In this document: piece after piece, positions 1 through 64,000 of the stretch
How the letters are laid out: every line of letters starts with the position of its first letter
Position numbering within the stretch: the first letter of the stretch is position 1
Assembly (NCBI RefSeq): GCF_000026545.1
Contig: NC_011601.1
Direction: 5' to 3' (one strand)
Length of the DNA: 64,000 nucleotides
Source of the DNA: Escherichia coli O127:H6 str. E2348/69
Lineage (GTDB): Bacteria; Pseudomonadota; Gammaproteobacteria; Enterobacterales; Enterobacteriaceae
Program-made: the position numbers and the translations under genes
Notes under the pieces: generated by a model
Database searches by the model: none
The model's input: the letters and a program-made list of their open reading frames with translations, nothing else
What the model was told of the DNA's origin: nothing

Positions 1-1
1 C

Positions 2-673
<672 letters not shown>

Positions 674-688
674 TAAGGAGTTTTGATT

Positions 689-994
689 ATGACCGTACGT
701 ATTCTGGCTGTGTGTGGTAACGGACAAGGCAGTTCCATGATCATGAAAATGAAAGTGGACCAGTTTTTAACCCAGTCGAACATCGACCACACGGTAAACA
801 GCTGCGCGGTTGGCGAATACAAAAGCGAGTTGAGCGGTGCGGATATCATCATCGCTTCTACCCATATTGCGGGCGAAATCACCGTGACCGGCAACAAATA
901 TGTGGTTGGCGTGCGCAACATGCTCTCTCCTGCTGATTTTGGCCCGAAACTGCTGGAAGTGATCAAAGAGCATTTCCCGCAGGACGTGAAGTAA
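689..994 (+). CDS. ulaB: PTS ascorbate-specific EIIB component
   Basis: ORF 683-994; product [22 protein letters not shown]... with the CGNGxGSS phospho-cysteine motif; ATG at 689. Confidence 0.9.
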
Positions 995-1003
995 GGACGC
1001 GCC

Positions 1004-1468
1004 ATGAAATTACGTGATTCGCTGGCTGAAAATAAATCTATCCGCCTGCAAGCGGAAGCAGAGACATGGCAGGACGCAGTGAAAATCGGCGTTGATCTGC
1101 TGGTAGCGGCAGATGTGGTAGAGCCGCGTTACTACCAGGCGATTCTGGATGCGGTTGAACAGCACGGCCCGTACTTTGTGCTCGCACCCGGCCTGGCAAT
1201 GCCGCACGGACGCCCGGAAGAGGGGGTTAAGAAAACTGGTTTTGCGCTGGTGACGCTGAAAAAGCCGCTGGAGTTCAACCACGAAGATAACGATCCGGTG
1301 GATATCCTCATCACCATGGCGGCGGTTGATGCCAACACTCACCAGGAAGTGGGCATCATGCAGATCGTCAACCTGTTTGAAGATGAAGAGAATTTCGACC
1401 GTTTACGTGCCTGCCGTACCGAGCAGGAAGTACTGGATCTCATTGACCGCACCAACGCGGCAGCTTAA
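1004..1468 (+). CDS. ulaC: PTS ascorbate-specific EIIA component
   Basis: 154-aa [19 protein letters not shown]..., position in ula operon. Confidence 0.9.
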
Positions 1469-1481
1469 GAAGGAATTGAAC

Positions 1482-2132
1482 ATGTCATTACCGATGTTAC
1501 AAGTCGCGCTGGACAACCAGACTATGGATAGCGCCTACGAAACCACTCGCCTGATTGCCGAAGAAGTCGACATTATCGAAGTGGGCACCATTCTTTGCGT
1601 AGGCGAAGGCGTGCGTGCGGTTCGTGACCTGAAAGCGCTGTACCCGCACAAAATCGTACTGGCTGACGCCAAAATTGCCGATGCAGGAAAAATCCTTTCT
1701 CGCATGTGCTTCGAAGCCAACGCTGACTGGGTGACCGTAATTTGCTGTGCGGATATCAACACCGCCAAAGGCGCGCTGGACGTGGCAAAAGAGTTTAATG
1801 GCGACGTGCAGATCGAACTGACCGGCTACTGGACCTGGGAACAGGCGCAGCAGTGGCGCGACGCAGGCATTGGGCAGGTGGTTTATCACCGCAGCCGTGA
1901 CGCGCAGGCCGCAGGCGTGGCATGGGGCGAAGCGGATATCACCGCGATCAAACGTCTTTCCGATATGGGCTTCAAAGTTACCGTCACTGGTGGTCTGGCG
2001 CTGGAAGATCTGCCGTTGTTTAAAGGCATTCCGATTCATGTGTTTATCGCTGGTCGCAGCATTCGTGATGCCGCTTCTCCGGTGGAGGCCGCACGTCAGT
2101 TCAAACGTTCCATCGCTGAACTGTGGGGCTAA
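1482..2132 (+). CDS. ulaD: 3-keto-L-gulonate-6-phosphate decarboxylase
   Basis: Internal ATG at 1482 of ORF 1326-2132 preceded by AAGGA; product [36 protein letters not shown]... (216 aa). Confidence 0.9.
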
Positions 2133-2141
2133 GGAGCGGAT

Positions 2142-2996
2142 ATGTTGTCCAAACAAATCCCGCTTGGCATCTACGAAAAAGCACTCCCCGCTGGGGAGTG
2201 CTGGCTGGAACGACTGCAACTGGCAAAAACGTTAGGCTTCGATTTTGTCGAGATGTCAGTAGATGAAACGGACGATCGCCTTTCGCGCCTCGACTGGAGC
2301 CGCGAGCAGCGTCTGGCACTGGTGAATGCGATTGTTGAAACCGGCGTGCGCGTACCGTCCATGTGCCTTTCTGCTCATCGTCGTTTCCCGCTGGGAAGCG
2401 AAGATGACGCGGTGCGGGCCCAGGGGCTGGAGATTATGCGTAAAGCTATCCAGTTCGCCCAGGACGTCGGCATTCGCGTGATCCAACTGGCGGGCTATGA
2501 CGTTTACTATCAGGAAGCCAATAACGAAACGCGTCGTCGTTTTCGTGACGGCCTGAAAGAGAGCGTTGAGATGGCGAGCCGCGCGCAGGTCACACTGGCG
2601 ATGGAGATCATGGATTACCCATTGATGAACTCCATCAGCAAGGCGCTGGGCTACGCACACTATCTCAACAATCCGTGGTTCCAGCTCTACCCGGATATCG
2701 GCAACCTGTCGGCGTGGGACAACGACGTGCAGATGGAGTTGCAGGCTGGAATCGGGCACATCGTCGCGGTGCATGTGAAAGACACCAAACCAGGCGTCTT
2801 CAAAAACGTGCCGTTTGGCGAAGGCGTAGTGGATTTCGAACGTTGCTTCGAAACGCTCAAACAGAGTGGCTATTGCGGGCCGTACCTGATTGAGATGTGG
2901 AGCGAAACGGCGGAAGACCCGGCGGCAGAAGTAGCGAAAGCGCGTGATTGGGTGAAAGCGCGCATGGCCAAAGCAGGCATGGTGGAGGCGGCATAA
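2142..2996 (+). CDS. ulaE: L-ribulose-5-phosphate 3-epimerase
   Basis: 284-aa [45 protein letters not shown]...; sugar-phosphate isomerase/epimerase TIM-barrel. Confidence 0.9.
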
Positions 2997-3676
2997 TGCA
3001 AAAGCTGAAACAGCAGGTGTTTGAGGCCAACATGGAGCTGCCGCGTTACGGGTTGGTGACCTTTACCTGGGGCAACGTCAGCGCTATTGACCGTGAACGC
3101 GGGCTGGTGGTGATCAAGCCCAGCGGTGTCGCCTACGAAACCATGAAAGCGGACGATATGGTAGTGGTCGATATGAGCGGCAAGGTGGTGGAAGGGGAAT
3201 ATCGCCCGTCTTCCGACACCGCCACGCATCTCGAACTCTACCGTCGTTATCCGTCGCTTGGTGGTATTGTCCATACCCACTCCACTCATGCTACCGCATG
3301 GGCGCAGGCGGGGCTGGCGATCCCGGCGTTAGGCACCACGCACGCCGACTACTTCTTTGGCGATATCCCGTGTACGCGCGGATTAAGCGAAGTGCAGGGC
3401 GAGTACGAACTGAACACCGGCAAAGTAATTATCGAAACGCTGGGCAACGCCGAGCCGCTGCATACACCGGGGATTGTGGTGTACCAGCACGGGCCGTTCG
3501 CCTGGGGGAAAGATGCTCACGATGCGGTGCATAACGCGGTGGTGATGGAAGAAGTGGCAAAAATGGCGTGGATTGCCCGCGGCATTAACCCACAATTGAA
3601 TCACATCGACAGCTATCTTATGAATAAACACTTCATGCGTAAGCATGGTCCCAACGCTTATTACGGGCAGAAGTAA
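2996..3676 (+). CDS. ulaF: L-ribulose-5-phosphate 4-epimerase
   Basis: ATG overlaps the ulaE stop (TAATG); product [45 protein letters not shown]... (class II aldolase/epimerase fold). Confidence 0.9.
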
Positions 3677-3746
3677 AACACGCGCTGCGGAAATTTCCTT
3701 CTTCGGGAGATAACTGGTCTAATTCCGCAGCCGTTTTTCAAAAAAA

Positions 3747-3764
3747 GCCCCCTGCGAAGGGGGC
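3747..3764. terminator. GC-rich hairpin (gccccctgcgaagggggc) between convergent ulaF and yjfY, flanked by A/T runs; likely bidirectional intrinsic terminator
   Basis: Perfect 7-bp stem with 4-nt loop, preceded by tttttcaaaaaaa. Confidence 0.6.
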
Positions 3765-3804
3765 AAAGCAAACTATGGCAATGTTTCGTTGGTTATACCT
3801 GGTG

Positions 3805-4080
3805 CTAGCGATAAATATCCGCGCTGGCGTGCATATTGCCGTTACTTCCCGGTTCCCGCATCAGAATCACGTGGTAGTACGTTGCGCCCTGCGCATCTGT
3901 TTCTTCATTTAATGCCTGACGTGCTTCACTTTCAGTGGCGAAATTATGATTGATATAAATCACGCCTAAGCTTTGCACATCATCCATATTTCTGGCCTGG
4001 TGGTTATTAATTTCAATGGCTGCCCATGTATTTGCACTTAGCAAAAGCACAGCCAGAAGGGCTAAAACTCGACTGAACAT
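3805..4080 (-). CDS. yjfY: Small secreted protein of unknown function (DUF1471-like)
   Basis: Internal start of ORF 3805-4149 giving a 91-aa product MFSRVLALLAVLLLSANTWAA... with signal peptide. Confidence 0.8.
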   Translation of the reverse strand: MFSRVLALLAVLLLSANTWAAIEINNHQARNMDDVQSLGVIYINHNFATESEARQALNEETDAQGATYYHVILMREPGSNGNMHASADIYR

Positions 4081-4388
4081 AGATACCTCCTCGACGGCTG
4101 ACTTTATGTGCTCTCCTCTGTGATGATCTTCTGATTTAATTTTAATCAATGATAAAGAAGTTGATGGTGACCATTTCTGATGCAGTTGTTCAAAAAAACA
4201 CCATGATGAATTGTGATGAACTCCAAATCAGCGGTTTAGAGGTTATTTGCGAAAGGGGAGATTTATTTCGGCTCTGCCCTTGAGTTTAGCGGGGTATGTC
4301 AGTACTATAACGCGTCATTTTTCAGCCGACCTTTAACACGTTCCTTGCCTCCCCGGGATTCGGCTGACCCAGACAGGAGGCTGAATAA

Positions 4389-4802
<414 letters not shown>

Positions 4803-4808
4803 TTTCTG

Positions 4809-5355
<547 letters not shown>

Positions 5356-5384
5356 TCGGTCACGGTCCATTAATACGACTTTGA

Positions 5385-5846
<462 letters not shown>

Positions 5847-5868
5847 TTCGTTATTCAACGAGACGTAA

Positions 5869-5896
5869 AAACGCCGACCAGTGGTCGGCGTTTTGC
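5869..5896 (+). terminator. Intrinsic terminator of the rpsF-priB-rpsR-rplI operon
   Basis: aaaaacgccgaccagtggtcggcgttttgctttt: 9-bp stem, 3-nt loop, T-tract. Confidence 0.8.
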
Positions 5897-6206
5897 TTTT
5901 AAGTGATAAAAACCGCAGAAACAGACGTTCCCTCCATAAATCTCTTGTTATTCCTTTTATAAAAAGTTCGCAGTACCCATACCTGGCCCCCAGCCTCGCC
6001 GCTGGTAGTTCGTGTCATGTTTTTTACGCGTAAAACACGACAAAAGCATCAATACAGCGATCGTCTCCCTTGTATGATAATAAAAACAATATGTTATATA
6101 TGAATGTGCTGTTATTTTATTGTTTTTATATATAAAAGGATAAAATATCATCACTTTCGTAATCTTGAACGCTTTGCAGGTGCGTTCAATCCAATAAATG
6201 CTAATA

Positions 6207-6227
6207 TTATGGCTATCATAGCCATAA
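6207..6227. promoter_or_regulatory. 21-bp perfect palindrome TTATGGCTAT-C-ATAGCCATAA about 20 bp upstream of the HTH gene start; candidate autoregulatory operator
   Basis: Read directly from the sequence; flanked by two 22-bp direct repeats (about 6125-6146 and 6226-6247). Confidence 0.5.
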
Positions 6228-6247
6228 AAAGATAAAATATTATCACT

Positions 6248-6727
6248 ATGGGTAAAAAAACAGCACCGTTACTCCCTTATACGAATCAGATGCTTAGTGA
6301 ATTTGGTGAGCGGCTGAAACTTGCTCGTTTACGACGCAGGCTTACCGCAAAGCAAGTTGCTGAACGTGCTGGGATGTCGCCAATAACATTGCGCTCTCTG
6401 GAGTCAGGAAGTGCAGGGGTCACGATAGGGGCATATTTGTCTGTGATGCAGGTTTTGGGCCTGGAAACGGATTTAAATAAGCTTGCAGCTGAAGACGACT
6501 TAGGGCGTCAGCTCCAGGATTCCCGTTTGATTAAAAAAAGAGGGCTTTCTCGTTCATCAGGTAAAAATGAAGAAGGTATTCAGACAGACCCTTTTCAAAC
6601 GAGGTATGAGAAAGAAGGTTTACTCACCACGGATTTAACAGCACTGGCAGAAGGCTCAACGCCATCTATTACAGGAGAAACATCAACCTCTCTTGCAGCA
6701 CTATTAAAACCGATAAAAAACCGTTAA
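6248..6727 (+). CDS. Xre/Cro-type helix-turn-helix DNA-binding protein with long low-complexity C-terminal tail; HipB-like regulator of the downstream split-kinase module
   Basis: 159-aa ORF; N-terminal [32 protein letters not shown] is a classic Xre HTH; first gene of a three-gene co-directional cluster. Confidence 0.7.
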
Positions 6728-6740
6728 AAGGAAATTAATT

Positions 6741-7001
6741 ATGGCATTAATCGGAGTGTATGCGGATTGGGAAGGCCTGGATGGTCCGGAGCGGATTGGT
6801 TATTTACACAGTCGCCGCACTCGGACGCGTGAGATATTTGAGTTTGAGTACGATAAAAAGGCGCTTGCAGATCCTTCACTTAATTTCATTCAGTTAGATC
6901 CTGAAATAATGTTGTATGAGGGAGCACAGTACCCAATTCCTCCAAAGGATAAATTTGGTGCATTTAGTGATTCCTGCCCGGATCGTTGGGGCGTATGCTA
7001 A
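6741..7001 (+). CDS. HipA N-terminal subdomain-like small protein (HipS-like putative antitoxin)
   Basis: 86-aa ORF with AAGGA 8 nt upstream; contains ...FGAFSDSCPDRWG, resembling the conserved motif of HipA N-terminal domains; stop overlaps the next start (TAATG). Confidence 0.55.
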   Translation: MALIGVYADWEGLDGPERIGYLHSRRTRTREIFEFEYDKKALADPSLNFIQLDPEIMLYEGAQYPIPPKDKFGAFSDSCPDRWGVC

Positions 7002-8008
7002 TGAAGCGTCGTTTTGAGAGGGATATTCGAGACGGGTTATGTGATAAAGACTCCCACCTTTATGAGTCTGATTATCTACTAGGTGTTCATGATCTTTATC
7101 GGGTTGGGGCTCTTCGATACAAACGTGAAGACGCTGGAGAGTTTCTTGATAATCGCATTGATGTTGCAGCCCCACCATTTACCGAAATAGCGAGTCTGGA
7201 AAGGGCTAGCCGGGCAATTGAAGAAGATCCTGATAATAAAGAGCTAATGGGGCAAAAATGGTTAAGAATGCTAATCGCTCCGGGGGGATCATTAGGGGGG
7301 GCACGTCCGAAAGCCAGTGTTGTTGATGAAGCTGGGCATCTCTACATCGCTAAATTTCCCAGTGTAAAAGATGAGTATGATGTTGGTGGATGGGAAATGG
7401 TCGTTAATGCACTTGCTGTTGGCTGTGGACTGAATGTTGCACCTGCTCAGGCGCATAAATTTGCCAGCAATTACCATTGTTTTATGGTTCGTCGTTTTGA
7501 CCGCACTAATGCGGGAAGGCGTCTGCATTTTGCTTCGGCTATGACACTAACCAGGCATCAGGATGGTGAAGATGCCTCTACAGGTGTGAGTTATCTGGAA
7601 TTAGCAGATGTTCTTATCAGGCATGGCGCGCAGACTAATACTGATCTTAAGGAACTCTGGTCCAGGATTGTTTTTAATATTCTTGTTTCTAATACCGATG
7701 ACCATTTACGTAATCATGGATATATCTTGATACCGGGAAAAGGTTGGCGGCTTTCTGAGGCATATGATTTGAATCCTGTTGCCAGGTCTGACGGTCTAAA
7801 ACTCAATATTACAGAAAATGATAATGCACTTGATTTGGAATTAGCTCGAGAAGTTGCGGAGTATTTTCGACTTGGTTTGACAGAAGCAGATGACATTATT
7901 GCTAATTTTAGAGGGATTGTCAGTCAGTGGCGAATCATTGCCGAGCGTCTTCGATTACCTGGTCGTGAGCAAGAGTTAATGGCAGAGGCGTTCAGGGGGG
8001 CAATTTAG
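7001..8008 (+). CDS. HipA-family Ser/Thr kinase core (HipT-like putative toxin)
   Basis: 335 aa from ATG 7001 (ORF 6986-8008); Gly-rich loop GGSLGGARPKAS, catalytic-loop-like VSNTDDHLRNHG and downstream AYDLNP at HipA-like spacing. Confidence 0.65.
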   Translation: MKRRFERDIRDGLCDKDSHLYESDYLLGVHDLYRVGALRYKREDAGEFLDNRIDVAAPPFTEIASLERASRAIEEDPDNKELMGQKWLRMLIAPGGSLGGARPKASVVDEAGHLYIAKFPSVKDEYDVGGWEMVVNALAVGCGLNVAPAQAHKFASNYHCFMVRRFDRTNAGRRLHFASAMTLTRHQDGEDASTGVSYLELADVLIRHGAQTNTDLKELWSRIVFNILVSNTDDHLRNHGYILIPGKGWRLSEAYDLNPVARSDGLKLNITENDNALDLELAREVAEYFRLGLTEADDIIANFRGIVSQWRIIAERLRLPGREQELMAEAFRGAI

Positions 8009-8104
8009 AATAGTTATTTTGATATATTCGCTAAATCATAAATTTGCGAAGCAATGCCAGTAGATACTGAACGTTTTGGAAGAGACGTTTAATTTATGAG
8101 AAAA

Positions 8105-8141
8105 ATAGAAACGCTACAAAGCTAAATTATAGCGTTTCTAT
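8105..8141. terminator. Inverted repeat (atagaaacgct / agcgtttctat) between convergent kinase gene and MFS transporter gene; probable bidirectional terminator
   Basis: 11-bp arms with about 15-nt loop in AT-rich context. Confidence 0.45.
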
Positions 8142-8150
8142 GTAAAATAA

Positions 8151-9428
8151 TTAGCTTGTCGCTAACTGTACTTGTGGTTCTTCGTCTTTAACTTTGATAA
8201 GCATCCACAGCGCAATGGCGCCAATAATGTCAAAGAAAGCCAGGGCAATAAAGAACGGCGCGAAGCCAATAATGTGAACGAATGCCCCGATAAACAGGTT
8301 GAAAATCAACTGACCGCTCCATGCACAGGCTCCTGCCATACCCACAGCGGTAGCTACTTCGTCTTTTTTGAATAGGTCACCGCCCAGAGTTGCTGCAACA
8401 GTAGAAAGACATTGATGCGAGAATGCGCCAATGCTAATCAGTAATACGGCGATGTAGGGATTTTCGACAATACTCACCAGACCAATCGTCATCATAATGA
8501 CGGCTGCAATAGTGAAGGTAATTCTTCGTGAGTTAATTAAACTCACGCCGCGATCGTGGAAGAACTTCGCGACAAAACCACTGGCTAAACAGCCGAGATC
8601 GCCCAGCAGGAAAGGCAGCCAGACGAACATGGCAATTTCTTTCAGGCTAAAATGCAGCGTTTCGACGAAGAAAATCGGTACCCAGAAGTTAATGGTTCCC
8701 CATGCCGGGTCAGCGAGAAAACGCGCGATGCCAATCCCCCAGAAATTACGTTGGCTGAGGATATGCTTGATTGACGTTTTTTCTTTCTTATCTGTTTTAA
8801 GATGCTGTTCTTGCCCAGACTCAATATAGTGGCGCTCTTCATCAGAAAGGCGTTTAGCATCTTTTGGATCTTTATAACAAAAGAACCAAAATAAAGCCGC
8901 GAGTAAAGCAAGGCTACCTGAGACAATAAACGCAAATTGCCAGCTATGAAACATAATGCACCAGGCAATCAACGGTGGAGCAAGCATCGCGCCGAGTGAG
9001 GTGCCCATATTGAAAACACCTGTCGCCACGCCACGCTCTTTTGCCGGGAACCATGTTGATGCGGTTTTTACACCCGCAGGAATTGCCGATGCTTCGCTGA
9101 AACCCATCAGGGCGCGCATAAATGCCAGACCTGACCATGTTCCTGTCAAGGCATGCCCCATTGTCGCCAGGCCCCAGATTGCGGCACATATCGCAAAACT
9201 TAACTTCAGACCCACGGTATCAATAAAGAAGCCCATTATCGGTTGCCCCAATGTATAGGCCAACTGGAATGCACTGACAATCCATGAATATTGTTCTTTG
9301 GTTATTCCGGTTGTCTCCATAATCGTTGGAGCCGCAATACCTAACGCCGTTCTGTCCAGATAATTGATTACAGTGATAAAGCATACGAGGGCAATCATAT
9401 GCCATCGATAATTCTTTATTTTATTCAT
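8151..9428 (-). CDS. MFS transporter, anion:cation symporter (ExuT/GudP-like) family; probable organic-acid importer
   Basis: 425-aa ORF, about 12 predicted TM segments, N-terminal ...YLDRTALGIAAP... typical of hexuronate/aldarate-type MFS permeases. Confidence 0.75.
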   Translation of the reverse strand: MNKIKNYRWHMIALVCFITVINYLDRTALGIAAPTIMETTGITKEQYSWIVSAFQLAYTLGQPIMGFFIDTVGLKLSFAICAAIWGLATMGHALTGTWSGLAFMRALMGFSEASAIPAGVKTASTWFPAKERGVATGVFNMGTSLGAMLAPPLIAWCIMFHSWQFAFIVSGSLALLAALFWFFCYKDPKDAKRLSDEERHYIESGQEQHLKTDKKEKTSIKHILSQRNFWGIGIARFLADPAWGTINFWVPIFFVETLHFSLKEIAMFVWLPFLLGDLGCLASGFVAKFFHDRGVSLINSRRITFTIAAVIMMTIGLVSIVENPYIAVLLISIGAFSHQCLSTVAATLGGDLFKKDEVATAVGMAGACAWSGQLIFNLFIGAFVHIIGFAPFFIALAFFDIIGAIALWMLIKVKDEEPQVQLATS

Positions 9429-9520
9429 TTTTAAACCTTTTAATTATATTAATAAACCCTGGTTATTGGTATTTCCATGTAATAGGCAATAAAAATCAGG
9501 TACAGAGGAAATATTGAAAA

Positions 9521-11593
9521 TTATTGTGTGTAAATGTCTCCCTTTAAAAAGTCTGGCCAGTTTTTTTCAAAGTAAATACCGTTAATACACGGTTGAATAC
9601 GTAAAGACTTTACTTCGGTAATAAAAGAACCTTGCGAATATTGAATTGTTAATTTGTGATTTTTGTCTTCAGCGAGTTCAGAGCGAAAACGCCATTCTTC
9701 TTTTGCGCCGCGACGAGTTTGTGGTAGGCATTTGCCTTGTGGATCAATAACCATACGCGCCCCACGGCTACCACCACCAGCATCAATATAATGCGTTAAT
9801 TGTGTTAATACCGCGGCAGAAGTCAGCGCCATATGCCGCCACATAAACAGCTCGGCAACTTCACCCACATGTTTGATTGCCAATCCATGCCGTTGCACAA
9901 ATTCACTCAATAGCAGGGCATCACGAGTGGCGCGTCGGACTTTATCGGCATGGCAAATAAATCCCGCATGGTCAGACATTCGTGCCTGAATTTTTTCTCT
10001 CACAACCGACAACGGCATCCCGGTCCCGTTATCGTGCGCCTGAGTAATGATCTCTCTTATAGAAGCCAGTGCCGGAGCTGCCAGCTGTGCAATATCTCCA
10101 TCAATATTCCGCTTTTGCGTGCAACCAATAAAGCGCGCCAGACGAACAGCAAAAACCTGCCCGGCATTCAACGCCGCGCCGCCAGGTCGGGTGACGCCGT
10201 GTGTGCCAGCAACTTCCCCCACCGCAAAACAACCGGGCAGAGATGTTTGTCCCCAGATATCGACTTCAATGCCGCCATTCATGTGCTGATTATTCATGGC
10301 AAACTGCAATGGCTGCGTGATGAGATCGTAACCGTGCATCTTATACAGCGAGATAGACAGAGGATTCATTCGTTGCAGGCGTTCGATGGGCGATGGTGCC
10401 AGAGCGTCGTTATTTTCCAGATACGTGCGAACGTCGTCGTCCAGTCGATCTAATGAGAACGGCAGGTCACCCGGCACAGGTTCAGGATTGCGATTGAAAT
10501 CCATAAATACCTGACGCCCTGATTGCTGCTCTTGCGCCACCGCCATATCTAACAAGCTGGAGCCAAAATCCATTACCCGCGTGGCGTGGAATGGCCACTG
10601 ATAGCCTTTACGGAAGATGTTTGAAGCCAACTCCTGGGTGGTGCGATAGTAATCTGCGAGGAAGTTATACTCGTTGCCCCCAGCATCCACGGAATAGATA
10701 TATGGGATCACCTGTACATAGGTGCCGGACAAATTCCACGGAAACGTGCTGCGCGGTGTGCCGATACCAAACTGGCTTTCAGTCAGATTCGTTAACGTCA
10801 GACCTTCCTCCAGCGCCAGCCCCAGCGAGCCGAAACATTTGTGTGGATACACACTGTCGCGATAAAGCTCGCCAGGCCCGCCTGTTGCCAGTACCACATT
10901 GGGTGCAGTCACAATTGCCAGCCCCCATGGGTTATGGGCGCGATGACCGGTCGCGAGGATTGCCCCCGCCACACGGTCTTCACCGTTTTCGTCACGCTGA
11001 TGCAGCAGTTTAATCACTGTTGCACTGGTCAACATTGGGATAGCAAGACGCTGTACTTCTTCCAGCAGCACTTTCACCATTAACCTTGAGGTACGCGGCC
11101 CACACGAGGTTGCACGCCCGGCTTCGTCGTGGTCGGTTTGATAACGAAGAATCGCGCCATAGCGATCTTCCGGTAATTCCAGACCAAGATATTGCAACCC
11201 GCCAAGAGTGTGCAGAGAACCTACCGCTTCAACATAAGCGGTGTCGTGATCCATCGCCCCACCGCTCGCCAGTGCCTCTGCCAGTTTGGCGAAGTTGTCG
11301 CCGTTGCCCGCGGTAGCGGCGGTAAACAGTGTTTGTTTATCAGAGCCAGAACATGCCGACGTCCCCATATATAACCCGGCGGTGGCGATTAACACATTTT
11401 GCTGGCGGCGTTTAAGTTCCACAGCTGCACGCAGCCCGGCTGCACCACTGCCGACTACCAGGGCATCTGTTTTCCAGAGTGGGTAATCAACACCGTCTAC
11501 CGTGACAACCCATGCGGGGTCTGCCTGTGCAAAACCCTTTGGGAAAGTAACGTGCGTCAGCGCATCAAGGATGGTGTCATCAAGCTGACTCAT
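9521..11593 (-). CDS. FAD-binding oxidoreductase, fumarate reductase/succinate dehydrogenase flavoprotein-like (690 aa)
   Basis: N-terminal dinucleotide-binding motif DALVVGSGAAGLRAAVEL; large size; ATGA overlap with upstream CoA-transferase gene. Confidence 0.65.
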   Translation of the reverse strand: MSQLDDTILDALTHVTFPKGFAQADPAWVVTVDGVDYPLWKTDALVVGSGAAGLRAAVELKRRQQNVLIATAGLYMGTSACSGSDKQTLFTAATAGNGDNFAKLAEALASGGAMDHDTAYVEAVGSLHTLGGLQYLGLELPEDRYGAILRYQTDHDEAGRATSCGPRTSRLMVKVLLEEVQRLAIPMLTSATVIKLLHQRDENGEDRVAGAILATGHRAHNPWGLAIVTAPNVVLATGGPGELYRDSVYPHKCFGSLGLALEEGLTLTNLTESQFGIGTPRSTFPWNLSGTYVQVIPYIYSVDAGGNEYNFLADYYRTTQELASNIFRKGYQWPFHATRVMDFGSSLLDMAVAQEQQSGRQVFMDFNRNPEPVPGDLPFSLDRLDDDVRTYLENNDALAPSPIERLQRMNPLSISLYKMHGYDLITQPLQFAMNNQHMNGGIEVDIWGQTSLPGCFAVGEVAGTHGVTRPGGAALNAGQVFAVRLARFIGCTQKRNIDGDIAQLAAPALASIREIITQAHDNGTGMPLSVVREKIQARMSDHAGFICHADKVRRATRDALLLSEFVQRHGLAIKHVGEVAELFMWRHMALTSAAVLTQLTHYIDAGGGSRGARMVIDPQGKCLPQTRRGAKEEWRFRSELAEDKNHKLTIQYSQGSFITEVKSLRIQPCINGIYFEKNWPDFLKGDIYTQ

Positions 11594-13131
11594 GCATCCT
11601 CCATCGGCGTAAACAGGCTGCTTTCCATCAGACGTGGGTGCCTGATAATCGGACGGAAGGCCATGAATGGCAGAATGTCGCGCTCAATCTCTACGCCAGG
11701 GGCGATCTCAATTAATTCAACGCCTTCTGCCGTTAACTGGAATACCGCACGTTCGGTGATATACAGCACTTCCTGACCGCTTTGCTGTGCGTAGGCGGCG
11801 CTAAAGGTGATTTTTTCCACCAGGGCAACCAATTTAGGGATTTGACCTGACTGGGCGATATGCAAGCCATCTGGCGTTACATCAATCTTGCTGCCTTTGG
11901 CGTCGAACGTACCGCAAAACACCACTTTACGGGCGTTTTGTGCAATTTCGAGAAATCCGCCGGGGCCAATGAGATTGCCATTAAGATGGGATACGTTGAC
12001 GTTACCGTACCGATCCATCTCTCCCATGCCGAGGAAGGTGATATCGATACCGCCGCCACTGTAGAATTCGAATTGATCGAGTGATGGAATAATGGCATCG
12101 GCGTTACGGGCGCAGCCGAACAGAGCATCATCCAGCATCATGCCGTTATGTACACCCTGTTCTACACTCAGCCACAAACTTTGATAAGGCACGCCTTCGC
12201 GCAGCGCAACCCCAGGAATACCGCCGGGAATACCAAAGCCAAAGTTGGTTGAAGCGCCTGCCACCAGTTCCCGCGCTGCCCGACGGGCAATCAGGCGACG
12301 CACCGGATGACTAACCAGTTCAATAGCGTCGTTAGAACTTAGACGGCGATGTTGACCGCTGATGGTCAGGTCGTAACCGCCAAGATAGGTTTGCGGTTGT
12401 TCGCGGTGCTCAACGATGCCATCGACCAGAATTCCTGGTAGCTTGACCCGACGTGGTTCAATGGTACCTGCTTCCAGCACATCGCGGACCTGTACGAACA
12501 CTTTGCCGCCGCTGTTGTGTGCTGCCAGCGCCATCGAATAGCTATCCATATAAATCGCTTCTTCTTCGAGGCTAACGTTGCCTCGTGGATCGGCATAAGT
12601 GCCACGCAAAATCGCGTAATCCACTTTGAAAGGGCGATAACGAAGTTTGGTCTCACCGTCGATTTCAATCAGTTCTACCAGGTCGTCGGTAGTGCATTCA
12701 TTCGACTTACCGCCGCCATTGCGTGGATCAACAAACGATCCCAGCCCAACGTGGGTAAAAAGCCCCGGACGTCCGGCACCGATCTCCCGCAGCAGTGCCT
12801 GAATTACGCCACCAGGGAAACAGTAGGCTTCAATAGCATTGCTTTTCACCAGTTCCTGCATCTTGGGCGACCAGGTAAAATGTCCGGCAATAATGCGTTT
12901 GAGCATTTCGGCGTGAGCAAAACGGTTAGTGCCTTTGCTGTCGCGATCGCCAATACCCAGCGAGTGGATTAATGTCAGATCGCGCGGGTGTCCGGTTTGC
13001 AGGAAACGCGCTTCAATGGCGGCCAGAATATGGTCAGCTTCCACCATACCGCCGCCGTTACCGCTAATGGCAATGGTTGCGCCGTCCTGAATTTGCGCCG
13101 CCAGTGTCTCGGCGGTTGATAACTTACGCAT
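11590..13131 (-). CDS. Family I CoA-transferase (acetyl-CoA hydrolase/transferase, fused alpha/beta, YdiF/Pct-like)
   Basis: 513-aa ORF MRKLSTAETLAAQIQDGATIAISGNGGG... with the glycine-rich CoA-transferase N-terminus and duplicated domain architecture. Confidence 0.7.
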   Translation of the reverse strand: MRKLSTAETLAAQIQDGATIAISGNGGGMVEADHILAAIEARFLQTGHPRDLTLIHSLGIGDRDSKGTNRFAHAEMLKRIIAGHFTWSPKMQELVKSNAIEAYCFPGGVIQALLREIGAGRPGLFTHVGLGSFVDPRNGGGKSNECTTDDLVELIEIDGETKLRYRPFKVDYAILRGTYADPRGNVSLEEEAIYMDSYSMALAAHNSGGKVFVQVRDVLEAGTIEPRRVKLPGILVDGIVEHREQPQTYLGGYDLTISGQHRRLSSNDAIELVSHPVRRLIARRAARELVAGASTNFGFGIPGGIPGVALREGVPYQSLWLSVEQGVHNGMMLDDALFGCARNADAIIPSLDQFEFYSGGGIDITFLGMGEMDRYGNVNVSHLNGNLIGPGGFLEIAQNARKVVFCGTFDAKGSKIDVTPDGLHIAQSGQIPKLVALVEKITFSAAYAQQSGQEVLYITERAVFQLTAEGVELIEIAPGVEIERDILPFMAFRPIIRHPRLMESSLFTPMEDA

Positions 13132-13140
13132 ACAATTTCC

Positions 13141-13923
13141 TTATTGATTGTGGAAGCTCACGCCGGCTTTTTCGGCAAATGCGTGCGTCGCCTGTTGGCA
13201 ATCCTGAGTGGCGGACATTAATCCAGCCAGTAACTGGTGGGAGTAATCGGCGTGTTTATTTTCCAGCGCCAGAATCAGTTGCTTAATATGTGCCAGTGCC
13301 ACCGGACCACATTTTTCCAGCTGCGCTAACTGGTTCACCATCCAGCTTTCCACCTGTTCTTTTTCTACCACTTCATCAATTAAATTCGCTGTCTGAGCTT
13401 CCTGCGCCGTCAGGCGTTTACCCAGCATCAGCATCTGGCGACCGACCACCGGGCCAACCTGATTAAGCACGCGTTCAATGCCCATCCAGCCAGGCACCAT
13501 GCCGAGCATCACTTCCGGGTTAGAGAATTTCGCGCCGGGGCGAGCGATACGAATATCACAGCACAAGGCGAGTTCAATCCCACCGCCAATGGTATGACCG
13601 TTGAGATTTGCAACCGTTAATTGGGGTAAATTGCGCAGGCGATTAAAAACCTCGTTACCGCGTTTAATCCATTTTCTGCCCATATCTAATGGCGAATAGG
13701 CCGACCACGATTTAATATCGCCGCCCGCACAAAAGAATTTATCGCCGGTTGCCGTTAATTCGACTAATCGTAATGTGGTGTCGTTTTCAATTTCATTTAA
13801 ATAATGGTCGAGAGATTCGATCATTTCTTCATTAATAGCATGACATTTATCTTCACGGTTCAATGTCAGGCGGCAAGAAGCCGCCGCTCTGCTGAACAGA
13901 ACGGGTTGGTCATTCATGATCAT
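13141..13923 (-). CDS. Enoyl-CoA hydratase/isomerase (crotonase) family protein
   Basis: 260-aa ORF; ...DKFFCAGGDIKSW... and ...NGHTIGGGIELALCCDIRIA... match the crotonase oxyanion-hole segments. Confidence 0.75.
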   Translation of the reverse strand: MIMNDQPVLFSRAAASCRLTLNREDKCHAINEEMIESLDHYLNEIENDTTLRLVELTATGDKFFCAGGDIKSWSAYSPLDMGRKWIKRGNEVFNRLRNLPQLTVANLNGHTIGGGIELALCCDIRIARPGAKFSNPEVMLGMVPGWMGIERVLNQVGPVVGRQMLMLGKRLTAQEAQTANLIDEVVEKEQVESWMVNQLAQLEKCGPVALAHIKQLILALENKHADYSHQLLAGLMSATQDCQQATHAFAEKAGVSFHNQ

Positions 13924-13926
13924 TCC

Positions 13927-14769
13927 TTAACAATAATGTGCGATGCGATCGACGCTAATATCCAGCGTGCTGTTAATATCTTTCTGCCACCAGTACGGTG
14001 AGAATATTTCCAGTTCAATAGCGCCATTAAATCCGGCGTTTTCAACCAGCCGACGAATTGACGGAATATTGATGACACCATCTCCCGGCATTCCACGGTC
14101 ATTGACCAGATCGGTGGTCGGCACTAACCAGTCGGAAACATGAAACGCGAGGATGCGTTTTCCGGCACGCAGGATCTGACTGGCGAGATCCGGGTCCCAC
14201 CAGACATGGTAGACATCTACCGCCACGCCGAGGCCAAATTCGCCATCGGGATCGAGTTCATCACACCAGTCCAGCGCCTGACGTAACGTGCACAGACAAG
14301 AACGATCGGCAGCAGTCATCGGGTGCAGTGGCTCCAGTGCAATTGGCACGCCGACCTCTTTCGAATGTGGCAGCAACTGGCGAATCCCTTGTTTCACCTG
14401 TTCCCGTGCTTCGTACAGATCTTTTGTTCCCATTGGCAGACCGCCAACCACCTGCATATAACAGGCGGCGTTCAGTACAGCGGCGTCGTCCAGCGCCCGG
14501 CGGTTATCGTCAATCGCCAGTTTGCGCTCCGCCAGCGTCGGTGCGGTGTAGTAGGTGCTACGGCACAAACCGGAAACGTTCATGTTACTGGCAGCAAGCT
14601 GGCGGGCGATTTGCTGGAGATCTTCACTCTGCAACTCCCTGCGCCAGGGGGCAATCGCGCCAATACCGCGTGCGGCGCAGGCATCAATAATGGCGGGTAG
14701 CGGCGTTTTATAGCCCAGTGTCGCGGTATTGATACTGAATAAATCCGGGCGTTGTAACAGATCTCTCAT
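13927..14769 (-). CDS. Sugar-phosphate isomerase/epimerase (xylose isomerase-like TIM barrel) family protein, possibly a dehydratase
   Basis: 280-aa ORF with ...LAFHVSDW... and ...IELEIFS... typical of the AP-endonuclease-2/xylose-isomerase-like fold. Confidence 0.6.
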   Translation of the reverse strand: MRDLLQRPDLFSINTATLGYKTPLPAIIDACAARGIGAIAPWRRELQSEDLQQIARQLAASNMNVSGLCRSTYYTAPTLAERKLAIDDNRRALDDAAVLNAACYMQVVGGLPMGTKDLYEAREQVKQGIRQLLPHSKEVGVPIALEPLHPMTAADRSCLCTLRQALDWCDELDPDGEFGLGVAVDVYHVWWDPDLASQILRAGKRILAFHVSDWLVPTTDLVNDRGMPGDGVINIPSIRRLVENAGFNGAIELEIFSPYWWQKDINSTLDISVDRIAHYC

Positions 14770-14778
14770 GATTCAGCC

Positions 14779-15570
14779 TCAGAAGCGCGGCATACTTAAG
14801 CCGCCGTCGATGGCGACCGCCTGACCACAGGTGTAAATCAGTTTACCTTCCGCCATCGCGCGGACAGTGGAAGCAATATCAGCCGGATAACCCCAACGTC
14901 CCCACGGCACCAGACCTTTGGCAATCAGTTCGTCGTAATAGGCCGTTGCCGGAATAGTCATATCGGTTTTGATGAGACCAGGACGCACTTCATATACGCC
15001 AATTTGTTCATTACAAAGGCGAGCAGCAAACAGACGAGCAGCGGCAGAGACGGCAGTTTTGGCAATGGTATATTCGCCGCGATTCATCGCCAGCATGATG
15101 GCGTTGATGGAACTGACAAAAATAATCGAGCGGTGCGGCAGTTCTGCTTCCGGTTTCGGCTGTGCCAGTAAGCGCTTACTGAATGCCTGAGCAAGGAAGA
15201 ACGGTGCGCGGGTGTTAATGGCAATATTTTGGTCGAAGCTGTCTGGTTCGAGGTCGAGAAGGTCACCGCGTTTTTTCACTGAAATGCCTGCGTTGTTGAG
15301 CAGGCAGTCCAGACGTCCCCACTGGTTTTGCGCTGCGTCGAGCATCTCTTCATGCAGGGAGAGATCGCCCACATCAGCAGGGAAGCAAATCACTTCCACG
15401 CCTTCCGCCAGACATTCTTGTTGTGTGGCATGTAATTTTTCTACGCTATCGGCATCCGGACGATCATTAATCAGCAGATTAAATCCGCCACGCGCAAGCT
15501 CCAGCGCACAGCCTTTTCCAATACCACGTGCGGCTCCGGTAATCACGGCAACAGGACGAGTGGATTTCAT
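14779..15570 (-). CDS. Short-chain dehydrogenase/reductase (SDR)
   Basis: 263-aa ORF; cofactor motif VAVITGAARGIGKG, NNAG, and catalytic Y-x3-K (EYTIAKTAV). Confidence 0.8.
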   Translation of the reverse strand: MKSTRPVAVITGAARGIGKGCALELARGGFNLLINDRPDADSVEKLHATQQECLAEGVEVICFPADVGDLSLHEEMLDAAQNQWGRLDCLLNNAGISVKKRGDLLDLEPDSFDQNIAINTRAPFFLAQAFSKRLLAQPKPEAELPHRSIIFVSSINAIMLAMNRGEYTIAKTAVSAAARLFAARLCNEQIGVYEVRPGLIKTDMTIPATAYYDELIAKGLVPWGRWGYPADIASTVRAMAEGKLIYTCGQAVAIDGGLSMPRF

Positions 15571-15639
15571 ACAATAGCTCTCTTTTTTTTGAATTTTGTT
15601 TCCTTAGTGATGATTAGCTTGCGACTGGAGGGTAAAAAG

Positions 15640-15661
15640 ATCAACCATCTAGTTGGTTGAT
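15640..15661. promoter_or_regulatory. Inverted repeat ATCAACCA-N6-TGGTTGAT in the divergent SDR/TetR intergenic region; candidate TetR operator
   Basis: 8-bp perfect arms read directly; about 70 bp upstream of the SDR start and about 120 bp upstream of the TetR start. Confidence 0.45.
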
Positions 15662-15783
15662 ATGCGATGGCGATCACAGGACATTTGATAACCTGATGAA
15701 AGTACAAGTTTTTGCCCTTTTTTCTGAAGCTGAAATCAAATCAGGTTATGATAGTCACCACGAAGAGGTCGTGGGGAAGCGTT

Positions 15784-16431
15784 ATGTATCTTGATACCAG
15801 CAACGTACAGAGCCTGAAAGAAAAGCTGCTGTTATGCGCGGTTAATGAATTTGCCGAATATGGTTACGAAGGGGCCAGAGTCGATAATATCGTCAAGGCC
15901 GCGGGGTGCAGTAAACAGACGGTTTATCACCACTTTGGTAATAAAGAAAATTTATTTATCGAAGTACTGGAATATACCTGGAACGATATTCGACAAAAAG
16001 AAAAGGCCCTTGATTTCTCAGATCTTCCGCCACAGAAAGCCATTGAGAAAATAATCGATTTTACATGGGATTATTATATTTCTAATCCCTGGTTTTTAAA
16101 AATTGTGCATAGTGAAAATCAAAGTAAGGGTGTGCATTATGCAAAATCACAGCGTCTTTTAGAAATTAACCATGCGCACTTGCAGTTAATGGAATCCTTA
16201 TTGGATGAAGGGAAGAAACAAAATATTTTTAAGCCAGATATCGACCCATTGCAGGTGAATATTAATATTGCTGCGCTTGGGGGATATTATTTGATCAACC
16301 AGCATACGCTTGGCCTGGTTTATCACATCAGTATGGTTTCACCGCAGGCACTGGAAGCCAGACGTAAGGTCATCAAAGAGACAATCCTTAGCTGGCTTTT
16401 GGTTGACCCTTCATCTACCGCGCGCGAATAA
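15784..16431 (+). CDS. TetR/AcrR-family transcriptional regulator
   Basis: Internal ATG of ORF 15712-16431; N-terminal ...[44 protein letters not shown]... is a canonical TetR HTH. Confidence 0.8.
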
Positions 16432-17053
16432 AACTGCCATCCGGCTGGCGGGTAAACAGGACCTGTTGATTATTCCCCGTATCAATGGTTAAGCCCGTCA
16501 CCACGCCGCTGGCGTTCTGGCGGATTTTCACCATCTGCCCGTTTTGCAAATTACTCAGTGGCTTATCCGCGCCTTCTACCTGCGCCATGGCATAGACATC
16601 GGTAGCGGGCAGTCCGTGGTCGCGGAACAGCTGCGCCATCGTTTTACCGGGTTCGACACGATAGGAGCGCCATTGATTATCAATTCCGCTATCTGGCTGG
16701 AATGGTTGCGTATGGGTGGTTTGCGGCTGCTCTTCTGGCTGGCCTTCCTGTATTGGTTCTGGAGCGACCGGAGCCACCTGATCAGGATCATTTTGTGGCG
16801 TGACTAATTGCGCCCGCAGCTGTTCTTCTGTCGGTGGTTGTGATTGCGACTGAATATCTAACTGCGCTTCACGCGTCACCACCGGCGCGTTGGGCGTATC
16901 ATCAGATGGAAGCAGAAATCCGACCACCAATACAATGGCGGCAATAATGATCCCCCGACGATGCATCGGCGGCAGCGGGTCCATGAAGCGAAAATTGTCC
17001 GGCGCGTGCCAGACTTTCTCCAGGGTTGGTTTTAGTTCAAAGCGCCCGGGCAT
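16415..17053 (-). CDS. ytfB: Cell-division protein with OapA/LysM-like C-terminal domain
   Basis: 212-aa product [34 protein letters not shown]... with Pro/Gln-rich linker; 3' end overlaps the TetR gene 3' end. Confidence 0.85.
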
Positions 17054-17270
17054 GGTTTCCTCCTGCTCCGCGTCTTGTTCCTCAATCATAGCCTATGAAT
17101 AAGCTAACGCTATGATGTCCGTGGTAAACCCGCCTTTATTATATTCATACGGGATATTGCTATTGTTTCTTTTTCCCCGGGATTTGTCATCATTCCCGCG
17201 ACAAAGTTTTACCCAAAGAAGTGTGGCTGATATGCTGCCCGCTACTTTATACCCTAAGAAAGGAAATACG

Positions 17271-17891
17271 ATGACCACCCCAACTTTTGACACCATCGAA
17301 GCGCAAGCAAGCTACGGCATTGGTTTGCAGGTAGGGCAACAACTGAGTGAATCTGGCCTGGAAGGGCTGCTGCCAGAAGCACTGGTTGCAGGCATTGCCG
17401 ATGCGCTGGAAGGCAAACATCCGGCTGTTCCGGTTGATGTGGTGCACCGCGCGCTGCGTGAAATCCACGAACGCGCCGATGCCGTTCGTCGTCAGCGTTT
17501 CCAGGCGATGGCTGCTGAAGGTGTGAAATACCTGGAAGAAAACGCCAAAAAAGAAGGTGTAAATAGCACCGAATCTGGCCTGCAATTCCGCGTGATCAAC
17601 CAGGGTGAAGGCGCAATTCCGGCACGTACCGACCGCGTTCGTGTTCATTACACCGGAAAACTGATCGACGGCACCGTGTTTGACAGCTCCGTTGCTCGCG
17701 GCGAGCCAGCTGAATTCCCGGTTAACGGCGTGATCCCTGGCTGGATTGAAGCACTGACTCTGATGCCGGTAGGTTCTAAATGGGAACTGACTATCCCGCA
17801 GGAACTGGCATATGGCGAGCGTGGCGCAGGCGCGTCCATCCCTCCGTTCAGCACCCTGGTGTTTGAAGTCGAACTGCTGGAAATCCTCTAA
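17271..17891 (+). CDS. fklB: FKBP-type peptidyl-prolyl cis-trans isomerase
   Basis: 206-aa product [22 protein letters not shown]...[15 protein letters not shown]...FEVELLEIL. Confidence 0.95.
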
Positions 17892-17919
17892 GCAGCGCAT
17901 TCTGTTCCCCTCGAACCAG

Positions 17920-19469
17920 CTGTCTCTTATACACAAATCCCCACCCGGGGATTTGTGATGTCTGTCAGTCTGCTTTAGGGGGACTCTTTCCATCCGGTAG
18001 TTTCCTTCCTCCCCGGCAGCGATTTTTTGAACTTTTTCCTCACCTGTTGATCTTCTCTTATATTTCATTTTCTTCGGGTCTGTTATGGTACTTTCTGATT
18101 GTTATTCATGGGCTAACGAGCAGTTTGGACATGCCCGTCTCGGTGATCCGCGTCGTACACGACGCCTTGTGTCACTGGCCTCTTCTCTCGCTCAGCATGC
18201 AGGTCTTTCTATTGTGAAATCATCCCAGTCCACTGCTCAGGTTGAAGGTGCGTACCGCCTGATACGTAACCCGTCTGTGTCCCCGCAAGCCATTGCCGAA
18301 GCCGGATTTACCGCCACTGTAAGGGCATGTGAGGCTCATCCGCTGCTCCTCGCGCTGGAAGACACCACCACCATTAACTTCAGTCACAGTACGGCATCTG
18401 ATGACCTGGGGAATACCACCACTAACCCGAAGACGCGCGGGCTGCTGGCTCACTCTGTCCTGATGTACGCCCCCGACAGCGCCCTGCCAGTCGGTCTTAT
18501 CGAACAGCAGCGCTGGAGTCGTGCCACGGACACCTACGGTGTTAAGCACCAGCGAAAAGAACGTCCCTATGAAGAAAAAGAAAGTTACCGCTGGCAGCAG
18601 GCTTCGGAGCGCATGGCCGAACGGCTGGGGGAGATACAGAAACGGGTAATCACTGTCTGTGACCGGGAAGCGGATATCTGGCATTACCTGCATTATAAAG
18701 TCAGCCACGGGCAGCGCTTCGTGGTGCGTGCAGCACAGAATCGCCGGCTGGAAGAAGCACCCGGCAAGCTCTTCGAACTGCCGGAAGTCCTGGCAACCGC
18801 GGGAAGCCACACGCTGAATGTGATGCAAAAAGGCGGGCGGGCAGCCCGCCAGGCCCGGATGTTCATCAGTTACAGCGAAGTCAGCATAAAAAATCCCGAC
18901 AACAGCGGCCAGGCGCTCCCGCTCACGTATGTCTGTTGCCGGGAGCAGGCAGAGGACGGCGCCTGCTGGCATCTGCTGACGTCAGAAAAAGTGGCGAGTG
19001 CCGCCGATGCGCGACGTATCGTCAGCCATTACGAGCGACGCTGGCTGATAGAGGAATACCACAAGGCGTGGAAAAGTGGTGGTACATGTGTGGAATCGCT
19101 GTGAATGCAGACCCGGGATAACCTCGAGCGCATGGTGGTTATCAAGGCGTTTATCGCGGTGCGGGTGCTGGGCCTGCGGCAGGGCGGTATCAGTGAAGAA
19201 ACACAAAATGACAGCTGTGAGAAAATACTGACGCCGACAGAGTGGAAACTGCTGTGGGTTAAGCTGGAAGGAAAACCGCTTCCGTCACAGATGCCGACAC
19301 TGAAATGGGCCTGTCTGAAACTGGCGAAACTGGGGCGATGGCATGACAGCAAACGCACCGGTCGCCCCGGTTGGGTAGTCATGTGGGATGGCTGGTTCAG
19401 ACTTCAGGATATGGTTGAGGGTTACCTGGTGATGAAGTCTCTTGATCAGGAGATCTGATCAAGAGACAG
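17920..19469 (+). mobile_element. IS50/Tn5-like insertion sequence (IS4 family) with diverged transposase
   Basis: Left end CTGTCTCTTATACACAAAT (2 mismatches to the Tn5 outside end as I recall it); right end is the exact reverse complement of the Tn5 inside end CTGTCTCTTGATCAGATCT; flanked by direct repeat cgaaccag; internal Tn5-Tnp-like ORF. Confidence 0.85.
18085..19458 (+). pseudogene. Tn5-like transposase interrupted by an in-frame TGA at 19102-19104 (ORFs 18085-19104 and 19105-19458, same frame)
   Basis: N-fragment LGDPRRTRRLV...EGAYRLIRNP...LALEDTT...CDREADI...RRWLIEEYHKAWKSG closely resembles Tn5 Tnp including the DDE positions; C-fragment DNLERMVV...AVRVLGLRQ... continues the alignment after the stop. 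Confidence 0.7.
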
Positions 19470-19757
19470 CGAACCAGAGGGGAGCAGACATTCAGCAATA
19501 AACCCTTCAGTTTGCCAAACGGCGCTATTTTGTGTTGCAAAGACCCCGTAAGCGTGTATTTTTGTGAGCTGTTTCGCGTTATCACCGTGATATGACACTC
19601 ACTTTAAACATAAAATTAACATTAGATCTAAATCTTAGTATTCATACCGCGTATTGTTACCTAATATCGATGAGTCCCGATACAGATTCGTCGTATCATA
19701 GACTGACTAAAGGCCGTAGAGCCTGAACAACACAGACAGGTACAGGAAGAAAAAAAC

Positions 19758-21170
19758 ATGGTAGATCAGGTAAAAGTCGTTGCCGATGATCAGGCTCCGG
19801 CTGAACAGTCGCTACGGCGCAATCTCACAAACCGACATATTCAGCTTATTGCCATTGGCGGTGCCATTGGTACAGGGTTGTTTATGGGGTCCGGCAAAAC
19901 GATTAGCCTTGCCGGGCCGTCGATCATTTTTGTTTATATGATCATTGGTTTTATGCTCTTTTTCGTGATGCGGGCAATGGGGGAATTGCTGCTTTCGAAT
20001 CTGGAATACAAATCTTTTAGTGACTTCGCTTCCGATTTACTCGGGCCGTGGGCAGGATATTTCACCGGCTGGACCTACTGGTTCTGCTGGGTTGTAACCG
20101 GTATGGCAGACGTGGTTGCCATTACCGCCTATGCGCAATTCTGGTTCCCTGGGCTTTCTGACTGGGTTGCTTCGTTATCCGTGATCATTCTGTTACTGGT
20201 TCTAAACCTCGCCACGGTAAAAATGTTCGGTGAGATGGAGTTCTGGTTTGCGATGATCAAAATCGTCGCCATCGTGTCGCTGATTGTTGTCGGCCTGGTC
20301 ATGGTGGCGATGCACTTTCAGTCACCGACCGGTGTGGAAGCATCATTTACACATTTGTGGAATGACGGCGGCTGGTTCCCGAAAGGCTTAAGCGGCTTCT
20401 TTGCCGGATTCCAGATAGCGGTTTTCGCTTTCGTGGGGATTGAGCTGGTAGGTACAACAGCTGCGGAAACCAAAGATCCGGAGAAATCACTGCCACGCGC
20501 GATTAACTCCATTCCGATCCGTATCATTATGTTCTACGTCTTCTCGCTGATTGTGATTATGTCCGTGACGCCGTGGAGTTCGGTAGTCCCGGAGAAAAGC
20601 CCGTTCGTTGAACTGTTTGTGTTGGTAGGTTTGCCTGCGGCTGCCAGCGTGATCAACTTTGTGGTGCTGACCTCTGCGGCGTCTTCCGCTAACAGCGGTG
20701 TCTTCTCTACCAGCCGTATGCTGTTTGGCCTGGCCCAGGAAGGTGTGGCACCGAAAGCGTTCGCTAAACTCTCTAAGCGCGCAGTACCCGCGAAAGGGTT
20801 GACCTTCTCTTGTATCTGTCTGCTCGGCGGCGTGGTGATGTTGTATGTGAATCCCAGCGTGATTGGCGCGTTCACGATGATTACAACCGTTTCCGCGATT
20901 CTGTTTATGTTTGTCTGGACGATTATCCTTTGCTCGTACCTGGTGTATCGCAAACAGCGTCCTCATCTGCATGAGAAGTCGATCTACAAGATGCCACTCG
21001 GCAAGCTGATGTGCTGGGTATGTATGGCGTTCTTTGTGTTTGTTCTGGTGTTGTTGACACTGGAAGATGACACCCGCCAGGCGCTGCTGGTTACCCCGCT
21101 GTGGTTTATCGCGCTGGGGCTGGGCTGGCTGTTTATTGGTAAGAAACGGGCTGCTGAACTGCGGAAATAA
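19758..21170 (+). CDS. cycA: D-serine/D-alanine/glycine:H+ symporter
   Basis: 470-aa APC-family permease MVDQVKVVADDQAPAEQSLRRNLTNRHIQLIAIGGAIGTGLFMGSG... Confidence 0.95.
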   Translation: MVDQVKVVADDQAPAEQSLRRNLTNRHIQLIAIGGAIGTGLFMGSGKTISLAGPSIIFVYMIIGFMLFFVMRAMGELLLSNLEYKSFSDFASDLLGPWAGYFTGWTYWFCWVVTGMADVVAITAYAQFWFPGLSDWVASLSVIILLLVLNLATVKMFGEMEFWFAMIKIVAIVSLIVVGLVMVAMHFQSPTGVEASFTHLWNDGGWFPKGLSGFFAGFQIAVFAFVGIELVGTTAAETKDPEKSLPRAINSIPIRIIMFYVFSLIVIMSVTPWSSVVPEKSPFVELFVLVGLPAAASVINFVVLTSAASSANSGVFSTSRMLFGLAQEGVAPKAFAKLSKRAVPAKGLTFSCICLLGGVVMLYVNPSVIGAFTMITTVSAILFMFVWTIILCSYLVYRKQRPHLHEKSIYKMPLGKLMCWVCMAFFVFVLVLLTLEDDTRQALLVTPLWFIALGLGWLFIGKKRAAELRK

Positions 21171-21182
21171 TCGCATTATCAT

Positions 21183-21207
21183 GCTGGATGGCGCAATGCC
21201 ATCCAGC
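21183..21207. terminator. Hairpin gctggatggcgcaatgccatccagc followed by ttttag, between convergent cycA and ytfE
   Basis: 10-bp perfect stem read directly. Confidence 0.7.
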
Positions 21208-21214
21208 TTTTAGA

Positions 21215-21877
21215 TCACTCACCCGCCAGCGCGCGCGGGAATAGTACATTGTTTTCCAGACTGATGTGCTCCATCAGGTCATCAATCAGTTCATTAATGC
21301 CGTTATACATCGCTTTCCAGGTGGTGCAGGCTTCCGGCGGCGGTGTGACGTTATTGGTGGTGTGTTTGATCACTTCCAGCAGTTCGCCCGCTTCATCGTG
21401 CTCGCTTTCCATTACGCTGATTGGCCCCATTGCCTGGCTGCCCATGCCTTGTTTAATCATCGGGAAGAGAATTTGCTCTTCTTTCATCATGTGGCTGGAA
21501 AGCTCTTCATGCAGCATAGTCAGGTATTTTGTCAGCCCTTTTGGCACACTTGGTTTGTCGGCGTGAACGCGCTCGACTTTAGTCGCTTGCAGGATCAGCT
21601 CCGGCAGCTGCTCGCGATGGCGATCGTGATAGCGCACAATAATGTGGTCGATGATTTCCGCCAGCGGCGCGCTACGCCAGTCTTTCTCAATCGGTTGTTC
21701 AGCAAGCTTTGCCAGTTCGGCTTCAATGACGTCAACATCCAGTTCTTTACGTGCCGCCGCGCGCGCCAGCGTCTGCTTACCGCCACAGCAGTAATCCATA
21801 TCATATTTACGAAACAGAGCCGAAGCGCGAGGAATAGAGAGCGCCAGTTCACCTAAAGGTTGGTCGCGATAAGCCAT
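21215..21877 (-). CDS. ytfE: Iron-sulfur cluster repair di-iron protein (RIC)
   Basis: 220-aa product [41 protein letters not shown]... Confidence 0.95.
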
Positions 21878-21903
21878 AGCTGATACCTCATTCTTAATAA
21901 GAT

Positions 21904-21926
21904 AAGATGTATTTTAAATGCACCTT
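21904..21926. promoter_or_regulatory. Probable NsrR operator upstream of ytfE (AAGATGTATTTTAAATGCACCTT)
   Basis: Imperfect AT-rich palindrome close to the NsrR consensus as I recall it; about 30-50 bp upstream of the ytfE start. Confidence 0.5.
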
Positions 21927-21984
21927 TAAGGCAAAAGCTATAACCCTTACGTAGCAGAGGCTTATTTAACTCACTGCCAGCGTG

Positions 21985-22959
21985 TCAACTTTCTGAGACA
22001 GATTCAGTTAAAGGTTTTTCTGGTTTTGCTCTGACCGCGATGACCACGCCAATCACTAACAGCGCGATACCGCTCAGCGTCATTAGCGGCGGCATTTGCT
22101 GGCGGAGTAAAAAGGTGTACAGCAAACCTGCCAGCGTTTCGAAAACAATCAGCGGCCCGAGAATCACTGTCGGTAATCGCTGGCTGGCGACGTTCCAGCA
22201 GAGTGCGCCAACCCATGAGCAAAGCACGGCTATCGCAACCATCAGACTAATAAACACCAGCGGACGGGGGCCAAAGGGTAAGGAGAAGTCCGGCGTTTGC
22301 ATATTCAGCCAGTAACAGGCGACGAGATAGCCGATGAGAGAAACCGGCAGCGTGACCAGCGCCTGCGCCGTCGCCCACATCATCGGATGTTTGTCGGGAT
22401 TTTCCCGCAGCCAGCGGGCGTTGCGCAGGGCATACCATGCCCAGCAGACCACGGAAACTAACGCTAGCACGATGCCTGAGGTATAACGTGCCCAGTCAAA
22501 ATCGGGGAGTCCGTGGTTTAACTCAGCAATATTCACACACGCCAGGCCGATGCCAATACAAACCAGTGCCGGGGCGAGTTTTCCCCACGCGAGTTTGCCA
22601 TCGCGCTGGCTATAAAGCAGATTGGCAAAAACGGGAATCACCACCGGCAGGGTGCCGATAATCATCGTGGAAACAGGTGCGCCAGTACGTTGAATGGCAC
22701 TGGCGAGGCAGAAGTAATAGATGAGGTTGCCCATCATAGTGAGCATCAAGGCGGTAAGCCAGTCGCGACGCGCCAACTGACGCAGACGCACGCGTCCCAG
22801 CCAGGCAATGGGCAGCGCAATTAACCCTAACGCCAGATAACGCCCCATCGACTGCAACATCGCCGGGTATTCCGGTACGATCAACGGCCCGACAAAAATA
22901 AGCCCCCACATCAACCCTGCTAACAGGGCGTACAGCACGCCGCTAATCATTACTGGCAT
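21985..22959 (-). CDS. ytfF: Inner-membrane DMT-superfamily (EamA-like) transporter
   Basis: 324-aa hydrophobic ORF (true start may be the ATG 9 nt downstream, MISGVLYALLAG...). Confidence 0.85.
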   Translation of the reverse strand: MPVMISGVLYALLAGLMWGLIFVGPLIVPEYPAMLQSMGRYLALGLIALPIAWLGRVRLRQLARRDWLTALMLTMMGNLIYYFCLASAIQRTGAPVSTMIIGTLPVVIPVFANLLYSQRDGKLAWGKLAPALVCIGIGLACVNIAELNHGLPDFDWARYTSGIVLALVSVVCWAWYALRNARWLRENPDKHPMMWATAQALVTLPVSLIGYLVACYWLNMQTPDFSLPFGPRPLVFISLMVAIAVLCSWVGALCWNVASQRLPTVILGPLIVFETLAGLLYTFLLRQQMPPLMTLSGIALLVIGVVIAVRAKPEKPLTESVSES

Positions 22960-23058
22960 CCATTGGTCTGTCAGAAGAAACGTTCAGGAAGCAGACATGA
23001 TTGCTCCCGGCATCCCGTCATTATCAGAGAGGATGCGGGAGGATGCCACTTTAATTAA

Positions 23059-23919
23059 CTATTTATTAACATTAAAAAGATGGCTTACGCTCTCGGCTAA
23101 CGTTGTCGTTGGGCGGCCAATCAATTTGCTCAGTGTTTTGCTGTCATCAAACAGACCGCCTTTCGATGCGCCAACGTCAGAATCCGCCAGCATATCCGCC
23201 AGTCCGTCAGGCAGGCCAACGCTTTTCAGCGCCGCAGCGAAATCGGTTTCGCTCAGATTTTGATAGGTAACCGATTTGCCGCTCTGTTTGGTCAGCTCTG
23301 CCGCTAACTGTGTCAACGTCCAGGCACTATCGCCCGCCAGTTCGTAAACCTTGCCTTCGTGACCGGCTTCGCTAATCACGCGTGCCGCAGCTACCGCATA
23401 ATCAGCCCGCGTTGCTGAGGCAATTTTGCCATCGCCCGCGGCACCGATAAATACGCCGTGTTCCAGTGCTGCCGGGGCGCTGGCGAGGTAGTTTTCGGTG
23501 TACCAGCCGTTGCGCAGCAGGGTGTAAACGATGCCAGAATCAACCAGCATTTTCTCCGTCTCGATGTGCTCATCGGCGAGGCCGAGCGGGGAGGAATCGG
23601 CATGTAGCAGGCTGGTATAAGCGATAAATTTCACGTCGGCCGCCTTTGCGGCATTAATAACATTACGATGCTGCGGGGCACGTTGACCCACTTCGCTGGA
23701 AGAGATCAGCAGTAGTTTTTCCACTCCCTGAAGCGCAGATGTCAGTGCGGCTTCATCGCCGTAATCAGCCTTACGCACGGTAATGCCTTGTGCTGTCAGT
23801 ACCTGTGCTTTTGCCGGATTACGAACGATAGCCACTATTTGGCTGGCAGGAACCGTTTTCATCAAGGATTCAATAACATAGTGACCAAGTTGGCCAGTGG
23901 CACCAGTAATAGCGATCAT
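23059..23919 (-). CDS. qorB: NAD(P)H:quinone oxidoreductase (NmrA-like)
   Basis: 286-aa product MIAITGATGQLGHYVIESLMKTVPASQIVAIVRNPAKAQ... (ytfG). Confidence 0.9.
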   Translation of the reverse strand: MIAITGATGQLGHYVIESLMKTVPASQIVAIVRNPAKAQVLTAQGITVRKADYGDEAALTSALQGVEKLLLISSSEVGQRAPQHRNVINAAKAADVKFIAYTSLLHADSSPLGLADEHIETEKMLVDSGIVYTLLRNGWYTENYLASAPAALEHGVFIGAAGDGKIASATRADYAVAAARVISEAGHEGKVYELAGDSAWTLTQLAAELTKQSGKSVTYQNLSETDFAAALKSVGLPDGLADMLADSDVGASKGGLFDDSKTLSKLIGRPTTTLAESVSHLFNVNK

Positions 23920-24007
23920 GGGAAGTCTCCATCGTTTTGTCTTGTGTTTAAATACGCTAACACTTAAACTTACTTTTAGTAAGTACGTACAAAAAGGTAA
24001 GTATGAA

Positions 24008-24388
24008 ATGAGTCAGGTTAGCCTGTCGCAACAACTGAAAGAGGGAAATCTCTTTGCGGAACAGTGCCCGTCGCGCGAGGTGTTGAAACACGTCACCAGC
24101 CGTTGGGGGGTGTTGATTCTGGTGGCGCTACGCGAAGGTACTCATCGCTTTAGCGACCTGCGGCGCAAAATGGGCGGGGTGAGTGAAAAGATGCTTGCGC
24201 AGTCGTTACAGGCATTAGAACAGGATGGTTTTCTTAACCGTATCGCGTATCCGGTGGTGCCGCCGCATGTGGAATATAGCCTCACGCCGCTGGGCGAGCA
24301 GGTGAGCGAAAAGGTTGCTGCACTGGCGGACTGGATTGAGTTGAATTTGCCCGAGGTGTTAGCGGTGCGGGATGAACGTGCGGCATAA
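24008..24388 (+). CDS. ytfH: HxlR-family transcriptional regulator
   Basis: 126-aa product from internal ATG of ORF 23897-24388; ...CPSREVLKHVTSRWGVLILVALREGTHRFSDLRRKMGGVSEKMLAQSLQALEQDGFLNR... Confidence 0.85.
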   Translation: MSQVSLSQQLKEGNLFAEQCPSREVLKHVTSRWGVLILVALREGTHRFSDLRRKMGGVSEKMLAQSLQALEQDGFLNRIAYPVVPPHVEYSLTPLGEQVSEKVAALADWIELNLPEVLAVRDERAA

Positions 24389-24394
24389 CTGCCG

Positions 24395-24510
24395 GATGCG
24401 CTGCGCTTATCCGGACTACGGTTCATGGCTTGTAGGGCGGATAAGATGCGTCAGCATCGCATCCGCCAATAAATGCCGGATGCGGTTGATGATTTGTAGG
24501 CCGAAAAAGA
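24395..24510. repeat. REP (repetitive extragenic palindromic) element cluster
   Basis: gccggatgcg...cgcatccggc-type palindromic units between ytfH and cpdB. Confidence 0.7.
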
Positions 24511-24516
24511 AGTGTT

Positions 24517-26460
24517 TTACTTACTCAGATCCACCTGATAAATCGCAAACCCGATATCATCGGTCGCGACTTTATTCATCGGATACTGCCCTTTTTCTTT
24601 AATAAACGCTGCGGCTTTATCTGACGGAGAGGTTTCGAAACGGATATCCAGTTTCTTATCGCCAGCTATCGGTGCTAAACGCCAGTTGTTATCTGCAGCC
24701 GGGTGAATTTCCCCCGCACGTTTCGACTCATCAGCAATCCACGCTGCCAGCACCGAGCGGTTCTCATCCGGTGAAGCAAAAGCGATATGGCTGTCGCCCG
24801 TACCGGCAAATTTGCCGCCGTAAGCGCGATAGTTATTGGTGGCAACGAGGAACATGGCGTTCGGATCAATCGGCTTGCCGTTAAAGGTCAGGTTCTTAAT
24901 CCTTTCCGCATTGGCATTAATCATCTGGCACTCGCCGTCATAACGGGCGGGCTGGGTAACATCAATCTGATAATTCACACCATCAATAACATCAAAGTTA
25001 TAGGTGCGGAAACCATCCCAGTTGATGAGTGACTGTGGTTTCGTGCTGTTAGGATCAATCTGGTTAAACTGTCCGGCGGAGCACTCCAGCCACTCTTTCA
25101 CCTCTTTACCGCTGGCTTTCACCACAATCAGCGTATTGGGGTAGAGATAAAGATCGGCGGCATTACGGAAGGTCAACTGGCCTTTTTCCACCTCCACATA
25201 GCTTGCCGGGTCATTTTTGCGACCACCAACTTTAAACGGTGCGGCAGCTGAAAGCACTGGCAGTTTTGCCAGATCCGGATCGCCCTGAATGTAATGCTCG
25301 ACATACGCTTTTTGCGCGTTGTTCACCACCTGCACGGTCGGATCGTCCTGCACAAGCGCCAGATAGCTATACATATTGTCGGCAGATTTACCGATTGGCT
25401 TGCTGACGAACTGGCGTGTGGCATCGTGATCGGCTTTGAGTGTTTCTACCAGCTTGCTGTCTTCCGCCGCGAGGGATTTTTTATTAGCGATGTCGTAAAT
25501 CGGCCGTGCTTCCGCTTTCGCCTGCGTCACCTGCCATTTACCGCTGTCATTACTGAGTTGTAAGTCGACCACACCAAGATGATCGCCCCACATGCCTGGC
25601 ATTACCGCCGGAACACCATTCAGCGTGCCTTTCGCGATATCAGCCCCTTCGATATCAGCAAAATCTTTACCTGGGAAAACGGCGTGAGCATGGCCAAACA
25701 TAATGGCGTTAACGCCCGGAATTTCACTGAGGTAATAAACTGAGTTTTCCGCCATCACTTTATACGGATCGGCAGACAGCCCGGAATGCGCCAGAACGAC
25801 AACGACATCGGCACCTTTCTCGCGCATTTCAGGCACGTATTTGCGTACGGTTTCGGTAATATCATTCACCGTCACTTTCCCGGATAAATTAGCTTTATCC
25901 CAGCCCATGATTTGTGGCGGGACGACGCCAATATAGCCAATCTTCAGCGTCTGTTTTTTTCCGTCTGTATCGACCACTTCGGTGTCTTTAATTAAATACG
26001 GTGTAAACATTGGCTGTTTGGTTCTGGCGTCAATGACGTTGGCATTTACATAAGGGAATTTCGCTCCCGCCAGCGCATTTTTCAGATAATCCAGACCGTA
26101 GTTAAACTCGTGGTTGCCAAGCGTGCCGACGGTATAGTCCAGCGTATTTAATGCCTTATAGACCGGGTGAATATCACCTGCTTTTAATCCTTTCGCCGAC
26201 ATGTAATCTGCCAGCGGACTCCCCTGAATCAAATCGCCGTTATCGACCAGTAGGCTGTTTTTCACTTCATTGCGGGCATCGTTAATCAGGCTTGCCGTAC
26301 GTACCAGTCCGAATTTTTCCGTGGCGGTGTCTTTGTAATAATCGAAATCCATCATGTTGCTATGCAGATCAGTGGTTTCCATGATACGCAGATCGACCGT
26401 CGCTGCATTCACACTGGCGGCAATCAGCGTGGCCAGGAGCGTTGCGCTAAACTTAATCAT
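24517..26460 (-). CDS. cpdB: 2',3'-cyclic-nucleotide 2'-phosphodiesterase / 3'-nucleotidase (periplasmic)
   Basis: 647-aa product [42 protein letters not shown]... with calcineurin-like metallophosphatase motifs. Confidence 0.95.
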
Positions 26461-26649
26461 CAGGGACATCCTTTTATCATCGGGAATACGAAAGAAAAGG
26501 GAGAATAAACGTCTTACTTATAGAACAGTGAAGAATGCCACAATTTTACGCTTTGAAAATGATGACACTATCACAGTTGGCGCATTCATTAACGATAGGG
26601 TATAAGTAAAACAATAAGTTAACACCGCTCACAGAGACGAGGTGGAGAA

Positions 26650-27390
26650 ATGTTAGATCAAGTATGCCAGCTTGCACGGAATGCAGGCGATGCCATTATG
26701 CAGGTCTACGACGGGACGAAACCGATGGACGTCGTCAGCAAAGCGGACAATTCTCCGGTAACGGCAGCGGATATTGCCGCACATACCGTTATCATGGACG
26801 GTTTACGTACGCTGACACCGGATATTCCGGTCCTTTCTGAAGAAGATCCTCCCGGTTGGGAAGTCCGTCAGCACTGGCAGCGTTACTGGCTGGTAGACCC
26901 GCTGGATGGTACTAAAGAGTTTATTAAACGTAATGGCGAATTCACCGTTAACATTGCGCTCATCGACCACGGCAAACCGATTTTAGGTGTGGTGTATGCG
27001 CCGGTAATGAACGTAATGTACAGCGCGGCAGAAGGCAAAGCCTGGAAAGAAGAGTGCGGTGTGCGCAAGCAGATTCAGGTCCGCGATGCGCGCCCGCCGC
27101 TGGTGGTGATCAGCCGTTCCCATGCAGATGCGGAGCTGAAAGAGTATCTGCAACAGCTTGGCGAACATCAGACCACGTCCATCGGCTCTTCGCTGAAATT
27201 CTGCCTGGTGGCGGAAGGACAGGCGCAGCTGTACCCGCGTTTCGGGCCAACCAATATTTGGGATACCGCCGCTGGTCATGCTGTGGCTGCAGCTGCCGGA
27301 GCGCACGTTCACGACTGGCAGGGTAAACCGCTGGATTACACTCCGCGCGAGTCGTTCCTGAATCCGGGGTTCAGAGTGTCTATTTATTAA
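26650..27390 (+). CDS. cysQ: 3'(2'),5'-bisphosphate nucleotidase
   Basis: 246-aa product [22 protein letters not shown]... with [12 protein letters not shown] inositol-monophosphatase-family motif. Confidence 0.95.
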
Positions 27391-27937
27391 TTAATTTATG
27401 CAGCAGGTCCATCACTTGCTGCACCTCTTCCTGAGTAAGCGCCCCGTCTTTGGCCCATTGCACGCGACCGTCTTTATCCAGCACCACTACAGCAGAACTT
27501 TTTTCATCCAGCTGCCAGGCACCGCGTGCGACGCCATTGCTATCAACAATAAACTGCGACCAGGGATAAAGCTTTTTATTACTCTCCAGACTGCTGCGCA
27601 CAAACATCCCTGAACCCGGAATCGCGTCGTCGGTGTTAACAATGGTAGTGGTCTGGTAACGATCGTGCGGTAACTTCGCTGATTTAATCGCTTCAATCAG
27701 CGTCGCGTTTTTCTCTTTTGCAGAGGTGCGACCAGCAATATGTTGCAGTACTCGCACTTTTCCCACTAACTGCGCACTGTTCCAGGTTTTGTAGCTAAAC
27801 TGATCTTTATCAAGCACCAACTCGCCACGATCGGTGATGCCAATCGGCGGCACTCGCTGACCGGTTTCGAACTGATGTGCGGAAGCCATCATCGGCAACA
27901 GCAGGCAGGTGAGTGCCAGAATCTTGCGTAGGGTCAT
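27380..27937 (-). CDS. ytfJ: Periplasmic protein of unknown function
   Basis: ORF with signal peptide [20 protein letters not shown]; 3' end overlaps the cysQ 3' end by about 11 nt. Confidence 0.85.
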
Positions 27938-28261
27938 GGTGTTTCCTTCTTATGATATGCAGGTGATCCGACCACTTGGGTCTGAGTTTTAATCATATGT
28001 GCTATTTATCGAATTTCCCGCAAGTGTGATGCCAGTTTGCGGTCAAGCGCACAAATCATATGAAAAATGAATGCTTATACTGAAGACCGCGCTTCGGTAA
28101 AAAGATAATTCTGAATAATTGTAACCTTTAGGTAAAAAAAGTTATACGCGGTGGAAACATTGCCCGGATAGTCTATAGTCACTAGGCATTAAAATTTGCG
28201 CCTCATAATCGTTGGGCCGATTGTGGCACCGCAAAGGCGTAATACTCAGCAGGAGATAACA

Positions 28262-28468
28262 ATGAAAATTTTCCAACGGTACAACCCACTTCAGGTGGCG
28301 AAGTACGTAAAGATCCTGTTCCGTGGACGGTTATACATCAAGGACGTTGGCGCTTTTGAATTTGATAAGGGTAAGATTCTTATCCCAAAAGTGAAGGATA
28401 AGCTGCATTTGTCAGTGATGTCCGAAGTTAACCGTCAGGTTATGCGTCTGCAAACAGAGATGGCTTAA
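28262..28468 (+). CDS. ytfK: Small protein of unknown function (DUF1107)
   Basis: 68-aa product [68 protein letters not shown]. Confidence 0.85.
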
Positions 28469-28545
28469 CCAAAGTGCTATGCAGTAAAAAGTGCTATGCA
28501 GTAATAAGACGGCTCCTGATTCGGGAGCCGTTGATGTTTCTGGGG

Positions 28546-29889
28546 TTACGCGACGCTTTCTTCTTTATCTTTAGCGTCAGGCAGTTTTGGCGAAAGGGCG
28601 GTGGCCTTGCTGTCGATTCGGGTCACCAGCAGCTGGTCGATGCGGTAGTTATCGATATCCACCACTTCAAATTTGTAGCCGGCGAATTTCACCGAATCGG
28701 TGCGTTTCGGGATCTTACGCAGCATAAACATCATAAAGCCGCCGATGGTTTCGTAGTTGCCCGACTGCGGGAACTCGTCAATATCCAGCACGCGCATGAC
28801 GTCGTCAATCGGAGTGCCGCCGTCTATCAGCCATGAGTTCTCATCACGGGCGACAATCTGCTCTTCCAGCCCCTGACCGACCAGATCGCCCATCAGCGTG
28901 GTCATCACGTCGTTGAGGGTGATGATCCCCACTACCAGTGCGTACTCATTCATGATCACCGCGAAGTCTTCACCTGCGGTTTTAAAACTTTCCAACGCCT
29001 CTGAAAGGGTTAACGTATCCGGCACAATCAGCGTATTGCGAATTTGTACGCCGCTGTTCAGTGCCAGGCTTTGGTTAGCCAGCACGCGGTTCAGCAGGTC
29101 TTTAGAATCGACATAGCCGATGATGTGGTCAATATCTTCATTACAGACGAGAAACTTAGAGTGCGGATGTTCCGCCACCTTATTCTTCAGACTTTGCTCA
29201 TCTTCGTGGAGATCAAACCAAATCACGTTTTCACGCGGTGTCATTGAAGACGGAACGGTACGGGATTCCAGCTCAAAGACGTTTTCAATCAGCTCGTGTT
29301 CCTGTTTACGTAACACGCCCGCCAGCGCACCGGCTTCCACTACCGCGTAGATATCATCAGAAGTGATGTCATCTTTACGTACCATTGGCAGTTTGAAAAT
29401 ACGGAAGATTATGTTCGCCAGTCCGTTGAAGAACCACACCAGCGGGGTGCAAACGTACAGGCAGAAGCGCATCGGGTTGATGATACGCAAAGCCACAGCT
29501 TCTGGCGCAATCATACCGATGCGTTTCGGGGTTAAATCCGCAAACAGGATAAACATGCCAGTCACTAACGAGAAAGAGAGAATAAAGCTCAGTTGCTCAG
29601 AGAGTTCTGCCGACATATAGCGGGAGAACAGGCTGTGAAAAGCTGGAGAAAATGCCGCATCACCGACGATACCGCCGAGAATCGCCACTGCGTTCAGACC
29701 GATTTGGACCACGGTAAAGAACATGCCGGGATTTTCCTGCATATTCAGAACGCGTTGGGCATTTATATTGCCTTCATCAGCCAGCAGTTTAAGTTTGATT
29801 TTGCGTGAGGCGGCAAGCGAGATCTCGGACATCGAGAAGAACGCACTTACAGCGATCAAACAGAGTATGACTAAAATACTGTTTAACAT
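28546..29889 (-). CDS. paeA: Inner-membrane CBS/CorC-HlyC-domain protein (polyamine export protein)
   Basis: 447-aa product MLNSILVILCLIAVSAFFSMSEISLAASRKIKLKLLADEG... (ytfL). Confidence 0.9.
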   Translation of the reverse strand: MLNSILVILCLIAVSAFFSMSEISLAASRKIKLKLLADEGNINAQRVLNMQENPGMFFTVVQIGLNAVAILGGIVGDAAFSPAFHSLFSRYMSAELSEQLSFILSFSLVTGMFILFADLTPKRIGMIAPEAVALRIINPMRFCLYVCTPLVWFFNGLANIIFRIFKLPMVRKDDITSDDIYAVVEAGALAGVLRKQEHELIENVFELESRTVPSSMTPRENVIWFDLHEDEQSLKNKVAEHPHSKFLVCNEDIDHIIGYVDSKDLLNRVLANQSLALNSGVQIRNTLIVPDTLTLSEALESFKTAGEDFAVIMNEYALVVGIITLNDVMTTLMGDLVGQGLEEQIVARDENSWLIDGGTPIDDVMRVLDIDEFPQSGNYETIGGFMMFMLRKIPKRTDSVKFAGYKFEVVDIDNYRIDQLLVTRIDSKATALSPKLPDAKDKEESVA

Positions 29890-30059
29890 ATCTTATCCGA
29901 CCTTTCAGGCCAGATCCTCGGAAGGGGAAGTTGATTAATTTGTGTGAAATACACATTGAAAGCCGATTCGAAGAAAGTGAACCGGCATTTTCAGTGGCTA
30001 GTATAGCGTAAGGTACTGTAAAGCCGCCAGAGGGTTAAAATTCAGACAGCTGAAAAATG

Positions 30060-30175
30060 AAAAACTGCCTGATGCGCTATGCCGAACAGGCCTACGCAGT
30101 CCCCACAATATATTGAATTTGGACGATTTTGTAGGCCTGGCAAGGCGTTTACGCCGTATCCGGCATAAACAAAAT
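30060..30175. repeat. REP element(s) between paeA and msrA
   Basis: gcctgatgcgc...ggcctac / gccggatacggcgtaaacgcc palindromic units. Confidence 0.65.
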
Positions 30176-30211
30176 GCACTTTATCAACAATCTACATTTG
30201 TACCCGTAACG

Positions 30212-30850
30212 CTATGCTTCCGGCGGCAGACAGACGCCAATTCCGCCAATTCCACAGTAACCATACGGGTTTTTATGCAGATATTGCTGGTGGTCATCTT
30301 CGGCATAATAAAACGGTGTGGCGTTAGCGATTTCCGTGGTGATGCGACGATCGTCATCGGCGGCAAGCATCGCCGCCTGAAAACGTTCCAGACTGGCGCG
30401 AGCGGCGGCATCCTGTTCTGGGGTCAGCGGATAAATCGCTGAACGATACTGCGTGCCGTGGTCATTGCCCTGACGCATTCCCTGGGCGGGATCGTGATTC
30501 TCCCAAAATACCTGTAGCAACTGCTCATAGCTGATGACGGAAGGATCGTAAACAATGCGTACCGCTTCGGCATGACCAGTATCACCGGAGCACACTTCCC
30601 GATAAGTCGGATTTGGCGTATAGCCGCCGGTATAACCTGCGGCGGTGCTGTAAACGCCGTGTAACTGCCAGAACAGACGCTCCACACCCCAGAAACAACC
30701 CATCGCAAAAATGGCAATCTCCATTCCGTCAGGTACATTGGTCATTGAGTGACCGTTAACCGCATGCAGCGTGGCTACGGGCATCGGGGTGTTACGTCCA
30801 GGCAGGGCATCGGCGGGGGAAACCAGATGCTTTTTATCAAATAAACTCAT
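30212..30850 (-). CDS. msrA: Peptide methionine sulfoxide reductase A
   Basis: 212-aa product [36 protein letters not shown]...[17 protein letters not shown]... with GCFWG active site. Confidence 0.95.
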
Positions 30851-31013
30851 GGTGTCGCTCTCCCGAAAATCGGTCATTGGGGTTAAGGTTGTAACAAGAG
30901 GCGTATTTGCACACAATAACCACCGTGAATAGGTCTAAAGTAAAACATAAGAAATATTTGGGGTTTAGTCTGCTTTTTAATCCATATTACTGGATTTTTG
31001 TTAAGCCGTTTAA

Positions 31014-36565
<5,552 letters not shown>

Positions 36566-36567
36566 CA

Positions 36568-36909
36568 ATGCGAATATTTGTCTACGGCAGTTTACGCCAC
36601 AAACAAGGCAACAGTCACTGGATGACCAATGCCCAGTTACTGGGCGATTTCAGTATTGATAACTACCAGTTGTATAGCCTGGGCCACTATCCAGGCGCAG
36701 TACCGGGGAACGGAACAGTACACGGTGAAGTTTATCGTATTGACAACGCCACGCTGGCCGAACTTGATGCCTTGCGCACCAGGGGCGGTGAATACGCGCG
36801 CCAGTTGATTCAGACGCCGTACGGGAGTGCATGGATGTACGTTTATCAACGACCCGTCGATGGATTAAAGCTAATTGAAAGCGGCGACTGGTTAGACAGG
36901 GATAAGTAA
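36568..36909 (+). CDS. ytfP: Gamma-glutamylcyclotransferase-family protein
   Basis: 113-aa product MRIFVYGSLRHKQGNSHWM... Confidence 0.9.
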   Translation: MRIFVYGSLRHKQGNSHWMTNAQLLGDFSIDNYQLYSLGHYPGAVPGNGTVHGEVYRIDNATLAELDALRTRGGEYARQLIQTPYGSAWMYVYQRPVDGLKLIESGDWLDRDK

Positions 36910-36920
36910 TAATAAAAGCA

Positions 36921-36938
36921 CGCCACCTTCGGGTGGCG
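36921..36938 (+). terminator. Intrinsic terminator after ytfP (cgccaccttcgggtggcg + T-run)
   Basis: 7-bp stem, 4-nt loop, followed by ttgtttta. Confidence 0.75.
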
Positions 36939-37288
36939 TTGTTTTATGCGATGTATCTCGCGATTCTTTTTGTAACTTTCCCATCTTTTGCTTTTCTCTC
37001 CGGGCCGCTTTCCATATCTGCAATCGCATAAAAAACTCTGCTGGCGTTAACAAATGTGCAGGGGTAAAACGGGGGCACGCTTTGAACGGTGAGTATGAGT
37101 GAGGCCGGCTAACTTCCAGCAAGTGGCTATGAACAGCAAAATGGTGGTCGAGCTTAGCTTGTTCTTACCGTTCAAGTCTTTCAACTGCTGAAAATAATAA
37201 TAGTGGAGTAGAGAGTTTATAAATTGCGGGCATAAAAAAACCCTTACTAACCGAAGCCCGGTGTTCAGGGTTATTGCGCCAGAAGAAC

Positions 37289-37819
37289 TTATTTATTCTT
37301 GGCGCGCTCGAAGGAAGCAACGATTTCAGCTTTAGCGGCTTCTGCGTTTTCCCAGCCTTCAACTTTAACCCACTTGCCTTTTTCGAGGTCTTTGTAGTGC
37401 TCGAAGAAGTGAGCGATCTGTGCTTTCAGCAGTTCAGGCAGATCGTTAACGTCTTTAATGTGATCGTATTCTTTGCTCAGCTTGCTGTGCGGAACCGCAA
37501 TCAGTTTCGCATCTTCACCGGCTTCGTCGGTCATTTTCAGTACGCCAACCGGACGGCAGCGGATCACAGAACCCGGCTGCAGCGGGTACGGAGTCGGGAC
37601 CAGTACGTCAACCGGGTCACCGTCCAGAGACAGGGTGTGGTTGATGTAACCGTAGTTGCACGGATAGAACATCGCGGTGGACATGAAGCGGTCAACGAAC
37701 AGTGCGCCGCTCTCTTTGTCGATTTCGTATTTGATCGGATCTGCGTTAGCCGGGATCTCAATAACAACGTAGATGTCTTCCGGCAGATCTTTACCCGCAG
37801 GGACGTTGAGTAAGCTCAT
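37289..37819 (-). CDS. ppa: Inorganic pyrophosphatase
   Basis: 176-aa product [46 protein letters not shown]... Confidence 0.97.
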
Positions 37820-38128
37820 GTCTGTTTCCTTTAAAAATATGTGGCAAACAAGTGCCGAGTATTATAGCCAACTCGCGCCGAATGTCTTCGCTTGTTTTCG
37901 TCTTCATTTTCCTTTTTCGCCAGTTTTAAGACGGTATACAGAGCAGGAAAATCCATAACCGTAGCCGCATTTTTCATAGTGAGATGAAAGCGATTACAAA
38001 CTTGTGATTAACGTTTTATTTACTTTTTTGAAGTGTGATGTAACGCAATCCGTTACATAACGAATTGTCTATAGTTTTTTCGCGAACATCTTTTCACCAA
38101 TAATAATTACCCCGACGAGGACAACCCT

Positions 38129-39085
38129 ATGTGGAAACGCTTACTTGTAGTCTCTGCAGTCTCGGCAGCCATGTCGTCTATGGCGTTGGCCGCTCCATTA
38201 ACCGTAGGATTTTCGCAGGTCGGATCGGAATCCGGCTGGCGCGCCGCAGAAACCAATGTGGCGAAAAGTGAAGCCGAAAAACGCGGGATTACGTTGAAAA
38301 TTGCCGATGGTCAGCAAAAGCAGGAAAACCAGATTAAAGCGGTACGTTCCTTCGTCGCGCAAGGGGTGGATGCGATCTTTATCGCTCCAGTGGTAGCGAC
38401 CGGTTGGGAGCCGGTAGTAAAAGAGGCGAAAGATGCCGAAATCCCGGTCTTCTTGCTTGACCGTTCCATCGATGTGAAAGACAAATCTCTCTATATGACC
38501 ACCGTTACTGCCGACAACATCCTCGAAGGTAAGTTGATCGGTGACTGGCTGGTGAAAGAGGTTAACGGCAAACCATGTAACGTGGTTGAGTTACAGGGCA
38601 CCGTTGGGGCCAGCGTCGCCATTGACCGTAAGAAAGGCTTTGCCGAAGCCATAAAGAATGCGCCAAATATCAAAATTATCCGCTCGCAGTCAGGTGACTT
38701 CACCCGTAGTAAAGGCAAAGAGGTCATGGAGAGCTTTATCAAAGCGGAAAACAACGGCAAAAACATCTGCATGGTTTACGCCCATAACGACGACATGGTG
38801 ATTGGTGCAATTCAGGCAATTAAAGAAGCGGGCCTGAAACCGGGCAAAGATATCCTGACAGGCTCTATCGACGGCGTGCCGGACATCTACAAAGCGATGA
38901 TTGATGGCGAAGCGAACGCCAGCGTTGAACTGACGCCGAACATGGCAGGTCCTGCTTTCGATGCGCTGGAGAAATACAAAAAAGACGGCACCATGCCTGA
39001 AAAGCTGACGTTAACCAAATCCACCCTTTATCTGCCTGATACCGCAAAAGAAGAGTTAGAGAAGAAGAAAAATATGGGGTATTGA
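38129..39085 (+). CDS. ytfQ: ABC transporter periplasmic sugar-binding protein (galactofuranose)
   Basis: 318-aa ORF with signal peptide MWKRLLVVSAVSAAMSSMALA. Confidence 0.9.
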   Translation: MWKRLLVVSAVSAAMSSMALAAPLTVGFSQVGSESGWRAAETNVAKSEAEKRGITLKIADGQQKQENQIKAVRSFVAQGVDAIFIAPVVATGWEPVVKEAKDAEIPVFLLDRSIDVKDKSLYMTTVTADNILEGKLIGDWLVKEVNGKPCNVVELQGTVGASVAIDRKKGFAEAIKNAPNIKIIRSQSGDFTRSKGKEVMESFIKAENNGKNICMVYAHNDDMVIGAIQAIKEAGLKPGKDILTGSIDGVPDIYKAMIDGEANASVELTPNMAGPAFDALEKYKKDGTMPEKLTLTKSTLYLPDTAKEELEKKKNMGY

Positions 39086-39094
39086 GGGTTGCTA

Positions 39095-39200
39095 TGCCTG
39101 ATGCCGATTCGTAGGCCGGATAAGGCGCTCGCGCCGCATCCGGCGGTTGTGCGCTGAAGCCTGATGCGACGCTTACCGCGTCTTATCATGCCTACTGGGA
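39095..39200. repeat. REP element cluster between ytfQ and ytfR
   Basis: gcctgatgccgattcgtaggccggataaggcgctcgcgccgcatccggc... palindromic units. Confidence 0.7.
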
Positions 39201-39224
39201 GCACGCTTTACACCGGGGGAAACC

Positions 39225-40727
39225 ATGACGACCGACCAACACCAGGAAATCCTCCGCACCGAAGGATTAAGTAAATTTTTCCCCGGTGTCAAAGCGTTAG
39301 ACAACGTTGATTTCAGCCTGCGCCGTGGCGAAATCATGGCGCTGCTCGGTGAAAACGGGGCGGGAAAATCGACGCTAATCAAAGCATTAACCGGTGTATA
39401 CCACGCCGATCGCGGCACCATCTGGCTGGAAGGCCAGGCTATCTCACCGAAAAACACCGCCCACGCACAACAACTCGGCATCGGCACCGTCTATCAGGAA
39501 GTCAACCTGCTACCCAATATGTCGGTCGCTGATAATCTATTCATAGGTCGCGAACCCGAACGTTTCGGCCTTCTACGCCGTAAAGAGATGGAAAAGCGCG
39601 CCACCGAACTGATGGCATCTTACGGTTTCTCCCTCGACGTGCGCGAACCGCTCAACCGCTTTTCAGTCGCGATGCAGCAAATCGTCGCCATTTGCCGGGC
39701 TATCGATCTCTCCGCCAAAGTGCTGATCCTCGATGAACCCACCGCCAGTCTCGACACTCAGGAAGTAGAGTTACTGTTTGGCCTGATGCGTCAACTTCGC
39801 GATCGCGGCGTCAGTCTGATCTTCGTCACTCATTTTCTCGATCAGGTTTATCAGGTCAGCGATCGGATCACCGTCTTACGTAACGGCAGTTTCGTAGGCT
39901 GTCGGGAAACGCGCGAGCTACCGCAGATCGAACTGGTAAAAATGATGCTGGGGCGTGAACTGGACACCCACGCGCTTCAGCGTGCCGGGAGAACATTGCT
40001 GAGCGACAAACCTGTTGCCGCGTTCAAAAATTACGGCACAAAAGGAACGATCGCGCCGTTTGATCTCGAAGTACGCCCCGGCGAGATCGTTGGCCTGGCG
40101 GGCTTGCTGGGATCAGGACGTACCGAAACCGCCGAAGTGATCTTCGGTATCAAACCTGCTGATAGCGGCACGGCGTTGATCAAAGGCAAACCGCAAACGC
40201 TACGCTCGCCACATCAGGCTTCGGTACTGGGCATCGGCTTCTGCCCGGAAGACAGGAAAACCGATGGCATTATCGCCGCCGCCTCGGTGCGGGAAAATAT
40301 CATCCTCGCTCTCCAGGCCCAGCGCGGCTGGCTACGACCTATTTCCCGCAAAGAGCAGCAAGAGATTGCCGAACGCTTTATTCGCCAGCTTGGCATTCGC
40401 ACACCTTCCACCGAACAACCGATTGAATTTCTCTCCGGCGGCAATCAGCAAAAAGTGTTGCTTTCACGTTGGCTACTGACCCGACCGCAATTTCTGATTC
40501 TCGACGAGCCAACGCGCGGAATTGATGTTGGTGCGCATGCCGAGATCATCCGCCTAATTGAAACGCTGTGCGCCGATGGGCTGGCGCTGCTGGTGATCTC
40601 CTCCGAACTGGAAGAGCTGGTGGGCTATGCCGACCGGGTGATTATCATGCGCGATCGCAAACAGGTAGCGGAGATCCCACTGGCAGAGCTTTCCGTTCCG
40701 GCGATCATGAACGCCATTGCGGCGTAA
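39225..40727 (+). CDS. ytfR: ABC transporter ATP-binding protein (duplicated ATPase domains)
   Basis: 500-aa ORF with two Walker A motifs (GENGAGKST; GLLGSGRTE) and signature LSGGNQQKV. Confidence 0.9.
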   Translation: MTTDQHQEILRTEGLSKFFPGVKALDNVDFSLRRGEIMALLGENGAGKSTLIKALTGVYHADRGTIWLEGQAISPKNTAHAQQLGIGTVYQEVNLLPNMSVADNLFIGREPERFGLLRRKEMEKRATELMASYGFSLDVREPLNRFSVAMQQIVAICRAIDLSAKVLILDEPTASLDTQEVELLFGLMRQLRDRGVSLIFVTHFLDQVYQVSDRITVLRNGSFVGCRETRELPQIELVKMMLGRELDTHALQRAGRTLLSDKPVAAFKNYGTKGTIAPFDLEVRPGEIVGLAGLLGSGRTETAEVIFGIKPADSGTALIKGKPQTLRSPHQASVLGIGFCPEDRKTDGIIAAASVRENIILALQAQRGWLRPISRKEQQEIAERFIRQLGIRTPSTEQPIEFLSGGNQQKVLLSRWLLTRPQFLILDEPTRGIDVGAHAEIIRLIETLCADGLALLVISSELEELVGYADRVIIMRDRKQVAEIPLAELSVPAIMNAIAA

Positions 40728-40737
40728 GGAGAACAGT

Positions 40738-41763
40738 GTGATGCCTCAATCTCTCCCGGACACTACGCCGCCGAAAAGGCGTTTTCGCTGGCCAACAGGA
40801 ATGCCGCAGCTGGCGGCACTGTTGCTGGTGCTGCTGGTTGATAGCCTGGTGGCCCCACATTTCTGGCAGGTGGTGCTTCAGGATGGGCGTTTGTTCGGTA
40901 GCCCTATCGACATTCTTAACCGTGCGGCCCCCGTTGCGCTACTGGCGATTGGCATGACGCTGGTTATCGCCACCGGTGGGATTGATCTCTCCGTAGGGGC
41001 GGTGATGGCTATCGCCGGAGCCACAACGGCTGCGATGACGGTCGCGGGATTCAGCCTGCCAATTGTTTTGTTAAGCGCCCTGGGCACTGGCATCCTGGCG
41101 GGATTGTGGAACGGCATACTGGTAGCGATCCTCAAAATTCAGCCGTTTGTCGCCACCCTGATCTTGATGGTCGCCGGGCGCGGCGTGGCGCAACTGATCA
41201 CCTCCGGACAGATCGTCACATTTAACTCACCGGATCTCTCCTGGTTTGGCAGTGGATCGCTGTTGTTCCTGCCAACGCCAGTCATTATTGCGGTGCTGAC
41301 GCTTCTCCTGTTCTGGCTGTTGACCCGCAAAACGGCACTGGGGATGTTTATCGAAGCCGTTGGTATCAACATTCGGGCGGCAAAAAATGCCGGGGTAAAC
41401 ACGCGGATCATCGTCATGCTCACCTACGTTTTGAGCGGGCTATGTGCGGCGATTGCGGGCATTATCGTGGCGGCGGATATTCGCGGTGCCGATGCCAATA
41501 ACGCCGGGTTATGGCTGGAGCTGGACGCCATTCTTGCAGTGGTGATTGGCGGCGGATCGCTGATGGGCGGGCGCTTTAACCTGCTGCTTTCGGTGGTGGG
41601 GGCGCTGATTATTCAGGGAATGAACACCGGAATTTTGCTTTCTGGCTTTCCGCCGGAGATGAACCAGGTCGTAAAAGCGGTGGTGGTGCTTTGCGTGCTG
41701 ATTGTTCAGTCGCAACGCTTTATCAGTCTGATTAAAGGGGGACGTAACCGTGATAAAACGTAA
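40738..41763 (+). CDS. ytfT: ABC transporter permease
   Basis: Hydrophobic ORF 40717-41763; start most likely the GTG at 40738 or ATG at 40741 (about 341 aa). Confidence 0.85.
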   Translation: MMPQSLPDTTPPKRRFRWPTGMPQLAALLLVLLVDSLVAPHFWQVVLQDGRLFGSPIDILNRAAPVALLAIGMTLVIATGGIDLSVGAVMAIAGATTAAMTVAGFSLPIVLLSALGTGILAGLWNGILVAILKIQPFVATLILMVAGRGVAQLITSGQIVTFNSPDLSWFGSGSLLFLPTPVIIAVLTLLLFWLLTRKTALGMFIEAVGINIRAAKNAGVNTRIIVMLTYVLSGLCAAIAGIIVAADIRGADANNAGLWLELDAILAVVIGGGSLMGGRFNLLLSVVGALIIQGMNTGILLSGFPPEMNQVVKAVVVLCVLIVQSQRFISLIKGGRNRDKT

Positions 41764-42745
41764 TTTGCCACTGATGATCACCATCGGCGTCTTTGTGTTG
41801 GGTTATATCTACTGTCTGACCCAGTTTCCCGGTTTTGCTTCCACAAGAGTGATCTGCAATATCCTGACCGATAATGCCTTTCTTGGGATAATCGCCGTTG
41901 GTATGACCTTTGTGATCCTCTCCGGTGGGATCGATCTCTCCGTCGGTTCGGTGATCGCCTTTACTGGCGTGTTTCTGGCAAAAGTGATTGGCGATTTCGG
42001 CCTCTCACCGCTGCTGGCGTTTCCGCTGGTGCTGGTGATGGGCTGTGCCTTCGGCGCATTTATGGGACTTCTGATCGACGCCCTGAAGATCCCGGCGTTT
42101 ATCATTACTTTGGCAGGAATGTTCTTTTTGCGTGGCGTCAGCTATCTCGTTTCGGAAGAGTCGATCCCGATAAACCATCCTGTTTATGACACGCTCTCAA
42201 GCCTTGCGTGGAAAATCCCTGGCGGCGGTCGCTTAAGTGCGATGGGACTGCTGATGCTGGCGGTGGTGGTTATCGGCATATTCCTCGCGCATCGTACCCG
42301 TTTTGGTAATCAGGTATACGCCATTGGCGGCAACGCAACGTCGGCAAACCTGATGGGGATTTCCACTCGCAGCACCACTATTCGCATTTATATGCTCTCC
42401 ACCGGACTGGCAACGCTGGCGGGGATTGTCTTCTCGATTTATACCCAGGCCGGATATGCACTGGCGGGCGTAGGTGTGGAACTGGATGCTATCGCCTCAG
42501 TGGTAATTGGCGGTACGCTTTTGAGTGGTGGCGTTGGAACGGTATTAGGGACGCTTTTTGGCGTGGCGATTCAGGGACTGATTCAGACTTACATAAACTT
42601 TGATGGCACGCTGAGTTCCTGGTGGACGAAAATCGCCATCGGTATTTTGTTGTTTATTTTTATAGCATTACAGCGTGGATTAACGGTGCTGTGGGAGAAT
42701 CGTCAGAGTTCGCCAGTGACAAGAGTCAACATTGCGCAGCGATAA
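41750..42745 (+). CDS. yjfF: ABC transporter permease
   Basis: 331-aa hydrophobic ORF overlapping the ytfT 3' end. Confidence 0.9.
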   Translation: MIKRNLPLMITIGVFVLGYIYCLTQFPGFASTRVICNILTDNAFLGIIAVGMTFVILSGGIDLSVGSVIAFTGVFLAKVIGDFGLSPLLAFPLVLVMGCAFGAFMGLLIDALKIPAFIITLAGMFFLRGVSYLVSEESIPINHPVYDTLSSLAWKIPGGGRLSAMGLLMLAVVVIGIFLAHRTRFGNQVYAIGGNATSANLMGISTRSTTIRIYMLSTGLATLAGIVFSIYTQAGYALAGVGVELDAIASVVIGGTLLSGGVGTVLGTLFGVAIQGLIQTYINFDGTLSSWWTKIAIGILLFIFIALQRGLTVLWENRQSSPVTRVNIAQR

Positions 42746-42777
42746 AAACGCCTCTCCGTGTGGAGAGGCGCAGGAGA

Positions 42778-43776
42778 TTACGCGTCCGGGAACTCACGGA
42801 TAAAGCGTTCGACATCTTCAACCATATGGTCGTTGCCGACAAAGAACGAACGGCGCTGGTGCAGGGTTTCCGGGATAATATCCAGAATACGCTCTTTGCC
42901 ATCGCTCGCTTTACCGCCCGCTTGTTCCGCCAGGAATGCCATCGGGTTGCACTCATACAGTAAACGTAGTTTACCGTCCGGGTGGCTGGCGGTGCTTGGG
43001 TAGAGATAAATACCGCCTTTCAGCAGGTTACGGTGGAAATCCGCGACCAGTGAACCGATATAACGTGAGGTATACGGGCGGTTGGTGGATTTATCTTCTT
43101 CCTGGCAGAATTTAATGTACTTCTTCACCCCGTTCGGAAACTTAATGTAGTTTCCTTCGTTGATGGAGTAGGTTTTGCCTTTCTCCGGGAAGCGCATCCG
43201 TTCCTGGCACAGGCAGAAAACACCCAGCGAAGGATCATAAGTAAAGGCGTGAACACCGCATCCGGTGGTGTAAACCAGCATAGTAGAGGAGCCGTATACC
43301 ACGTAACCTGCCGCAACCTGTTTGTTACCAGGCTGGAGGAAATCTTCTTCCGTTACCGGCGTGCCAACAGGCGTAACGCGGCGGTAGATGGAGAAAATGG
43401 TACCGACAGAGACGTTAACATCGATGTTGGACGAGCCATCCAGTGGGTCCATCAGCACCACGTATTTTGCGTGTTCACAGCCTTCAAAGACGACAATCTC
43501 ATCTTCTTCTTCAGAGGCAATGCCCGCAACGATATCGCGTGCTTTCAGTGCGGCTTTCAGTTTCTCATTAGCGAACAGGTCGAGTTTCTGCTGAACCTCG
43601 CCCTGCACGTTCTCAGCACCGCTGGCACCCAGGATATCAACCAGTCCTGCTTTGTTGATATCGCGATGGATAATCTTGGCGCCCAGTTTTATTGCCGACA
43701 GCAAAGCAGTGAGCTCACCGGTAGCATGAGAAAACTCGTGCTGCTTTTCGACAATAAATTCACCTAACGTTTTCAT
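42778..43776 (-). CDS. fbp: Fructose-1,6-bisphosphatase class 1
   Basis: 332-aa product [45 protein letters not shown]... Confidence 0.97.
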
Positions 43777-43951
43777 AAAACTTTCCCTGCAATGTTTATG
43801 GAGTAAAGCGACCGCAACAATCTTAACAAATAATCCCAATGTTGCGCTCAGGTGAATCGCGCCAGCAAATTACGGATTATCCTGAAATGCGTTTCTCACT
43901 TGCCCGACATATGCGTAAAATGAGCGCCAGATTAAAAAAGGATAGTGACGT

Positions 43952-45325
43952 ATGCGCATTCATATTTTAGGAATTTGTGGCACGTTTATGGGCGGTCTGG
44001 CGATGCTGGCGCGCCAGTTAGGCCATGAAGTAACGGGTTCGGACGCCAATGTGTATCCGCCGATGAGCACCTTACTTGAGAAGCAAGGTATTGAACTGAT
44101 TCAGGGTTACGATGCCAGCCAGCTCGATCCACAGCCGGATCTGGTGATTATTGGTAACGCCATGACCCGTGGAAATCCGTGTGTGGAAGCGGTACTGGAA
44201 AAAAACATCCCTTATATGTCAGGTCCGCAGTGGCTGCACGATTTTGTGCTGCGCGACCGCTGGGTGCTGGCCGTTGCCGGTACACACGGCAAAACCACCA
44301 CGGCGGGAATGGCGACCTGGATTCTGGAACAATGCGGTTACAAACCGGGATTTGTGATCGGCGGTGTGCCGGGGAACTTTGAGGTTTCGGCGCGTCTGGG
44401 CGAAAGCGATTTCTTTGTTATCGAAGCGGATGAGTACGACTGCGCCTTCTTTGACAAACGCTCTAAATTTGTCCATTACTGCCCGCGTACGCTGATCCTC
44501 AACAACCTTGAGTTCGATCACGCCGATATCTTTGACGACCTGAAAGCGATCCAGAAACAGTTCCACCATCTGGTGCGTATCGTTCCGGGGCAGGGTCGTA
44601 TTATCTGGCCGGAAAATGACATCAACCTGAAACAGACCATGGCGATGGGCTGCTGGAGCGAGCAGGAGCTGGTGGGCGAGCAAGGTCACTGGCAGGCGAA
44701 AAAGCTGACCACCGATGCTTCCGAATGGGAAGTCTTGCTGGATGGCGAAAAAGTGGGCGAAGTGAAATGGTCGCTGGTAGGCGAACATAATATGCACAAT
44801 GGCCTGATGGCGATTGCAGCGGCTCGCCATGTTGGTGTAGCGCCGGCAGATGCCGCTAACGCGCTGGGTTCGTTTATTAACGCTCGTCGCCGCCTGGAGT
44901 TGCGTGGTGAAGCGAATGGCGTCACGGTATATGACGATTTCGCCCATCACCCGACGGCGATTCTGGCAACGCTGGCGGCGCTGCGTGGCAAAGTTGGCGG
45001 TACGGCGCGCATTATTGCCGTGCTGGAGCCGCGTTCGAATACCATGAAAATGGGGATCTGCAAAGACGATCTGGCACCTTCATTAGGTCGTGCCGATGAA
45101 GTCTTCCTGCTGCAACCGGCACATATTCCGTGGCAGGTGGCAGAAGTGGCAGAAGCCTGCGTTCAGCCTGCACACTGGAGTGGCGATGTGGATACGCTGG
45201 CAGATATGGTGGTGAAAACCGCTCAGCCTGGCGACCATATTCTGGTGATGAGCAACGGCGGTTTTGGTGGGATCCATCAGAAACTGCTGGATGGGCTGGC
45301 GAAGAAGGCGGAAGCTGCGCAGTAA
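43952..45325 (+). CDS. mpl: UDP-N-acetylmuramate:L-alanyl-gamma-D-glutamyl-meso-diaminopimelate ligase
   Basis: 457-aa product MRIHILGICGTFMGGLAMLARQLGHEVTGSD... (Mur ligase family). Confidence 0.95.
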   Translation: MRIHILGICGTFMGGLAMLARQLGHEVTGSDANVYPPMSTLLEKQGIELIQGYDASQLDPQPDLVIIGNAMTRGNPCVEAVLEKNIPYMSGPQWLHDFVLRDRWVLAVAGTHGKTTTAGMATWILEQCGYKPGFVIGGVPGNFEVSARLGESDFFVIEADEYDCAFFDKRSKFVHYCPRTLILNNLEFDHADIFDDLKAIQKQFHHLVRIVPGQGRIIWPENDINLKQTMAMGCWSEQELVGEQGHWQAKKLTTDASEWEVLLDGEKVGEVKWSLVGEHNMHNGLMAIAAARHVGVAPADAANALGSFINARRRLELRGEANGVTVYDDFAHHPTAILATLAALRGKVGGTARIIAVLEPRSNTMKMGICKDDLAPSLGRADEVFLLQPAHIPWQVAEVAEACVQPAHWSGDVDTLADMVVKTAQPGDHILVMSNGGFGGIHQKLLDGLAKKAEAAQ

Positions 45326-45334
45326 TTCTGAAGC

Positions 45335-45470
45335 CTTGCATGTGTGTGTATGCCGGATAAAGCGTTTACGCCGCATCCGGCATTTGAGCATAGTGCCTGA
45401 TGCGACGCTTGATGCGTCTTATCAGGCCTACAGGTGCACCGTATCCGGCAAACCATACTCACATCAACAA
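45335..45470. repeat. REP element cluster between mpl and yjgA
   Basis: gccggataaagcgtttacgccgcatccggc and gcctgatgcgacgct...gcgtcttatcaggcctac units. Confidence 0.75.
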
Positions 45471-45476
45471 CGAAAA

Positions 45477-46028
45477 TTACCCTTCGTTTTCCGCTAACTC
45501 GCGCAGATACTGGAAAATCTGACGTGCGGATTTCGGCGGCTTATTCCCTTCTTTCTCTTTCTTCGCGTTGCGGATCAGAGTTCGCAGTTGCTGACGATCG
45601 GCATCGGGCCACAGATTCAATACTTCAGCGATGGCATCATCACCCTGGTCGATCAGACGATCGCGCAGGTTTTCCAGTTTATGGAACAGCACCACCTGCT
45701 GGTTGTGGCGGTTTTTCAGCTTATCCAGCGCCTGACGAATAGGCTCTACGTCGCGCTGGCGCAGCATCTTGCCGATGAGCTGCAACTGGCGGCGGCGACC
45801 TTCCATCTTAATACGCTGGGCGAGCTCAATAGCCGCGCGCAGATCCGCATCTAACGGGATCTTATCCAGCGCGTTTTTCCCCAGATCAACAATTTCCGCG
45901 CCAAGGCGTTTTAGCTCCTCGGCATCACGTTTAATTTCACTTTTACTGACCCAGATAATTTCATCGTCTTCGTCTTCGATGTCATCACCGGGAACGTCGT
46001 CGAGCCAGTCTTCGGGCTGCTTAGTCAT
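45477..46028 (-). CDS. yjgA: Ribosome-associated protein (DUF615)
   Basis: 183-aa product [43 protein letters not shown]... Confidence 0.9.
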
Positions 46029-46121
46029 CTCAGGCTCCTTAAAAAAAGAGGCTAATGTTACCAGTTAAGATGCGCACTGAAAAACGGTTCTCTGTTAGAC
46101 TTCAGAGAAACTCTCTACATT

Positions 46122-47474
46122 ATGGCACTTGCAATGAAAGTAATCTCTCAAGTTGAAGCGCAGCGCAAGATTCTGGAAGAAGCAGTTTCGACTGCGCTGG
46201 AGTTGGCCTCAGGCAAATCGGACGGTGCAGAAGTTGCCGTCAGCAAGACCACCGGCATTAGCGTAAGCACGCGTTATGGTGAAGTGGAGAATGTTGAATT
46301 CAATAGCGATGGCGCGCTGGGGATCACCGTTTATCACCAGAACCGTAAAGGTAGCGCATCGTCTACCGATTTAAGCCCGCAGGCCATTGCCCGCACCGTA
46401 CAGGCGGCGCTGGATATTGCCCGTTACACTTCGCCAGATCCGTATGCAGGCGTGGCAGACAAAGAACTGCTGGCTTTCGACGCGCCGGATCTTGACCTGT
46501 TCCACCCTGCGGACGTTTCTCCGGATGAAGCCATTGAACTGGCGGCCCGTGCGGAACAGGCGGCATTGCAGGCGGACAAACGCATCACCAATACCGAAGG
46601 CGGTAGCTTTAACAGCCACTACGGTGTCAAAGTTTTTGGCAACAGCCACGGCATGTTGCAGGGTTACTGCTCAACGCGTCATTCGCTCTCCAGTTGTGTA
46701 ATCGCCGAAGAAAATGGCGATATGGAGCGCGATTATGCCTACACCATTGGGCGTGCGATGAGCGATCTACAAACGCCAGAGTGGGTTGGGGCCGACTGTG
46801 CTCGCCGTACCTTATCGCGCCTGTCACCGCGTAAACTTTCTACCATGAAAGCGCCGGTGATTTTTGCCAATGAAGTGGCAACAGGGTTGTTTGGTCATTT
46901 GGTGGGGGCGATAGCGGGTGGTGCGGTCTACCGTAAATCGACCTTCTTGCTCGACTCGCTCGGTAAACAAATTCTGCCGGATTGGCTGACCATTGAAGAG
47001 CATCCGCATCTGCTGAAAGGGCTGGCATCTACACCATTCGACAGCGAAGGTGTGCGCACCGAGCGCCGCGATATCGTCAAAGATGGCATCCTGACTCAGT
47101 GGCTGCTGACCAGCTATTCGGCGCGGAAACTGGGGCTGAAAAGCACCGGACATGCGGGCGGTATTCACAACTGGCGGATTGCCGGACAAGGGCTAAGCTT
47201 CGAACAAATGCTCAAAGAGATGGGCACCGGGCTGGTGGTGACGGAGCTGATGGGCCAGGGCGTGAGTGCCATTACTGGTGATTATTCCCGTGGTGCAGCG
47301 GGCTTCTGGGTAGAGAATGGCGAGATTCAGTATCCGGTGAGCGAAATCACCATCGCTGGTAATTTAAAAGATATGTGGCGCAATATTGTCACCGTCGGTA
47401 ACGATATTGAAACACGCAGTAATATACAGTGTGGTTCTGTGCTGTTGCCGGAGATGAAAATCGCCGGGCAGTAA
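46122..47474 (+). CDS. pmbA: Metalloprotease PmbA (TldD/PmbA family)
   Basis: 450-aa product [43 protein letters not shown]... Confidence 0.95.
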
Positions 47475-47653
47475 AAAACTGGCGCGACCTGCCGCGCTAT
47501 AAACTAAAAAATTACACAAAATCATTCGCACTGCATCGAGACGGAAAGTGAATGAGAGCCGGGGAGCGTACTCGTAGTACGTGACTCGGGCGAATGAGCG
47601 TAGCCGTCGATGAGGCAGTGTGAAGGATGAAGTGTAAATAAAAAAGGAAGTGA

Positions 47654-48043
<390 letters not shown>

Positions 48044-48087
48044 TTCTTTATTTCCCTGTTGCCTGCACTCAGGTAACAGGGAACTTA

Positions 48088-48552
48088 TCATCGCAAATAA
48101 TGCACCACCTGATTGCTGCTGCCGCGCCAGATCAGGGAAGGGTCTTTTAAATCCTGCACAAATTTGCCGTCGACCAGCACGTTAATCAAATCAACAACCT
48201 GCATTTGCGCAGCGTTGAGTTCGTCGAGTTTATAGCCTGTCCACACCCAGATGTCTTTACCCGGACACTCGGCGCGGATGCGTTGTACCAGTTTCAGAAT
48301 ATCCGGCACGTTTTGCGGATGTAGCGGATCGCCGCCGGAGAGGGAAATACCCTGGCGTTTGATACGAGTGTCATTCAGATCGTTAATGATCTGGTCTTCC
48401 ATTGCTTTGGTAAATGGCTGACCGGAATTTACCCGCCAGGTGCTTTTGTTATAGCAACCGGGGCATTCATGAACACACCCGGAGACAAACAGGGTGCAGC
48501 GAGTGCCGGGGCCGTTGACGATGTCGACAGGATAGTACTGATGATAGTTCAT
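48088..48552 (-). CDS. nrdG: Anaerobic ribonucleoside-triphosphate reductase activating protein (radical SAM)
   Basis: 154-aa product MNYHQYYPVDIVNGPGTRCTLFVSGCVHECPGCYNKSTW... Confidence 0.95.
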   Translation of the reverse strand: MNYHQYYPVDIVNGPGTRCTLFVSGCVHECPGCYNKSTWRVNSGQPFTKAMEDQIINDLNDTRIKRQGISLSGGDPLHPQNVPDILKLVQRIRAECPGKDIWVWTGYKLDELNAAQMQVVDLINVLVDGKFVQDLKDPSLIWRGSSNQVVHYLR

Positions 48553-48559
48553 TATTTCA

Positions 48560-48700
<141 letters not shown>

Positions 48701-48709
48701 GAGTGAAGA

Positions 48710-50848
48710 TTAACCTATCTGCCCATTTCCCAAATGTTTAACGCGGCGCTTAACTTCTTCCTGCTTACCAGCGTTAAACGGACGTGCATCCGGGCTACCT
48801 AAATATCCGCACACGCGGCGAGTCACCGACACACGGGAGGTGTCATGGTTACCACATTTCGGACAAGTGAAGCCTTTGCTGGTGCACTCAAATTCGCCGG
48901 TAAAGCCACACTCGTAGCATTCATCGATCGGTGTGTTGGTGCCGTAATACGGTACATGCTGATAGCTGTAATCCCAGACATCTTCCAGCGCCTTCAGGTT
49001 GTGCTGAATGTTTGGATACTCGCCATAGCAAATGAAGCCACCGTTCGCCAGTGGCGGGTAAGGCGCTTCAAAGTCGATCTTGTCGTACGGGTTCACCTTC
49101 TTCTCCACATCGAGGTGGAAACTGTTGGTGTAGTAACCTTTATCGGTCACGCCCGGCACCACGCCAAACTCAGCGGTATCGAGACGGCAGAAGCGGTCGC
49201 ACAGGTTCTCACTCGGCGTACTGTAGAGGCTGAAACCGTAGCCAGTTTCTTCTTTCCACTGCTCCACCGCCTGACGCAGACGCTCAACAATCGCAATACC
49301 TTTCGCGCGCAGCTGCTCGTTGTCGTAAACATGCTCGCCGCCGAACAGCGCGTTAATGGTTTCGTGGATGCCGATGTAACCCAGCGAAATAGACGCACGA
49401 CCGTTTTTGAAGATTTCAGAAACGTCGTCGTCAGCATTCAGACGCACGCCACAAGCGCCTTCCATATAGAGGATCGGGGCTACGCGCGCTTTCACGCCTT
49501 CGAGACGAGCGATACGGGTCATCAGTGCCTTACGTGCCAACACCAGACGTTCATCCAGCAGCTTCCAGAAGGTGGCTTCATCGCCTTTTGCTTCCAGAGC
49601 AATACGCGGCAGGTTCAGGCTGATCACGCCGAGGTTGTTACGACCATCGTGGATCTGCTCGCCGTTTTCATTTTCCCACACGCCGAGGAAGCTGCGGCAG
49701 CCCATCGGGGTTTTAAACGAACCGGTGACTTTCACTACCTGATCGTAGTTCAGGATATCCGGATACATGCGCTTGCTTGCGCACTCCAGCGCCAGCTGTT
49801 TGATGTCGTAGTTCGGATCGCCTTTTTTATGGTTCAGGCCATCGCGAATCGCAAACACCAGTTTCGGGAACACCGCCGTTTTACGGTTTTTACCGAGGCC
49901 GGCGATACGGTTACGCAGGATAGATTCCTGAATCAGGCGCGACTCCCAGCTGGTGCCCAGACCAAAACCAAAGGTCACAAACGGTGTTTGACCGTTGGCG
50001 GTGTGCAGGGTGTTTACTTCGTACTCCAGCGACTGGAAGGCATCGTAGCACTCTTTGATGGTACGAGAGTTAGCGTAGCCTTCGGCGTCCGGGATGCTCC
50101 ATTCTTCTGCGGTCTTGCGATGTTTGTTGTAGCTGGCGGTGACAAACGGTGCCAGCACTTCATCGATACGGTTAATGGTGGTGCCGCCATAAATATGGCT
50201 GGCGACCTGAGCAATAATCTGCGCAGTTACCGCGGTTGCCGTAGAGATCGATTTCGGCGGTTCAATCTCGGCGTTCCCCATTTTAAAGCCCTGGGTCAGC
50301 ATGCCTTTCAGGTCGATCAACATGCAGTTGAACATCGGGAAGAACGGTGAGTAATCGAGATCGTGATAGTGAATATCACCACGTTCATGTGCCTGCACCA
50401 CGTCACGCGGCAGCAGGTGCTGGCGTGCATAGTGTTTAGCCACGATCCCGGCCAGCAGGTCGCGCTGGGTTGGAATCACCTTGCTGTCTTTGTTGGCGTT
50501 TTCGTTGAGTAACGAGGAGTTGGTCTGCTCGACCAGACCACGGATCTCCTGGTTCAGGCGACCGCGTTTTTCACGTTCAATGTCGCGATCGTGACGGTAC
50601 TCGATGTAAGCACGAGCCAGTTGTTTGTATGGCCCCGACATCAGCTGGTTTTCAACTGCGGTCTGGATCTCATTGATATCCACCTGGTTGCGGCCCTGCA
50701 TCTGCTCGCTGACAACCGCAGCAACAGTGGCGCAATAATCGTCATCATCGACTTCCGCTGCTTTAGCTGCACGCAGAATCGCTTCTTTGATGCGCTCTGA
50801 TTTAAACGGCACTTTGCAGCCGTCTCGTTTCATCACATGCGGTGTCAT
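48710..50848 (-). CDS. nrdD: Anaerobic ribonucleoside-triphosphate reductase (glycyl radical enzyme)
   Basis: 712-aa product MTPHVMKRDGCKVPFKSERIKEAILRAAKAAEV... ending with Zn-ribbon CxxC...CxxC and glycyl-radical region. Confidence 0.97.
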   Translation of the reverse strand: MTPHVMKRDGCKVPFKSERIKEAILRAAKAAEVDDDDYCATVAAVVSEQMQGRNQVDINEIQTAVENQLMSGPYKQLARAYIEYRHDRDIEREKRGRLNQEIRGLVEQTNSSLLNENANKDSKVIPTQRDLLAGIVAKHYARQHLLPRDVVQAHERGDIHYHDLDYSPFFPMFNCMLIDLKGMLTQGFKMGNAEIEPPKSISTATAVTAQIIAQVASHIYGGTTINRIDEVLAPFVTASYNKHRKTAEEWSIPDAEGYANSRTIKECYDAFQSLEYEVNTLHTANGQTPFVTFGFGLGTSWESRLIQESILRNRIAGLGKNRKTAVFPKLVFAIRDGLNHKKGDPNYDIKQLALECASKRMYPDILNYDQVVKVTGSFKTPMGCRSFLGVWENENGEQIHDGRNNLGVISLNLPRIALEAKGDEATFWKLLDERLVLARKALMTRIARLEGVKARVAPILYMEGACGVRLNADDDVSEIFKNGRASISLGYIGIHETINALFGGEHVYDNEQLRAKGIAIVERLRQAVEQWKEETGYGFSLYSTPSENLCDRFCRLDTAEFGVVPGVTDKGYYTNSFHLDVEKKVNPYDKIDFEAPYPPLANGGFICYGEYPNIQHNLKALEDVWDYSYQHVPYYGTNTPIDECYECGFTGEFECTSKGFTCPKCGNHDTSRVSVTRRVCGYLGSPDARPFNAGKQEEVKRRVKHLGNGQIG

Positions 50849-51084
50849 GATCGCTCCATATTTTTAAGAACAGGTTATCCACAGAAATTGGGAAAGGCGT
50901 TTTCCGGTTTTTTCGTTTCGTTTTCCGGTGCTTTCCGCAATCGCCATCCGCTTATCCACAACGTCGCACCTTTTTCGTGGGGAGCTGTAGTAGCAATTAT
51001 AGTCGATTAATACAACATATTGGGTTGGGACGCATTTTAAAGTCTATATATAGTGCTTTGCATCAAGGATGTTTGAACTTTTTT

Positions 51085-51098
51085 TGATGTAGCTCAAA
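51085..51098. promoter_or_regulatory. FNR-like half-site pair TTGAT-GTAG-CTCAA upstream of nrdDG
   Basis: 9/10 match to TTGAT-N4-ATCAA read from sequence; nrdDG is FNR-activated in E. coli (from memory); exact position relative to the TSS not verifiable here. Confidence 0.3.
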
Positions 51099-51241
51099 GT
51101 AAAAAGCAGAGCGTACGGATGACGGGCGCTACAGCGATATGTAAATTTTTTAATGAATTTTTTGATTATAAAATCAACAAAAACAACATACTGACAGGCA
51201 AAACCCCGGAATGACAGGCATTACCGGGGCTTAGCGAAGAT

Positions 51242-52897
51242 TTACTTCTGTAACCACCAGACAGCCTCAAAAGGCCGTAAAGTCATGGTACAGGGTTGTG
51301 GTGAGGCTTCTTCGTAGTTATGCATCACAAGCTGCCAGTTGCCGAGCATTTTCCCTGGCTGCCAGGGTTGGGTCTCACGGCTAAGGTTGGCAATGACCAG
51401 CAAGGTTTGCCCCTTCCACTCACGGCGATAGCACCACAATACAGGGCTATTTGGCAGCAGATCCTGGTAATCGCCCCATGTCAGGACGGCTTCTTGCTTA
51501 CGCAGTGCGATTAACTTTTGGTAGGTGTAAAACACCGAGGACTCATCGGCCAGCGCTGCTTCTACGTTGATTTCCTGATAGTTATCGCCCAGGCCAATCC
51601 ACGGTTCGCCAGCCGTAAACCCGGCATTATCGCCGTTGGTCCATTGCATGGGCGTGCGACTGTTGTCACGGGATTTACTGGCGAGGATTGCCAATAACTC
51701 GTCGGCATCACGCCCATCGTTGCGCAGCTCGGCAAACATATTGAGGCTCTCCACGTCGCGATAGTCAGTAATGCGCGTGAAATGTGGGTTGGTCATGCCA
51801 ATCTCTTCGCCCTGGTAGATATACGGCGTTCCCTGCATGCCATGCAGCACCATCGCCAGCATTTTTGCCGCAGGCACGCGGTATTCACCTTCATCACCAA
51901 AGCGAGAAACAATGCGCGGCTGATCGTGGTTACACCAGAACAAGGCATTCCATGCCACGTTGTGCATTCCTTGTTGCCAGTGGCGGAACAATGTTTTCAA
52001 CGCCACAAAGTCAGGTTTAGCCAGCGTCCATTTTTCACCACCGGGATAATCGACCTTCAGGTGATGAAAATTAAAGGTCATCGACAATTCACTGCCTGTC
52101 AGTGCCGCGTATCGCTGGCAATGCTCAAGGCTGGTGGAGGACATTTCACCTACGGTCATTAACCCGCGTGGCGTAAACACATCGCGGTTCATCTCGTGCA
52201 AAAACTCGTGTGCTCGTGGCCCGTCGGTGTAGAAGCGACGCCCATCGCCATCCAGGTCTTCAGGGTAACGCGGGTCTTTGGAGATCAGATTCACCACATC
52301 TAGGCGCAACCCGTCGACCCCACGATCGGCCCAGAACTCACAGACTTTTTTCAGCTCTGCGCGTACCGCTGGATTCTCCCAGTTGAGATCCGCCTGTTCT
52401 GGTGCAAAGAGATGCAAATAGTACTGTTCGCTTTCTGCATGCCAGCGCCACGCACTACCACCGAATTTTGAACGCCAGTTGTTCGGTGGCGTTTCTGGTT
52501 CTCCATCGCGCCAGATATAAAACTGGCGGTAAGGGCTTTCTTTGTTCAGCGCCTCGCGAAACCAGGCATGTTGGGTAGAGGTATGGTTAAACACCATATC
52601 GAGAATGATACGAATCCCGCGCGATTTTGCCTGTGTCACCAGTTCGTCAAAATCGTCCAGCGTGCCATAGGTGGGATCAATCGCCGTATAATTCGCTACG
52701 TCGTAACCGTTATCGACCTGGGGAGAGACATAAAAGGGGGTTAGCCAGATGGCATCAACGCCCAGTTTATGCAGATAGTCCAGGCGTTGGATAACGCCAC
52801 GTAAATCGCCGGTGCCGCTACCCGTGGTGTCCTGAAAACTCTTTGGATAAATCTGGTAGATAACGCCGTTTTGCCACCAGTGGGGAAGATGAGTCAT
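51242..52897 (-). CDS. treC: Trehalose-6-phosphate hydrolase
   Basis: 551-aa product MTHLPHWWQNGVIYQIYPKSFQDTTGSGTGDLRGVIQRLDYL... (GH13). Confidence 0.95.
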   Translation of the reverse strand: MTHLPHWWQNGVIYQIYPKSFQDTTGSGTGDLRGVIQRLDYLHKLGVDAIWLTPFYVSPQVDNGYDVANYTAIDPTYGTLDDFDELVTQAKSRGIRIILDMVFNHTSTQHAWFREALNKESPYRQFYIWRDGEPETPPNNWRSKFGGSAWRWHAESEQYYLHLFAPEQADLNWENPAVRAELKKVCEFWADRGVDGLRLDVVNLISKDPRYPEDLDGDGRRFYTDGPRAHEFLHEMNRDVFTPRGLMTVGEMSSTSLEHCQRYAALTGSELSMTFNFHHLKVDYPGGEKWTLAKPDFVALKTLFRHWQQGMHNVAWNALFWCNHDQPRIVSRFGDEGEYRVPAAKMLAMVLHGMQGTPYIYQGEEIGMTNPHFTRITDYRDVESLNMFAELRNDGRDADELLAILASKSRDNSRTPMQWTNGDNAGFTAGEPWIGLGDNYQEINVEAALADESSVFYTYQKLIALRKQEAVLTWGDYQDLLPNSPVLWCYRREWKGQTLLVIANLSRETQPWQPGKMLGNWQLVMHNYEEASPQPCTMTLRPFEAVWWLQK

Positions 52898-52946
52898 TAC
52901 GTTATTCCTGCAAATGCGAGGGGGCGCAATTGCGCCCCGAAGAAAA

Positions 52947-54368
52947 TTAAACAATGTCCAGCGTGCCCAGGCGGTATTTCCGCTGATAGATAAACGAGGT
53001 GAGTACAATCGGGATGATGATGGCGATAGCCATTGCCAGCGCAAACACCTGCCAGTAGCTCGGTTGAATCGAGAGAATTCCCGGCAGGCCGCCTACGCCG
53101 ATGCCATTCGCCATAACGCCGTTCAGGCCGCATAGCAATCCTGCCAGACCAGAACCAATCATCGCGCACAGCATCGGGAAGCGATATTTCAGGTTGATGC
53201 CGTACATTGCAGGCTCAGTGACCCCAAGCCAGGCGGAGATAGCGGCAGGCACGGAGATCTCGCGTTCATTGGGCTTGCGGCTGGAAATGATAATACCTAT
53301 CACGGCGGAGCCCTGAGCGATATTCGACAGTGCAATCAGCGGCCACACTGGCGTGCCACCCATGCTTTGAATCATCTGCAAATCAATAGCAAGCGTGGTC
53401 TGGTGTACGCCGGTGATCACCAGTGGGGCGTACAGGAAGCCAAACAATGCCGCGCCAATCGGAGCAAAGCTGCCGGTCATCAGGTGACGTACCGCAAAGG
53501 CAACGCCATCGCCAATCATGCGACCAAACGGACCAATCAGCGCATGGGCGAGGAACACCGCGAGGATCAGCGAACAGACGGGCACCACCACCAGATAGAG
53601 GTAATCCGGCACGATGCGTTTAAGGCGAGTTTCAATAACGCCCAGCGCCAGCCCGGCTAACAGTGCCGGGATCACCTGCGCCTGATAGCCCACTTTGGCG
53701 ATGCTGAACATGCCAAAGTCCCACACTTCCGGCAGCTGCTGCCCGAGCAGATAAGCGTTCATCAGCTGTGGAGAAACCAGCGTTACGCCAAGCACGATAC
53801 CAAGGATCGGCGTGCCGCCCATTTTTTTCACCGCTGACCAGCAAATCCCGACCGGCAGGTAGAAGAAAATCGCTTCACCGATCAACCACAGAAAATCGTA
53901 GATCGTTTGCAGGGAAGGGTACATTTGCGCCAGCGTCTGACCGTTGCTCATGGGCAAATCGCCGATCACATTGCGAAAACCGAGGATCAAACCGCCGCTA
54001 ATCAGCGCGGGCAGCAACGGGAAGAAAATCTCCGCGAAATGAGAGATCAACTGCTCATGCCATTTCATATTCTGCCGTGCGGCTTTTTTTACCTGCTCTT
54101 TATCAACCTGCGCCTGTCCGGTTGACGCAATCAGTGCTTGATAGTAATCACCCACGTTGGTGCCAATCACCACCTGAAATTGCCCGGCATTGGTGAAACA
54201 GCCTTTCACCATGGGGAGTTGCTCAATTTCTTTCGGTCTGGCATTGGCCGGTTGGTTGAGGACAAAGCGCAGGCGAGTAATACAGTGGCTCACCGTCGCA
54301 ATATTGCCGCGCCCGCCGACCAGTTCAATCAACCGATCGATATCCGTTTGGTTTATTTTGCTCATCAT
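52947..54368 (-). CDS. treB: PTS trehalose-specific EIIBC component
   Basis: 473-aa product MMSKINQTDIDRLIELVGGRGNIATVSHCITRLRF... Confidence 0.95.
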   Translation of the reverse strand: MMSKINQTDIDRLIELVGGRGNIATVSHCITRLRFVLNQPANARPKEIEQLPMVKGCFTNAGQFQVVIGTNVGDYYQALIASTGQAQVDKEQVKKAARQNMKWHEQLISHFAEIFFPLLPALISGGLILGFRNVIGDLPMSNGQTLAQMYPSLQTIYDFLWLIGEAIFFYLPVGICWSAVKKMGGTPILGIVLGVTLVSPQLMNAYLLGQQLPEVWDFGMFSIAKVGYQAQVIPALLAGLALGVIETRLKRIVPDYLYLVVVPVCSLILAVFLAHALIGPFGRMIGDGVAFAVRHLMTGSFAPIGAALFGFLYAPLVITGVHQTTLAIDLQMIQSMGGTPVWPLIALSNIAQGSAVIGIIISSRKPNEREISVPAAISAWLGVTEPAMYGINLKYRFPMLCAMIGSGLAGLLCGLNGVMANGIGVGGLPGILSIQPSYWQVFALAMAIAIIIPIVLTSFIYQRKYRLGTLDIV

Positions 54369-54486
54369 AAAGCCCCATGGCAGATGACATTTTTGGTTGG
54401 CTGCAGAATATATTGCGCGGAAAAATTTAAAAACGGGAACGTTCCCGAAACACAGCGAAGATCACAATTTATCGTTCGGAAAACGA

Positions 54487-55434
54487 TCAGGACAGGGTGG
54501 CGGGGATGATGATTTGTTGCGGTTCGCTGCGCCCGGTTACCTGCGCGATCAACTGGCAGGCCGCCTGGCGTCCAGCTTCGGCGTAACCGGGATCTACGGT
54601 GACGATCTCCGGATGGAGGAATTTCATTAACGGTGTATTACCGACGCTCGCCAGTTGCAAGGTGTCGATGCGTTGCTCTTGCAGGTATTTACTTGCGCCA
54701 AGTGCCAGCGTGTCGGTTGCGCACAGTAACGCGGTAGTTTCAGGCGTAATCACTTTTGCTACGTTCTCATAGCCTTGCTTCATAGCAAGCCCTGGCAGAG
54801 CGGCAACGGGATGCAATTTATGCGTTTTGCAGAACGCAAGGTAGGCTTCGTGACGTCGCTTACCGGTTGTCACGTCACTATGCGGCACGCCGAGATAGCT
54901 GATATTACGATGTCCCTGGTCATACAGCCGTTGCATCAGGATCTTGATTGCCCCTTCGTCGTCATAACAGACCGAAGCAAAGCCTTTTGCGTCACGCGCC
55001 AGCAGAACCAGCGATGACTGCCAGTGGGCTAACATTTCTTCTGTTATGCCGGTAAAACCGAACAGCACTACGCCGTCGATATTACGCCGTTTCAGCACCC
55101 CCAAATGTTCGGCAACTAATTGTGGGGAAAACTGACTTTCCATCATGATTGGATCGTAACCTTGTTCATAGAACGCTGGCAGCATGGTTTGAACGGCGAG
55201 ATTTTCTGACAACGAATCCAGACGGGTAACAATGATGGCGACCACTTTATCGCTTTGCCCACGCATAGCGCGCGCGGAGCGGGAAGGGGAAAATCCATGC
55301 TGATTCATCACTGCTTCAACACGCTCGCGCGTGCGCTGGCTCACGCCGCTTTCGTTATTCAGCACCCGGGAAACCGTAGATTTCCCCACGCCGCTTAAGC
55401 GCGCGATGTCTTTGATGGTCAGCCGATTTTGCAT
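54487..55434 (-). CDS. treR: Trehalose operon repressor (LacI family)
   Basis: 315-aa product MQNRLTIKDIARLSGVGKSTVSRVLNNESGVSQRTRERVEAVM... Confidence 0.95.
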   Translation of the reverse strand: MQNRLTIKDIARLSGVGKSTVSRVLNNESGVSQRTRERVEAVMNQHGFSPSRSARAMRGQSDKVVAIIVTRLDSLSENLAVQTMLPAFYEQGYDPIMMESQFSPQLVAEHLGVLKRRNIDGVVLFGFTGITEEMLAHWQSSLVLLARDAKGFASVCYDDEGAIKILMQRLYDQGHRNISYLGVPHSDVTTGKRRHEAYLAFCKTHKLHPVAALPGLAMKQGYENVAKVITPETTALLCATDTLALGASKYLQEQRIDTLQLASVGNTPLMKFLHPEIVTVDPGYAEAGRQAACQLIAQVTGRSEPQQIIIPATLS

Positions 55435-55499
55435 CCTGTTGTCCCATAACGTGTTGTTTAATTATTTGAGCCTAACTTTACCTGTGCATTCAGCAATGG

Positions 55500-55812
55500 G
55501 TAAAGTCTGGTTTATCGTTGGTTTAGTTGCCAGCAGGTATTATATCGCCATAAATGCTACGAATATTATTGGATTCTCCTTATTATTTGCGGCGCTTTTT
55601 TCACTTACCGGAGGTTATATGGAACCTGATCCCACGCCTCTCCCTCGACGGAGATTAAAACTTTTCCGGTAAGCCCGTCTTTTCGCGGCGTTACCGGATG
55701 CGTAAGGCCGTGACGTTTTAACGTCCCTGCTCAGCTTTATTACCTTCAGGTAAGGCTTCGCCACGCCTGAAGACATTTCTGTACTGTTTCAGACAGTGCG
55801 GAGGGACTCCTT
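55500..55812 (+). promoter_or_regulatory. mgtA 5' leader region (Mg2+/proline-responsive attenuation leader containing mgtL)
   Basis: Long untranslated leader between treR and mgtA containing the mgtL ORF; assignment from known mgtA biology. Confidence 0.6.
55619..55672 (+). CDS. mgtL: mgtA leader peptide (proline-rich, 17 aa)
   Basis: [17 protein letters not shown] encoded about 140 nt upstream of mgtA within the long 5' leader. Confidence 0.8.
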
Positions 55813-58509
55813 ATGTTTAAAGAAATTTTTACCCGGTTCATTCGCCATTTACCTTCCCGTCTGGTTCATCGTGATCCATTGCCTGGCGCGCAGCAGACAG
55901 TGAATGCGGCGGTCCCGCCTTCTTTAAGTGCGCATTGCCTGAAAATGGCGGTGATGCCCGAAGAAGAATTGTGGAAAACGTTCGACACCCATCCGGAAGG
56001 GTTAAATCTGGCGGAAGTGGAATCTGCCCGCGAACAACATGGTGAAAATAAATTACCCGCACAACAACCGTCGCCGTGGTGGGTACATTTATGGGTCTGC
56101 TATCGCAACCCCTTTAATATTTTGCTTACCATTCTCGGTGCTATTTCTTACGCCACGGAAGATTTATTTGCCGCAGGTGTTATCGCGCTAATGGTCGCTA
56201 TTTCTACGTTGCTGAACTTTATTCAGGAAGCTCGTTCCACCAAAGCGGCAGATGCCCTGAAAGCGATGGTCAGTAATACCGCGACGGTACTGCGCGTAAT
56301 TAACGATAAAGGTGAAAATGGCTGGCTGGAAATCCCGATAGACCAACTGGTGCCCGGCGATATTATAAAACTGGCGGCGGGGGATATGATCCCGGCAGAT
56401 TTACGTATCTTGCAGGCGCGGGATCTGTTTGTCGCTCAGGCGTCGTTAACCGGTGAGTCTCTGCCCGTAGAAAAAGCCGCTACCACTCGCCAGCCGGAGC
56501 ACAGTAATCCGCTGGAGTGCGACACCCTGTGTTTTATGGGCACCACCGTGGTGAGCGGCACGGCACAAGCAATGGTGATTGCCACAGGTGCCAATACCTG
56601 GTTTGGTCAACTGGCGGGTCGTGTTAGTGAGCAGGAAAGCGAGCCGAATGCCTTTCAGCAAGGGATTAGCCGCGTCAGTATGCTGCTGATTCGCTTTATG
56701 CTGGTGATGGCTCCGGTGGTGTTGCTTATCAACGGTTACACCAAAGGTGACTGGTGGGAAGCTGCACTGTTTGCGCTTTCGGTCGCGGTAGGTTTAACGC
56801 CAGAAATGTTGCCGATGATTGTTACCTCGACGCTGGCGCGTGGCGCAGTCAAGTTGTCGAAACAGAAAGTGATCGTCAAACATCTGGATGCCATTCAGAA
56901 CTTTGGCGCAATGGATATTCTGTGCACTGATAAAACCGGCACCCTGACACAGGATAAAATTGTGCTGGAGAATCATACCGATATCTCCGGTAAAACTAGC
57001 GAACGCGTGCTGCATAGCGCGTGGTTGAACAGTCATTACCAGACCGGGCTTAAAAACCTGCTTGATACAGCGGTGCTCGAAGGTACGGATGAAGAGTCAG
57101 CGCGCTCGCTGGCCAGCCGTTGGCAAAAAATTGATGAGATTCCGTTTGATTTCGAGCGTCGTCGGATGTCGGTGGTTGTGGCAGAAAATACCGAACACCA
57201 TCAGTTGGTTTGCAAAGGTGCATTGCAGGAAATCCTCAATGTGTGTTCGCAAGTGCGTCACAATGGCGAGATTGTACCGCTCGATGACACCATGCTGCGT
57301 AAGATTAAGCGGGTTACTGATACGCTGAATCGTCAGGGGCTGCGCGTGGTTGCGGTGGCGACGAAATACCTGCCAGCGCGTGAAGGAGATTACCAGCGGG
57401 CGGATGAATCCGACCTGATCCTCGAAGGATATATTGCTTTCCTTGATCCGCCAAAAGAGACAACCGCTCCGGCACTGAAGGCATTAAAAGCGAGTGGAAT
57501 TACCGTAAAAATCCTTACTGGCGACAGTGAGTTGGTTGCAGCGAAAGTGTGCCATGAAGTGGGGCTGGACGCGGGAGAGGTGGTCATTGGTAGTGATATT
57601 GAAACGCTATCTGACGACGAACTGGCAAATCTCGCACAGCGCACCACGCTGTTTGCTCGCCTGACGCCGATGCATAAAGAACGCATTGTGACCTTACTGA
57701 AGCGCGAAGGGCATGTGGTTGGCTTTATGGGCGATGGTATAAATGATGCGCCCGCCTTACGTGCTGCGGATATCGGCATTTCTGTGGACGGCGCGGTAGA
57801 TATTGCCCGTGAAGCGGCTGATATCATCCTGCTGGAAAAAAGCCTGATGGTGCTGGAAGAGGGGGTTATTGAGGGACGTCGCACTTTCGCCAACATGCTG
57901 AAATACATCAAAATGACGGCGAGCTCTAACTTCGGTAATGTGTTCAGCGTGCTGGTGGCGAGTGCTTTCTTGCCCTTCCTGCCGATGTTGCCGTTACACT
58001 TGCTTATTCAGAACCTGCTGTACGATGTGTCACAGGTGGCGATCCCGTTTGATAACGTCGACGACGAGCAAATTCAAAAGCCGCAGCGTTGGAATCCGGC
58101 GGATCTGGGGCGCTTTATGGTCTTCTTCGGACCGATCAGCTCGATTTTCGATATTCTGACGTTTTGCCTGATGTGGTGGGTATTCCATGCCAACACGCCG
58201 GAAACGCAAACGCTGTTCCAGTCGGGCTGGTTTGTGGTGGGCTTACTGTCGCAAACGCTGATTGTGCATATGATCCGCACCCGTCGTGTACCGTTTATTC
58301 AGAGCTGTGCATCGTGGCCGTTAATGATCATGACCGTGATCGTGATGATTGTCGGGATCGCATTGCCGTTTTCACCGCTGGCCAGTTATCTGCAGCTGCA
58401 GGCGCTGCCGTTAAGCTATTTCCCGTGGCTGGTTGCGATTCTGGCAGGGTATATGACGTTAACCCAGTTGGTGAAAGGGTTCTATAGCCGTCGTTACGGC
58501 TGGCAGTAA
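55813..58509 (+). CDS. mgtA: Magnesium-transporting P-type ATPase
   Basis: 898-aa ORF with DKTGTLT phosphorylation motif and GDGINDAPAL. Confidence 0.97.
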   Translation: MFKEIFTRFIRHLPSRLVHRDPLPGAQQTVNAAVPPSLSAHCLKMAVMPEEELWKTFDTHPEGLNLAEVESAREQHGENKLPAQQPSPWWVHLWVCYRNPFNILLTILGAISYATEDLFAAGVIALMVAISTLLNFIQEARSTKAADALKAMVSNTATVLRVINDKGENGWLEIPIDQLVPGDIIKLAAGDMIPADLRILQARDLFVAQASLTGESLPVEKAATTRQPEHSNPLECDTLCFMGTTVVSGTAQAMVIATGANTWFGQLAGRVSEQESEPNAFQQGISRVSMLLIRFMLVMAPVVLLINGYTKGDWWEAALFALSVAVGLTPEMLPMIVTSTLARGAVKLSKQKVIVKHLDAIQNFGAMDILCTDKTGTLTQDKIVLENHTDISGKTSERVLHSAWLNSHYQTGLKNLLDTAVLEGTDEESARSLASRWQKIDEIPFDFERRRMSVVVAENTEHHQLVCKGALQEILNVCSQVRHNGEIVPLDDTMLRKIKRVTDTLNRQGLRVVAVATKYLPAREGDYQRADESDLILEGYIAFLDPPKETTAPALKALKASGITVKILTGDSELVAAKVCHEVGLDAGEVVIGSDIETLSDDELANLAQRTTLFARLTPMHKERIVTLLKREGHVVGFMGDGINDAPALRAADIGISVDGAVDIAREAADIILLEKSLMVLEEGVIEGRRTFANMLKYIKMTASSNFGNVFSVLVASAFLPFLPMLPLHLLIQNLLYDVSQVAIPFDNVDDEQIQKPQRWNPADLGRFMVFFGPISSIFDILTFCLMWWVFHANTPETQTLFQSGWFVVGLLSQTLIVHMIRTRRVPFIQSCASWPLMIMTVIVMIVGIALPFSPLASYLQLQALPLSYFPWLVAILAGYMTLTQLVKGFYSRRYGWQ

Positions 58510-58534
58510 AGAATAAACTGGGCATGGTGGCCCG

Positions 58535-58670
58535 GATTCAGATTGCAGACAAAGTGAGCTTTGTTCATGCCGGATGCGGCGTAAACGCCCAATCCGGCCT
58601 ACAAATTAAATAAATTGCAGGAATCACGTAGGCCTGATAAGCGTAGCGCATCAGGCGATTTTGCTTTTGT
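58535..58670. repeat. REP element cluster downstream of mgtA
   Basis: gccggatgcggcgtaaacgcc... and gcctgataagcgtagcgcatcaggc palindromic units. Confidence 0.75.
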
Positions 58671-58714
58671 CATCAGACTTAATCCGGGCATGATAGCCCG
58701 GATTTCCGTCAAGA

Positions 58715-59101
58715 TTAGCGACGAACAGCGATCGCTTCGATCTCAATCTTCACGTCTTTCGGCAGACGGGCAACTTCAACGCAAGAACGTGCCGGGAAGG
58801 TGGCATTGTGTTCGGTGAAGAAGGCTTCGTAGGTAGCATTAACGGTTGCGAAGTCGTTCAGATCTTTCACAAACACGGTAGTTTTAACGATGTCGCCCAC
58901 TTTCAGGCCAGCGGCTTCGACGATCGCTTTTACGTTATCCAGCGACTGACGTGCCTGTGCAGCGACATCTGCCGGGACTTCGCCCGTTTTCGGATTTACC
59001 GGGATCTGACCGGAGGTGATGATCATATTGCCCAGATCAACGCCCTGTACGTAAGGACCGATAGCTGCCGGTGCATTTTCCGTCGCGATAGTTTTGCTCA
59101 T
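58715..59101 (-). CDS. ridA: 2-iminobutanoate/2-iminopropanoate deaminase (RidA/YjgF family)
   Basis: 128-aa product MSKTIATENAPAAIGPYVQGVDLGNMIITSGQIPVNPKTGEV... Confidence 0.95.
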   Translation of the reverse strand: MSKTIATENAPAAIGPYVQGVDLGNMIITSGQIPVNPKTGEVPADVAAQARQSLDNVKAIVEAAGLKVGDIVKTTVFVKDLNDFATVNATYEAFFTEHNATFPARSCVEVARLPKDVKIEIEAIAVRR

Positions 59102-59173
59102 GATTTCTCCTTTATTACAGCGGTAAAAAGTCTGGCTCATTATAGGGAGCCAGACTTTTATTACCAACCGCAA

Positions 59174-59635
59174 TTAATTGGCCAGCACCACATTATGGGA
59201 AAACTCTTTTTCACAGTATTTGCATTTGAGCGCGATGTCATTGGCGCGTTTTCGCACGGCAAAGCTGGATGAAACCGGTTCGGCATGGCTGATACAGTTG
59301 CTGTTCGGGCAGACCAGCACATTGTCGATGCGCTCCGGCAGACTTGGGCGCGATTTACCCACCACTTCATAGTTGTCGATACGGTTAACCGTGGCTTGCG
59401 GTGCATACAATGCCAGTTGGTCTACTTGATCTTCACTCAAAAAGGTATTTTCGATTTTGATCAGATCTTTGCGGCCCATCTCGCCAGAAGGCAAATTCAG
59501 ACCAATGGTGATCCGCTGATCCGTTTCGGTCAGCTTGAACAGACTCAATAGTTTAAAACCGATCTGGGCGGGGATATGGTCAATTACCGTGCCGCGTTTA
59601 ATAGCTTCAACCTGCAATTTATTATCGTGTGTCAT
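59174..59635 (-). CDS. pyrI: Aspartate carbamoyltransferase regulatory chain
   Basis: 153-aa product [52 protein letters not shown]... with C-terminal Zn-binding cysteines. Confidence 0.97.
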
Positions 59636-59647
59636 CTCTATTTCCCC

Positions 59648-60583
59648 TTACAGTACCAGATCGCGATTCAGAACCAGTGCCAGTAACGCCTGGCGAGCGA
59701 AAATCCCGTTGCCTGCTTGCTGGAAGTACCAGGCGTGAGGCGTTTTATCCACATCCGTCGCAATCTCATCAACACGCGGCAGCGGATGCAGCACTTTCAT
59801 ATTGGCTTTGGCGTTGTGGAGATCGCTGGCGCGAAGAACAAACTGCGCTTTCACGTTGGCGTACTCGGACGGGTCCAGACGCTCTTTTTGCACGCGGGTC
59901 ATGTACAGGATGTCTACTTCCGCCATCACTTCTTCAATAGAGCTGTGCAGACTCCAGGCGATCCCTTTTTCATCGAGCATATCCAGAATGTATTGCGGCA
60001 TTGCCAGCGCATCCGGCGCGATAAAGTAAAAACGGTTGCCGTCGAACTTCGCTAGCGCCTGGGTCAGGGAGTGAACGGTGCGGCCATATTTCAGGTCACC
60101 AACCATTGCGACGTGGAGATTGTCCAGACGCCCCTGGGTTTCCTGAATGGTGAATAAGTCCAGCAAGGTTTGCGTCGGATGTTGGTTGGAGCCATCACCG
60201 GCATTCAGTACCGGTACATTGCCGGAAAACTCGGTGGCCAGGCGCGCTGCACCTTCCTGCGGATGACGCATCACTATCGCATCGACGTAAGTGCTGATAA
60301 CCGAAATGGTATCGGCCAGCGTTTCGCCCTTTTTACCCAGTGATGTATTGGCGCTGTCGGAGAAGCCCACCACGCTGGCACCCAGGCGGTGCATGGAAGT
60401 TTCGAAAGAGAGGCGGGTGCGGGTAGAGGCTTCGAAGAAACAGCTGGCAATAACTTTGTGCTTCAACAGCTCTGGTTGCGGGTTCGCTTTCAGTTTCGCC
60501 GCTGTCGCCAGCACCAGATTAAGGTCATCGCGACTAAGGTCGTTTATGGAAATGATATGTTTCTGATATAGCGGATTAGCCAT
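59648..60583 (-). CDS. pyrB: Aspartate carbamoyltransferase catalytic chain
   Basis: 311-aa product [63 protein letters not shown]... Confidence 0.97.
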
Positions 60584-60586
60584 CTT

Positions 60587-60721
60587 TTATCTCCTGACGC
60601 CTGGGCAAAAAAAAGCCCCTCGATTGAGGGGCTGGGAATGGGTGATCAACGGGAAGAAAAACGGCAGGCCAGCGTCTTTTTTCAGACGCGGTAAGACAAA
60701 ATGTCGAACACACTGAACCAT
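60587..60721 (-). CDS. pyrL: pyrBI operon leader peptide
   Basis: 44-aa product MVQCVRHFVLPRLKKDAGLPFFFPLITHSQPLNRGAFFCPGVRR immediately upstream of pyrB. Confidence 0.85.
   Translation of the reverse strand: MVQCVRHFVLPRLKKDAGLPFFFPLITHSQPLNRGAFFCPGVRR
60607..60632 (-). terminator. pyrBI attenuator terminator hairpin (gcccctcaatcgaggggc + U8 on the transcribed strand)
   Basis: 7-bp GC stem followed by a run of 8 T on the minus strand, inside the pyrL 3' region. Confidence 0.8.
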
Positions 60722-61001
60722 ACATCCTCCCGGCAAATTGTCCGGCATTATACTCATCGTCAGAAGCGGCGCAAGCATTTGATGCAATATTTTGTCGGCG
60801 CAAACGGTTTATTTGAATTATAAGTCAAAATATATGCATTTTTATTTGATGTGATTCTGGAGGAGAACTGTCGTTTGGTATCAATAATTGCAGACATTTC
60901 CTGCTTTTTTCTTTTTCACTTTCACGCAATCAGATATGCATTTTATTCCATTCATCCGACTTATAGGGCGGAGTGTGAAAACGAACGGCTAACACTATTG
61001 C

Positions 61002-61397
61002 TTACTGCGCAGGGATGCGCGCTATCACTTTAATTTCAAAATCAAAGCCTGCCAGCCATGTAACGCCCGCCGCCGTCCAGGTTGGATAAGGTGGCGCGCT
61101 AAATATTTCATTTTTCACCGTCATGATGTCTTCAAATTGTTTTTCTGGATCGGTATGAAAGCTCGTAACATCAATGATATCGTCAAAAGTGCATCCCGCA
61201 GCAGCCAGGGTCGCATGCAAATTATCAAATGCCAGTCTGACTTGTTGCTGAAAATCGGGTTCTGGTGTTCCGTCCTCTCGACTTCCTACTTGCCCGGAAA
61301 CAAACAGCAAATCGCCGGAACGAATAGCCGCAGAATAACGATGCTCAGCATACAGTGAATGTCGGCCAGCAGGGAAAACAGCGGTTCTTTCTACCAT
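61002..61397 (-). CDS. yjgH: RidA/YjgF-family protein
   Basis: 131-aa product MVERTAVFPAGRHSLYAEHRYSAAIRSGDLLFVSGQVG... Confidence 0.9.
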   Translation of the reverse strand: MVERTAVFPAGRHSLYAEHRYSAAIRSGDLLFVSGQVGSREDGTPEPDFQQQVRLAFDNLHATLAAAGCTFDDIIDVTSFHTDPEKQFEDIMTVKNEIFSAPPYPTWTAAGVTWLAGFDFEIKVIARIPAQ

Positions 61398-61527
61398 TTG
61401 GTTATCCTCAAGATTTACGACATGAACAGAAGATTTATATTTACCGGGAGCCGCTTTTAGCGGACGACGTGAGTAAACAAAACCCAGACATCATGGATAA
61501 TGGCTGGGCTTAATTGAGCGTAGTCGG

Positions 61528-62241
61528 TTATGCGCCAAACGCGCCATCAATGGTATGCATCGCGCCGGTAACAAAACTGGCTTCTGGCCCTGCTAACCAT
61601 GCGACCATACCAGCGACCTCTTCCGGTTGCCCATGTCTTTTGATGGCCATAAAACCATGCAACATATCGCGCATTGGCCCGTTGGCGGGATTAGCGTCGG
61701 TATCAATTGGCCCTGGCTGGACGACGTTGATGGTGATCCCACGCGGTCCAAAATCACGGGCCAGCCCGCGCGCCATGCCTTGTAGAGCAGATTTACTGGC
61801 GGCATAAGCAGCCATGCCTGCAACAGGCATACGATCGCCATTCACGGAGCCGATGATTAAGATGCGCCCGCCTTCGGGCATCTGCCGGGCGGCTTCAACA
61901 GAGGCATGATAAGGAGCATGAATATTGATTTTGAAAAGGCGATCAATATCGTCGGCATTTAATTCCAGGGCATCGCCAAAGACGCCAATACCTGCATTTA
62001 CCACCAGGATATCCAATGCGCCGCTCTTACGAACGACATCAATAACAGCGTCTCTGTCAGCACTATCTGTGAATACTGCTGTCGCTCCAGTCTTTTGTGC
62101 CAGGCGTTCAGCGGCATCTTTCGACCCCGCATAGGTGAATCGTACATTGGCCCCATCGGTGACAAAACGACGTACGATAGCGGCACCGATTCCACGGCTA
62201 CCACCGAGGATGAGAACTGTCTTACCTGTAAAAGCGCCCAT
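61528..62241 (-). CDS. bdcA: SDR-family oxidoreductase (c-di-GMP-binding biofilm dispersal mediator)
   Basis: 237-aa product MGAFTGKTVLILGGSRGIGAAIVRRFVTDGANVRFTY... (yjgI); internal start of ORF 61528-62319. Confidence 0.9.
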   Translation of the reverse strand: MGAFTGKTVLILGGSRGIGAAIVRRFVTDGANVRFTYAGSKDAAERLAQKTGATAVFTDSADRDAVIDVVRKSGALDILVVNAGIGVFGDALELNADDIDRLFKINIHAPYHASVEAARQMPEGGRILIIGSVNGDRMPVAGMAAYAASKSALQGMARGLARDFGPRGITINVVQPGPIDTDANPANGPMRDMLHGFMAIKRHGQPEEVAGMVAWLAGPEASFVTGAMHTIDGAFGA

Positions 62242-62311
62242 AAGGACTCCTTGATTTATTATGTAACATGCATTACAAAACTGTTTTAACTTTCTGTCAA
62301 CAAGTTTTGTA

Positions 62312-62905
62312 ATGGTCACTAAAAAACAATCTCGCGTTCCAGGTCGTCCCAGACGTTTCGCTCCTGAGCAGGCTGTCTCTGCGGCAAAAGTGCTTTTTCA
62401 CCAAAAAGGTTTCGATGCTGTCAGTGTTGCTGAAGTTACTGATTATCTTGGTATTAACCCCCCGAGTCTCTACGCGGCTTTTGGCAGTAAGGCTGGGTTA
62501 TTTAGCCGTGTACTCAATGAATATGTCGGTACGGAAGCTATTCCGCTTGCCGATATTCTTCGTGATGATCGTCCGGTAGGCGAGTGCCTGGTTGAGGTAT
62601 TAAAAGAAGCGGCGCGCAGATATAGCCAAAACGGCGGCTGCGCTGGCTGTATGGTTCTTGAAGGTATTCATAGTCATGATCCACAAGCGCGTGATATTGC
62701 CATTCAATATTATCACACCGCAGAAACGACCATTTATGACTATATCGCCAGGCGGCATCCACAAAACGCACAATGTGTGACTGATTTTATGAGTACCGTG
62801 ATGTCAGGGCTTTCTGCGAAGGCACGAGAGGGGCACTCTATCGAACAACTCTGTGCAACAGCTGCCCTGGCGGGGGAAGCGATAAAAACTATTCTCAAGG
62901 AGTGA
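62312..62905 (+). CDS. bdcR: TetR-family transcriptional regulator
   Basis: 197-aa product MVTKKQSRVPGRPRRFAPEQAVSAAKVLFHQKGFDAVSVAEVTDYLGINPPSLYAAFGSK...; divergent from bdcA. Confidence 0.9.
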   Translation: MVTKKQSRVPGRPRRFAPEQAVSAAKVLFHQKGFDAVSVAEVTDYLGINPPSLYAAFGSKAGLFSRVLNEYVGTEAIPLADILRDDRPVGECLVEVLKEAARRYSQNGGCAGCMVLEGIHSHDPQARDIAIQYYHTAETTIYDYIARRHPQNAQCVTDFMSTVMSGLSAKAREGHSIEQLCATAALAGEAIKTILKE

Positions 62906-63037
62906 TGCGGGCCTTGACCCGAAAGGCGGGAACTCGCCTGCCGATAAGTTGTGATAAGACAATAATTCACGCGTTAAGGCTAGCGGAATTGATCATCTTT
63001 TCGTATAACGATAGAAATGAAACGTTGTTTTAATTAA

Positions 63038-63502
<465 letters not shown>

Positions 63503-63624
63503 TGACTTTTCGCCGTAAATAACTCCAGGTTTACGGCGAGTTTGTGAAAAGAGCGTTTTTTGATATTTTTTTGTGAGTAAAATTTGTAATGCTTAGACGT
63601 TCTTATTAACTCAAGGAGTTCGTC

Positions 63625-64000
63625 ATGAGCAAAATATCAGATTTGAATTATTCTCAACACATTACATTAGCCGACAATTTTAAACAAAAAAATAAAGCCT
63701 TAGATACCTGGTATGTGGGAATGAATGATTTTTCCCGAATTGCCGGGGGGCAGAATAGCAGAAGCAATATTCTTTCTCCTGGAGCATTTTTGGAGTTTTT
63801 GGCAAAGATATTTACCCTGGGTTATGTGGATTTTAGCAAACGCTCCAACGAAGCGGGTAGAAAGATGATGACTCATATTGAGTCCTCATCTTATTCTAAA
63901 GATACTGATGGCAATGAAAAAATGAAGTTTTACATGAATAATCCTGAAGGGGAGCGAGCGGATTTATCTAAGGTGAAGATAGAATTACACTTGCCTCAGC
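63625..64000 (+). CDS. yjgL: Protein of unknown function, N-terminal part (continues beyond window)
   Basis: ATG at 63625 preceded by AAGGAG; open to window end (MSKISDLNYSQHITLADNFKQKNKALDTWYVGMNDF...). Confidence 0.7.
   Translation, partial: MSKISDLNYSQHITLADNFKQKNKALDTWYVGMNDFSRIAGGQNSRSNILSPGAFLEFLAKIFTLGYVDFSKRSNEAGRKMMTHIESSSYSKDTDGNEKMKFYMNNPEGERADLSKVKIELHLPQ

Follow-up and report, generated by a model that had tools for sequence, protein, structure and literature searches.

A conserved palindrome between a CRP site and a core promoter is the probable operator of a YtfA-type TetR regulator in Escherichia coli

We analysed a stretch of 64,000 nucleotides of Escherichia coli O127:H6 str. 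E2348/69 (contig NC_011601.1), hereafter the window, and concentrated on the gap between an operon and a divergent gene of the TetR family. A palindrome in this gap is, in all probability, the operator of the adjacent YtfA-type TetR. It has a CRP site on one side and, on the other, the core promoter predicted for a leftward CoA-dependent catabolic operon that runs from a short-chain dehydrogenase (SDR) to an MFS transporter, and would cover the -35 element of that promoter. Comparison with related loci gives good support to the view that this is a previously undescribed operator of an uncharacterised TetR. The arrangement is an ordinary kind of bacterial switch.

The gap extends from the SDR start codon (15570, minus strand) to the TetR ATG (15784), i.e. 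exactly over positions 15571-15783 (213 bp). The genes on its two sides were delimited from open reading frames, Pfam, NCBIfam and RefSeq annotation for the operon, and from Pfam and RefSeq annotation for the regulator:

15784-16431, plus strand: TetR/AcrR-family regulator, 215 aa
8151-15570, minus strand: divergent operon of six genes, SDR first
14779-15570, minus strand: SDR, first gene of the apparent operon
13927-14769, minus strand: xylose-isomerase-like TIM barrel, operon
13141-13923, minus strand: enoyl-CoA hydratase, operon
11590-13131, minus strand: fused CoA transferase, operon
9521-11593, minus strand: fumarate-reductase-like FAD oxidoreductase, 690 aa, operon
8151-9428, minus strand: MFS transporter, operon

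The regulator is the full-length form of E. coli ytfA. It has the architecture of the TetR family: an N-terminal TetR helix-turn-helix (Pfam TetR_N, PF00440, 1.9e-14, 53.6 bits for a cut-off of 24) followed by a C-terminal ligand and dimerisation domain (TetR_C_29, PF17938, 1.8e-30, 106 bits for a cut-off of 26.2). Residues 19-62, which make up the helix-turn-helix, are nearly invariant across orthologues. The protein falls in no NCBIfam equivalog (for example, it scores 47.6 bits against the FadR equivalog, whose cut-off is 200), and its closest full-length solved structure, 3npi, is an uncharacterised chain. Our search of the literature on ytfA returned no functional study of the regulator, apart from a table of CRP ChIP targets (PMC4287617). 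The 3' end of tetR and the convergent gene ytfB share 17 bp (16415-16431).

The order of the regulator-proximal genes (SDR, TIM barrel, enoyl-CoA hydratase and usually CoA transferase) is kept in the orthologous loci examined, as far as these reach. Of 5426 complete E. coli genomes, 1585 (about 29%) have the intergenic region, in variants that go down to ~82% identity. Its carriers include EPEC, ExPEC and ETEC strains, and the island is also found in some Salmonella. K-12 lacks the operon and retains the ytfA remnant alone. The distal transporter varies between E. coli lineages: a three-gene TRAP system takes the place of the MFS permease in some of them (locus L003, E. coli ZYB39, 65-2909; compare 8151-9428 in the window), which points to a carboxylate substrate. 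The locus tags STM4390-95 had been guessed for the orthologous region of Salmonella and were rejected, as STM4392 is priB.

The elements that we recognise or predict within the gap are the following, each with the evidence on which it was placed:

15616-15621, minus strand: predicted -10 of the operon promoter, CAAGCT (CATnTT in other genera), inferred from invariant bases
15639-15644, minus strand: predicted -35 of the operon promoter, TTGATC, within the operator's left arm; spacing of 17 bp to the -10 above and conservation
15640-15661: first inverted repeat (IR1), candidate TetR operator, 22 bp, ATCAACCA-TCTAGT-TGGTTGAT; sequence and conservation
15663-15678, centre 15670.5: CRP site, TGCGA-TGGCGA-TCACA (TGCGATGGCGATCACA; minus strand TGTGATCGCCATCGCA); consensus match and conservation
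15688-15749: second inverted repeat (IR2), ATAACCTGAT at 15688-15697 and ATCAGGTTAT at 15740-15749; present, rejected as a functional structure
15689-15700: conserved block TAAC-N4-(A/T)TG(A/T); three invariant columns (A, T, G) in 16 orthologues
15747-15752, plus strand: predicted -10 of tetR, TATGAT (TATAGT or TATAAT elsewhere, often preceded by TGn); conservation

The initial annotation had described an 8-bp inverted repeat at about 15640-15661, between the divergent SDR operon and the TetR gene, and this description is exact. The arms of IR1 (15640-15647 and 15654-15661) are perfect over 8 bp and are separated by TCTAGT. The CTAG at its centre is self-complementary too, so that the arms can be extended to 11 nt at 91%. 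Within them are the half-sites of the family, TCAACCA (15641-15647) and TGGTTGA (15654-15660). Taken by itself, such a repeat is no more than slightly unusual. When the 213-bp region was shuffled 2000 times with its dinucleotides kept, 3.6% of the trials gave a perfect inverted repeat with arms of 8 bp or more and a loop of 10 or less, and the 64-kb window contains 22 perfect repeats of this kind. The figure corresponding to IR2 (at least 10 bp, loop of 11-80) is 1.5% of 2000 shuffles. Hence, neither repeat is compelling from the sequence of the window alone, and it is conservation that tells them apart.

We compared orthologous loci, taken as those in which a TetR gene diverges from the first genes of the operon (SDR, TIM barrel and further genes where the locus allowed). 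They come from Escherichia, Citrobacter, Klebsiella spallanzanii, Salmonella, Lelliottia, Leminorella, Entomohabitans and five metagenomic or Salmonella-labelled contigs, and their TetR proteins are 57-67% identical to the regulator of the window. IR1 is the best-conserved intergenic block in 16-18 of these loci, down to 57% TetR identity. Averaged over its columns, identity reaches 0.91 (left arm, 0.98), compared with 0.68 for the intergenic region as a whole, and the best-conserved 10-bp segments of the region are all inside it. In the alignment of 16 sequences, the invariant columns are the IR1 core CAACC...GTTGGTT, the T..G and TC of the CRP element, bases 15616 and 15620, the T, A and T of TATGAT, three bases in 15689-15700 and both start codons. 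Conservation on this scale excludes a chance origin of IR1. Four of the arm pairs never vary and a single double change was found across the orthologues. The arms are thus kept as sequence and not through compensatory change, as expected of a site bound by protein. In one divergent orthologue (L090), the motif occurs twice within the intergenic region.

The centre of the operator (15649-15652) is CTAG in some lineages and CTGG in E. coli E69, E. whittamii, E. albertii and H10407; this swap is the substitution expected of the bias of very-short-patch repair against CTAG, and the CTGG form turns the register CAACCA-TC-TGGTTG into a perfect palindrome. GATC (Dam) sites are present at 15639-15642, in the operator and the predicted -35, and at 15672-15675, in the CRP site, and are kept in most enterobacterial orthologues.

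The motif also accompanies the regulator outside the enterobacteria. Homologues of the TetR (33-40% identity) are found in Belnapia (four species), Tistrella, Ferrovibrio, Oceanibaculum, a Xanthobacteraceae MAG and another alphaproteobacterial MAG, which makes at least five alphaproteobacterial lineages; the G+C content of these genomes is 61-73%. Four of these loci are from related Belnapia species, and the set is not fully independent. The neighbours of the gene are there NMT1-type ABC transporter genes or an amidase, with no gene of the E. coli operon nearby. Each locus has TCAACCAnnTGGTTGA or CAACCAttTGGTTGGTTGAT directly upstream of the TetR gene, and most have a second copy between its end and the following gene. 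The E. coli and the alphaproteobacterial sites have in common the half-sites TCAACCA and TGGTTGA; by manual count, 20 of 22 positions are the same in the upstream site of Belnapia and in that of E. coli E69. The recognition helix K44-Q45-x-V/I-Y48-H49-H50-F51-G52-N53-K54-E55 is maintained across these homologues. A loose pattern of the motif had four scattered matches in ~450 kb of other loci from the homologue search, none of them at the TetR gene. The motif follows the regulator, not the operon genes, and is for this reason likely to be its cognate operator. That IR1 might be a TetR operator had been proposed from its position, and the proposal is now supported both by its rank as the most conserved intergenic block and by the same half-sites beside distant homologues in unrelated contexts.

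We also scanned metagenomes for the perfect 16-mer. Among the at least 120 contigs listed, four encode a TetR-like protein, and in all four the gene is 10-161 bp from the motif. The other 116 have no such TetR nearby and count as unrelated chance 16-mers. For a collection of this size, the 16-mer alone is therefore not diagnostic. Searches of the literature for the half-site strings together with TetR or operator returned unrelated papers only, and we found no characterised member or operator for the TetR subfamily bearing TCAACCAnnTGGTTGA. Elsewhere in the window, matches of 11-12 out of 14 to the 16-mer start at 9861, 42818, 56876 and 61390. Those at 9861-9876 and 42818-42833 (12/14) are inside predicted ORFs, one of which is the FAD oxidoreductase gene, and we take them as chance occurrences; about 0.2 would be expected by a rough estimate with equal base frequencies.

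The geometry of the site in the window differs from that of the alphaproteobacterial 16-mers. The latter have 7-bp arms and a 2-bp spacer, whereas the perfect arms in the window are 6 bp apart, as a result of a duplication of GGTT (TGGTTGGTTGA in most strains) that is also present in the upstream sites of Belnapia. As a consequence, the operator of the window contains two 16-bp registers, offset by 4 bp, which score 12/14 and 11/14 against the 16-mer. With a spacer of 6 instead of 2 bp, the two perfect halves cannot both be contacted by one dimer in the manner of the 16-mers. We advance only tentatively, and would rather expect to be wrong, that the operator goes beyond a standard single-dimer site, with either two dimers on overlapping registers or an altered geometry coupled to the -35 and CRP, and that it would in this way gate a CoA-dependent catabolic island.

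The sequence adjoining IR1 at 15663-15678, which the initial annotation did not mention, is by its composition and conservation a CRP site. It has 9 of the 10 core bases of TGTGA-N6-TCACA and is the sole site in the window with at most one mismatch from the consensus. Its half-sites are conserved (mean column identity of 0.89 and 0.86) and its spacer is not (0.65). CRP ChIP-seq in ETEC H10407 gave the orthologous site, TGTGATCACTATCGCA, between "ETEC-specific" and ytfA, as a high-confidence target (PMC4287617, Table 1). We confirmed that this sequence is directly beside the operator in H10407.

A consensus sigma-70 promoter scan of 15450-15900 returned none at the thresholds used, and the model of the operon promoter rests accordingly on the invariant positions of the alignment. 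On the minus strand, when aligned on the operator, all orthologues present TTGATC-N17-CA(T/A)nnT, and GATCAA, the complement of the predicted -35 region, is kept in nearly all of them. The A at -11 (15620) and the T at -7 (15616) are invariant in 16 orthologues, while their flanks are randomised. The predicted -10, CAAGCT, is weak (2-3 matches out of 6). We infer from the invariant bases a leftward class I CRP promoter, with a predicted transcription start near 15609, the CRP centre at -61.5 and the operator centre at -41.5. A class II promoter is possible as well, with CRP at -40.5 and GATCTT (15642-15637) as the -10, but it fits the invariant positions less well than class I. Under either class, the operator would overlap the core promoter of the operon. 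In operons of the ZYB39 type, a 5-bp deletion removes the predicted -10 and makes AATCAT at a spacing of 18 bp.

The position of the repeat between divergent genes had led to the suggestion that a single operator controls both promoters. Our results do not bear this out: the operator is over the predicted operon promoter and the predicted -10 of tetR is elsewhere. In TATGAT (15747-15752), T1, A2 and T6 are invariant in 16 orthologues and the mean identity is 0.90. The edge of the operator is ~86 bp upstream of this -10, roughly at -108 from the predicted tetR start, and we found near tetR no second operator-like site above 8/14 against the 16-mer. A tetR promoter devoid of an operator gives no indication of autoregulation in this lineage. 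It is true that divergent TetR systems often autoregulate, that the alphaproteobacterial homologues have a motif site directly at the TetR start, and that a weak plus-strand promoter, TTGATA (15657-15662)-N17-GACATT, can be drawn over the right arm of IR1. However, this alternative promoter is not conserved, in contrast to the distant -10, and we regard control of tetR by the same operator as unlikely. In the Entomohabitans locus (L010, 3700-3990), an insertion of ~210 bp separates the operator and CRP block from tetR, and a new perfect TATAAT is found near the tetR start. The predicted 5' untranslated region of tetR has a small hairpin at 15755-15777 (CCACGA/UCGUGG) that overlaps the G-run of the Shine-Dalgarno sequence; with z = -0.08, it is no better than shuffles.

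Could IR1 be bound by a protein other than the adjacent TetR? RutR is the obvious example, as its box TTGACCAnnTGGTCAA agrees in geometry and in the ACCAnnTGGT core (PMC2475637), and as RutR is among the solved structures that align almost full-length with this TetR family, behind 3npi. Yet the best register of IR1 matches the box at only 8 of 14 positions (manual count), on a par with the weakest motif-bearing site of the RutR ChIP table, while the sites of the RutR ChIP table match it at 7-13 out of 14, mostly at 9 or more (PMC2475637; manual count), so that IR1 does not class as a RutR site. The regulator itself scores 37.8 bits against the RutR equivalog of NCBIfam, for a cut-off of 368. 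Moreover, the motif moves with this TetR into Alphaproteobacteria and into varied enterobacterial genome contexts. Binding by RutR or by another host factor is thus very improbable as an explanation of IR1.

The repeat may also be read as RNA, i.e. as an intrinsic terminator or attenuator on the minus strand. A scan flagged it as terminator-like (8-bp stem and 6-nt loop, followed by CTTTTTACCC), and its fold has -9 kcal/mol and z = -3.6. Several observations oppose this reading, to which we give hardly any credence. G-C pairs make up 3 of the 8 pairs of the stem, short of the G+C-rich stem of an intrinsic terminator, and the arms vary in sequence too little, and essentially without compensation, for a conserved structure. 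Lelliottia (GATCTAATTATG) and Entomohabitans (GATCCAGATTTA) lack the T-run. There is no close upstream gene to terminate on the minus strand, where the sole one, ytfB, ends within tetR at a distance of ~750 bp, and the hairpin precedes the predicted start of the operon. Finally, the motif is found elsewhere beside TetR genes with a different orientation and context.

The second repeat had been proposed to form a leader structure. The repeat exists, and its arms are perfect over 10 nt instead of 8, but the positions given for it were off by about 7 bp: AACCTGAT occupies 15690-15697 (given as 15683-15690) and ATCAGGTT occupies 15740-15747 (given as 15748-15755). That IR2 is a regulatory leader or a second operator is the faintest of the possibilities considered here, in spite of its chance probability of about 0.015 as a perfect 10-bp repeat and of a plus-strand RNA fold of -18.9 kcal/mol (z = -2.9), since 8 of the 16 orthologues leave its four central pairs unpaired and compensatory changes are absent, its cells are paired across orthologues in 72.5% of cases for 71.0% in shuffles, and its region matches no Rfam family at E up to 1. 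Its right arm is on the tetR -10, which places the repeat upstream of both predicted transcripts, so that it is expected in neither. The alignment leads us to regard IR2 as without function. The block at 15689-15700, between the CRP site and the tetR promoter, could be the site of another factor.

The reading of IR1 as the operator of the YtfA-type TetR suggests how the locus might work. Being over the predicted -35, the operator would repress the SDR-to-MFS operon: without inducer, TetR dimers would occupy it and deny the -35 to RNA polymerase, and would also bar CRP at -61.5 from reaching the polymerase. A substrate of the pathway or a CoA-thioester intermediate would bind the C-terminal domain and release TetR from the DNA. 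Once TetR has gone, cAMP-CRP would activate the weak class I promoter (-10 CAAGCT, start near 15609), whereas tetR would be transcribed from its own promoter ~100 bp away. The CoA transferase of the operon makes a CoA thioester or the free acid a first guess for the inducer, and given the weak sequence resemblance to other TetRs on which it draws, it is no firmer than a guess. FadR/YsiA, KstR2 and PfmR/PaaR are acyl-CoA-responsive TetRs. The proteins of this group (FadR/YsiA of Bacillus, KstR2, PfmR/PaaR of Thermus) are among the nearest solved or curated sequence relatives of the regulator and, like them, it is beside genes of CoA-thioester metabolism, but it scores far under all the family cut-offs.

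Many of these traits are familiar from TetR/tetO, QacR/IR1 and AcrR/acrAB. As in these systems, a regulator with a helix-turn-helix and a ligand domain is divergent from its target operon, and an A/T-rich palindrome is over the predicted core promoter, so that induction by release upon ligand binding would be expected. Unlike in these systems, the operator is over the operon promoter only, the promoter of the regulator being ~100 bp off and without an operator, and the half-sites are 6 bp apart, with a GGTT duplication that creates two overlapping registers. The RutR box resembles the 16-mer of the subfamily in its 16 bp, 7-bp arms, 2-bp spacer and ACCAnnTGGT core; the two differ in their outer bases (TTGA in RutR, TCAA in the subfamily), and the target genes here are unrelated to pyrimidine catabolism. 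The promoter as modelled would resemble lac P1 (class I, CRP at -61.5): the CRP centre would be at the same distance from the start, the hexamers are weak, and a specific repressor would add substrate control to catabolite control. In contrast to lac P1, the repressor site is between CRP and the predicted -10, over the predicted -35 and not over the start, and the transcription start is a predicted one.

These results provide a regulatory model for an unstudied accessory operon, in which a candidate operator is combined with a predicted promoter and with a CRP site whose orthologue is occupied in vivo. They also define a putative recognition motif, TCAACCAnnTGGTTGA, for a TetR subfamily (Pfam TetR_C_29) whose nearest structure is 3npi. 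The pair of operator and repressor could be used as a reporter in a screen for inducers, which would lead to the substrate of the pathway.

Two further observations concern an IS element elsewhere in the window. A single-base difference from E2348/69 CP059840.2, the only one in 18.2 kb, creates an in-frame TGA at 19102-19104 (within 18085-19458) that splits the transposase ORF of ISEc13 (IS4-like) into parts of 339 aa and 117 aa. The end of the element (19437-19467) has a perfect 13-bp inverted repeat, GTCTCTTGATCAG-GAGAT-CTGATCAAGAGAC, which resembles end sequences of the IS50/Tn5 type.

Follow-up and report, generated by a model that had tools for sequence, protein, structure and literature searches.

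ISEc13 preferentially inserts at a symmetric target, 5'-CCCCY-N8-RGGGG-3', and duplicates the 8 bp (sometimes 9 bp) that lie between the two runs. The hairpin that follows fklB in enteropathogenic Escherichia coli O127:H6 str. E2348/69 is a perfect example of this preferred target, which accounts for the ISEc13 copy found in its loop within the 64,000-nucleotide stretch of DNA analysed here (the window). We consider it likely that the element targeted the loop as its preferred symmetric site, that this copy later lost its transposase, and that a hairpin borne by the IS now substitutes for the one it split. There is nothing unusual about the fklB-cycA locus as an IS insertion, and it had been annotated before; what is new here is the strong symmetric rule that steers a Tn5-like element to hairpins at the ends of genes.

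Identity and anatomy of the IS between fklB and cycA

Three co-oriented features occupy positions 17,000 to 20,000 of the window: fklB, a 1,550-bp IS, and cycA. The IS was 100% identical to the annotated 'IS4-like element ISEc13' in the fklB-cycA spacer of E2348/69 (NZ_LT827011.1). The fklB product is an FKBP-type peptidyl-prolyl isomerase, and the gene is named bamJ in some recent PGAP records. The features that define the insertion are as follows.

17271..17891, + strand: fklB coding sequence (open reading frame list and RefSeq annotation of the identical E2348/69 locus)
17912..17919, no strand: left 8-bp target-site duplication CGAACCAG, comprising the last stem pair and the 6-nt loop of the hairpin described below
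17920..19469, + strand: ISEc13, IS4 family, IS50 subgroup, 1,550 bp (from identity, terminal repeats, and Tn5 homology)
18085..19104, + strand: transposase open reading frame, N-terminal 339 codons, ending at a premature TGA (19102-19104)
19105..19458, + strand: rest of the transposase frame (Tn5 dimerisation domain), severed by the stop (open reading frame list and Pfam)
19470..19477, no strand: right 8-bp target-site duplication CGAACCAG (from the sequence)
19758..21170, + strand: cycA coding sequence (open reading frame list and RefSeq annotation)

Removal of the IS together with one repeat restored ...TCTGTTCCCCTCGAACCAGAGGGGAGCAGA..., a reconstruction that we regard as correct because 5,409 of 5,426 complete E. 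coli genomes have the empty fklB-cycA site as one uninterrupted sequence. The element begins and ends with terminal inverted repeats, CTGTCTCTT...AAGAGACAG, which resemble the end sequences of Tn5. A phmmer search against the PDB revealed full-length homology of its transposase to that of Tn5 (residues 6-453, E = 6e-84), with RRWLIEEYHKAWK of ISEc13 aligned to HRWRIEEFHKAWK in the region of the YREK motif, and Pfam assigned the ISEc13 protein three domains (Tnp_DNA_bind, DDE_Tnp_1, and Dimer_Tnp_Tn5). Members of the IS50 subgroup have terminal inverted repeats that start with 5'-CT, lengths of 1350-1550 bp, and direct repeats of 8-9 bp (PMC2266710). ISEc13 has such ends, measures 1,550 bp, and generated an 8-bp duplication here and duplications of 8-9 bp elsewhere. 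Size, ends, duplication length, and transposase together place it firmly in the IS50 subgroup of the IS4 family.

The copy in the window is not an autonomous element, its premature TGA removing the dimerisation domain. The same codon is CGA in intact ISEc13 copies (intact transposase, WP_000244358.1), and PGAP calls the transposase gene of the NZ_LT827011.1 element a pseudogene with an internal stop. Mobilisation of this copy in trans is nonetheless conceivable because its ends are intact.

The hairpin downstream of fklB

ISEc13 splits a hairpin located 10 nt after the fklB stop codon. Its two arms, identified from the sequence and the fold of the restored site, and the nearby transcript end are positioned as follows.

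17901..17912, + strand: left arm of the hairpin, TCTGTTCCCCTC
19477..19488, + strand: right arm of the hairpin, GAGGGGAGCAGA
19490, + strand: equivalent of the K-12 'primary' fklB 3' end (PMC7815308, MG1655 4429596)

The stem contains 12 pairs, including one U.G, and closes a 6-nt loop, GAACCA. Both target half-sites lie within the arms: CCCCT at 17907-17911 on the left and AGGGG at 19478-19482 on the right. The first-pass annotation had placed the IS inside a hairpin immediately 3' of fklB and had the element separating its two arms; all of the elements of that description are present, with 17901-17912 on one side of the IS and 19477-19488 on the other. The inverted repeat that it gave, cccctc-gaacca-gagggg, is also there but belongs to a larger hairpin with a 12-bp stem, and the left arm that it put at about 17905-17910 needs correction: the CCCCTC core actually occupies 17907-17912 and the arm as a whole 17901-17912.

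The restored hairpin had a predicted RNA folding energy of -24.9 kcal/mol on the + strand (z = -5.8), and none of 200 shuffled sequences (0/200) was as stable; hence, the structure is well beyond chance. The fold of the - strand was weaker (z = -2.0). Term-seq of MG1655 places a 'primary' fklB 3' end at 4429596 (Adams et al. 2021, PMC7815308 Supplementary file 1), which is 2-3 nt beyond the last stem pair. This position was read from the 61-nt Term-seq strings after calibration of their layout on thrL (position 256), which sets the 3' end at base 51, and the fklB end is reported in one condition only (K-12 in LB at an OD of 0.4). No U-tract was present 3' of the stem, which runs into CATTCAGCAATAAA, so the hairpin is not a canonical intrinsic terminator; of the hallmarks of that class it has the GC-rich stem-loop and, in K-12, the mapped 3' end. 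The K-12 spacer between fklB and cycA contained no intrinsic terminator according to a consensus scan, and Rfam yielded no match at E up to 1 for that spacer or for window positions 17000-20000. The fklB site is absent from the Rho-termination table of PMC7815308, which holds no entry with coordinates beginning 44294 to 44298.

Salmonella, Enterobacter, Klebsiella, Atlantibacter, and Cronobacter each have a stable hairpin at the corresponding position downstream of fklB, the sequences being unrelated; the one in Cronobacter is a canonical terminator with a T-run. A 3'-end hairpin is therefore a conserved feature of fklB. These findings support the view that fklB transcripts end at the hairpin, which may act either by terminating transcription or by shielding the transcript end. 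The earlier proposal of a 3' structure or terminator thus gains from the Term-seq end just past the stem, whereas its terminator half lacks both a U-tract and a flag from the scan.

ISEc13 prefers a symmetric target sequence

Insertion junctions were taken from CP148541.1 (a close relative of E2348/69 with ten copies), from other transposase variants, and from sixteen further annotated E. coli places, which gave 24 unique full sites and 54 unique half-sites; the sample is non-exhaustive and comes from few genomes. Counted from the IS end, positions -13 through -9 of the half-sites held C in 45, 49, 46, and 40 of 54 cases and Y in 48, respectively. An exact, in-register CCCCY was present in 22 of the 54, where the background frequency per position is 0.0007 (binomial P ~6e-55). 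Full-length ISEc13 copies occur in 873 complete genomes. CCCCY-N8-RGGGG occurs a single time in the restored 62.4-kb window, at the fklB hairpin, and E2348/69 has 27-30 matching places per chromosome.

The first-pass annotation had implicitly treated the landing as accidental, and from one locus that reading was available, as a single locus cannot reveal a preference and the target consensus of Tn5 is weak. The junction census refutes it. A near-random Tn5-like insertion that happened upon the hairpin is extremely improbable given the half-site logo with its binomial P value, the coincidence of the sole perfect motif in 62 kb with the occupied site, and the independent insertions at the same base that are described below.

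The majority of the ISEc13 copies examined are in palindromes, often terminators between convergent genes, and the usual distance of insertion past the stop codon is 14-30 nt. Examples include the satP/mog terminator site, AAATCCCC-CCGCTCGG-GGGGATTTTTTT, the ybaY/atl site, TAACCCTCT-CCGCCCGG-AGAGGGTTA, and the sites at agp/yccJ, symE/DUF1127, yehA/rcnB, and aaeR/tldD. By an informal count over annotated contexts, the orientation of ISEc13 relative to the adjacent gene 3' end is roughly equal both ways.

Most sites lie between genes, shortly after a stop codon, where insertions are tolerated. An apparent preference might arise if the element inserted anywhere and the survivors were those in harmless intergenic hairpins. 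We judge such an origin by selection to be very unlikely. Selection cannot generate a fixed register, in which CCCCY stands exactly 8 bp away from each end of the IS, or the C-run rule, and it does not account for repeated hits at the same base in both orientations. Furthermore, two insertions are intragenic, one in trhA with the motif and one in ygfK with one good half-site only; the presence of a motif or half-motif in these genes argues against selection alone making the pattern.

A different question is what property of the target is recognized. An extruded hairpin or cruciform, or a symmetric deformability of the DNA, could be the true signal, with CCCCY being simply typical of E. coli terminator stems. 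Arms with at least 5/8 complementary pairs were present in 15 of the 24 unique full sites, compared to 3.3% of random positions (P ~6e-17), so many sites are good inverted repeats, and relatives with transposases 42-53% identical use palindromes with differing stems, most of them bordered by an A-run and a T-run. Nevertheless, we find structure-based recognition possible but doubtful. Sites with imperfectly complementary arms still possess C-rich half-sites on both sides (e.g., CCTCC ... AGGGG), canonical terminators of the window with C/G stems and a shorter loop (at 3748 and 60616) are unoccupied, and the use of both orientations at one site speaks against a single-strand hairpin mechanism. 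C-rich half-sites lacking complementarity, together with the two orientations, favor recognition of symmetric duplex DNA by ISEc13. If the sequence is what is read, each monomer of the transposase would contact one half-site.

Our preferred reading of the fklB locus, targeting of a symmetric duplex site, would proceed as follows. An ISEc13 copy moving by a Tn5/IS50-type cut-and-paste reaction would have entered the loop of the fklB 3'-end hairpin, the target presumably being recognized by the transposase, with a staggered 8-bp cut made between the C-run and the G-run. Such a cut explains why the loop plus its closing pair are duplicated and why the arms are on opposite sides of the IS. The window copy would afterwards have lost transposase function through the CGA to TGA change and the resulting loss of the dimerisation domain.

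Independent and repeated insertions at the same sites

Only 4 of the 5,426 genomes contain fklB|ISEc13|cycA junctions, namely three E2348/69 assemblies and strain B19374. In B19374, neither the insertion point of ISEc13 nor its orientation differs from that in E2348/69, and the duplication on both sides of it is CGAGCCAG, matching the loop of its own lineage. Comparison of B19374 to the window revealed 600-bp flanks that are 94.8% and 93.7% identical right up to the IS, and an IS that is 99.87% identical. The divergent flanks, own-loop duplication, and near-identical IS indicate that the B19374 insertion is independent.

Other sites were also hit repeatedly. Opposite orientations at one site were found in different genomes in two cases (loci L009/L033 versus L026, and L004 versus L034), and both 8-bp and 9-bp duplications were found at the same site in two others (L006 versus L045, and L041 versus L047). 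In a close relative of E2348/69, IS-IS recombination has separated fklB from cycA.

An IS-borne hairpin and the probable consequences for fklB and cycA

The left end of ISEc13 carries a hairpin of its own, and the cycA control region lies beyond the right end of the element, at the following positions.

17932..17957, + strand: IS hairpin CACAAATCCCC-ACCC-GGGGATTTGTG with an 11-bp stem (from folds and relatives)
19560..19581, + strand: predicted CRP site of cycA, -114 to -93 (PMC8948829, mapped to the window)
19662..19667, + strand: cycA -10 element, TAATAT (from the sequence)
19674, + strand: cycA transcription start site, giving an 84-nt 5' UTR (derived from fusion coordinates in PMC8948829)

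The IS hairpin is 13 nt inside the left end and faces incoming fklB transcription, and it was the dominant structure predicted for the fklB-IS junction and for ~30 others. The terminator scan did not flag it, and it lacks a clear U-tract. In the closest relatives, the equivalent position holds a hairpin followed by T6-7 that appears terminator-like by eye; the scan left these hairpins unflagged as well, probably because an A.T extension of the stem consumes the T-run. A covariation test of the shared left-end stem found 8 conserved pairs and zero compensatory changes. Since compensatory changes are missing and the shared 8-bp stem overlaps the conserved transposase-binding end, conservation of the stem may have another cause. 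We also considered a 'surrogate arm', AGGGGG at IS positions 58-63, which pairs with the upstream CCCCY in ~30 of 33 predicted ISEc13 junction folds; relatives have no equivalent pairing, a G-run within 100 nt is plausible by chance, and the proposal stands as a weak idea.

Read-through from fklB would cross 13 nt of the IS and then meet the 11-bp hairpin, which probably serves as a substitute for the one that was split. According to the predicted folds, fklB transcripts would thus be likely to end at another structure ~40-65 nt downstream rather than running on freely.

The cycA start codon (ATG) lies 288 bp beyond the right end of the IS, in agreement with the earlier estimate of about 290 bp. 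The insertion is at -205 relative to the cycA start site, and the promoter fragment studied previously spans -223 to +117 (PMC8948829). Because the start site and the predicted CRP site are both downstream of the insertion, the cycA promoter is essentially intact. No sigma-70-like outward promoter was found inside the IS, and no + strand terminator-like site was found in 17200-19800, an interval that includes the stretch from the transposase frame to cycA. Thus, cycA would retain its own promoter and predicted CRP site with nothing terminator-like between the transposase frame and the gene, and IS-borne read-out into cycA is possible.

A more disruptive outcome would be that the true fklB terminator was destroyed and that fklB transcription continues through the entire element, driving or perturbing cycA. 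The K-12 fklB 3' end that maps at the hairpin, the co-orientation of fklB, the transposase gene, and cycA, and the absence of + strand terminator-like sites from the interval just described are all compatible with this possibility. We consider it unlikely, as no U-tract accompanies the native hairpin, transcripts entering the element would meet a strong hairpin after 13 nt, and cycA has its own CRP-dependent promoter downstream. In addition, the premature stop may favor Rho termination within the ~350 nt of untranslated RNA in the transposase tail. The effects of the insertion on expression are, by this reasoning, probably mild.

Relatives of the ISEc13 transposase

An exact search for the 26-nt left end of the IS in contigs from one genome per species yielded no match. 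A protein-based scan, also with one genome per species, identified 29 loci with similar ends and transposases 42-53% identical to that of ISEc13; the hosts include Alishewanella, Alteromonas, and several metagenome-assembled genomes. Where both junctions were readable, most of these relatives were in the loops of palindromes, and most of the palindromes lie between an A-run and a T-run and so resemble bidirectional terminators. The stems vary by the type of relative (ACCCC/GGGGT, ACCCG/CGGGT, AGCCA/TGGCT, AGGCT/AGCCT, and GGCCC/GGGCC). The location of relatives in hairpin loops makes targeting of such loops look like a property of the whole clade. We are evenly balanced on a broader proposal, in which a Tn5-like clade composed of ISEc13 and its relatives in Alishewanella, Alteromonas, and other Proteobacteria would home to hairpin loops at gene 3' ends, each member having its own symmetric half-site rule and a terminator-like left-end hairpin that could replace the terminator it splits.

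Discussion

The target rule of ISEc13 is new in a modest way, as a variation on established IS4-family behavior. Tn5 generates 9-bp duplications and shows a weak consensus within the duplicated bases, whereas ISEc13 mostly generates 8-bp duplications and has strong C-run/G-run half-sites outside the duplication. This difference coexists with the IS50/Tn5 likeness of ISEc13 in transposase and domains, and in a size and 8-9 bp duplication that fit the subgroup (PMC2266710).

IS186, also of the IS4 family, resembles ISEc13 in that it uses symmetric GC-run targets and has strong hot spots in E. coli. Its G-run comes first and its C-run second, inside a duplication of 10-13 bp, as in the IS186B direct repeat GGGGTGCCCCC (PMC12102499). 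The polarity of ISEc13 is the opposite (C-run and then G-run), with the runs outside the 8-bp duplication; hence, its target is not of the IS186 type. IS231A has a target consensus of GGG(N)5CCC. It too belongs to the IS4 family, has a symmetric consensus, and prefers an inverted repeat, and its insertion specificity is cited in PMC2266710; it differs from ISEc13 in polarity, register, a duplication of 10-12 bp, and its Firmicutes hosts.

Insertion into terminator hairpins is also known outside the IS4 family. IS1272/TnSha1 of staphylococci (IS1182 family) inserts into terminator hairpins after genes, with repeated independent hits and both orientations (PMC4923244), and ISEc13 likewise inserts in inverted repeats and terminator hairpins. 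IS1272 cuts in the stem, produces no duplication, partially deletes its target, and shows no primary-sequence consensus (PMC4923244), whereas the cuts of ISEc13 fall around the loop, leaving both arms in place and 8-9 bp duplicated, and its targets follow the CCCCY consensus. The elements that target REP or BIME sequences (IS1397, ISKpn1, and others) insert in extragenic palindromes (PMC1525189). Those elements hit a family of repeated sequences, whereas the targets of ISEc13 are unrelated hairpins that share a short motif; the fklB hairpin is single-copy. The papers found on ISEc13 name it only in passing, and within the literature searched on ISEc13 and on terminator targeting by the IS4 family we found no prior description of how ISEc13 chooses its targets.

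For E. coli E2348/69, the fklB insertion is probably benign: the element occupies the kind of spot that it is built to find, both genes are intact, and a replacement hairpin is supplied. The rule predicts where ISEc13 lands, perfect sites being spaced at about one per 60 kb here. It also explains why identical insertions recur, a pattern that strain typing could mistake for common descent. Furthermore, it marks 3'-end hairpins as safe harbours for the element, whose copies, by recombining with one another, rearrange the chromosome. If homing to such hairpins is true of the clade, it would be a safe-harbour strategy previously undescribed for Tn5-type DDE transposases. The rule provides a natural entry to understanding and engineering target choice in the Tn5 transposase family, which is widely used in genomics.

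Recombination between ISEc13 copies

In CP148541.1, from a close relative of E2348/69, two of the ISEc13 loci are L010 and L011, and the transposase gene is intact in the copies there. At these loci the lptG-side flank adjoins the fklB|ISEc13 junction, and the ISEc13|cycA junction is preceded by a different upstream flank; matching duplications are absent from both junctions. This arrangement, together with the lack of matching duplications, indicates that two ISEc13 copies recombined in CP148541.1, separating cycA from fklB. The event was probably an inversion. Related elements display comparable features: at L070 the flanks are inverted copies (left, GGCAAAGCC; right, GGCTTTGCC) with no direct repeat, and at L058 and L066 the flanks are swapped. 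Both arrangements suggest that IS-IS recombination or inversion also took place in those genomes.

In strain B19374 (L002), recorded as "E. coli" from seawater, the fklB-cycA flanks are ∼94% identical to those of E2348/69. Such a value is unusually divergent within E. coli, and B19374 may therefore belong to a cryptic Escherichia lineage.

Transcript ends near the locus and antisense sites within the IS

A published Term-seq study (PMC7815308) lists an "orphan" 3' end at MG1655 4429862 under two growth conditions. The equivalent position, window 19756, lies 2 nt upstream of the cycA ATG. Such an end suggests that an RNA is derived from the 5' UTR or that transcription stops early in the cycA leader. 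The same data set contains a strong 3' end within ytfB at MG1655 4428652 (32,337 and 96,021 reads), ∼100 nt into the open reading frame; we mapped this end to about window 16988 on the minus strand. RefSeq records differ in how they name the fklB product, WP_000211225.1 (window 17271-17891): some use "fklB, FKBP-type peptidyl-prolyl isomerase", and newer ones use "bamJ, BamJ family beta-barrel-assembly machinery protein".

Within ISEc13, five terminator-like sites antisense to the transposase gene were found on the minus strand (window positions 18588-19005), versus 2.7 ± 1.8 expected. One example is the following:

18850-18836, minus strand, antisense terminator-like site, GGCGGGCTGCCCGCC then CGCCTTTTTG

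Sites of this kind might halt transcription arriving from the right end of the IS.

Further candidate targets of ISEc13

Two unoccupied sites in the window match a relaxed form of the target motif, CCCY-N8-RGGG:

3748-3763, relaxed motif, unoccupied, CCCCCTGCGAAGGGGG
60616-60631, relaxed motif, unoccupied, CCCCTCGATTGAGGGG

Because an A-run lies upstream of each, both sites resemble minus-strand terminators. Both are candidate ISEc13 targets in which the effective loop is shorter. A GC-rich interspersed repeat that contains AGGGGCGAGGGGACCGTTCG / CCCTCACCC...CCCTCTCCC is the location of several ISEc13 sites; its copies occur in the right flanks of L011 and L051 and in the left flanks of L027 and L025. 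This repeat family may therefore be used by ISEc13 as multiple landing pads.

Follow-up and report, generated by a model that had tools for sequence, protein, structure and literature searches.

Elements with conserved 'target arms' and duplications of variable length are known from the IS4 family, and a member of this family, ISRm22, enters REP palindromes (PMC1525189, PMC2266710). Extremities reading 5′-NT are typical of the IS10 and IS50 subgroups of this family (PMC2266710), and Tn5 generates 9-bp duplications whose own bases follow a weak consensus, with the flanking bases also somewhat biased (PMC2229646). In the papers found to mention it, ISEc13 appears solely as a match in mobile-element screens, and it is not named in the IS4-family review; searches of the accessible literature returned no description of the target specificity of ISEc13 or the IS50 subgroup, of terminator-targeting insertion sequences, or of the left-end sequence reported below.

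Here, we analyzed a 64,000-nt stretch of DNA from Escherichia coli O127:H6 E2348/69 (NC_011601.1; hereafter the window), which carries a 1550 bp element at positions 17920–19469. We conclude, at a probability of roughly 0.93, that this element is a copy of ISEc13 (IS4 family, Tn5/IS50-like) that was inserted at the centre of a palindrome and has been inactivated by a nonsense mutation at Arg340.

Identity and distribution of the element

By megablast against 5426 complete E. coli genomes, the element was found 100% identical over its 1550 bp to NZ_LT827011.1 and NZ_LT903847.1, both of which are E. coli O127:H6 E2348/69. All full-length matches carried the NCBI PGAP label 'IS4-like element ISEc13 family transposase', and the element is therefore already catalogued and not new; the name ISEc13 as used here rests on this annotation label. 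The locus order annotated in NZ_LT827011.1 is fklB, the ISEc13 transposase (a pseudogene with an 'internal stop') and cycA. A count of copies elsewhere in the genome, as proposed in a sequence-only reading of the locus, gave 27–30 matching places in each E2348/69 chromosome, and the window copy was 99.7–100% identical to those found elsewhere in E2348/69 and in further strains. Of the 5426 genomes, 873 had a copy with coverage of 80% or more and 2991 had some match; among the carriers are hundreds of natural E. coli isolates of human, animal or water origin, with the element at many sites.

Ends and insertion site

The sequence-only reading had described near-canonical Tn5 ends, and precise alignment found terminal inverted repeats at both termini, the right one being an exact reverse complement of the Tn5 inside end (IE, 19/19) and the left one matching the outside (OE) and mosaic (ME) ends at 17 of 19 positions. 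The two repeats have their first 9 bases in common, and both termini start with CTGTCTCTT, that is, with 5′-CT. The left repeat was unchanged in all ISEc13 copies examined, and the end-like pattern occurred once in the 64-kb window compared with 0.00 occurrences expected from shuffles. At the other end, the stop codon of the transposase gene (tnp) falls within the right repeat. Coordinates of all features are collected in Table 1.

Both proposed neighbours were recovered, with fklB upstream and cycA downstream, and the element begins 28 bp past the fklB stop codon. The two flanks, joined with a single octamer CGAACCAG, had 100% matches over 592 nt in six other E. coli genomes; at ≥80% coverage, the joined empty site was present in 5409 genomes. 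This indicates that the element is a simple insertion with a duplication of exactly 8 bp, the perfect repeat that had been noticed on both flanks. A 9-bp duplication was ruled out, as no adjoining base prolongs the repeat and the empty site gives exactly 8 bp. A composite transposon was likewise rejected, in line with the earlier reading: the window holds one copy and a single end-like match, the transposase gene is the sole long open reading frame (ORF) of the element with passenger genes absent, and fklB and cycA are contiguous core-gene flanks in element-free genomes. The fklB–ISEc13 junction itself was found in four RefSeq genomes only, namely three E2348/69 assemblies and strain B19374.

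Table 1. Coordinates of the element's features and of its target site in the window.
Feature	Position	Strand	Details
Target palindrome, left arm CCCCT	17907..17911	+	Flank comparison, 20 insertions
Target-site duplication, left copy CGAACCAG	17912..17919	+	8 bp
Left 19-bp terminal inverted repeat CTGTCTCTTATACACAAAT	17920..17938	+	17/19 against Tn5 OE, 17/19 against ME
Subterminal hairpin CACAAATCCCC-ACCC-GGGGATTTGTG	17932..17957	+	Overlaps inner left repeat; −18.6 kcal/mol, z = −5.1
Second, imperfect hairpin, then T6 run	17970..18028	+	MFE structure
Putative weak tnp promoter (TTGAAC, 17-nt spacer, ATCTTC)	18027..18055	+	Sequence reading; missed by consensus scan
Transposase gene (457 codons when intact; pseudogene here)	18085..19458	+	PGAP, Tn5 Tnp homology
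Premature TGA, codon 340 (CGA, Arg in intact copies), followed by ATG	19102..19104	+	C>T, element position 1183
Palindrome with 13-bp stem (last tnp codons, stop codon and most of right repeat)	19437..19467	+	−21.6 kcal/mol
GATC sites, right end	Element positions 1525, 1533, 1538		Two of three within right repeat
Right 19-bp terminal inverted repeat	19451..19469	−	Reverse complement CTGTCTCTTGATCAGATCT = Tn5 IE, 19/19
Target-site duplication, right copy CGAACCAG	19470..19477	+	8 bp
Target palindrome, right arm AGGGG	19478..19482	+	Flank comparison, 20 insertions

Target preference of ISEc13

The target analysis comprised 20 independent ISEc13 insertions, one of which was reconstructed from a pair of recombined copies. 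Duplications of 8 bp were found in 15 of them, of 9 bp in four and of 7 bp in one, and alignment of the flanks gave the consensus CCCCT-[duplication, N8/9]-AGGGG. On the left, C was found at −4 in 20/20, at −2 in 19/20 and at −5 in 14/20 insertions, with T or C at −1 in 18/20; on the right, G occupied +2 and +4 in 20/20 and +3 and +5 in 16/20 each, with A at +1 in 14/20. The flanks were complementary at a mean of 4.65 of 6 positions, compared with a background of 1.50 of 6 over all window positions, and the duplication tracks the parity of the palindrome, even-length centres giving 8 bp and odd ones 9 bp. The sequence-only reading had set the octamer against the 9-bp duplications of Tn5-type elements; the length stands, but it is no oddity, since 8 bp is the usual ISEc13 length, tied to a palindromic target, and not a quirk of the window copy.

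The occupied site in the window reads ttCCCCT[CGAACCAG]AGGGGag, and it is the single place at which the strict form CCCT-N8-AGGG occurs when the element is excluded from the window (62.4 kb remaining). Two further stretches, 3748–3769 (aaaaagCCCCCTGCGAAGGGGGc) and 60616–60637 (aaaaagCCCCTCGATTGAGGGGc), are vacant terminator-like palindromes resembling the ISEc13 target with a shorter centre. In strain B19374, the element lies at the same nucleotide position as in the window, bordered on each side by the duplication CGAGCCAG; the left flank has diverged by 4.8%, yet the element differs from the window copy at only 2 nt, and this is an independent insertion at the same position. Similarly, the agp–yccJ hairpin has been struck twice, once with an 8-bp and once with a 9-bp duplication. 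Most ISEc13 sites are intergenic, many of them between convergent genes, and several are obvious terminator-like hairpins, such as gagatcccc[CCGCTCGG]ggggattttttt.

All of these sites are fixed insertions in genomes, so that selection against harmful ones could add to the intergenic bias, and the palindromic flanks might then mirror survivorship in harmless, terminator-rich intergenic spots rather than a choice made by the transposase. The mainly intergenic location, frequently between convergent genes, would fit such an explanation, which we nevertheless consider improbable: insertion occurs at the exact dyad centre, the duplication length follows palindrome parity, independent insertions have hit an identical nucleotide position, and the half-site pattern recurs at two sites within coding sequence (ygfK in locus L002, and locus L016). 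Moreover, C at −4 and G at +2 and +4 are invariant, which selection among fixed insertions could not have produced. ISEc13, together with the relatives described below, clearly prefers the centre of short hairpin-forming palindromes.

The transposase and its premature stop

Compared with Tn5 transposase structures, the reconstructed 457-aa protein aligned from residues 6–453 to Tn5 residues 9–469 (E=3e-83), with 42% identity over 436 aligned columns. Three Pfam domains were identified, Tnp_DNA_bind (PF14706, residues 8–65), DDE_Tnp_1 (PF01609, 177–357) and Dimer_Tnp_Tn5 (PF02281, 377–452), and the NCBIfam model NF033590 scored 514 bits against a cut-off of 160. The catalytic residues D93, D193 and E323 are present and align with Tn5 D97, D188 and E326, and the YREK signature Y-(2)-R-(3)-E-(6)-K was found as Y316-R319-E323-K330. 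The element thus has the single-ORF DDE/YREK transposase, the three Tn5 domains and the 5′-CT ends of the IS50 subgroup of the IS4 family, as well as a duplication of about one helical turn as in that subgroup (9 bp in IS50), the usual ISEc13 length being one base shorter.

In the window copy, the reading frame is interrupted at codon 340 by an in-frame TGA that the sequence-only reading had missed, which splits the gene into two consecutive, in-frame ORFs (18085–19104, 339 aa, and 19105–19458, 117 aa), so that the uninterrupted frame of an autonomous copy is lacking. Element position 1183 is C (CGA, Arg) in six other copies, located on the E2348/69 chromosome, on pMAR2 and in four other strains, and this C>T change is the sole difference between the window copy and two other E2348/69 copies. 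In the E2348/69 assembly CP059840.2, the fklB–cycA copy with identical flanks has C, again as its sole difference, and encodes the intact WP_000244358.1. Unless the T results from faulty assembly, the nonsense mutation is therefore very recent and limited to a single sub-lineage of the strain. It truncates the protein by its last 117 residues, and the dimerisation domain is lost with them. The C-terminal region of Tn5 transposase is required for dimer formation, and by analogy the loss of this domain should abolish activity and leave the window copy presumably unable to make a working transposase. Because its ends are intact, the copy could in principle be mobilised by its roughly 28 siblings.

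Production of an active enzyme from the interrupted gene, whether by readthrough or recoding of the TGA or as a split transposase after reinitiation at the ATG, is to be considered as well, given that the ATG follows the stop directly and in frame (TGAATG), that the downstream 117-aa ORF is intact, and that the N-terminal 339 aa retain the DNA-binding domain and all DDE/YREK residues. We regard this as very unlikely, both in view of the part played by the C-terminal region in Tn5 and because CGA was found in all other copies examined, including the same copy in another stock, which marks the TGA as a recent accident and not as a conserved recoding site. An inactive window copy is therefore the reading that we retain.

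Separately, reinitiation at TGAATG (window 19102–19107) could in principle yield a free 117-aa C-terminal dimerisation fragment.

That the element is IS50/Tn5 itself or differs little from it, as would an insertion of laboratory origin (Tn5 or mosaic-end), is suggested by its exact IE at the right and its ME-like left end, and is refuted by a transposase just 42% identical to Tn5 Tnp (that of IS50 itself would be essentially identical to IS50R Tnp) and by the spread over many sites in hundreds of natural E. coli isolates, with the 1550 bp length, the 165-nt leader and the 8-bp rather than 9-bp duplications also speaking against it. The earlier view of a moderately similar IS50 relative was accordingly upheld.

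Relatives in aquatic Gammaproteobacteria

An exact scan with the first 23 nt of the left end, using one genome per species, recovered 81 loci (L018–L098), all from aquatic Gammaproteobacteria of the genera Vibrio, Photobacterium, Shewanella, Alishewanella, Neiella, Aliagarivorans, Rheinheimera and Aeromonas. Besides these identical 23 nt, the relatives have in common with ISEc13 a right end, reading TGATCAAGAGACAG, transposases of about 50% identity, a hairpin starting at element position 16, a similar palindrome arrangement at the right end (GTCTCTTGA...TCAAGAGAC) and insertions centred on hairpin dyads. They differ in the length of complete elements (1480–1503 bp) and in target arms that, in most groups, are other than the CCCCT/AGGGG of ISEc13.

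The targets of these relatives are shaped like intrinsic terminators, with an A-run, a G+C stem and a loop, then often a T-run. AAAA was found between −24 and −9 in 60 of 77 distinct left flanks (78%), compared with 6.6% in the control, with A at −16 in 67/77 and G at −2 in 59/77, and the last two flank bases pair back over a 3–8 nt loop in 91% of cases compared with 33% in the control. Taken together, these features outline an A-run that is followed by a G+C stem, a loop and the first bases of the stem's return. In the seven cases for which both flanks were available, the duplications measured 8, 8, 9, 9, 10, 11 and 12 bp and were always dyad-symmetric; with seven cases only, the variable length is suggestive. 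A cruciform model for this variability was rejected, as it gave the wrong stagger polarity on paper.

At five loci from Aeromonas/Gammaproteobacteria MAGs and Photobacterium (L019, L020, L079, L080 and L091), the conserved left end with its terminator precedes unrelated ORFs instead of a transposase gene, and no right end was found within 1.3–1.8 kb of these left ends. They could be solo ends or passenger-carrying derivatives.

Hairpins, leader and putative promoter at the left end

All 19 distinct relatives that were folded have a strong hairpin from element position 16 to about 45 (−14 to −22 kcal/mol), composed of a conserved outer stem (AAATCCCC/GGGGATTT) and an inner stem that varies between elements and is always complementary. 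MAFFT set the variable-length stems of the left ends out of register, and the hairpins were folded singly. The hairpin is followed by T6–8 and GAAC, which together form a predicted textbook intrinsic terminator.

The subterminal hairpin of ISEc13 sits where the terminator of the relatives does, but has no T-run. Its second hairpin ends in GATTTTTTGAAC (18021–18032), in which the T-run and GAAC are similar to GGGGATTTTTTTGAAC, the tail of the terminator in the relatives, and may mark a terminator at this position. A consensus scan of the plus strand of the ISEc13 left end found neither a canonical promoter nor a canonical terminator, the hairpins being known from folding only, and the putative weak tnp promoter was recognized by reading the sequence. 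This promoter contains a Dam site (GATC, 18049–18052). The tnp promoter of IS50 is Dam-sensitive, and the ISEc13 one may be analogous to it.

On the strand antisense to the transposase gene (18588–19005, minus), five terminator-like hairpins with T-runs were found compared with 1.8 expected from shuffles, one example being GGCGGGCTGCCCGCC followed by TTTTTG (18850–18836). They might stop transcription coming in from the right end.

Other ISEc13 copies and rearrangements

In one related genome (CP148541.1), the fklB-side and cycA-side flanks lie on different ISEc13 copies about 60 kb apart (L014, 2304917–2307090; L015, 2365394–2367567), each flank being joined to one half of a second site with the duplication CTCCCCAA. 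The swapped half-sites indicate an inversion by recombination between the two copies, which also explains why this chromosomal pair is without matching duplications; in this genome, recombination between copies has already rearranged the fklB–cycA region. The intact copy on plasmid pMAR2 of E2348/69 (NZ_CP059841.1, 15027–16576), located between hok and finO, has no matching duplication either, which is suggestive of recombination, or of a deletion next to the element, after it had inserted.

A search for more sites with a second transposase variant returned a single widely shared site, between ybaY and MGMT (L007, L011, L099–L101, L105 and L111), where the insertion is common to many E. coli and the palindrome reads aaccctct[CCGCCCGG]agagggtt. 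In several genomes, the variant at this site is about 98% identical to the window copy, and its protein is indexed in 1196 collection blocks. The ybaY–MGMT insertion is apparently an old one that has become fixed within a lineage.

At L108 and at the right flanks of L014/L015, two distinct insertion sites share the flank aggggcgaggggaccgttcg, so that ISEc13 may also enter a dispersed E. coli intergenic repeat.

Discussion

By inference from Tn5, ISEc13 would move by cut-and-paste, with a transposase dimer bringing the two ends together, excising the element and joining its 3′ ends to staggered target positions. The stagger observed here is 8 bp, sometimes 9, and the insertion is centred on a short CCCCT-N8/9-AGGGG palindrome. 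More tentatively, and at somewhat less than even odds in our judgement, ISEc13 and its marine relatives may constitute a Tn5-like clade in which hairpin targeting, dyad-symmetric cuts and a left-end terminator are linked. Transposases of such a clade would pick palindromic, terminator-like hairpins and make their staggered cuts symmetrically around the dyad, so that hairpin geometry, and not a fixed spacing, would determine how long the duplication is (8–12 bp). It is plausible that an element splitting a host terminator brings its own: the intrinsic terminator at the left end would protect the transposase gene against readthrough arriving from the upstream gene, the terminator of which the insertion had disrupted, and might also restore termination for that gene.

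As such, the window copy is routine annotation, being a dead copy of an insertion sequence that already has a name, in the genome of a well-studied pathogen. Only the preference for palindromic targets and the terminator at the left end might be worth following up. Where 'random' insertion is wanted, Tn5 transposase is the standard enzyme, and close natural relatives that combine Tn5-type ends with strict targeting of palindromes or terminators provide a natural experiment in the reading of target DNA by this transposase fold. The same targeting accounts for the clustering of ISEc13 between convergent genes, for the little harm that it does and for the toleration of about 30 copies.

Compared with known systems, the window copy differs from intact ISEc13 copies by the nonsense codon 340. 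With IS50/Tn5 (IS50R transposase, PDB 1MUH and related structures), ISEc13 shares the 19-bp end architecture, the tnp stop codon inside the right end, GATC sites at the right end and near the putative promoter, and the three domains with DDE/YREK residues. It differs from IS50/Tn5 in its protein (42% identity), in its usual 8-bp instead of 9-bp duplications, in its long structured leader of 165 nt, and in having no Met, by alignment, at the position where the Tn5 inhibitor protein starts. In addition, the palindromic specificity of ISEc13 lies outside the duplicated bases, whereas the weak Tn5 consensus lies inside its 9 bp. In targeting short, G+C-rich extragenic palindromes, ISEc13 resembles ISRm22 (IS4 family, REP), IS1397/ISKpn1 (REP loops) and IS231A, and since palindrome and arm targeting is documented in the IS4 family, this is not a new kind of behaviour; what distinguishes ISEc13 from these elements is that it recognizes a generic CCCCT-N8/9-AGGGG motif and not one repeat family.

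Follow-up and report, generated by a model that had tools for sequence, protein, structure and literature searches.

Between the core genes fklB and cycA of an Escherichia coli chromosome lies an insertion sequence whose transposase gene is cut in two by an in-frame TGA, and the locus raises the question of what this stop represents: the decay of one copy of a mobile element, an error of sequencing or assembly, a shortened transposase with a role of its own, or a codon that is read as sense. The DNA analysed, termed here the window, is a stretch of 64,000 nucleotides in which the element occurs once, its left end and an internal 30-mer each being found a single time. The element and its boundaries are as follows.

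17912-17919, no strand: left copy of the 8-bp target-site duplication, CGAACCAG, the same 8-mer being present on both sides of the IS
17920-19469, plus strand: complete 1550-bp ISEc13, IS4 family, Tn5/IS50-like, between fklB and cycA
17920-17938, plus strand: left terminal inverted repeat, CTGTCTCTTATACACAAAT, whose first 9 bases pair with the right end
19451-19469, minus strand: right terminal inverted repeat, CTGTCTCTTGATCAGATCT when read inward, matching the Tn5 inside end
19470-19477, no strand: right copy of the 8-bp target-site duplication, CGAACCAG

Megablast searches of 5426 complete E. coli genomes matched the IS at 100% identity to records of E2348/69 (two EPEC O127:H6 chromosomes); copies that other strains carry under the annotation "IS4-like element ISEc13 family transposase" match at 99.7-99.9% over 1550 bp, and L003, L005 and L026 differ from it by two to three bases. 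The window itself matches LT827011 without a mismatch over 7.5 kb, and is thus the fklB-cycA region of E2348/69. In K-12 the site is empty, and the corresponding 8-mer, CGAACGAG, occurs once, within ccccTCGAACGAGAgggg. The left end of the element agrees with the Tn5 outside end at 17 of 19 positions, as it does with the mosaic end, and the right end is identical at all 19 to the Tn5 inside end, GATC (Dam) sites included. Near-identity over the full length to named copies, both terminal inverted repeats and a flanking target duplication thus place the element in ISEc13. What it does not have is the uninterrupted 457-codon transposase gene of that family, reading of which is stopped at codon 340, and it is therefore a defective member.

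The sites at which ISEc13 has inserted appear strongly patterned. All eight distinct sites with a perfect 8-bp duplication, namely that of the window (17904-17919 and 19470-19485) and those of L002, L003, L005, L019, L022, L024 and L026, read CCCY-N8-RGGG, positions -4 and -2 being C, and their mirror positions G, without exception, so that the element occupies the loop of a C-tract/G-tract inverted repeat; the window offers an example of such a hairpin site, ttCCCCT-CGAACCAG-AGGGGag. Junctions with a left flank only (L007-L015) also have a C-run just upstream, and in strain B19374 the fklB-cycA hairpin has received an insertion too, apparently an independent one, with the duplication CGAGCCAG. 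The duplication is 8 bp long, against 9 bp for Tn5. The number of copies is likewise distinctive: the E2348/69 chromosome holds 27-30 by megablast, with plasmid copies besides, where genomes with any match have a median of one place. ISEc13 is thus expanded in E2348/69. Some 2100 further genomes yield partial or diverged ISEc13-like matches only, an example being the degraded remnant, 93-97% identical, that adjoins espL2 in an O157:H7 genome.

The transposase gene was resolved into the following parts.

18045, plus strand: second private base, T against a consensus C, at IS position 126; all other compared copies have C
18085-19104, plus strand: truncated transposase ORF, 339 aa plus TGA, with the DNA-binding domain and DDE core (ORF list, Pfam, NF033590)
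18361-18363, plus strand: catalytic D93 (Tn5 D97), in LEDTT, from the Tn5 alignment
18661-18663, plus strand: catalytic D193 (Tn5 D188), in CDREAD, from the Tn5 alignment
19051-19053, plus strand: catalytic E323 (Tn5 E326), in IEEYHKAWK, within Y316-x2-R-x3-E-x6-K330 (YREK), from the Tn5 alignment
19102-19104, plus strand: codon 340, a premature TGA stop here; every other copy has CGA (Arg)
19105-19458, plus strand: orphaned 3' part of the transposase, 117 codons, with the end of the core and the dimerisation domain (ORF list, Pfam, NF033590)

The sequence and its ORF list bear out the first-pass annotation, which had described the two ORFs as sharing one frame on either side of the TGA; they are directly adjacent, the second beginning at the conserved Met next to the Arg codon. 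Joined, with X at the stop, they make a 457-residue product that aligns, as had been claimed, with Tn5 transposase (PDB 4dm0/1muh), and does so from end to end, with E about 3e-83 (query 6-453, Tn5 9-469). The stop lies opposite the second Arg of the Tn5 segment ...GAERQRME(K)PDNLERMV..., which is R342, again where that annotation had put it, and the case shows its Tn5 alignment to have been accurate; the bracketed K of the PDB sequence is consistent with the hyperactive E345K change. Residues D93, D193, E323, Y316, R319 and K330 align with D97, D188, E326, Y319, R322 and K333 of Tn5, and the three acidic residues all precede the stop, as had also been said. Pfam finds Tnp_DNA_bind (PF14706) at 8-65, DDE_Tnp_1 (PF01609) at 177-357 and Dimer_Tnp_Tn5 (PF02281) at 377-452 of the joined protein. 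The NCBIfam profile NF033590, 405 positions long, is covered from 1 to 297 by the first ORF and from 299 to 405 by the second, so that the position of the stop is the only one missing; the repaired protein scores 514 bits against a cut-off of 160. With its DDE triad and YREK motif, its N-terminal DNA-binding and C-terminal dimerisation domains and its score above the NF033590 cut-off, the protein is a Tn5-like member of the IS4 family.

Both the Tn5 alignment and Pfam agree with the earlier statement that a truncated product would keep the catalytic core and lose the dimerisation region. The accompanying idea that the stop separates core from C-terminal domain is correct in that the dimerisation domain lies wholly downstream, and needs correction in that codon 340 falls within the last ~17 residues of the DDE_Tnp_1 match, where there is no clean gap between domains.

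At the aligned codon, CGA stands in all intact ISEc13 copies that were examined, as expected of the proposed CGA-to-TGA nonsense change. Alleles were counted in the 5426 complete genomes by megablast with 55-mers carrying the variant base at their centre, such that each 28-base seed spans it. TGA was found at two places in two genomes, LT827011 and LT903847, both of them E2348/69 and with one copy each; CGA was found at 1182 places in 945 genomes, and AGA gave no match. The remaining ISEc13 copies of the two TGA-bearing chromosomes, 28 and 26 in number, are CGA. Exact-pattern scans of JGI metagenome contigs and species-representative genomes did not find the TGA allele; the CGA control was present in 27 JGI metagenome contigs. 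The idea that all family members might carry the same TGA is contradicted by these homologues. The simplest reading of the sequences is a private, very recent C-to-T transition that turned CGA (Arg) into TGA in one of ~29 copies in the E2348/69 lineage. These comparisons show directly the mutation and its polarity, that it is confined to one copy in one lineage, and which domains lie before and after the stop. RefSeq already records the window CDS as a pseudogene, with the label "internal stop", and of the options left open by the first-pass annotation, a domesticated or inhibitor-like copy or an inactive one, the last is thus the right one.

Is the T real? CP059840.2, a third and independent assembly of E2348/69, has ISEc13 at the same site and differs from the window over 2750 bp at a single base, a C at 19102; its gene at the fklB-cycA site is annotated as an intact 457-aa transposase, WP_000244358.1. 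This C, and the difficulty of polishing repeats present in ~29 copies, would favour the view that the T arose through a mistake in sequencing or assembly and that the gene is really intact, an outcome that the earlier annotation had recognized as fatal to its reading. The T is nevertheless found in at least three assemblies, GCA_053076565.1 having it base for base as in LT827011 and LT903847, and a look-up returned four samples with that contig. Moreover, mis-polishing of a multi-copy repeat pulls towards the majority base, here C, not towards a unique T. Nor is the C of CP059840.2 likely to result from polishing to the repeat consensus, since this assembly retains the other copy-specific base, T126. 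That base and the T at 19102 are the only two by which the window copy departs from an ISEc13 consensus copy; T126 lies 40 bp before the start codon, within the untranslated leader, and is common to all E2348/69 assemblies at the fklB-cycA locus, CP059840.2 included, which makes it older than the nonsense mutation. As far as assembly sequences, on which the T/C difference rests, can tell, a real polymorphism between laboratory stocks fits better than an error, and we consider the latter very unlikely. The T/C difference at 19102 is then a marker that separates laboratory lineages of this EPEC reference strain. Our searches of the literature on ISEc13 and LT827011 returned nothing relevant.

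TGA is both the selenocysteine codon and the leakiest stop in E. coli, and might in principle be decoded by programmed recoding, as selenocysteine or through efficient read-through, to give full-length transposase. No Rfam family, SECIS included, matched between 17800 and 19700 at E<=1, and the fold downstream is no better than that of shuffles (z = -1.2), in keeping with the earlier remark that no such context was obvious. The TGA itself, present at this codon in no other copy against 1182 of CGA, is the opposite of a conserved recoding site. Programmed recoding of the selenoprotein type, with neither a SECIS downstream nor a conserved TGA, is effectively refuted, and its probability is next to nil. 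E. coli reads through UGA naturally at a low level, which could yield a trace amount of the full-length protein carrying a different residue at position 340.

The stop is thus best explained, with a probability that we put very high, by a spontaneous CGA-to-TGA change in one sub-lineage that left a structurally complete ISEc13 as a defective, non-autonomous pseudogene copy. In EPEC strain E2348/69, the element residing in the intergenic hairpin between fklB and cycA would have undergone a spontaneous C-to-T transition in one sub-lineage, converting codon 340, the equivalent of Tn5 R342, from CGA to TGA. Translation would then end at codon 340, and the predicted 339-residue product would keep the end-binding N-terminal domain and the DDE triad, while its core would lack the final stretch and the C-terminal dimerisation domain would be missing altogether; such a protein could still bind ends and would retain its active site, but could not pair the ends. 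Because the C-terminal region of Tn5 transposase, which supplies the contacts between protein molecules in the synaptic complex, is needed to pair two ends there, the window copy would be without a working transposase, a loss of activity that we infer by analogy with Tn5 biochemistry. According to PMC6182136, the C-terminal helix of the Tn5 protein is required for synapsis (Steiniger-White & Reznikoff 2000, cited there), and a C-terminal dimerisation mutant, G462D, is used as such. Being unable to pair ends, the 339-residue product would make its element non-autonomous. The ends are intact and the same genome holds an intact ISEc13 copy, so that mobilisation in trans is conceivable, and the window copy might in principle still be moved by transposase that the ~28 other copies supply; Tn5-type transposases, for their part, prefer to act in cis. 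The window copy is an ordinary pseudogene, already annotated as such, and the event is of a known kind in a known element. Such decay in one of many copies of a known insertion sequence, flagged in public annotation, has little significance in itself.

The 339-aa protein, a 117-aa fragment re-initiated at the ATG that follows the TGA, or both, might be retained as regulators of ISEc13, occupying ends or poisoning dimerisation. The end-binding domain found by Pfam is indeed kept in the 339-aa product, and Tn5 transposase that has lost its C-terminus binds ends in monomeric form; the juxtaposition of TGA and ATG would permit termination-reinitiation, and a load of ~29 ISEc13 copies is unusually large. 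Against this, the allele is present in one of 29 copies and in a single strain lineage, and neither the sister assembly nor any other collection searched contains it, leaving neither time for selection nor a sign of it. The ATG is just the conserved Met that follows the Arg (Tn5 M343), and the 117-aa ORF is likewise called, in many draft genomes, wherever an unrelated upstream frameshift breaks a copy in which codon 340 is CGA. The arrangement of the 339-aa product is, besides, the reverse of Inh, the inhibitor of Tn5 (PDB 1b7e). It resembles Inh in being a truncated protein from the same gene family with the potential to interfere with transposition. Inh, however, is without the N-terminal 55 residues and keeps the dimerisation domain, and every IS50R copy produces it from a separate start codon, whereas the 339-aa product, of accidental origin, is truncated at the opposite end, having residues 8-65 for DNA binding and lacking 377-452; as a candidate inhibitor of the Inh type it was rejected. 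A regulatory role is accordingly highly improbable, and the suggestion of a domesticated or inhibitor-like copy finds no support, the allele being private to one copy and lineage, the gene intact in the sister assembly and the architecture opposite to that of the Tn5 inhibitor. We give hardly any credence to the more specific proposal that the allele is non-neutral amid ~28 active copies, such that 339-aa monomers would bind ends without synapsis and 117-aa fragments would cap full-length transposase, thereby damping transposition as a newly arisen, Inh-like self-regulator.

Intact ISEc13 (WP_000244358.1 / Q0H069) has the same 1550 bp, the same ends and the same 8-bp duplication as the window copy; its codon 340 is CGA, whereas the window copy has TGA there, its gene split into 339 and 117 codons, and T at IS position 126. 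Tn5/IS50R transposase (PDB 1muh, 4dm0) shares the three-domain layout, the DDE triad, YREK and a colinear alignment over the whole protein, and the inside end of IS50R is identical to the right end of ISEc13. It belongs to a separate element all the same, the proteins being recognisably related yet clearly diverged, and IS50R is the arm of a composite transposon where the window ISEc13 stands alone.

IS50L of Tn5, to which the stop had been likened, offers a parallel: an otherwise complete IS with its transposase inactivated by a single nonsense codon, and to this extent the likeness is sound. The IS50L stop is an ochre codon near the 3' end of the gene that costs the protein no more than its last ~26 residues; it is a fixed feature of the transposon and also creates the promoter of the kanamycin-resistance gene. 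The window stop, in contrast, removes 118 residues and is private to one lineage. The likeness goes no further than the nonsense codon. The window copy was rejected as an arm of a composite transposon of this type, with one copy in 64 kb and thus no paired active copy flanking cargo, and creation of a promoter by the nonsense change was rejected as well, no sigma-70-like site being present at or near 19102. The only such site found is the native one upstream of cycA, at 19587-19616. The transposase gene is also faced, on the minus strand between 18588 and 19005, by five terminator-like sites (hairpin plus T-run), where shuffles predict 1.6 +/- 1.4; these may block transcription reading in from the cycA side, or may be there by chance.

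Other broken copies of ISEc13 were encountered, in draft genomes and one metagenome (L016, L017, L019, L021 and L022), with different lesions: deletions of one or two bases at IS positions 916, 956-957, 969 and 1067, and one deletion of 50 bp. Each leaves the same 117-aa 3' ORF called as a separate gene. Some of these lesions may be homopolymer sequencing errors in older drafts.

An exact-protein look-up of the 339-aa ORF returned 17 contigs and seemed at first sight to widen the distribution of the allele. The TGA is present in the E2348/69-type contig only; the other contigs were rejected as carriers, since their sequence stops at IS position 1182, just one base short of the site, or in one case includes the next base, which is C. 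Contigs that break off exactly before the T/C site, at window 19101/19102 or IS 1182/1183, number about 15 and come from unrelated assemblies (NCBI draft, Logan, ENA metagenome; loci L007-L015 and L028). They carry C126 and their flanks differ. Control truncations at 338 and 341 aa gave one contig and none, respectively, and a 128-aa partner fragment starting at window 19072 gave two; with neighbouring truncation lengths yielding 0-1 contigs, the pile-up is non-random. For two flanks that were traced, the complete genomes offer no example with the IS at that site, and a junction probe detected no copies truncated at IS 1182/1183 in the same genomes. The pile-up suggests a recurrent assembly-graph branch at IS position 1182/1183 in other samples; control truncations, junction probe and flank tracing gave no cause for it. 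The verdict on the window copy is unaffected.

A further property of the ends bears on how ISEc13 insertions are read. The first 16 bases of the left end are those of the engineered mosaic end used in Nextera tagmentation (CTGTCTCTTATACACA; sequence given in PMC4248319), and with these bases shared, true junction reads of ISEc13 could be clipped when adapters are trimmed from Nextera data.

Follow-up and report, generated by a model that had tools for sequence, protein, structure and literature searches.

Two questions are raised by the junction of cysQ and ytfJ in Escherichia coli O127:H6 str. E2348/69: whether the overlapping convergence of the two genes is an original arrangement or a loss relative to K-12, and how their transcripts end when no intergenic space is left between them. 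We addressed both in a 64,000-nt stretch of contig NC_011601.1 (hereafter, the window). A preliminary description of this DNA had reported convergent 3′ ends that overlap by about 11 nt, and direct reading of the sequence, the ORF list and the RefSeq annotation of EPEC E2348/69, to which the window shows 100% identity here, all agree with that report (Table 1), apart from one wrong letter in the overlap string as it had been quoted (position 27380 is c, not t), which is immaterial. The further statement that the overlap leaves no room for a terminator holds for the intergenic space, but a conserved hairpin (H2) begins 8 nt past the cysQ stop, within the coding sequence of ytfJ.

In the 50 kb of the window that was surveyed for this arrangement, convergent pairs with overlapping ends are not rare (2 of 10). 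A covariance-model search of positions 27340-27440 against Rfam (E<=1) matched no RNA family at the junction. Several other features of the window are of note. A full-length match to the ES239 sRNA (26461-26583, + strand; RF02756, 157 bits, E=3.7e-32, Rfam) lies in the spacer between cpdB and cysQ, a short distance ahead of the cysQ start codon at 26650. The genes for YtfB (17053-16415, - strand) and a TetR/AcrR-family regulator (15784-16431, + strand) are convergent in the E2348/69 RefSeq annotation, with a 17-nt overlap at 16415-16431, and the stretch between cycA and fklB contains an IS4-like ISEc13 transposase gene (about 18085-19458).

Table 1. Features of the cysQ/ytfJ junction in the window, and occupants of the same site in other genomes. 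Positions refer to the window unless preceded by the handle of a locus in the comparison set.
Feature	Position	Strand	Description and basis
cysQ CDS	26650..27390	+	246 aa, 3'(2'),5'-bisphosphate nucleotidase; ORF list, RefSeq annotation, Pfam Inositol_P E=8.6e-52
cysQ 3′ end, ...GTG TCT ATT TAT TAA	stop TAA 27388-27390	+	
ytfJ CDS	27380..27937	-	185 aa, YtfJ_HI0045 family; ORF list, RefSeq, Pfam PF09695 E=1.5e-77, TIGR01626
ytfJ stop TAG	27382-27380	-	reads CTA at 27380-27382 on the + strand
Overlap of cysQ and ytfJ 3′ ends, 11 nt, CTATTTATTAA	27380..27390		direct reading, ORF list, RefSeq
Unoccupied ytfI site, 4 nt	27391..27394		K-12 counterpart of 1225 nt (L001 3497-4721, ytfI and two hairpins); BLAST junctions
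Hairpin H1, CUGAAUC-CGG-GGUUCAG	27358..27374	+	within the final codons of cysQ, ahead of the U-rich overlap; terminator-like scan match
Hairpin H2, UGCAGCAGGU-CCAUC-ACUUGCUGCA	27399..27423	+	starts 8 nt past the cysQ stop; in ytfJ codons 172-180
Candidate Rho loading/termination zone	27424..27623	+	C-rich, G-poor cysQ-sense RNA antisense to ytfJ; C/G ratio
Divergent ytfI	L005		78% identical to K-12; flanking genes 96-99%
Pentapeptide-repeat gene, Escherichia albertii	L007 4556-6059		385-aa AT-rich pentapeptide-repeat protein in place of ytfI
Pentapeptide-repeat gene, E. coli	L083 5149-6652		same gene in two E. coli (SCPM-O-B-7615, SCPM-O-B-9504); third natural E. coli allele
Radical-SAM/SPASM insert, Citrobacter youngae	L044 4559-6678		2.1 kb; radical-SAM/SPASM enzyme and 298-aa membrane protein
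Peptidase gene, two Kluyvera species	L058, L061		peptidase-S11-like protein
Spacer, K. intermedia	L067		71 nt, no gene

The gene order in MG1655 is cpdB, cysQ, ytfI, ytfJ. The ytfI gene that the preliminary description had placed in K-12 is therefore present, and K-12 does not share the overlapping arrangement of the window. Comparison of the window with the K-12 locus (L001 in our comparison set) by BLAST gives two collinear blocks, with homology ending at the cysQ stop (27390, corresponding to L001 3496) and restarting at 27395 (L001 4722), so that the suspected indel difference proves to be a clean one, of 1225 nt versus 4 nt. The K-12 segment has a GC content of 0.35 and contains the orphan gene ytfI (312 aa) and two hairpins, the first immediately beyond the cysQ stop and the second past the end of ytfI. 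The last ytfJ codons specify ...HKLINK in the window and ...QKLLK in K-12, followed in each case by the stop.

No flanking direct repeat or target-site duplication, no terminal inverted repeats and no transposase were detected for the K-12 segment, and inspection of its flanks by eye gave just a degenerate 9-nt similarity (ATTTACTAA versus ATTATTTGA, with ATTTATTGA as the ancestral sequence), leaving a transposon- or IS-type insertion unsupported. YtfI itself has no match in Pfam, NCBIfam, PDB sequences or the phage set, and we treat as noise its sole PADLOC match, to Cas6b (E=8e-4, no passing stretch). Its ‘plasmid’ matches are large (0.66-4.9 Mb) E. coli records, and no relatives of ytfI outside Escherichia were found in the plasmid or phage sets.

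The insertion itself has been described before. Higashi et al. (2016, PLoS Genet, S10 Fig; PMC4720273) presented ytfI as a K-12-specific inserted segment bound by H-NS, absent from strains SE11 and SE15, in which no H-NS binding is seen over cysQ and ytfJ. The locus and the polymorphism are the same as those studied here, and the window represents another ytfI-less strain. In the parts of that paper that deal with the locus, it serves as an example of H-NS spreading, and they do not take up the overlap of the two genes, which state is ancestral, how frequent the alleles are, other cargo, or H2. Because the ytfI insert is already published (PMC4720273), the overlap and the empty site are, in themselves, ordinary and known.

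To place the two alleles in a wider context, one genome per species was scanned with YtfJ, yielding 80 Enterobacteriaceae loci, and both stop codons were located in each. Six of these species loci are non-overlapping and hold unrelated cargo at the exact cysQ/ytfJ spot (Table 1). The membrane protein encoded by the C. youngae insert has a Cys/Gly/Ser-rich terminal tail, (G/S)-Cys-rich and specified by 15-nt repeats, and this protein could form a peptide-maturation pair with the adjacent radical-SAM/SPASM enzyme. A hairpin of -18 to -25 kcal/mol is found 2-12 nt downstream of the cysQ stop in every insertion allele. That of C. youngae is a duplicate of H2, with 42 nt of the ytfJ 3′ end, H2 included, recurring as a direct repeat (95% identical) on either side of the insert, and that of K. 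intermedia is a degenerate H2 copy. The cysQ/ytfJ locus behaves as a multi-allelic cargo site. A separate rearrangement is seen in ETEC1738 (L082 3001-4294), where an IS1-mediated deletion has removed most of ytfI and the C-terminus of ytfJ; ytfJ is therefore a pseudogene in that strain.

Two hairpins in the window came into consideration as 3′-end signals. H1 is the sole scan match with a terminator-like U-tract pattern and is situated within cysQ, upstream of its stop; acting there, it would therefore yield a stop-less mRNA. Synonymous recoding gives H1 a weak signal (z of -0.65 and -1.0, the strongest control segment, in cysQ, having -0.8), and in the ytfJ sense it reaches just -3.6 kcal/mol. 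We rejected H1 as a conserved terminator, given that its registers differ between Escherichia and the other genera, that it displays no covariation, that it is broken in 21 of 79 loci, and that its recoding signal is no stronger than that of one control segment. The role of H1 is doubtful.

H2 has a 10-bp GC-rich stem with a fold energy of -14.6 kcal/mol (z=-4.8). The stem is directly followed by CCUCUUCC and not by a U-rich tract (>=5 U in 8 nt), and the terminator scan does not call H2 terminator-like. H2 thus has the stem-loop of an intrinsic (Rho-independent) terminator and lacks the U-tract.

The codons that make up the H2 stem are nearly invariant. Specifically, across 82 loci, V172 is GTG in 79 of 82, Q173 is CAG in 81 of 81, A177 is GCC in 58 of 61, L178 is CTG or TTG (77 and 5 loci), and L179 is CTG in 81 of 82. 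Codon entropy is 0-0.53 for the stem positions V172, Q173, Q174, A177, L178 and L179 and 1.0-2.1 for the loop and flanks, and L178 and L179 have the second and third lowest entropies among 31 conserved Leu columns. The loop codons and the adjacent His, Lys and Leu codons vary freely at synonymous positions. CAG and CTG are preferred codons and complementary to each other, so part of H2 comes free with the QQ...LL peptide, and the mean of recoded sequences is still -9.4 kcal/mol. The real H2 reaches -18 kcal/mol in the same control, with a z of about -2 in at least 90% of the 82 loci, and it is the only segment that stands out: seven control segments in ytfJ and six in cysQ have z near 0, the strongest being -0.8 (one cysQ segment).

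The pairing of H2 is also well maintained. In the alignment, its nine core pairs are about 99% paired and six of them are invariant, and pairs 69-76 (alignment numbering) have no non-wobble mismatch in any of 73 overlap alleles. One pair is GC in 67 cases, AU in 3 and GU in 3, and covariation in H2 rests on one pair and probably on a single lineage. Disruptive mutations occur only in insertion alleles, as a G.G mismatch in one Kluyvera species (L058) and a U.U mismatch in the other (L061); this loosening does not by itself identify the strand on which function was lost. Judged by codon usage and recoding, H2 is a CDS-embedded hairpin under strong synonymous-site constraint.

One-sided changes bear on which strand H2 serves. 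Changes that leave a G.U pair in cysQ-sense RNA but A.C in ytfJ-sense RNA are found in E. coli, Kosakonia (L030) and S. arizonae (L012). At its loop-closing pair, L066 alone has the reverse, a change tolerated in the ytfJ sense only, so that the asymmetry favours the cysQ sense by only 3 to 1. H2 of the window is fully paired as cysQ-sense RNA and mismatched as ytfJ-sense RNA. Its position 8 nt past the cysQ stop is where a 3′ hairpin of cysQ would naturally be expected. In the ytfJ sense H2 is positioned 17 nt ahead of the ytfJ stop, and transcripts ended there would therefore be stop-less. The strand evidence leans to the cysQ sense and is not decisive, and H2 probably serves the convergent neighbour, cysQ.

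An unlikely alternative is that H2 is unrelated to cysQ and owes its conservation to the VQQV..ALLH peptide with its CAG/CTG codons, to the structure of the ytfJ mRNA, or to a protein-bound DNA palindrome. This would agree with the family-wide fold energy, which is alike in the two senses (-18.2 versus -17.9 kcal/mol), with the -9.4 kcal/mol retained on recoding, with the L066 change, and with the intact H2 of K-12, where cysQ is 1.2 kb off. However, each ribosome translating ytfJ would unwind a hairpin that lies ahead of the stop, and any role of that hairpin in termination or in blocking exonucleases would leave the mRNA without a stop. Codon bias leaves the fixed GTG of V172 and GCC of A177 unexplained, other Val and Ala columns being free. 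The three lineages with changes tolerated in the cysQ sense only, the one-sided pairing of H2 in the window, and the hairpin retained beside the cysQ stop in insertion alleles also argue against it.

The reading that we put forward is a dual use of this segment, in which nine ytfJ codons would be near-invariant throughout Enterobacteriaceae because the opposite strand forms a hairpin at the 3′ end of cysQ, freezing them at synonymous positions. The site would recurrently take unrelated cargo, namely ytfI, the pentapeptide-repeat protein, the radical-SAM/SPASM pair and the peptidase-S11-like gene, and insertions would survive only with a hairpin by the cysQ stop kept or recreated, sometimes through duplication of H2. 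We hold the chances of this proposal to be evenly balanced.

How H2 might act is suggested by the composition of the RNA beyond it. With no intergenic space available, the 3′-end signals would lie within the coding sequence of the neighbour. Downstream of H2, cysQ-sense RNA has a C/G ratio of 2.11 when 100 nt are counted and of 1.84 when 200 nt are, both above the 95th percentile (1.44) of 200-nt windows within the window. Beyond the cysQ stop, untranslated RNA rich in C and poor in G extends for over 50 nt, a rut-like property characteristic of Rho-dependent termination. RNA of the ytfJ sense past the ytfJ stop has an unremarkable C/G ratio of 1.1-1.2, and ytfJ transcripts have no hairpin comparable to H2 after their stop. 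In the mechanism that we propose, cysQ transcripts would run 8 nt beyond the stop into H2, transcription would proceed into the C-rich, untranslated stretch antisense to ytfJ and be terminated there by Rho, and 3′ exonucleases would trim the cysQ RNA back to H2. Transcripts of ytfJ would read antisense into cysQ and be ended by Rho. With these ends, the two mRNAs would overlap as antisense RNAs by at least about 45-65 nt. Taken alone, this mechanism is, in our estimate, as easily wrong as right.

Published 3′ ends of K-12 allow a comparison by analogy. In the Term-seq data of Adams et al. (2021, PMC7815308), the dominant ‘primary’ 3′ end of cysQ shifts between 4437540 and 4437542 with the growth condition. 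With the last base of the K-12 cysQ stop at 4437495 and that of the next hairpin's extended stem at 4437540, this 3′ end falls at the foot of the hairpin. Rho termination regions are reported at 4437751 on the + strand (Rho score 3.6) and at 4438394 on the - strand (score 7.0), and no curated 3′ end is listed for ytfJ (PMC7815308). The first of these regions lies about 210 nt beyond the cysQ 3′ end, and the second 314 nt past the ytfJ stop. K-12 is an insertion allele with a different downstream context. Its data fit a cysQ transcript that Rho terminates downstream and that is then trimmed to a hairpin, and a ytfJ transcript ended by Rho. Rho-dependent ends trimmed to a stem-loop (Dar & Sorek 2018, as cited in PMC7815308) share with the window a U-tract-less hairpin near the stop and C-rich, G-poor RNA downstream; they differ in that an intergenic 3′ UTR carries these elements there, and the coding sequence of a convergent neighbour carries the hairpin and presumed rut in the window.

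A possible alternative or complement to Rho is the collision of converging polymerases, whereby H2 would pause RNA polymerase and head-on and trailing collisions would release both transcripts without Rho or a U-tract. Terminators of this kind, lacking intrinsic features and needing a nascent RNA stem-loop in the overlap, have been reported for hundreds of E. coli convergent pairs (bioRxiv 10.1101/2022.10.23.513370). H2, as a U-tract-less hairpin at a convergent boundary, resembles the overlapping bidirectional terminators (Ju et al. 2019; Wang et al. 2022 preprint) in the convergent pair, the boundary stem-loop and the absence of canonical intrinsic features. Unlike them, it is contained wholly in the coding sequence of one gene, upstream of that gene's stop, so that a ytfJ-sense polymerase freed just after H2 would still be 17 nt short of the ytfJ stop. 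Moreover, much of the release is ascribed in that model (bioRxiv 10.1101/2022.10.23.513370) to a trailing polymerase hitting the head-on pair, which we take to imply that frequent transcription is required, and the Rho regions on both strands in K-12 (PMC7815308) indicate involvement of Rho at this locus. We regard collision at H2 as rather improbable.

The species survey shows which arrangement is the original one. The stops of cysQ and ytfJ overlap in 74 of the 80 loci, in registers of -11 nt (41 loci), -7 nt (27) and -4 nt (6). Represented among these loci are Escherichia (including E. whittamii), Citrobacter, Salmonella arizonae, Klebsiella, Raoultella, Enterobacter, Kosakonia and Kluyvera, among others, which makes the overlap the ancestral state and K-12 the carrier of an insertion. 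In the set of 5426 complete E. coli genomes, the contiguous junction (0-1 mismatch) is found in 3793 (~70%), the ytfI segment in 1623 (~30%), and the pentapeptide gene in 2. The arrangement of the window is thus the ancestral and the majority state in E. coli. The window almost certainly preserves an ancestral, compact junction from which nothing was lost, with K-12 and about 30% of E. coli carrying an insertion.

The ytfI cassette has diverged more than its surroundings, with identities of 78% between K-12 and L005 and 80-100% within E. coli, compared with 96-99% for the cysQ and ytfJ flanks. The ytfI allele keeps the ancestral-type ytfJ end TTGAGCAAC, and the empty allele of E. coli has the derived form TTAATTAAT. 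Together, the divergence and the two forms of the ytfJ end suggest an old polymorphism or introgression. The converse history, in which K-12 would have the ancestral arrangement and the overlap would be a scar left when the lineage of the window deleted ytfI, is highly improbable: the TTAATTAAT junction of the E. coli empty allele is indeed locally derived, differing at 4 of 7 nt from the TTGAGCAAC of other Escherichia species that the ytfJ end of K-12 retains, but the overlap recurs with conserved registers in many genera, ytfI is AT-rich and described as an H-NS-bound, strain-specific insert (PMC4720273) with no relatives outside Escherichia found in the plasmid or phage sets, and a stepwise path through L006 (TTAAGCAAT) together with the outgroup overlaps led us to reject a deletion scar in the TTAATTAA junction.

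The combination of an ancestral overlap, insertion of ytfI, and a 3′-end mechanism based on H2 and Rho is the best explanation of the locus that we can offer, and we consider it, as a whole, reasonably probable.

The overlap and the published insertion matter little in themselves, and the annotation of the window is already correct. K-12 is the exception at cysQ/ytfJ, and the reference genome should not be taken as ancestral. The point worth carrying forward, of modest practical importance, is H2, a synonymously constrained hairpin embedded in ytfJ. The product of cysQ is the pAp (3'(2'),5'-bisphosphate) nucleotidase, and if H2 is a 3′-end element of cysQ, ‘silent’ recoding or C-terminal tagging of ytfJ could alter cysQ expression. 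The natural insertion alleles make it possible to test by comparison what such a junction must retain in order to function. If the proposal is true, synonymous sites at tightly packed convergent gene ends could no longer be regarded as neutral.

Follow-up and report, generated by a model that had tools for sequence, protein, structure and literature searches.

The stretch of DNA analysed here (the window) comprises 64,000 nucleotides of Escherichia coli O127:H6 str. E2348/69 (NC_011601.1). It includes an intergenic interval of 379 bp (36910-37288) between ytfP and ppa, beyond which tamB ends at 36565 and ytfQ starts at 38129. The counterpart of this interval in K-12 is 886 bp long and holds chpS (252 nt, 83 aa) and chpB (351 nt, 116 aa); the K-12 order ytfP-chpS-chpB-ppa has been tabulated previously (PMC5120126). 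An alignment of ten sequences underlies the anatomy of the interval given below, together with its two boundary genes.

36568-36909, plus strand: ytfP (gamma-glutamylcyclotransferase family), left boundary; 113-aa ORF, RefSeq WP_001219160.1
36920-36946, terminator-like on both strands: intrinsic terminator hairpin of ytfP (ACGCCACC-TTCG-GGTGGCGT) with a T-run, from a terminator scan
36947-37071, plus strand: remnant of the leader upstream of chpS, assigned to the chpSB cassette; 84-86% identical to the K-12 ytfP-chpS spacer
37071-37072: junction of deletion 1, ~303 bp, from alignments and coordinates
37072-37206, plus strand: degenerate relic of chpB, nt ~10-145 (ChpB residues ~4-48); 75-80% identity, with in-frame stops
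37202-37207: junction of deletion 2, which took 67 codons in frame (201 bp, chpB nt 146-346), from alignment and coordinates
37207-37229, plus strand: last codon of chpB, its stop and 3' flank, from alignment
37234-37271, minus strand: stem-loop with a downstream U7, likely the terminator of ppa, from its fold and its presence in both alleles
37289-37819, minus strand: ppa (inorganic diphosphatase), right boundary; 176-aa ORF and annotation

Coding content of the interval

The 1,252-bp ytfP-to-ppa stretch of the window is 100% identical to E2348/69, an EPEC strain (NZ_CP059840.2). The YtfP protein WP_001219160.1 is identical across K-12, E2348/69, ATCC 8739, HH45 and M-17.

A sequence-only reading of the window had described the interval as about 380 bp long and devoid of any ORF for a MazF-like toxin or an AbrB-like antitoxin, and had stated that K-12 carries chpS-chpB between ytfP and ppa. 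Our analysis bears out both statements, and the alignment to K-12 that the reading had proposed placed an interval of 886 bp carrying both genes opposite the 379 bp of the window. Six ORFs of at least 25 aa overlap the interval, and the four longest (76, 65, 45 and 44 aa) had no Pfam match at E<=1. A stop-bridged translation of the chpB relic had no Pfam match either, and the K-12 ChpB control matched PemK_toxin at E 1e-25. A tblastn search with ChpS over window positions 32000-42000 gave no match (100% for the K-12 control). When the scar, as we call the remnant, was used as a blastn query against the whole E2348/69 chromosome, a single place was found, the scar itself; the same query cross-detects K-12-type chpB at E 1e-8. 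E2348/69 thus has no further copy resembling chpB down to a nucleotide identity of ~80%. The practical consequence is that this strain is without the ChpB endoribonuclease and without ChpS.

Anatomy of the scar

The terminator hairpin of ytfP is kept in every genus examined, including those with minimal intervals, and in other strains it is the point at which esiB is inserted. It is followed by the leader remnant, which ends at the conserved GGGGTAAAACG (37061-37071). The K-12 ytfP-chpS spacer can be aligned with its counterpart at the Lelliottia chpSB locus for 202 bp and with the relic locus of C. sedlakii for 92 bp, and minimal intervals of 100-170 bp match the leader region at the ytfP terminator hairpin only. 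Because the leader aligns with the Lelliottia and C. sedlakii loci and is missing from the minimal intervals, we regard it as part of the chpSB cassette.

Deletion 1 took the promoter/operator of chpS, the whole of chpS and ~9-12 nt from the start of chpB. In the alignment, the entire gene for the AbrB/SpoVT-type antitoxin, which overlaps the start of the toxin gene, lies inside this deletion, as does the operator/promoter block (K-12 spacer nt ~178-209), which is missing from the window; the same block is conserved at the chpSB loci of Pseudocitrobacter, Kluyvera, RIT691 and E. asburiae. The two K-12 break points each carry the motif GGTAAA, at a spacing of 305 bp, and microhomology is therefore possible, although the motif fits the deletion to within 2 nt only.

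What follows the junction is the 5' part of chpB. Read in the chpB frame (from 37071), the relic gives LPASGYEQQNGGRA, a stop and LVLTVQVFQLL, as compared with DPASGHEQQGAGRPALVLSVQAFNQLG in ChpB; the chpB-frame reading of the block has also been given as PASGYEQQNGGRA, a stop and LVLTVQVFQLL against the same ChpB segment. No intact ORF for a toxin of the PemK/MazF fold (~116 aa) is present in the interval, where chpB nt ~10-145 remains, with stops. Deletion 2 is bounded by direct repeats, two copies of TGGTGG, which in the intact gene of K-12 end at chpB nt 145 and 346, and beyond it the 3' end of chpB reads AGTAGAGAGTTTATAAATTGCGG in the window and AATAAGGTGTGTTTATTTATCGCGG in K-12. The likely ppa terminator is kept in K-12 and in the remaining Escherichia loci of the alignment. 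It is assigned by form and position, because the energy of its fold (z-score of only -0.45) is no better than that of shuffles.

The derivation of this block from chpB is supported by several comparisons. Pairwise alignment to K-12 left a block of ~156 nt "unique" to the window, which resembles the start of chpB. Local alignment of 37081-37187 with chpB nt 19-129 gave 75% identity and a score of 78, as compared with a mean of 17 (sd 2.2, maximum 27) for 1000 shuffles. In tblastn, ChpB matched over residues 19-48 at 57% identity (E 6e-5), and blastn of the scar block against a 28-Gb database matched 73 nt of annotated chpB at 80% identity in ~3,100 genomes (E 1e-8). The block thus belongs to chpSB both by its position between ytfP and ppa and by its nucleotide homology to chpB. 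It has the attributes of a pseudogene relic, namely homology at the orthologous site, a disrupted frame and deletion of the partner gene chpS. We conclude that the ytfP-ppa interval is very probably the scar of a decayed chpS-chpB module.

The scar resembles chpS-chpB (chpBI-chpBK) of K-12, a type II system of the MazEF/PemIK family, in occupying the same slot, in its leader (84-86%) and in keeping the chpB stop region. It differs in having no antitoxin gene, no promoter/operator, no toxin ORF and no PemK_toxin match, and is therefore a pseudogene scar rather than a module. The leader, the 5' fragment and the 3' end of chpB together indicate that ~280 of the 379 bp derive from the cassette. 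Consequently, the absence of chpSB claimed in the sequence-only reading holds for the module, but not for its sequence, a chpB-derived fragment of which is still in place.

Two alleles in E. coli

Among 5,426 complete E. coli genomes, intact chpSB was found in 3,098 (57%) and the scar block in 2,323 (43%), both at a coverage of at least 80%. The two are nearly perfectly exclusive (5,424 places in 5,422 genomes). Scars with 95-100% identity to that of the window occur in 678 genomes, ST95 among them, and a class with ~92.7% identity, which includes ATCC 8739 and E110019, in 1,620. The esiB gene is present in 188 of the 5,426 genomes, so that the states of the locus are ~57% chpSB, ~39% scar only and 3.5% esiB. 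Strains in the esiB state also carry the chpB relic; in M-17, for example, the ytfP hairpin is directly followed by esiB, a second, diverged copy of the hairpin and then the full scar.

Other states of the locus are rare, and two strains exemplify them. Strain N50 carries a licT/GH1/PTS operon at this site and has no scar; its bgl-like insert showed no nucleotide similarity to the inserts of 1.6-3.5 kb found in Citrobacter, Enterobacter and others. HH45 (NZ_CP116411.1, 4261303-4261816) contains an apparent G/C-rich filler and a hybrid chpB fragment, which RefSeq flags as a partial PemK/MazF toxin. This odd recombinant is the exception among the matches listed, for which the RefSeq annotation of the scar is otherwise "none".

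The variability of this locus has been documented before. According to Pastorello et al. (2013, mBio, PMC3735183), the ytfP-ppa locus exists in three states, with chpBS in 53%, esiB in 15% and neither in 32% of 47 complete genomes, and the absence of chpSB at the locus was already known. The window corresponds to the "neither" state as described there. The "short direct repeats with partial inverted symmetry" which that paper reports on either side of esiB correspond to the ytfP terminator hairpin (36920-36939 here). In the accessible part of the article the third state is described as lacking both genes, and neither a chpB relic nor its sharing with E. albertii is mentioned. No description of the chpB remnant was found in the searchable literature or in RefSeq annotations; coverage of subscription papers was incomplete, and an earlier description may exist. 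The scar is an undescribed but unsurprising small addition to a published presence/absence polymorphism.

The sequence-only reading had taken the locus to illustrate a strain-specific toxin-antitoxin repertoire. It is correct that the content varies between strains, but the dimorphism extends over the whole species (57% intact, 43% scar), the scar is common to E. albertii and a cryptic-clade Escherichia genome, and the three-state locus had been published (PMC3735183).

Relatives and age of the alleles

Related loci were collected from one genome per species, using YtfP as an anchor (80 loci), and screened by tblastn. The same slot contains orthologues of chpSB, with 63-78% identity at the amino-acid level, in Lelliottia, Enterobacter asburiae, two species of Pseudocitrobacter, Kluyvera and RIT691. 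C. sedlakii retains a relic of the ChpB C-terminus and E. cloacae a fragment of ChpS. Among the other relatives, many species have an interval of 100-170 bp, and some have 1.6-3.5 kb of unrelated DNA; the truly empty sites (100-170 bp) contain the two terminators only. Within Escherichia, intact chpSB is found in K-12, E. whittamii and the cryptic-lineage genomes L003, L005 and L007, and the same two junctions as in E2348/69 recur in ATCC 8739, the cryptic-clade genome L006 and the E. albertii type strain (L008). Both allele classes thus occur in more than one species, the scar in E. coli, L006 and E. albertii and the intact module in E. coli, E. whittamii, L003, L005 and L007, with one genome per non-coli species and introgression possible.

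Over 130 shared columns the scars differ by 31-35% from any intact Escherichia chpB (20-25% in the best-aligned core) and by 43-55% from chpB of other genera, which indicates that they descend from an Escherichia chpB; Escherichia and Enterobacter chpB are 28-31% apart. Neighbour joining united the scars in one clade (bootstrap 100%), which groups with Escherichia chpB and in which E. albertii branches first (92%); these supports are quoted for the scar clade only, as the deepest rooted nodes are unreliable (0.67%) after re-rooting. Decomposition of the distances assigned 0.40 substitutions per site to the scar branch (bootstrap 0.29-0.59) and 0.03 to the intact branch, a result based on 130 aligned sites and one genome per non-coli species, and including one poorly aligning stretch of ~25 nt, whose differences may have arisen in a few complex events and not as many separate substitutions.

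For comparison, half the distance at third codon positions of the flanking genes, which under-estimate the neutral rate, is 0.04 for E2348/69 and K-12, 0.15 for E. coli and E. albertii, and ~0.3 for Escherichia and Salmonella/Citrobacter. Third positions of the flanks differ by 8% between E2348/69 and K-12, and those of intact chpSB by 10-18% between Escherichia species, much like the neighbouring genes (7-28%). Since the scar branch exceeds the E. coli-E. albertii depth, the data point to an old two-allele polymorphism rather than to a strain-specific loss. It seems probable from these distances that the two alleles are older than the divergence of E. coli from E. albertii and have since been inherited side by side or exchanged.

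An appearance of vertical co-inheritance could also result from recombination between species. A gain of chpBS together with bdcAR and yjgH has been described for ST131 clade C in a preprint, and bdcAR and yjgH are genes within the same window. This gain indicates that replacement of alleles by long recombination tracts does occur, and the intact and scar alleles can be exchanged by homologous recombination through their conserved flanks.

Sequence drift and possible function of the scar

As far as the data show, the scar appears to be without function and to be drifting in a roughly neutral manner, as suggested by the lack of Rfam and Pfam matches and by its near-neutral divergence. The Rfam scan of 36800-37400 at E<=1 gave nothing in the interval (a sub-threshold match to an S15 leader, E 0.1, falls inside ppa). 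The promoter scan gave one sigma-70-like match on the minus strand (37223-37194), which is no excess over the 0.6 expected from shuffles. Divergence from scar to scar is 4-18%, as compared with 4-25% at third positions of the flanks; as it is not above the latter, there is no sign of constraint over these ~130 sites. No ORF is conserved among the scars, and their indels are lineage-specific (e.g. a 1-nt gap in ATCC 8739, L006 and E. albertii). The scars are mildly AT-enriched (43-51% GC as compared with 51.5-54.6%).

Origin of the scar

The best explanation of these observations, and in our judgement a highly likely one, is that the interval holds a MazEF-family type II chpS-chpB cassette which decayed through two deletions into an old allele with no function. 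The 201-bp in-frame deletion between the TGGTGG repeats removed ChpB residues ~49-115 and would have disarmed the toxin while ChpS was still expressed. The ~303-bp deletion, which took the promoter/operator, chpS and the start of chpB, would then have been harmless. We infer that the toxin was disabled first or simultaneously, because loss of the antitoxin alone would release an active RNase. The remainder comprises the upstream leader, ~135 nt of the chpB 5' region, with stops and small indels, and the chpB stop region.

A comparable case is the chromosomal ccdO157 toxin-antitoxin system, whose decay in E. coli was reportedly described by Mine et al. in Genetics in 2009. In both cases a type II module has a fixed chromosomal position, part of the strains have it intact while the rest have it inactivated or deleted, and inactivation of the toxin is expected to come before loss of the antitoxin. 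The chpSB scar differs in that it has a single origin, with fixed junctions, and is apparently older than the species, rather than being a set of many independent, recent inactivations.

Several other origins were considered. If the site had been empty from the beginning, with chpSB never present and the K-12-type strains gaining the cassette by insertion, this would agree with the frequent horizontal acquisition of toxin-antitoxin modules and with the many Enterobacteriaceae that have nothing between ytfP and ppa. However, true empty sites measure 100-170 bp and contain two terminators, as opposed to the 379 bp found here, in which the leader, the chpB fragment and the chpB stop region all stand in the correct order and orientation. 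The homology to chpB (score 78 against a shuffle maximum of 27; E 1e-8) refutes this explanation, the chance of which we consider close to nil. Alternatively, a K-12-like chpSB could have been deleted recently and in one lineage only, be it phylogroup B2 or E2348/69 itself. In favour of this, E2348/69, ST95, Nissle and LF82 (the latter two carrying esiB), which we take to belong to phylogroup B2, all have the scar at 97-100% identity. Such an event is nevertheless extremely improbable, given that the scar is 20-35% away from intact Escherichia chpB, as against 8% at third positions of the flanks (E2348/69 and K-12), and that the same junctions are found in ATCC 8739, the 1,620 genomes of the 92.7% type, the cryptic-clade genome and E. 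albertii. A recent import from B2 into other lineages is likewise contradicted by non-B2 and non-coli scars that lie 7-18% off the B2 scar.

The large distance between the scar and intact chpB might alternatively mean that an already divergent chpSB allele of another genus had arrived and then decayed. Orthologues at 63-78% identity do occupy the same slot in several genera, and the raw distance of 31-35% is as large as that between Escherichia and Enterobacter (28-31%). The scar is nevertheless closest to Escherichia chpB (31-35% as compared with 43-55%) and groups in the Escherichia clade, and nearly all of the excess falls on its own branch (0.40 against 0.03), as relaxed constraint predicts. 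With Escherichia chpB as the nearest relative, an origin from the chpB of another genus was rejected, and a foreign allele of this kind seems distinctly unlikely. We also regard it as very unlikely that the segment was retained for a new role, for example by encoding a small RNA, by spacing or insulating the convergent terminators of ytfP and ppa, or by acting as a regulatory site. This would explain its survival despite deletion bias, with junctions unchanged since before the E. coli-E. albertii split, and the sigma-70-like match on the minus strand (37223-37194) could be cited in its favour. Against it stand the lack of any Rfam match in the interval, a promoter count of 1 where 0.6 was expected, a divergence as high as the synonymous-like divergence of the neighbouring genes, differing indels with no conserved ORF, and the fact that an interval of 100-170 bp suffices in many genera. 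Decay of a resident chpS-chpB cassette is thus the reading that we retain.

A HipA-family module in the same window

A second toxin-antitoxin locus of the window, which the sequence-only reading had called HipBST-like, was also analysed.

6248-8008, plus strand: two-gene module of an HTH protein and a HipA-family kinase; HTH ORF of 159 aa, kinase gene split into ORFs of 86 and 340 aa

In Pfam the 159-aa ORF contains HTH_31 and the 340-aa ORF HipA_C, and RefSeq marks both module genes (6248-8008) as frameshifted pseudogenes. Strain AH21I008 has intact genes of 163 and 422 aa in DNA that is 99.9% identical, and its module differs from that of the window only by A7 to A6 near 6714 and G5 to G4 near 6987. 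The module, which is present in 1,046 of the 5,426 genomes, is the "hipA-2/xre-3" locus beside the rps genes (PMC7232551).

The arrangement in the window, with an HTH gene, a small ORF and an ORF for a HipA_C kinase, is like that of HipBST of E. coli O127:H6 (PMC6581861; PMC10627512). It is unlike HipBST in having no natively separate hipS and hipT and in a kinase that matches HipT weakly: the kinase matched HipT of E. coli O127:H6 (PDB 7AB3-5) only at E 1.5e-8 over ~105 residues (163-266), and the 86-aa ORF matched no PDB chain. The comparison to HipBST could therefore not be upheld, since the kinase is natively a single 422-aa gene, split here by the loss of one G from a run of five. This should serve as a caution, as the split hipA mimics HipBST by eye and yet results from a homopolymer frameshift. 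Either the two-gene hipA-family module at 6248-8008 is truly frameshifted or the frameshifts are homopolymer errors of the assembly. Given the chpSB scar and the frameshifted HTH and hipA-family genes, both toxin-antitoxin loci of the window would appear to have decayed in E2348/69.

Conclusions

To conclude, the ytfP-ppa interval of E2348/69 shows a presence/absence polymorphism of an ordinary kind, one that had been documented before and whose alleles appear to have an old history. For biology at large it carries little weight, as the absence of chpSB has been in print since 2013 and it is textbook knowledge that toxin-antitoxin repertoires are patchy. For annotation, a chpB pseudogene fragment goes unannotated in 2,323 complete genomes, judging from the annotation seen among the matches listed, in which HH45 is flagged.

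With regard to the evolution of toxin-antitoxin systems, the scar represents a loss rather than a failure to gain, and, with 201 bp of the toxin core lost in frame and the antitoxin gone, it offers an example of how a cell may safely rid itself of such a module. Moreover, the scar may be usable as a neutral marker of an old haplotype across Escherichia species, and it bears on the question of balancing selection on chromosomal modules. That such selection, rather than drift and recombination, maintains the 57:43 split is doubtful. The same low probability attaches to the reading that goes with it, in which the coexistence of the two alleles would go back beyond the radiation of Escherichia, with a scar branch at least about twice as deep as the E. 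coli-E. albertii split. The selection in question might be, for example, a phage-defence or anti-addiction benefit weighed against the cost of carrying a toxin. If true, the polymorphism would amount to a natural long-term experiment on the worth of a "housekeeping" chromosomal toxin-antitoxin module.

Leader haplotypes and probable recombination in the ytfP-ppa interval

The block upstream of chpS (the leader, window 36947-37071) was compared with its counterparts in loci L001, L003-L008 and L083. Strains of E. coli diverge here by up to 19% (E2348/69 versus K-12), yet the five E. coli strains examined share one and the same YtfP protein sequence. Leader haplotype does not predict whether chpSB is present or absent. 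The cryptic-lineage Escherichia locus L005 has a leader of the type associated with the scar (the decayed chpSB remnant), yet its chpSB is intact, and the leaders of the scar-bearing cryptic-clade locus L006 and the intact cryptic-lineage locus L007 are 4% apart. On the sequence comparison, this uncoupling of leader haplotype from chpSB state implies that recombination took place within the ytfP-ppa interval long ago.

A hybrid of the two allele types was found in one E. coli genome:

E. coli HH45 (locus L084), NZ_CP116411.1, 2198-2709: hybrid chpSB/scar allele

Its flanks are identical to the scar of the ATCC 8739 type, while chpB nucleotides ~13-125 are the same as in K-12 and are followed by the scar-type deletion 2 (the 201-bp in-frame loss within chpB). 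The position of chpS is occupied by ~130 nt of filler, composed almost entirely of G, C and A (ACCCACCCGCGCAGAACGGGGGGGGCCCCCC...). Either gene conversion left a patch in the HH45 allele, or the allele is an artefact of assembly.

The hipA-family module and other features of the window

Window 6248-8008, + strand: HTH gene and HipA-family toxin gene, both broken by single-base deletions
Window ~8151-16431: genes for a TetR regulator, 3-ketoacyl-ACP reductase, sugar-phosphate isomerase, enoyl-CoA hydratase, CoA transferase, FAD oxidoreductase and MFS transporter

The sequence-only reading had taken the first of these for a HipBST-like module. Comparison with the intact copies of strain AH21I008 showed that it is not HipBST: each of its two genes is broken by one homopolymer deletion (A7 to A6 near 6714, G5 to G4 near 6987), which gives it a three-gene appearance. 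These deletions may be genuine decay or may stem from a faulty assembly. Of 5,426 E. coli genomes, 1,046 carry the module; K-12 lacks it.

The seven genes of the adjoining ~8-kb block, located between ytfB and this module, are described in PMC7232551 as a fatty-acid metabolism cluster that is not present in K-12. In the RefSeq annotation of the identical sequence, an ISEc13 (IS4-like) transposase gene (window ~18085-19458) lies between cycA and fklB, and a hypothetical-protein pseudogene with a frameshift and an internal stop (window ~63625-64000) extends past the window end.

Insertions between ytfP and ppa

E. coli M-17 (locus L087), 1834-3868: esiB (secretory IgA-binding protein) insertion
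E. coli N50 (locus L088), 1-4178: licT / GH1 glycosidase / beta-glucoside PTS IIABC operon

In M-17, the ytfP terminator hairpin is followed directly by esiB, and then by a second, diverged copy of the hairpin and the full chpSB scar; therefore, strains with esiB carry the scar allele plus an extra insertion. The N50 operon adjoins ppa where the scar would be, and does not resemble the long ytfP-ppa inserts of the other genera at the nucleotide level.

Across 80 Enterobacteriaceae species (loci L009-L082), the interval ranged from 99 bp to ~3.9 kb, some loci holding inserts of 1.6-3.5 kb. Orthologues of chpSB were present in six non-Escherichia loci, representing five genera or lineages; a toxin fragment (ChpB residues 63-107) is left in C. 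sedlakii and an antitoxin fragment (ChpS residues 9-31) in E. cloacae. The ytfP-ppa interval is an insertion hotspot in Enterobacteriaceae.
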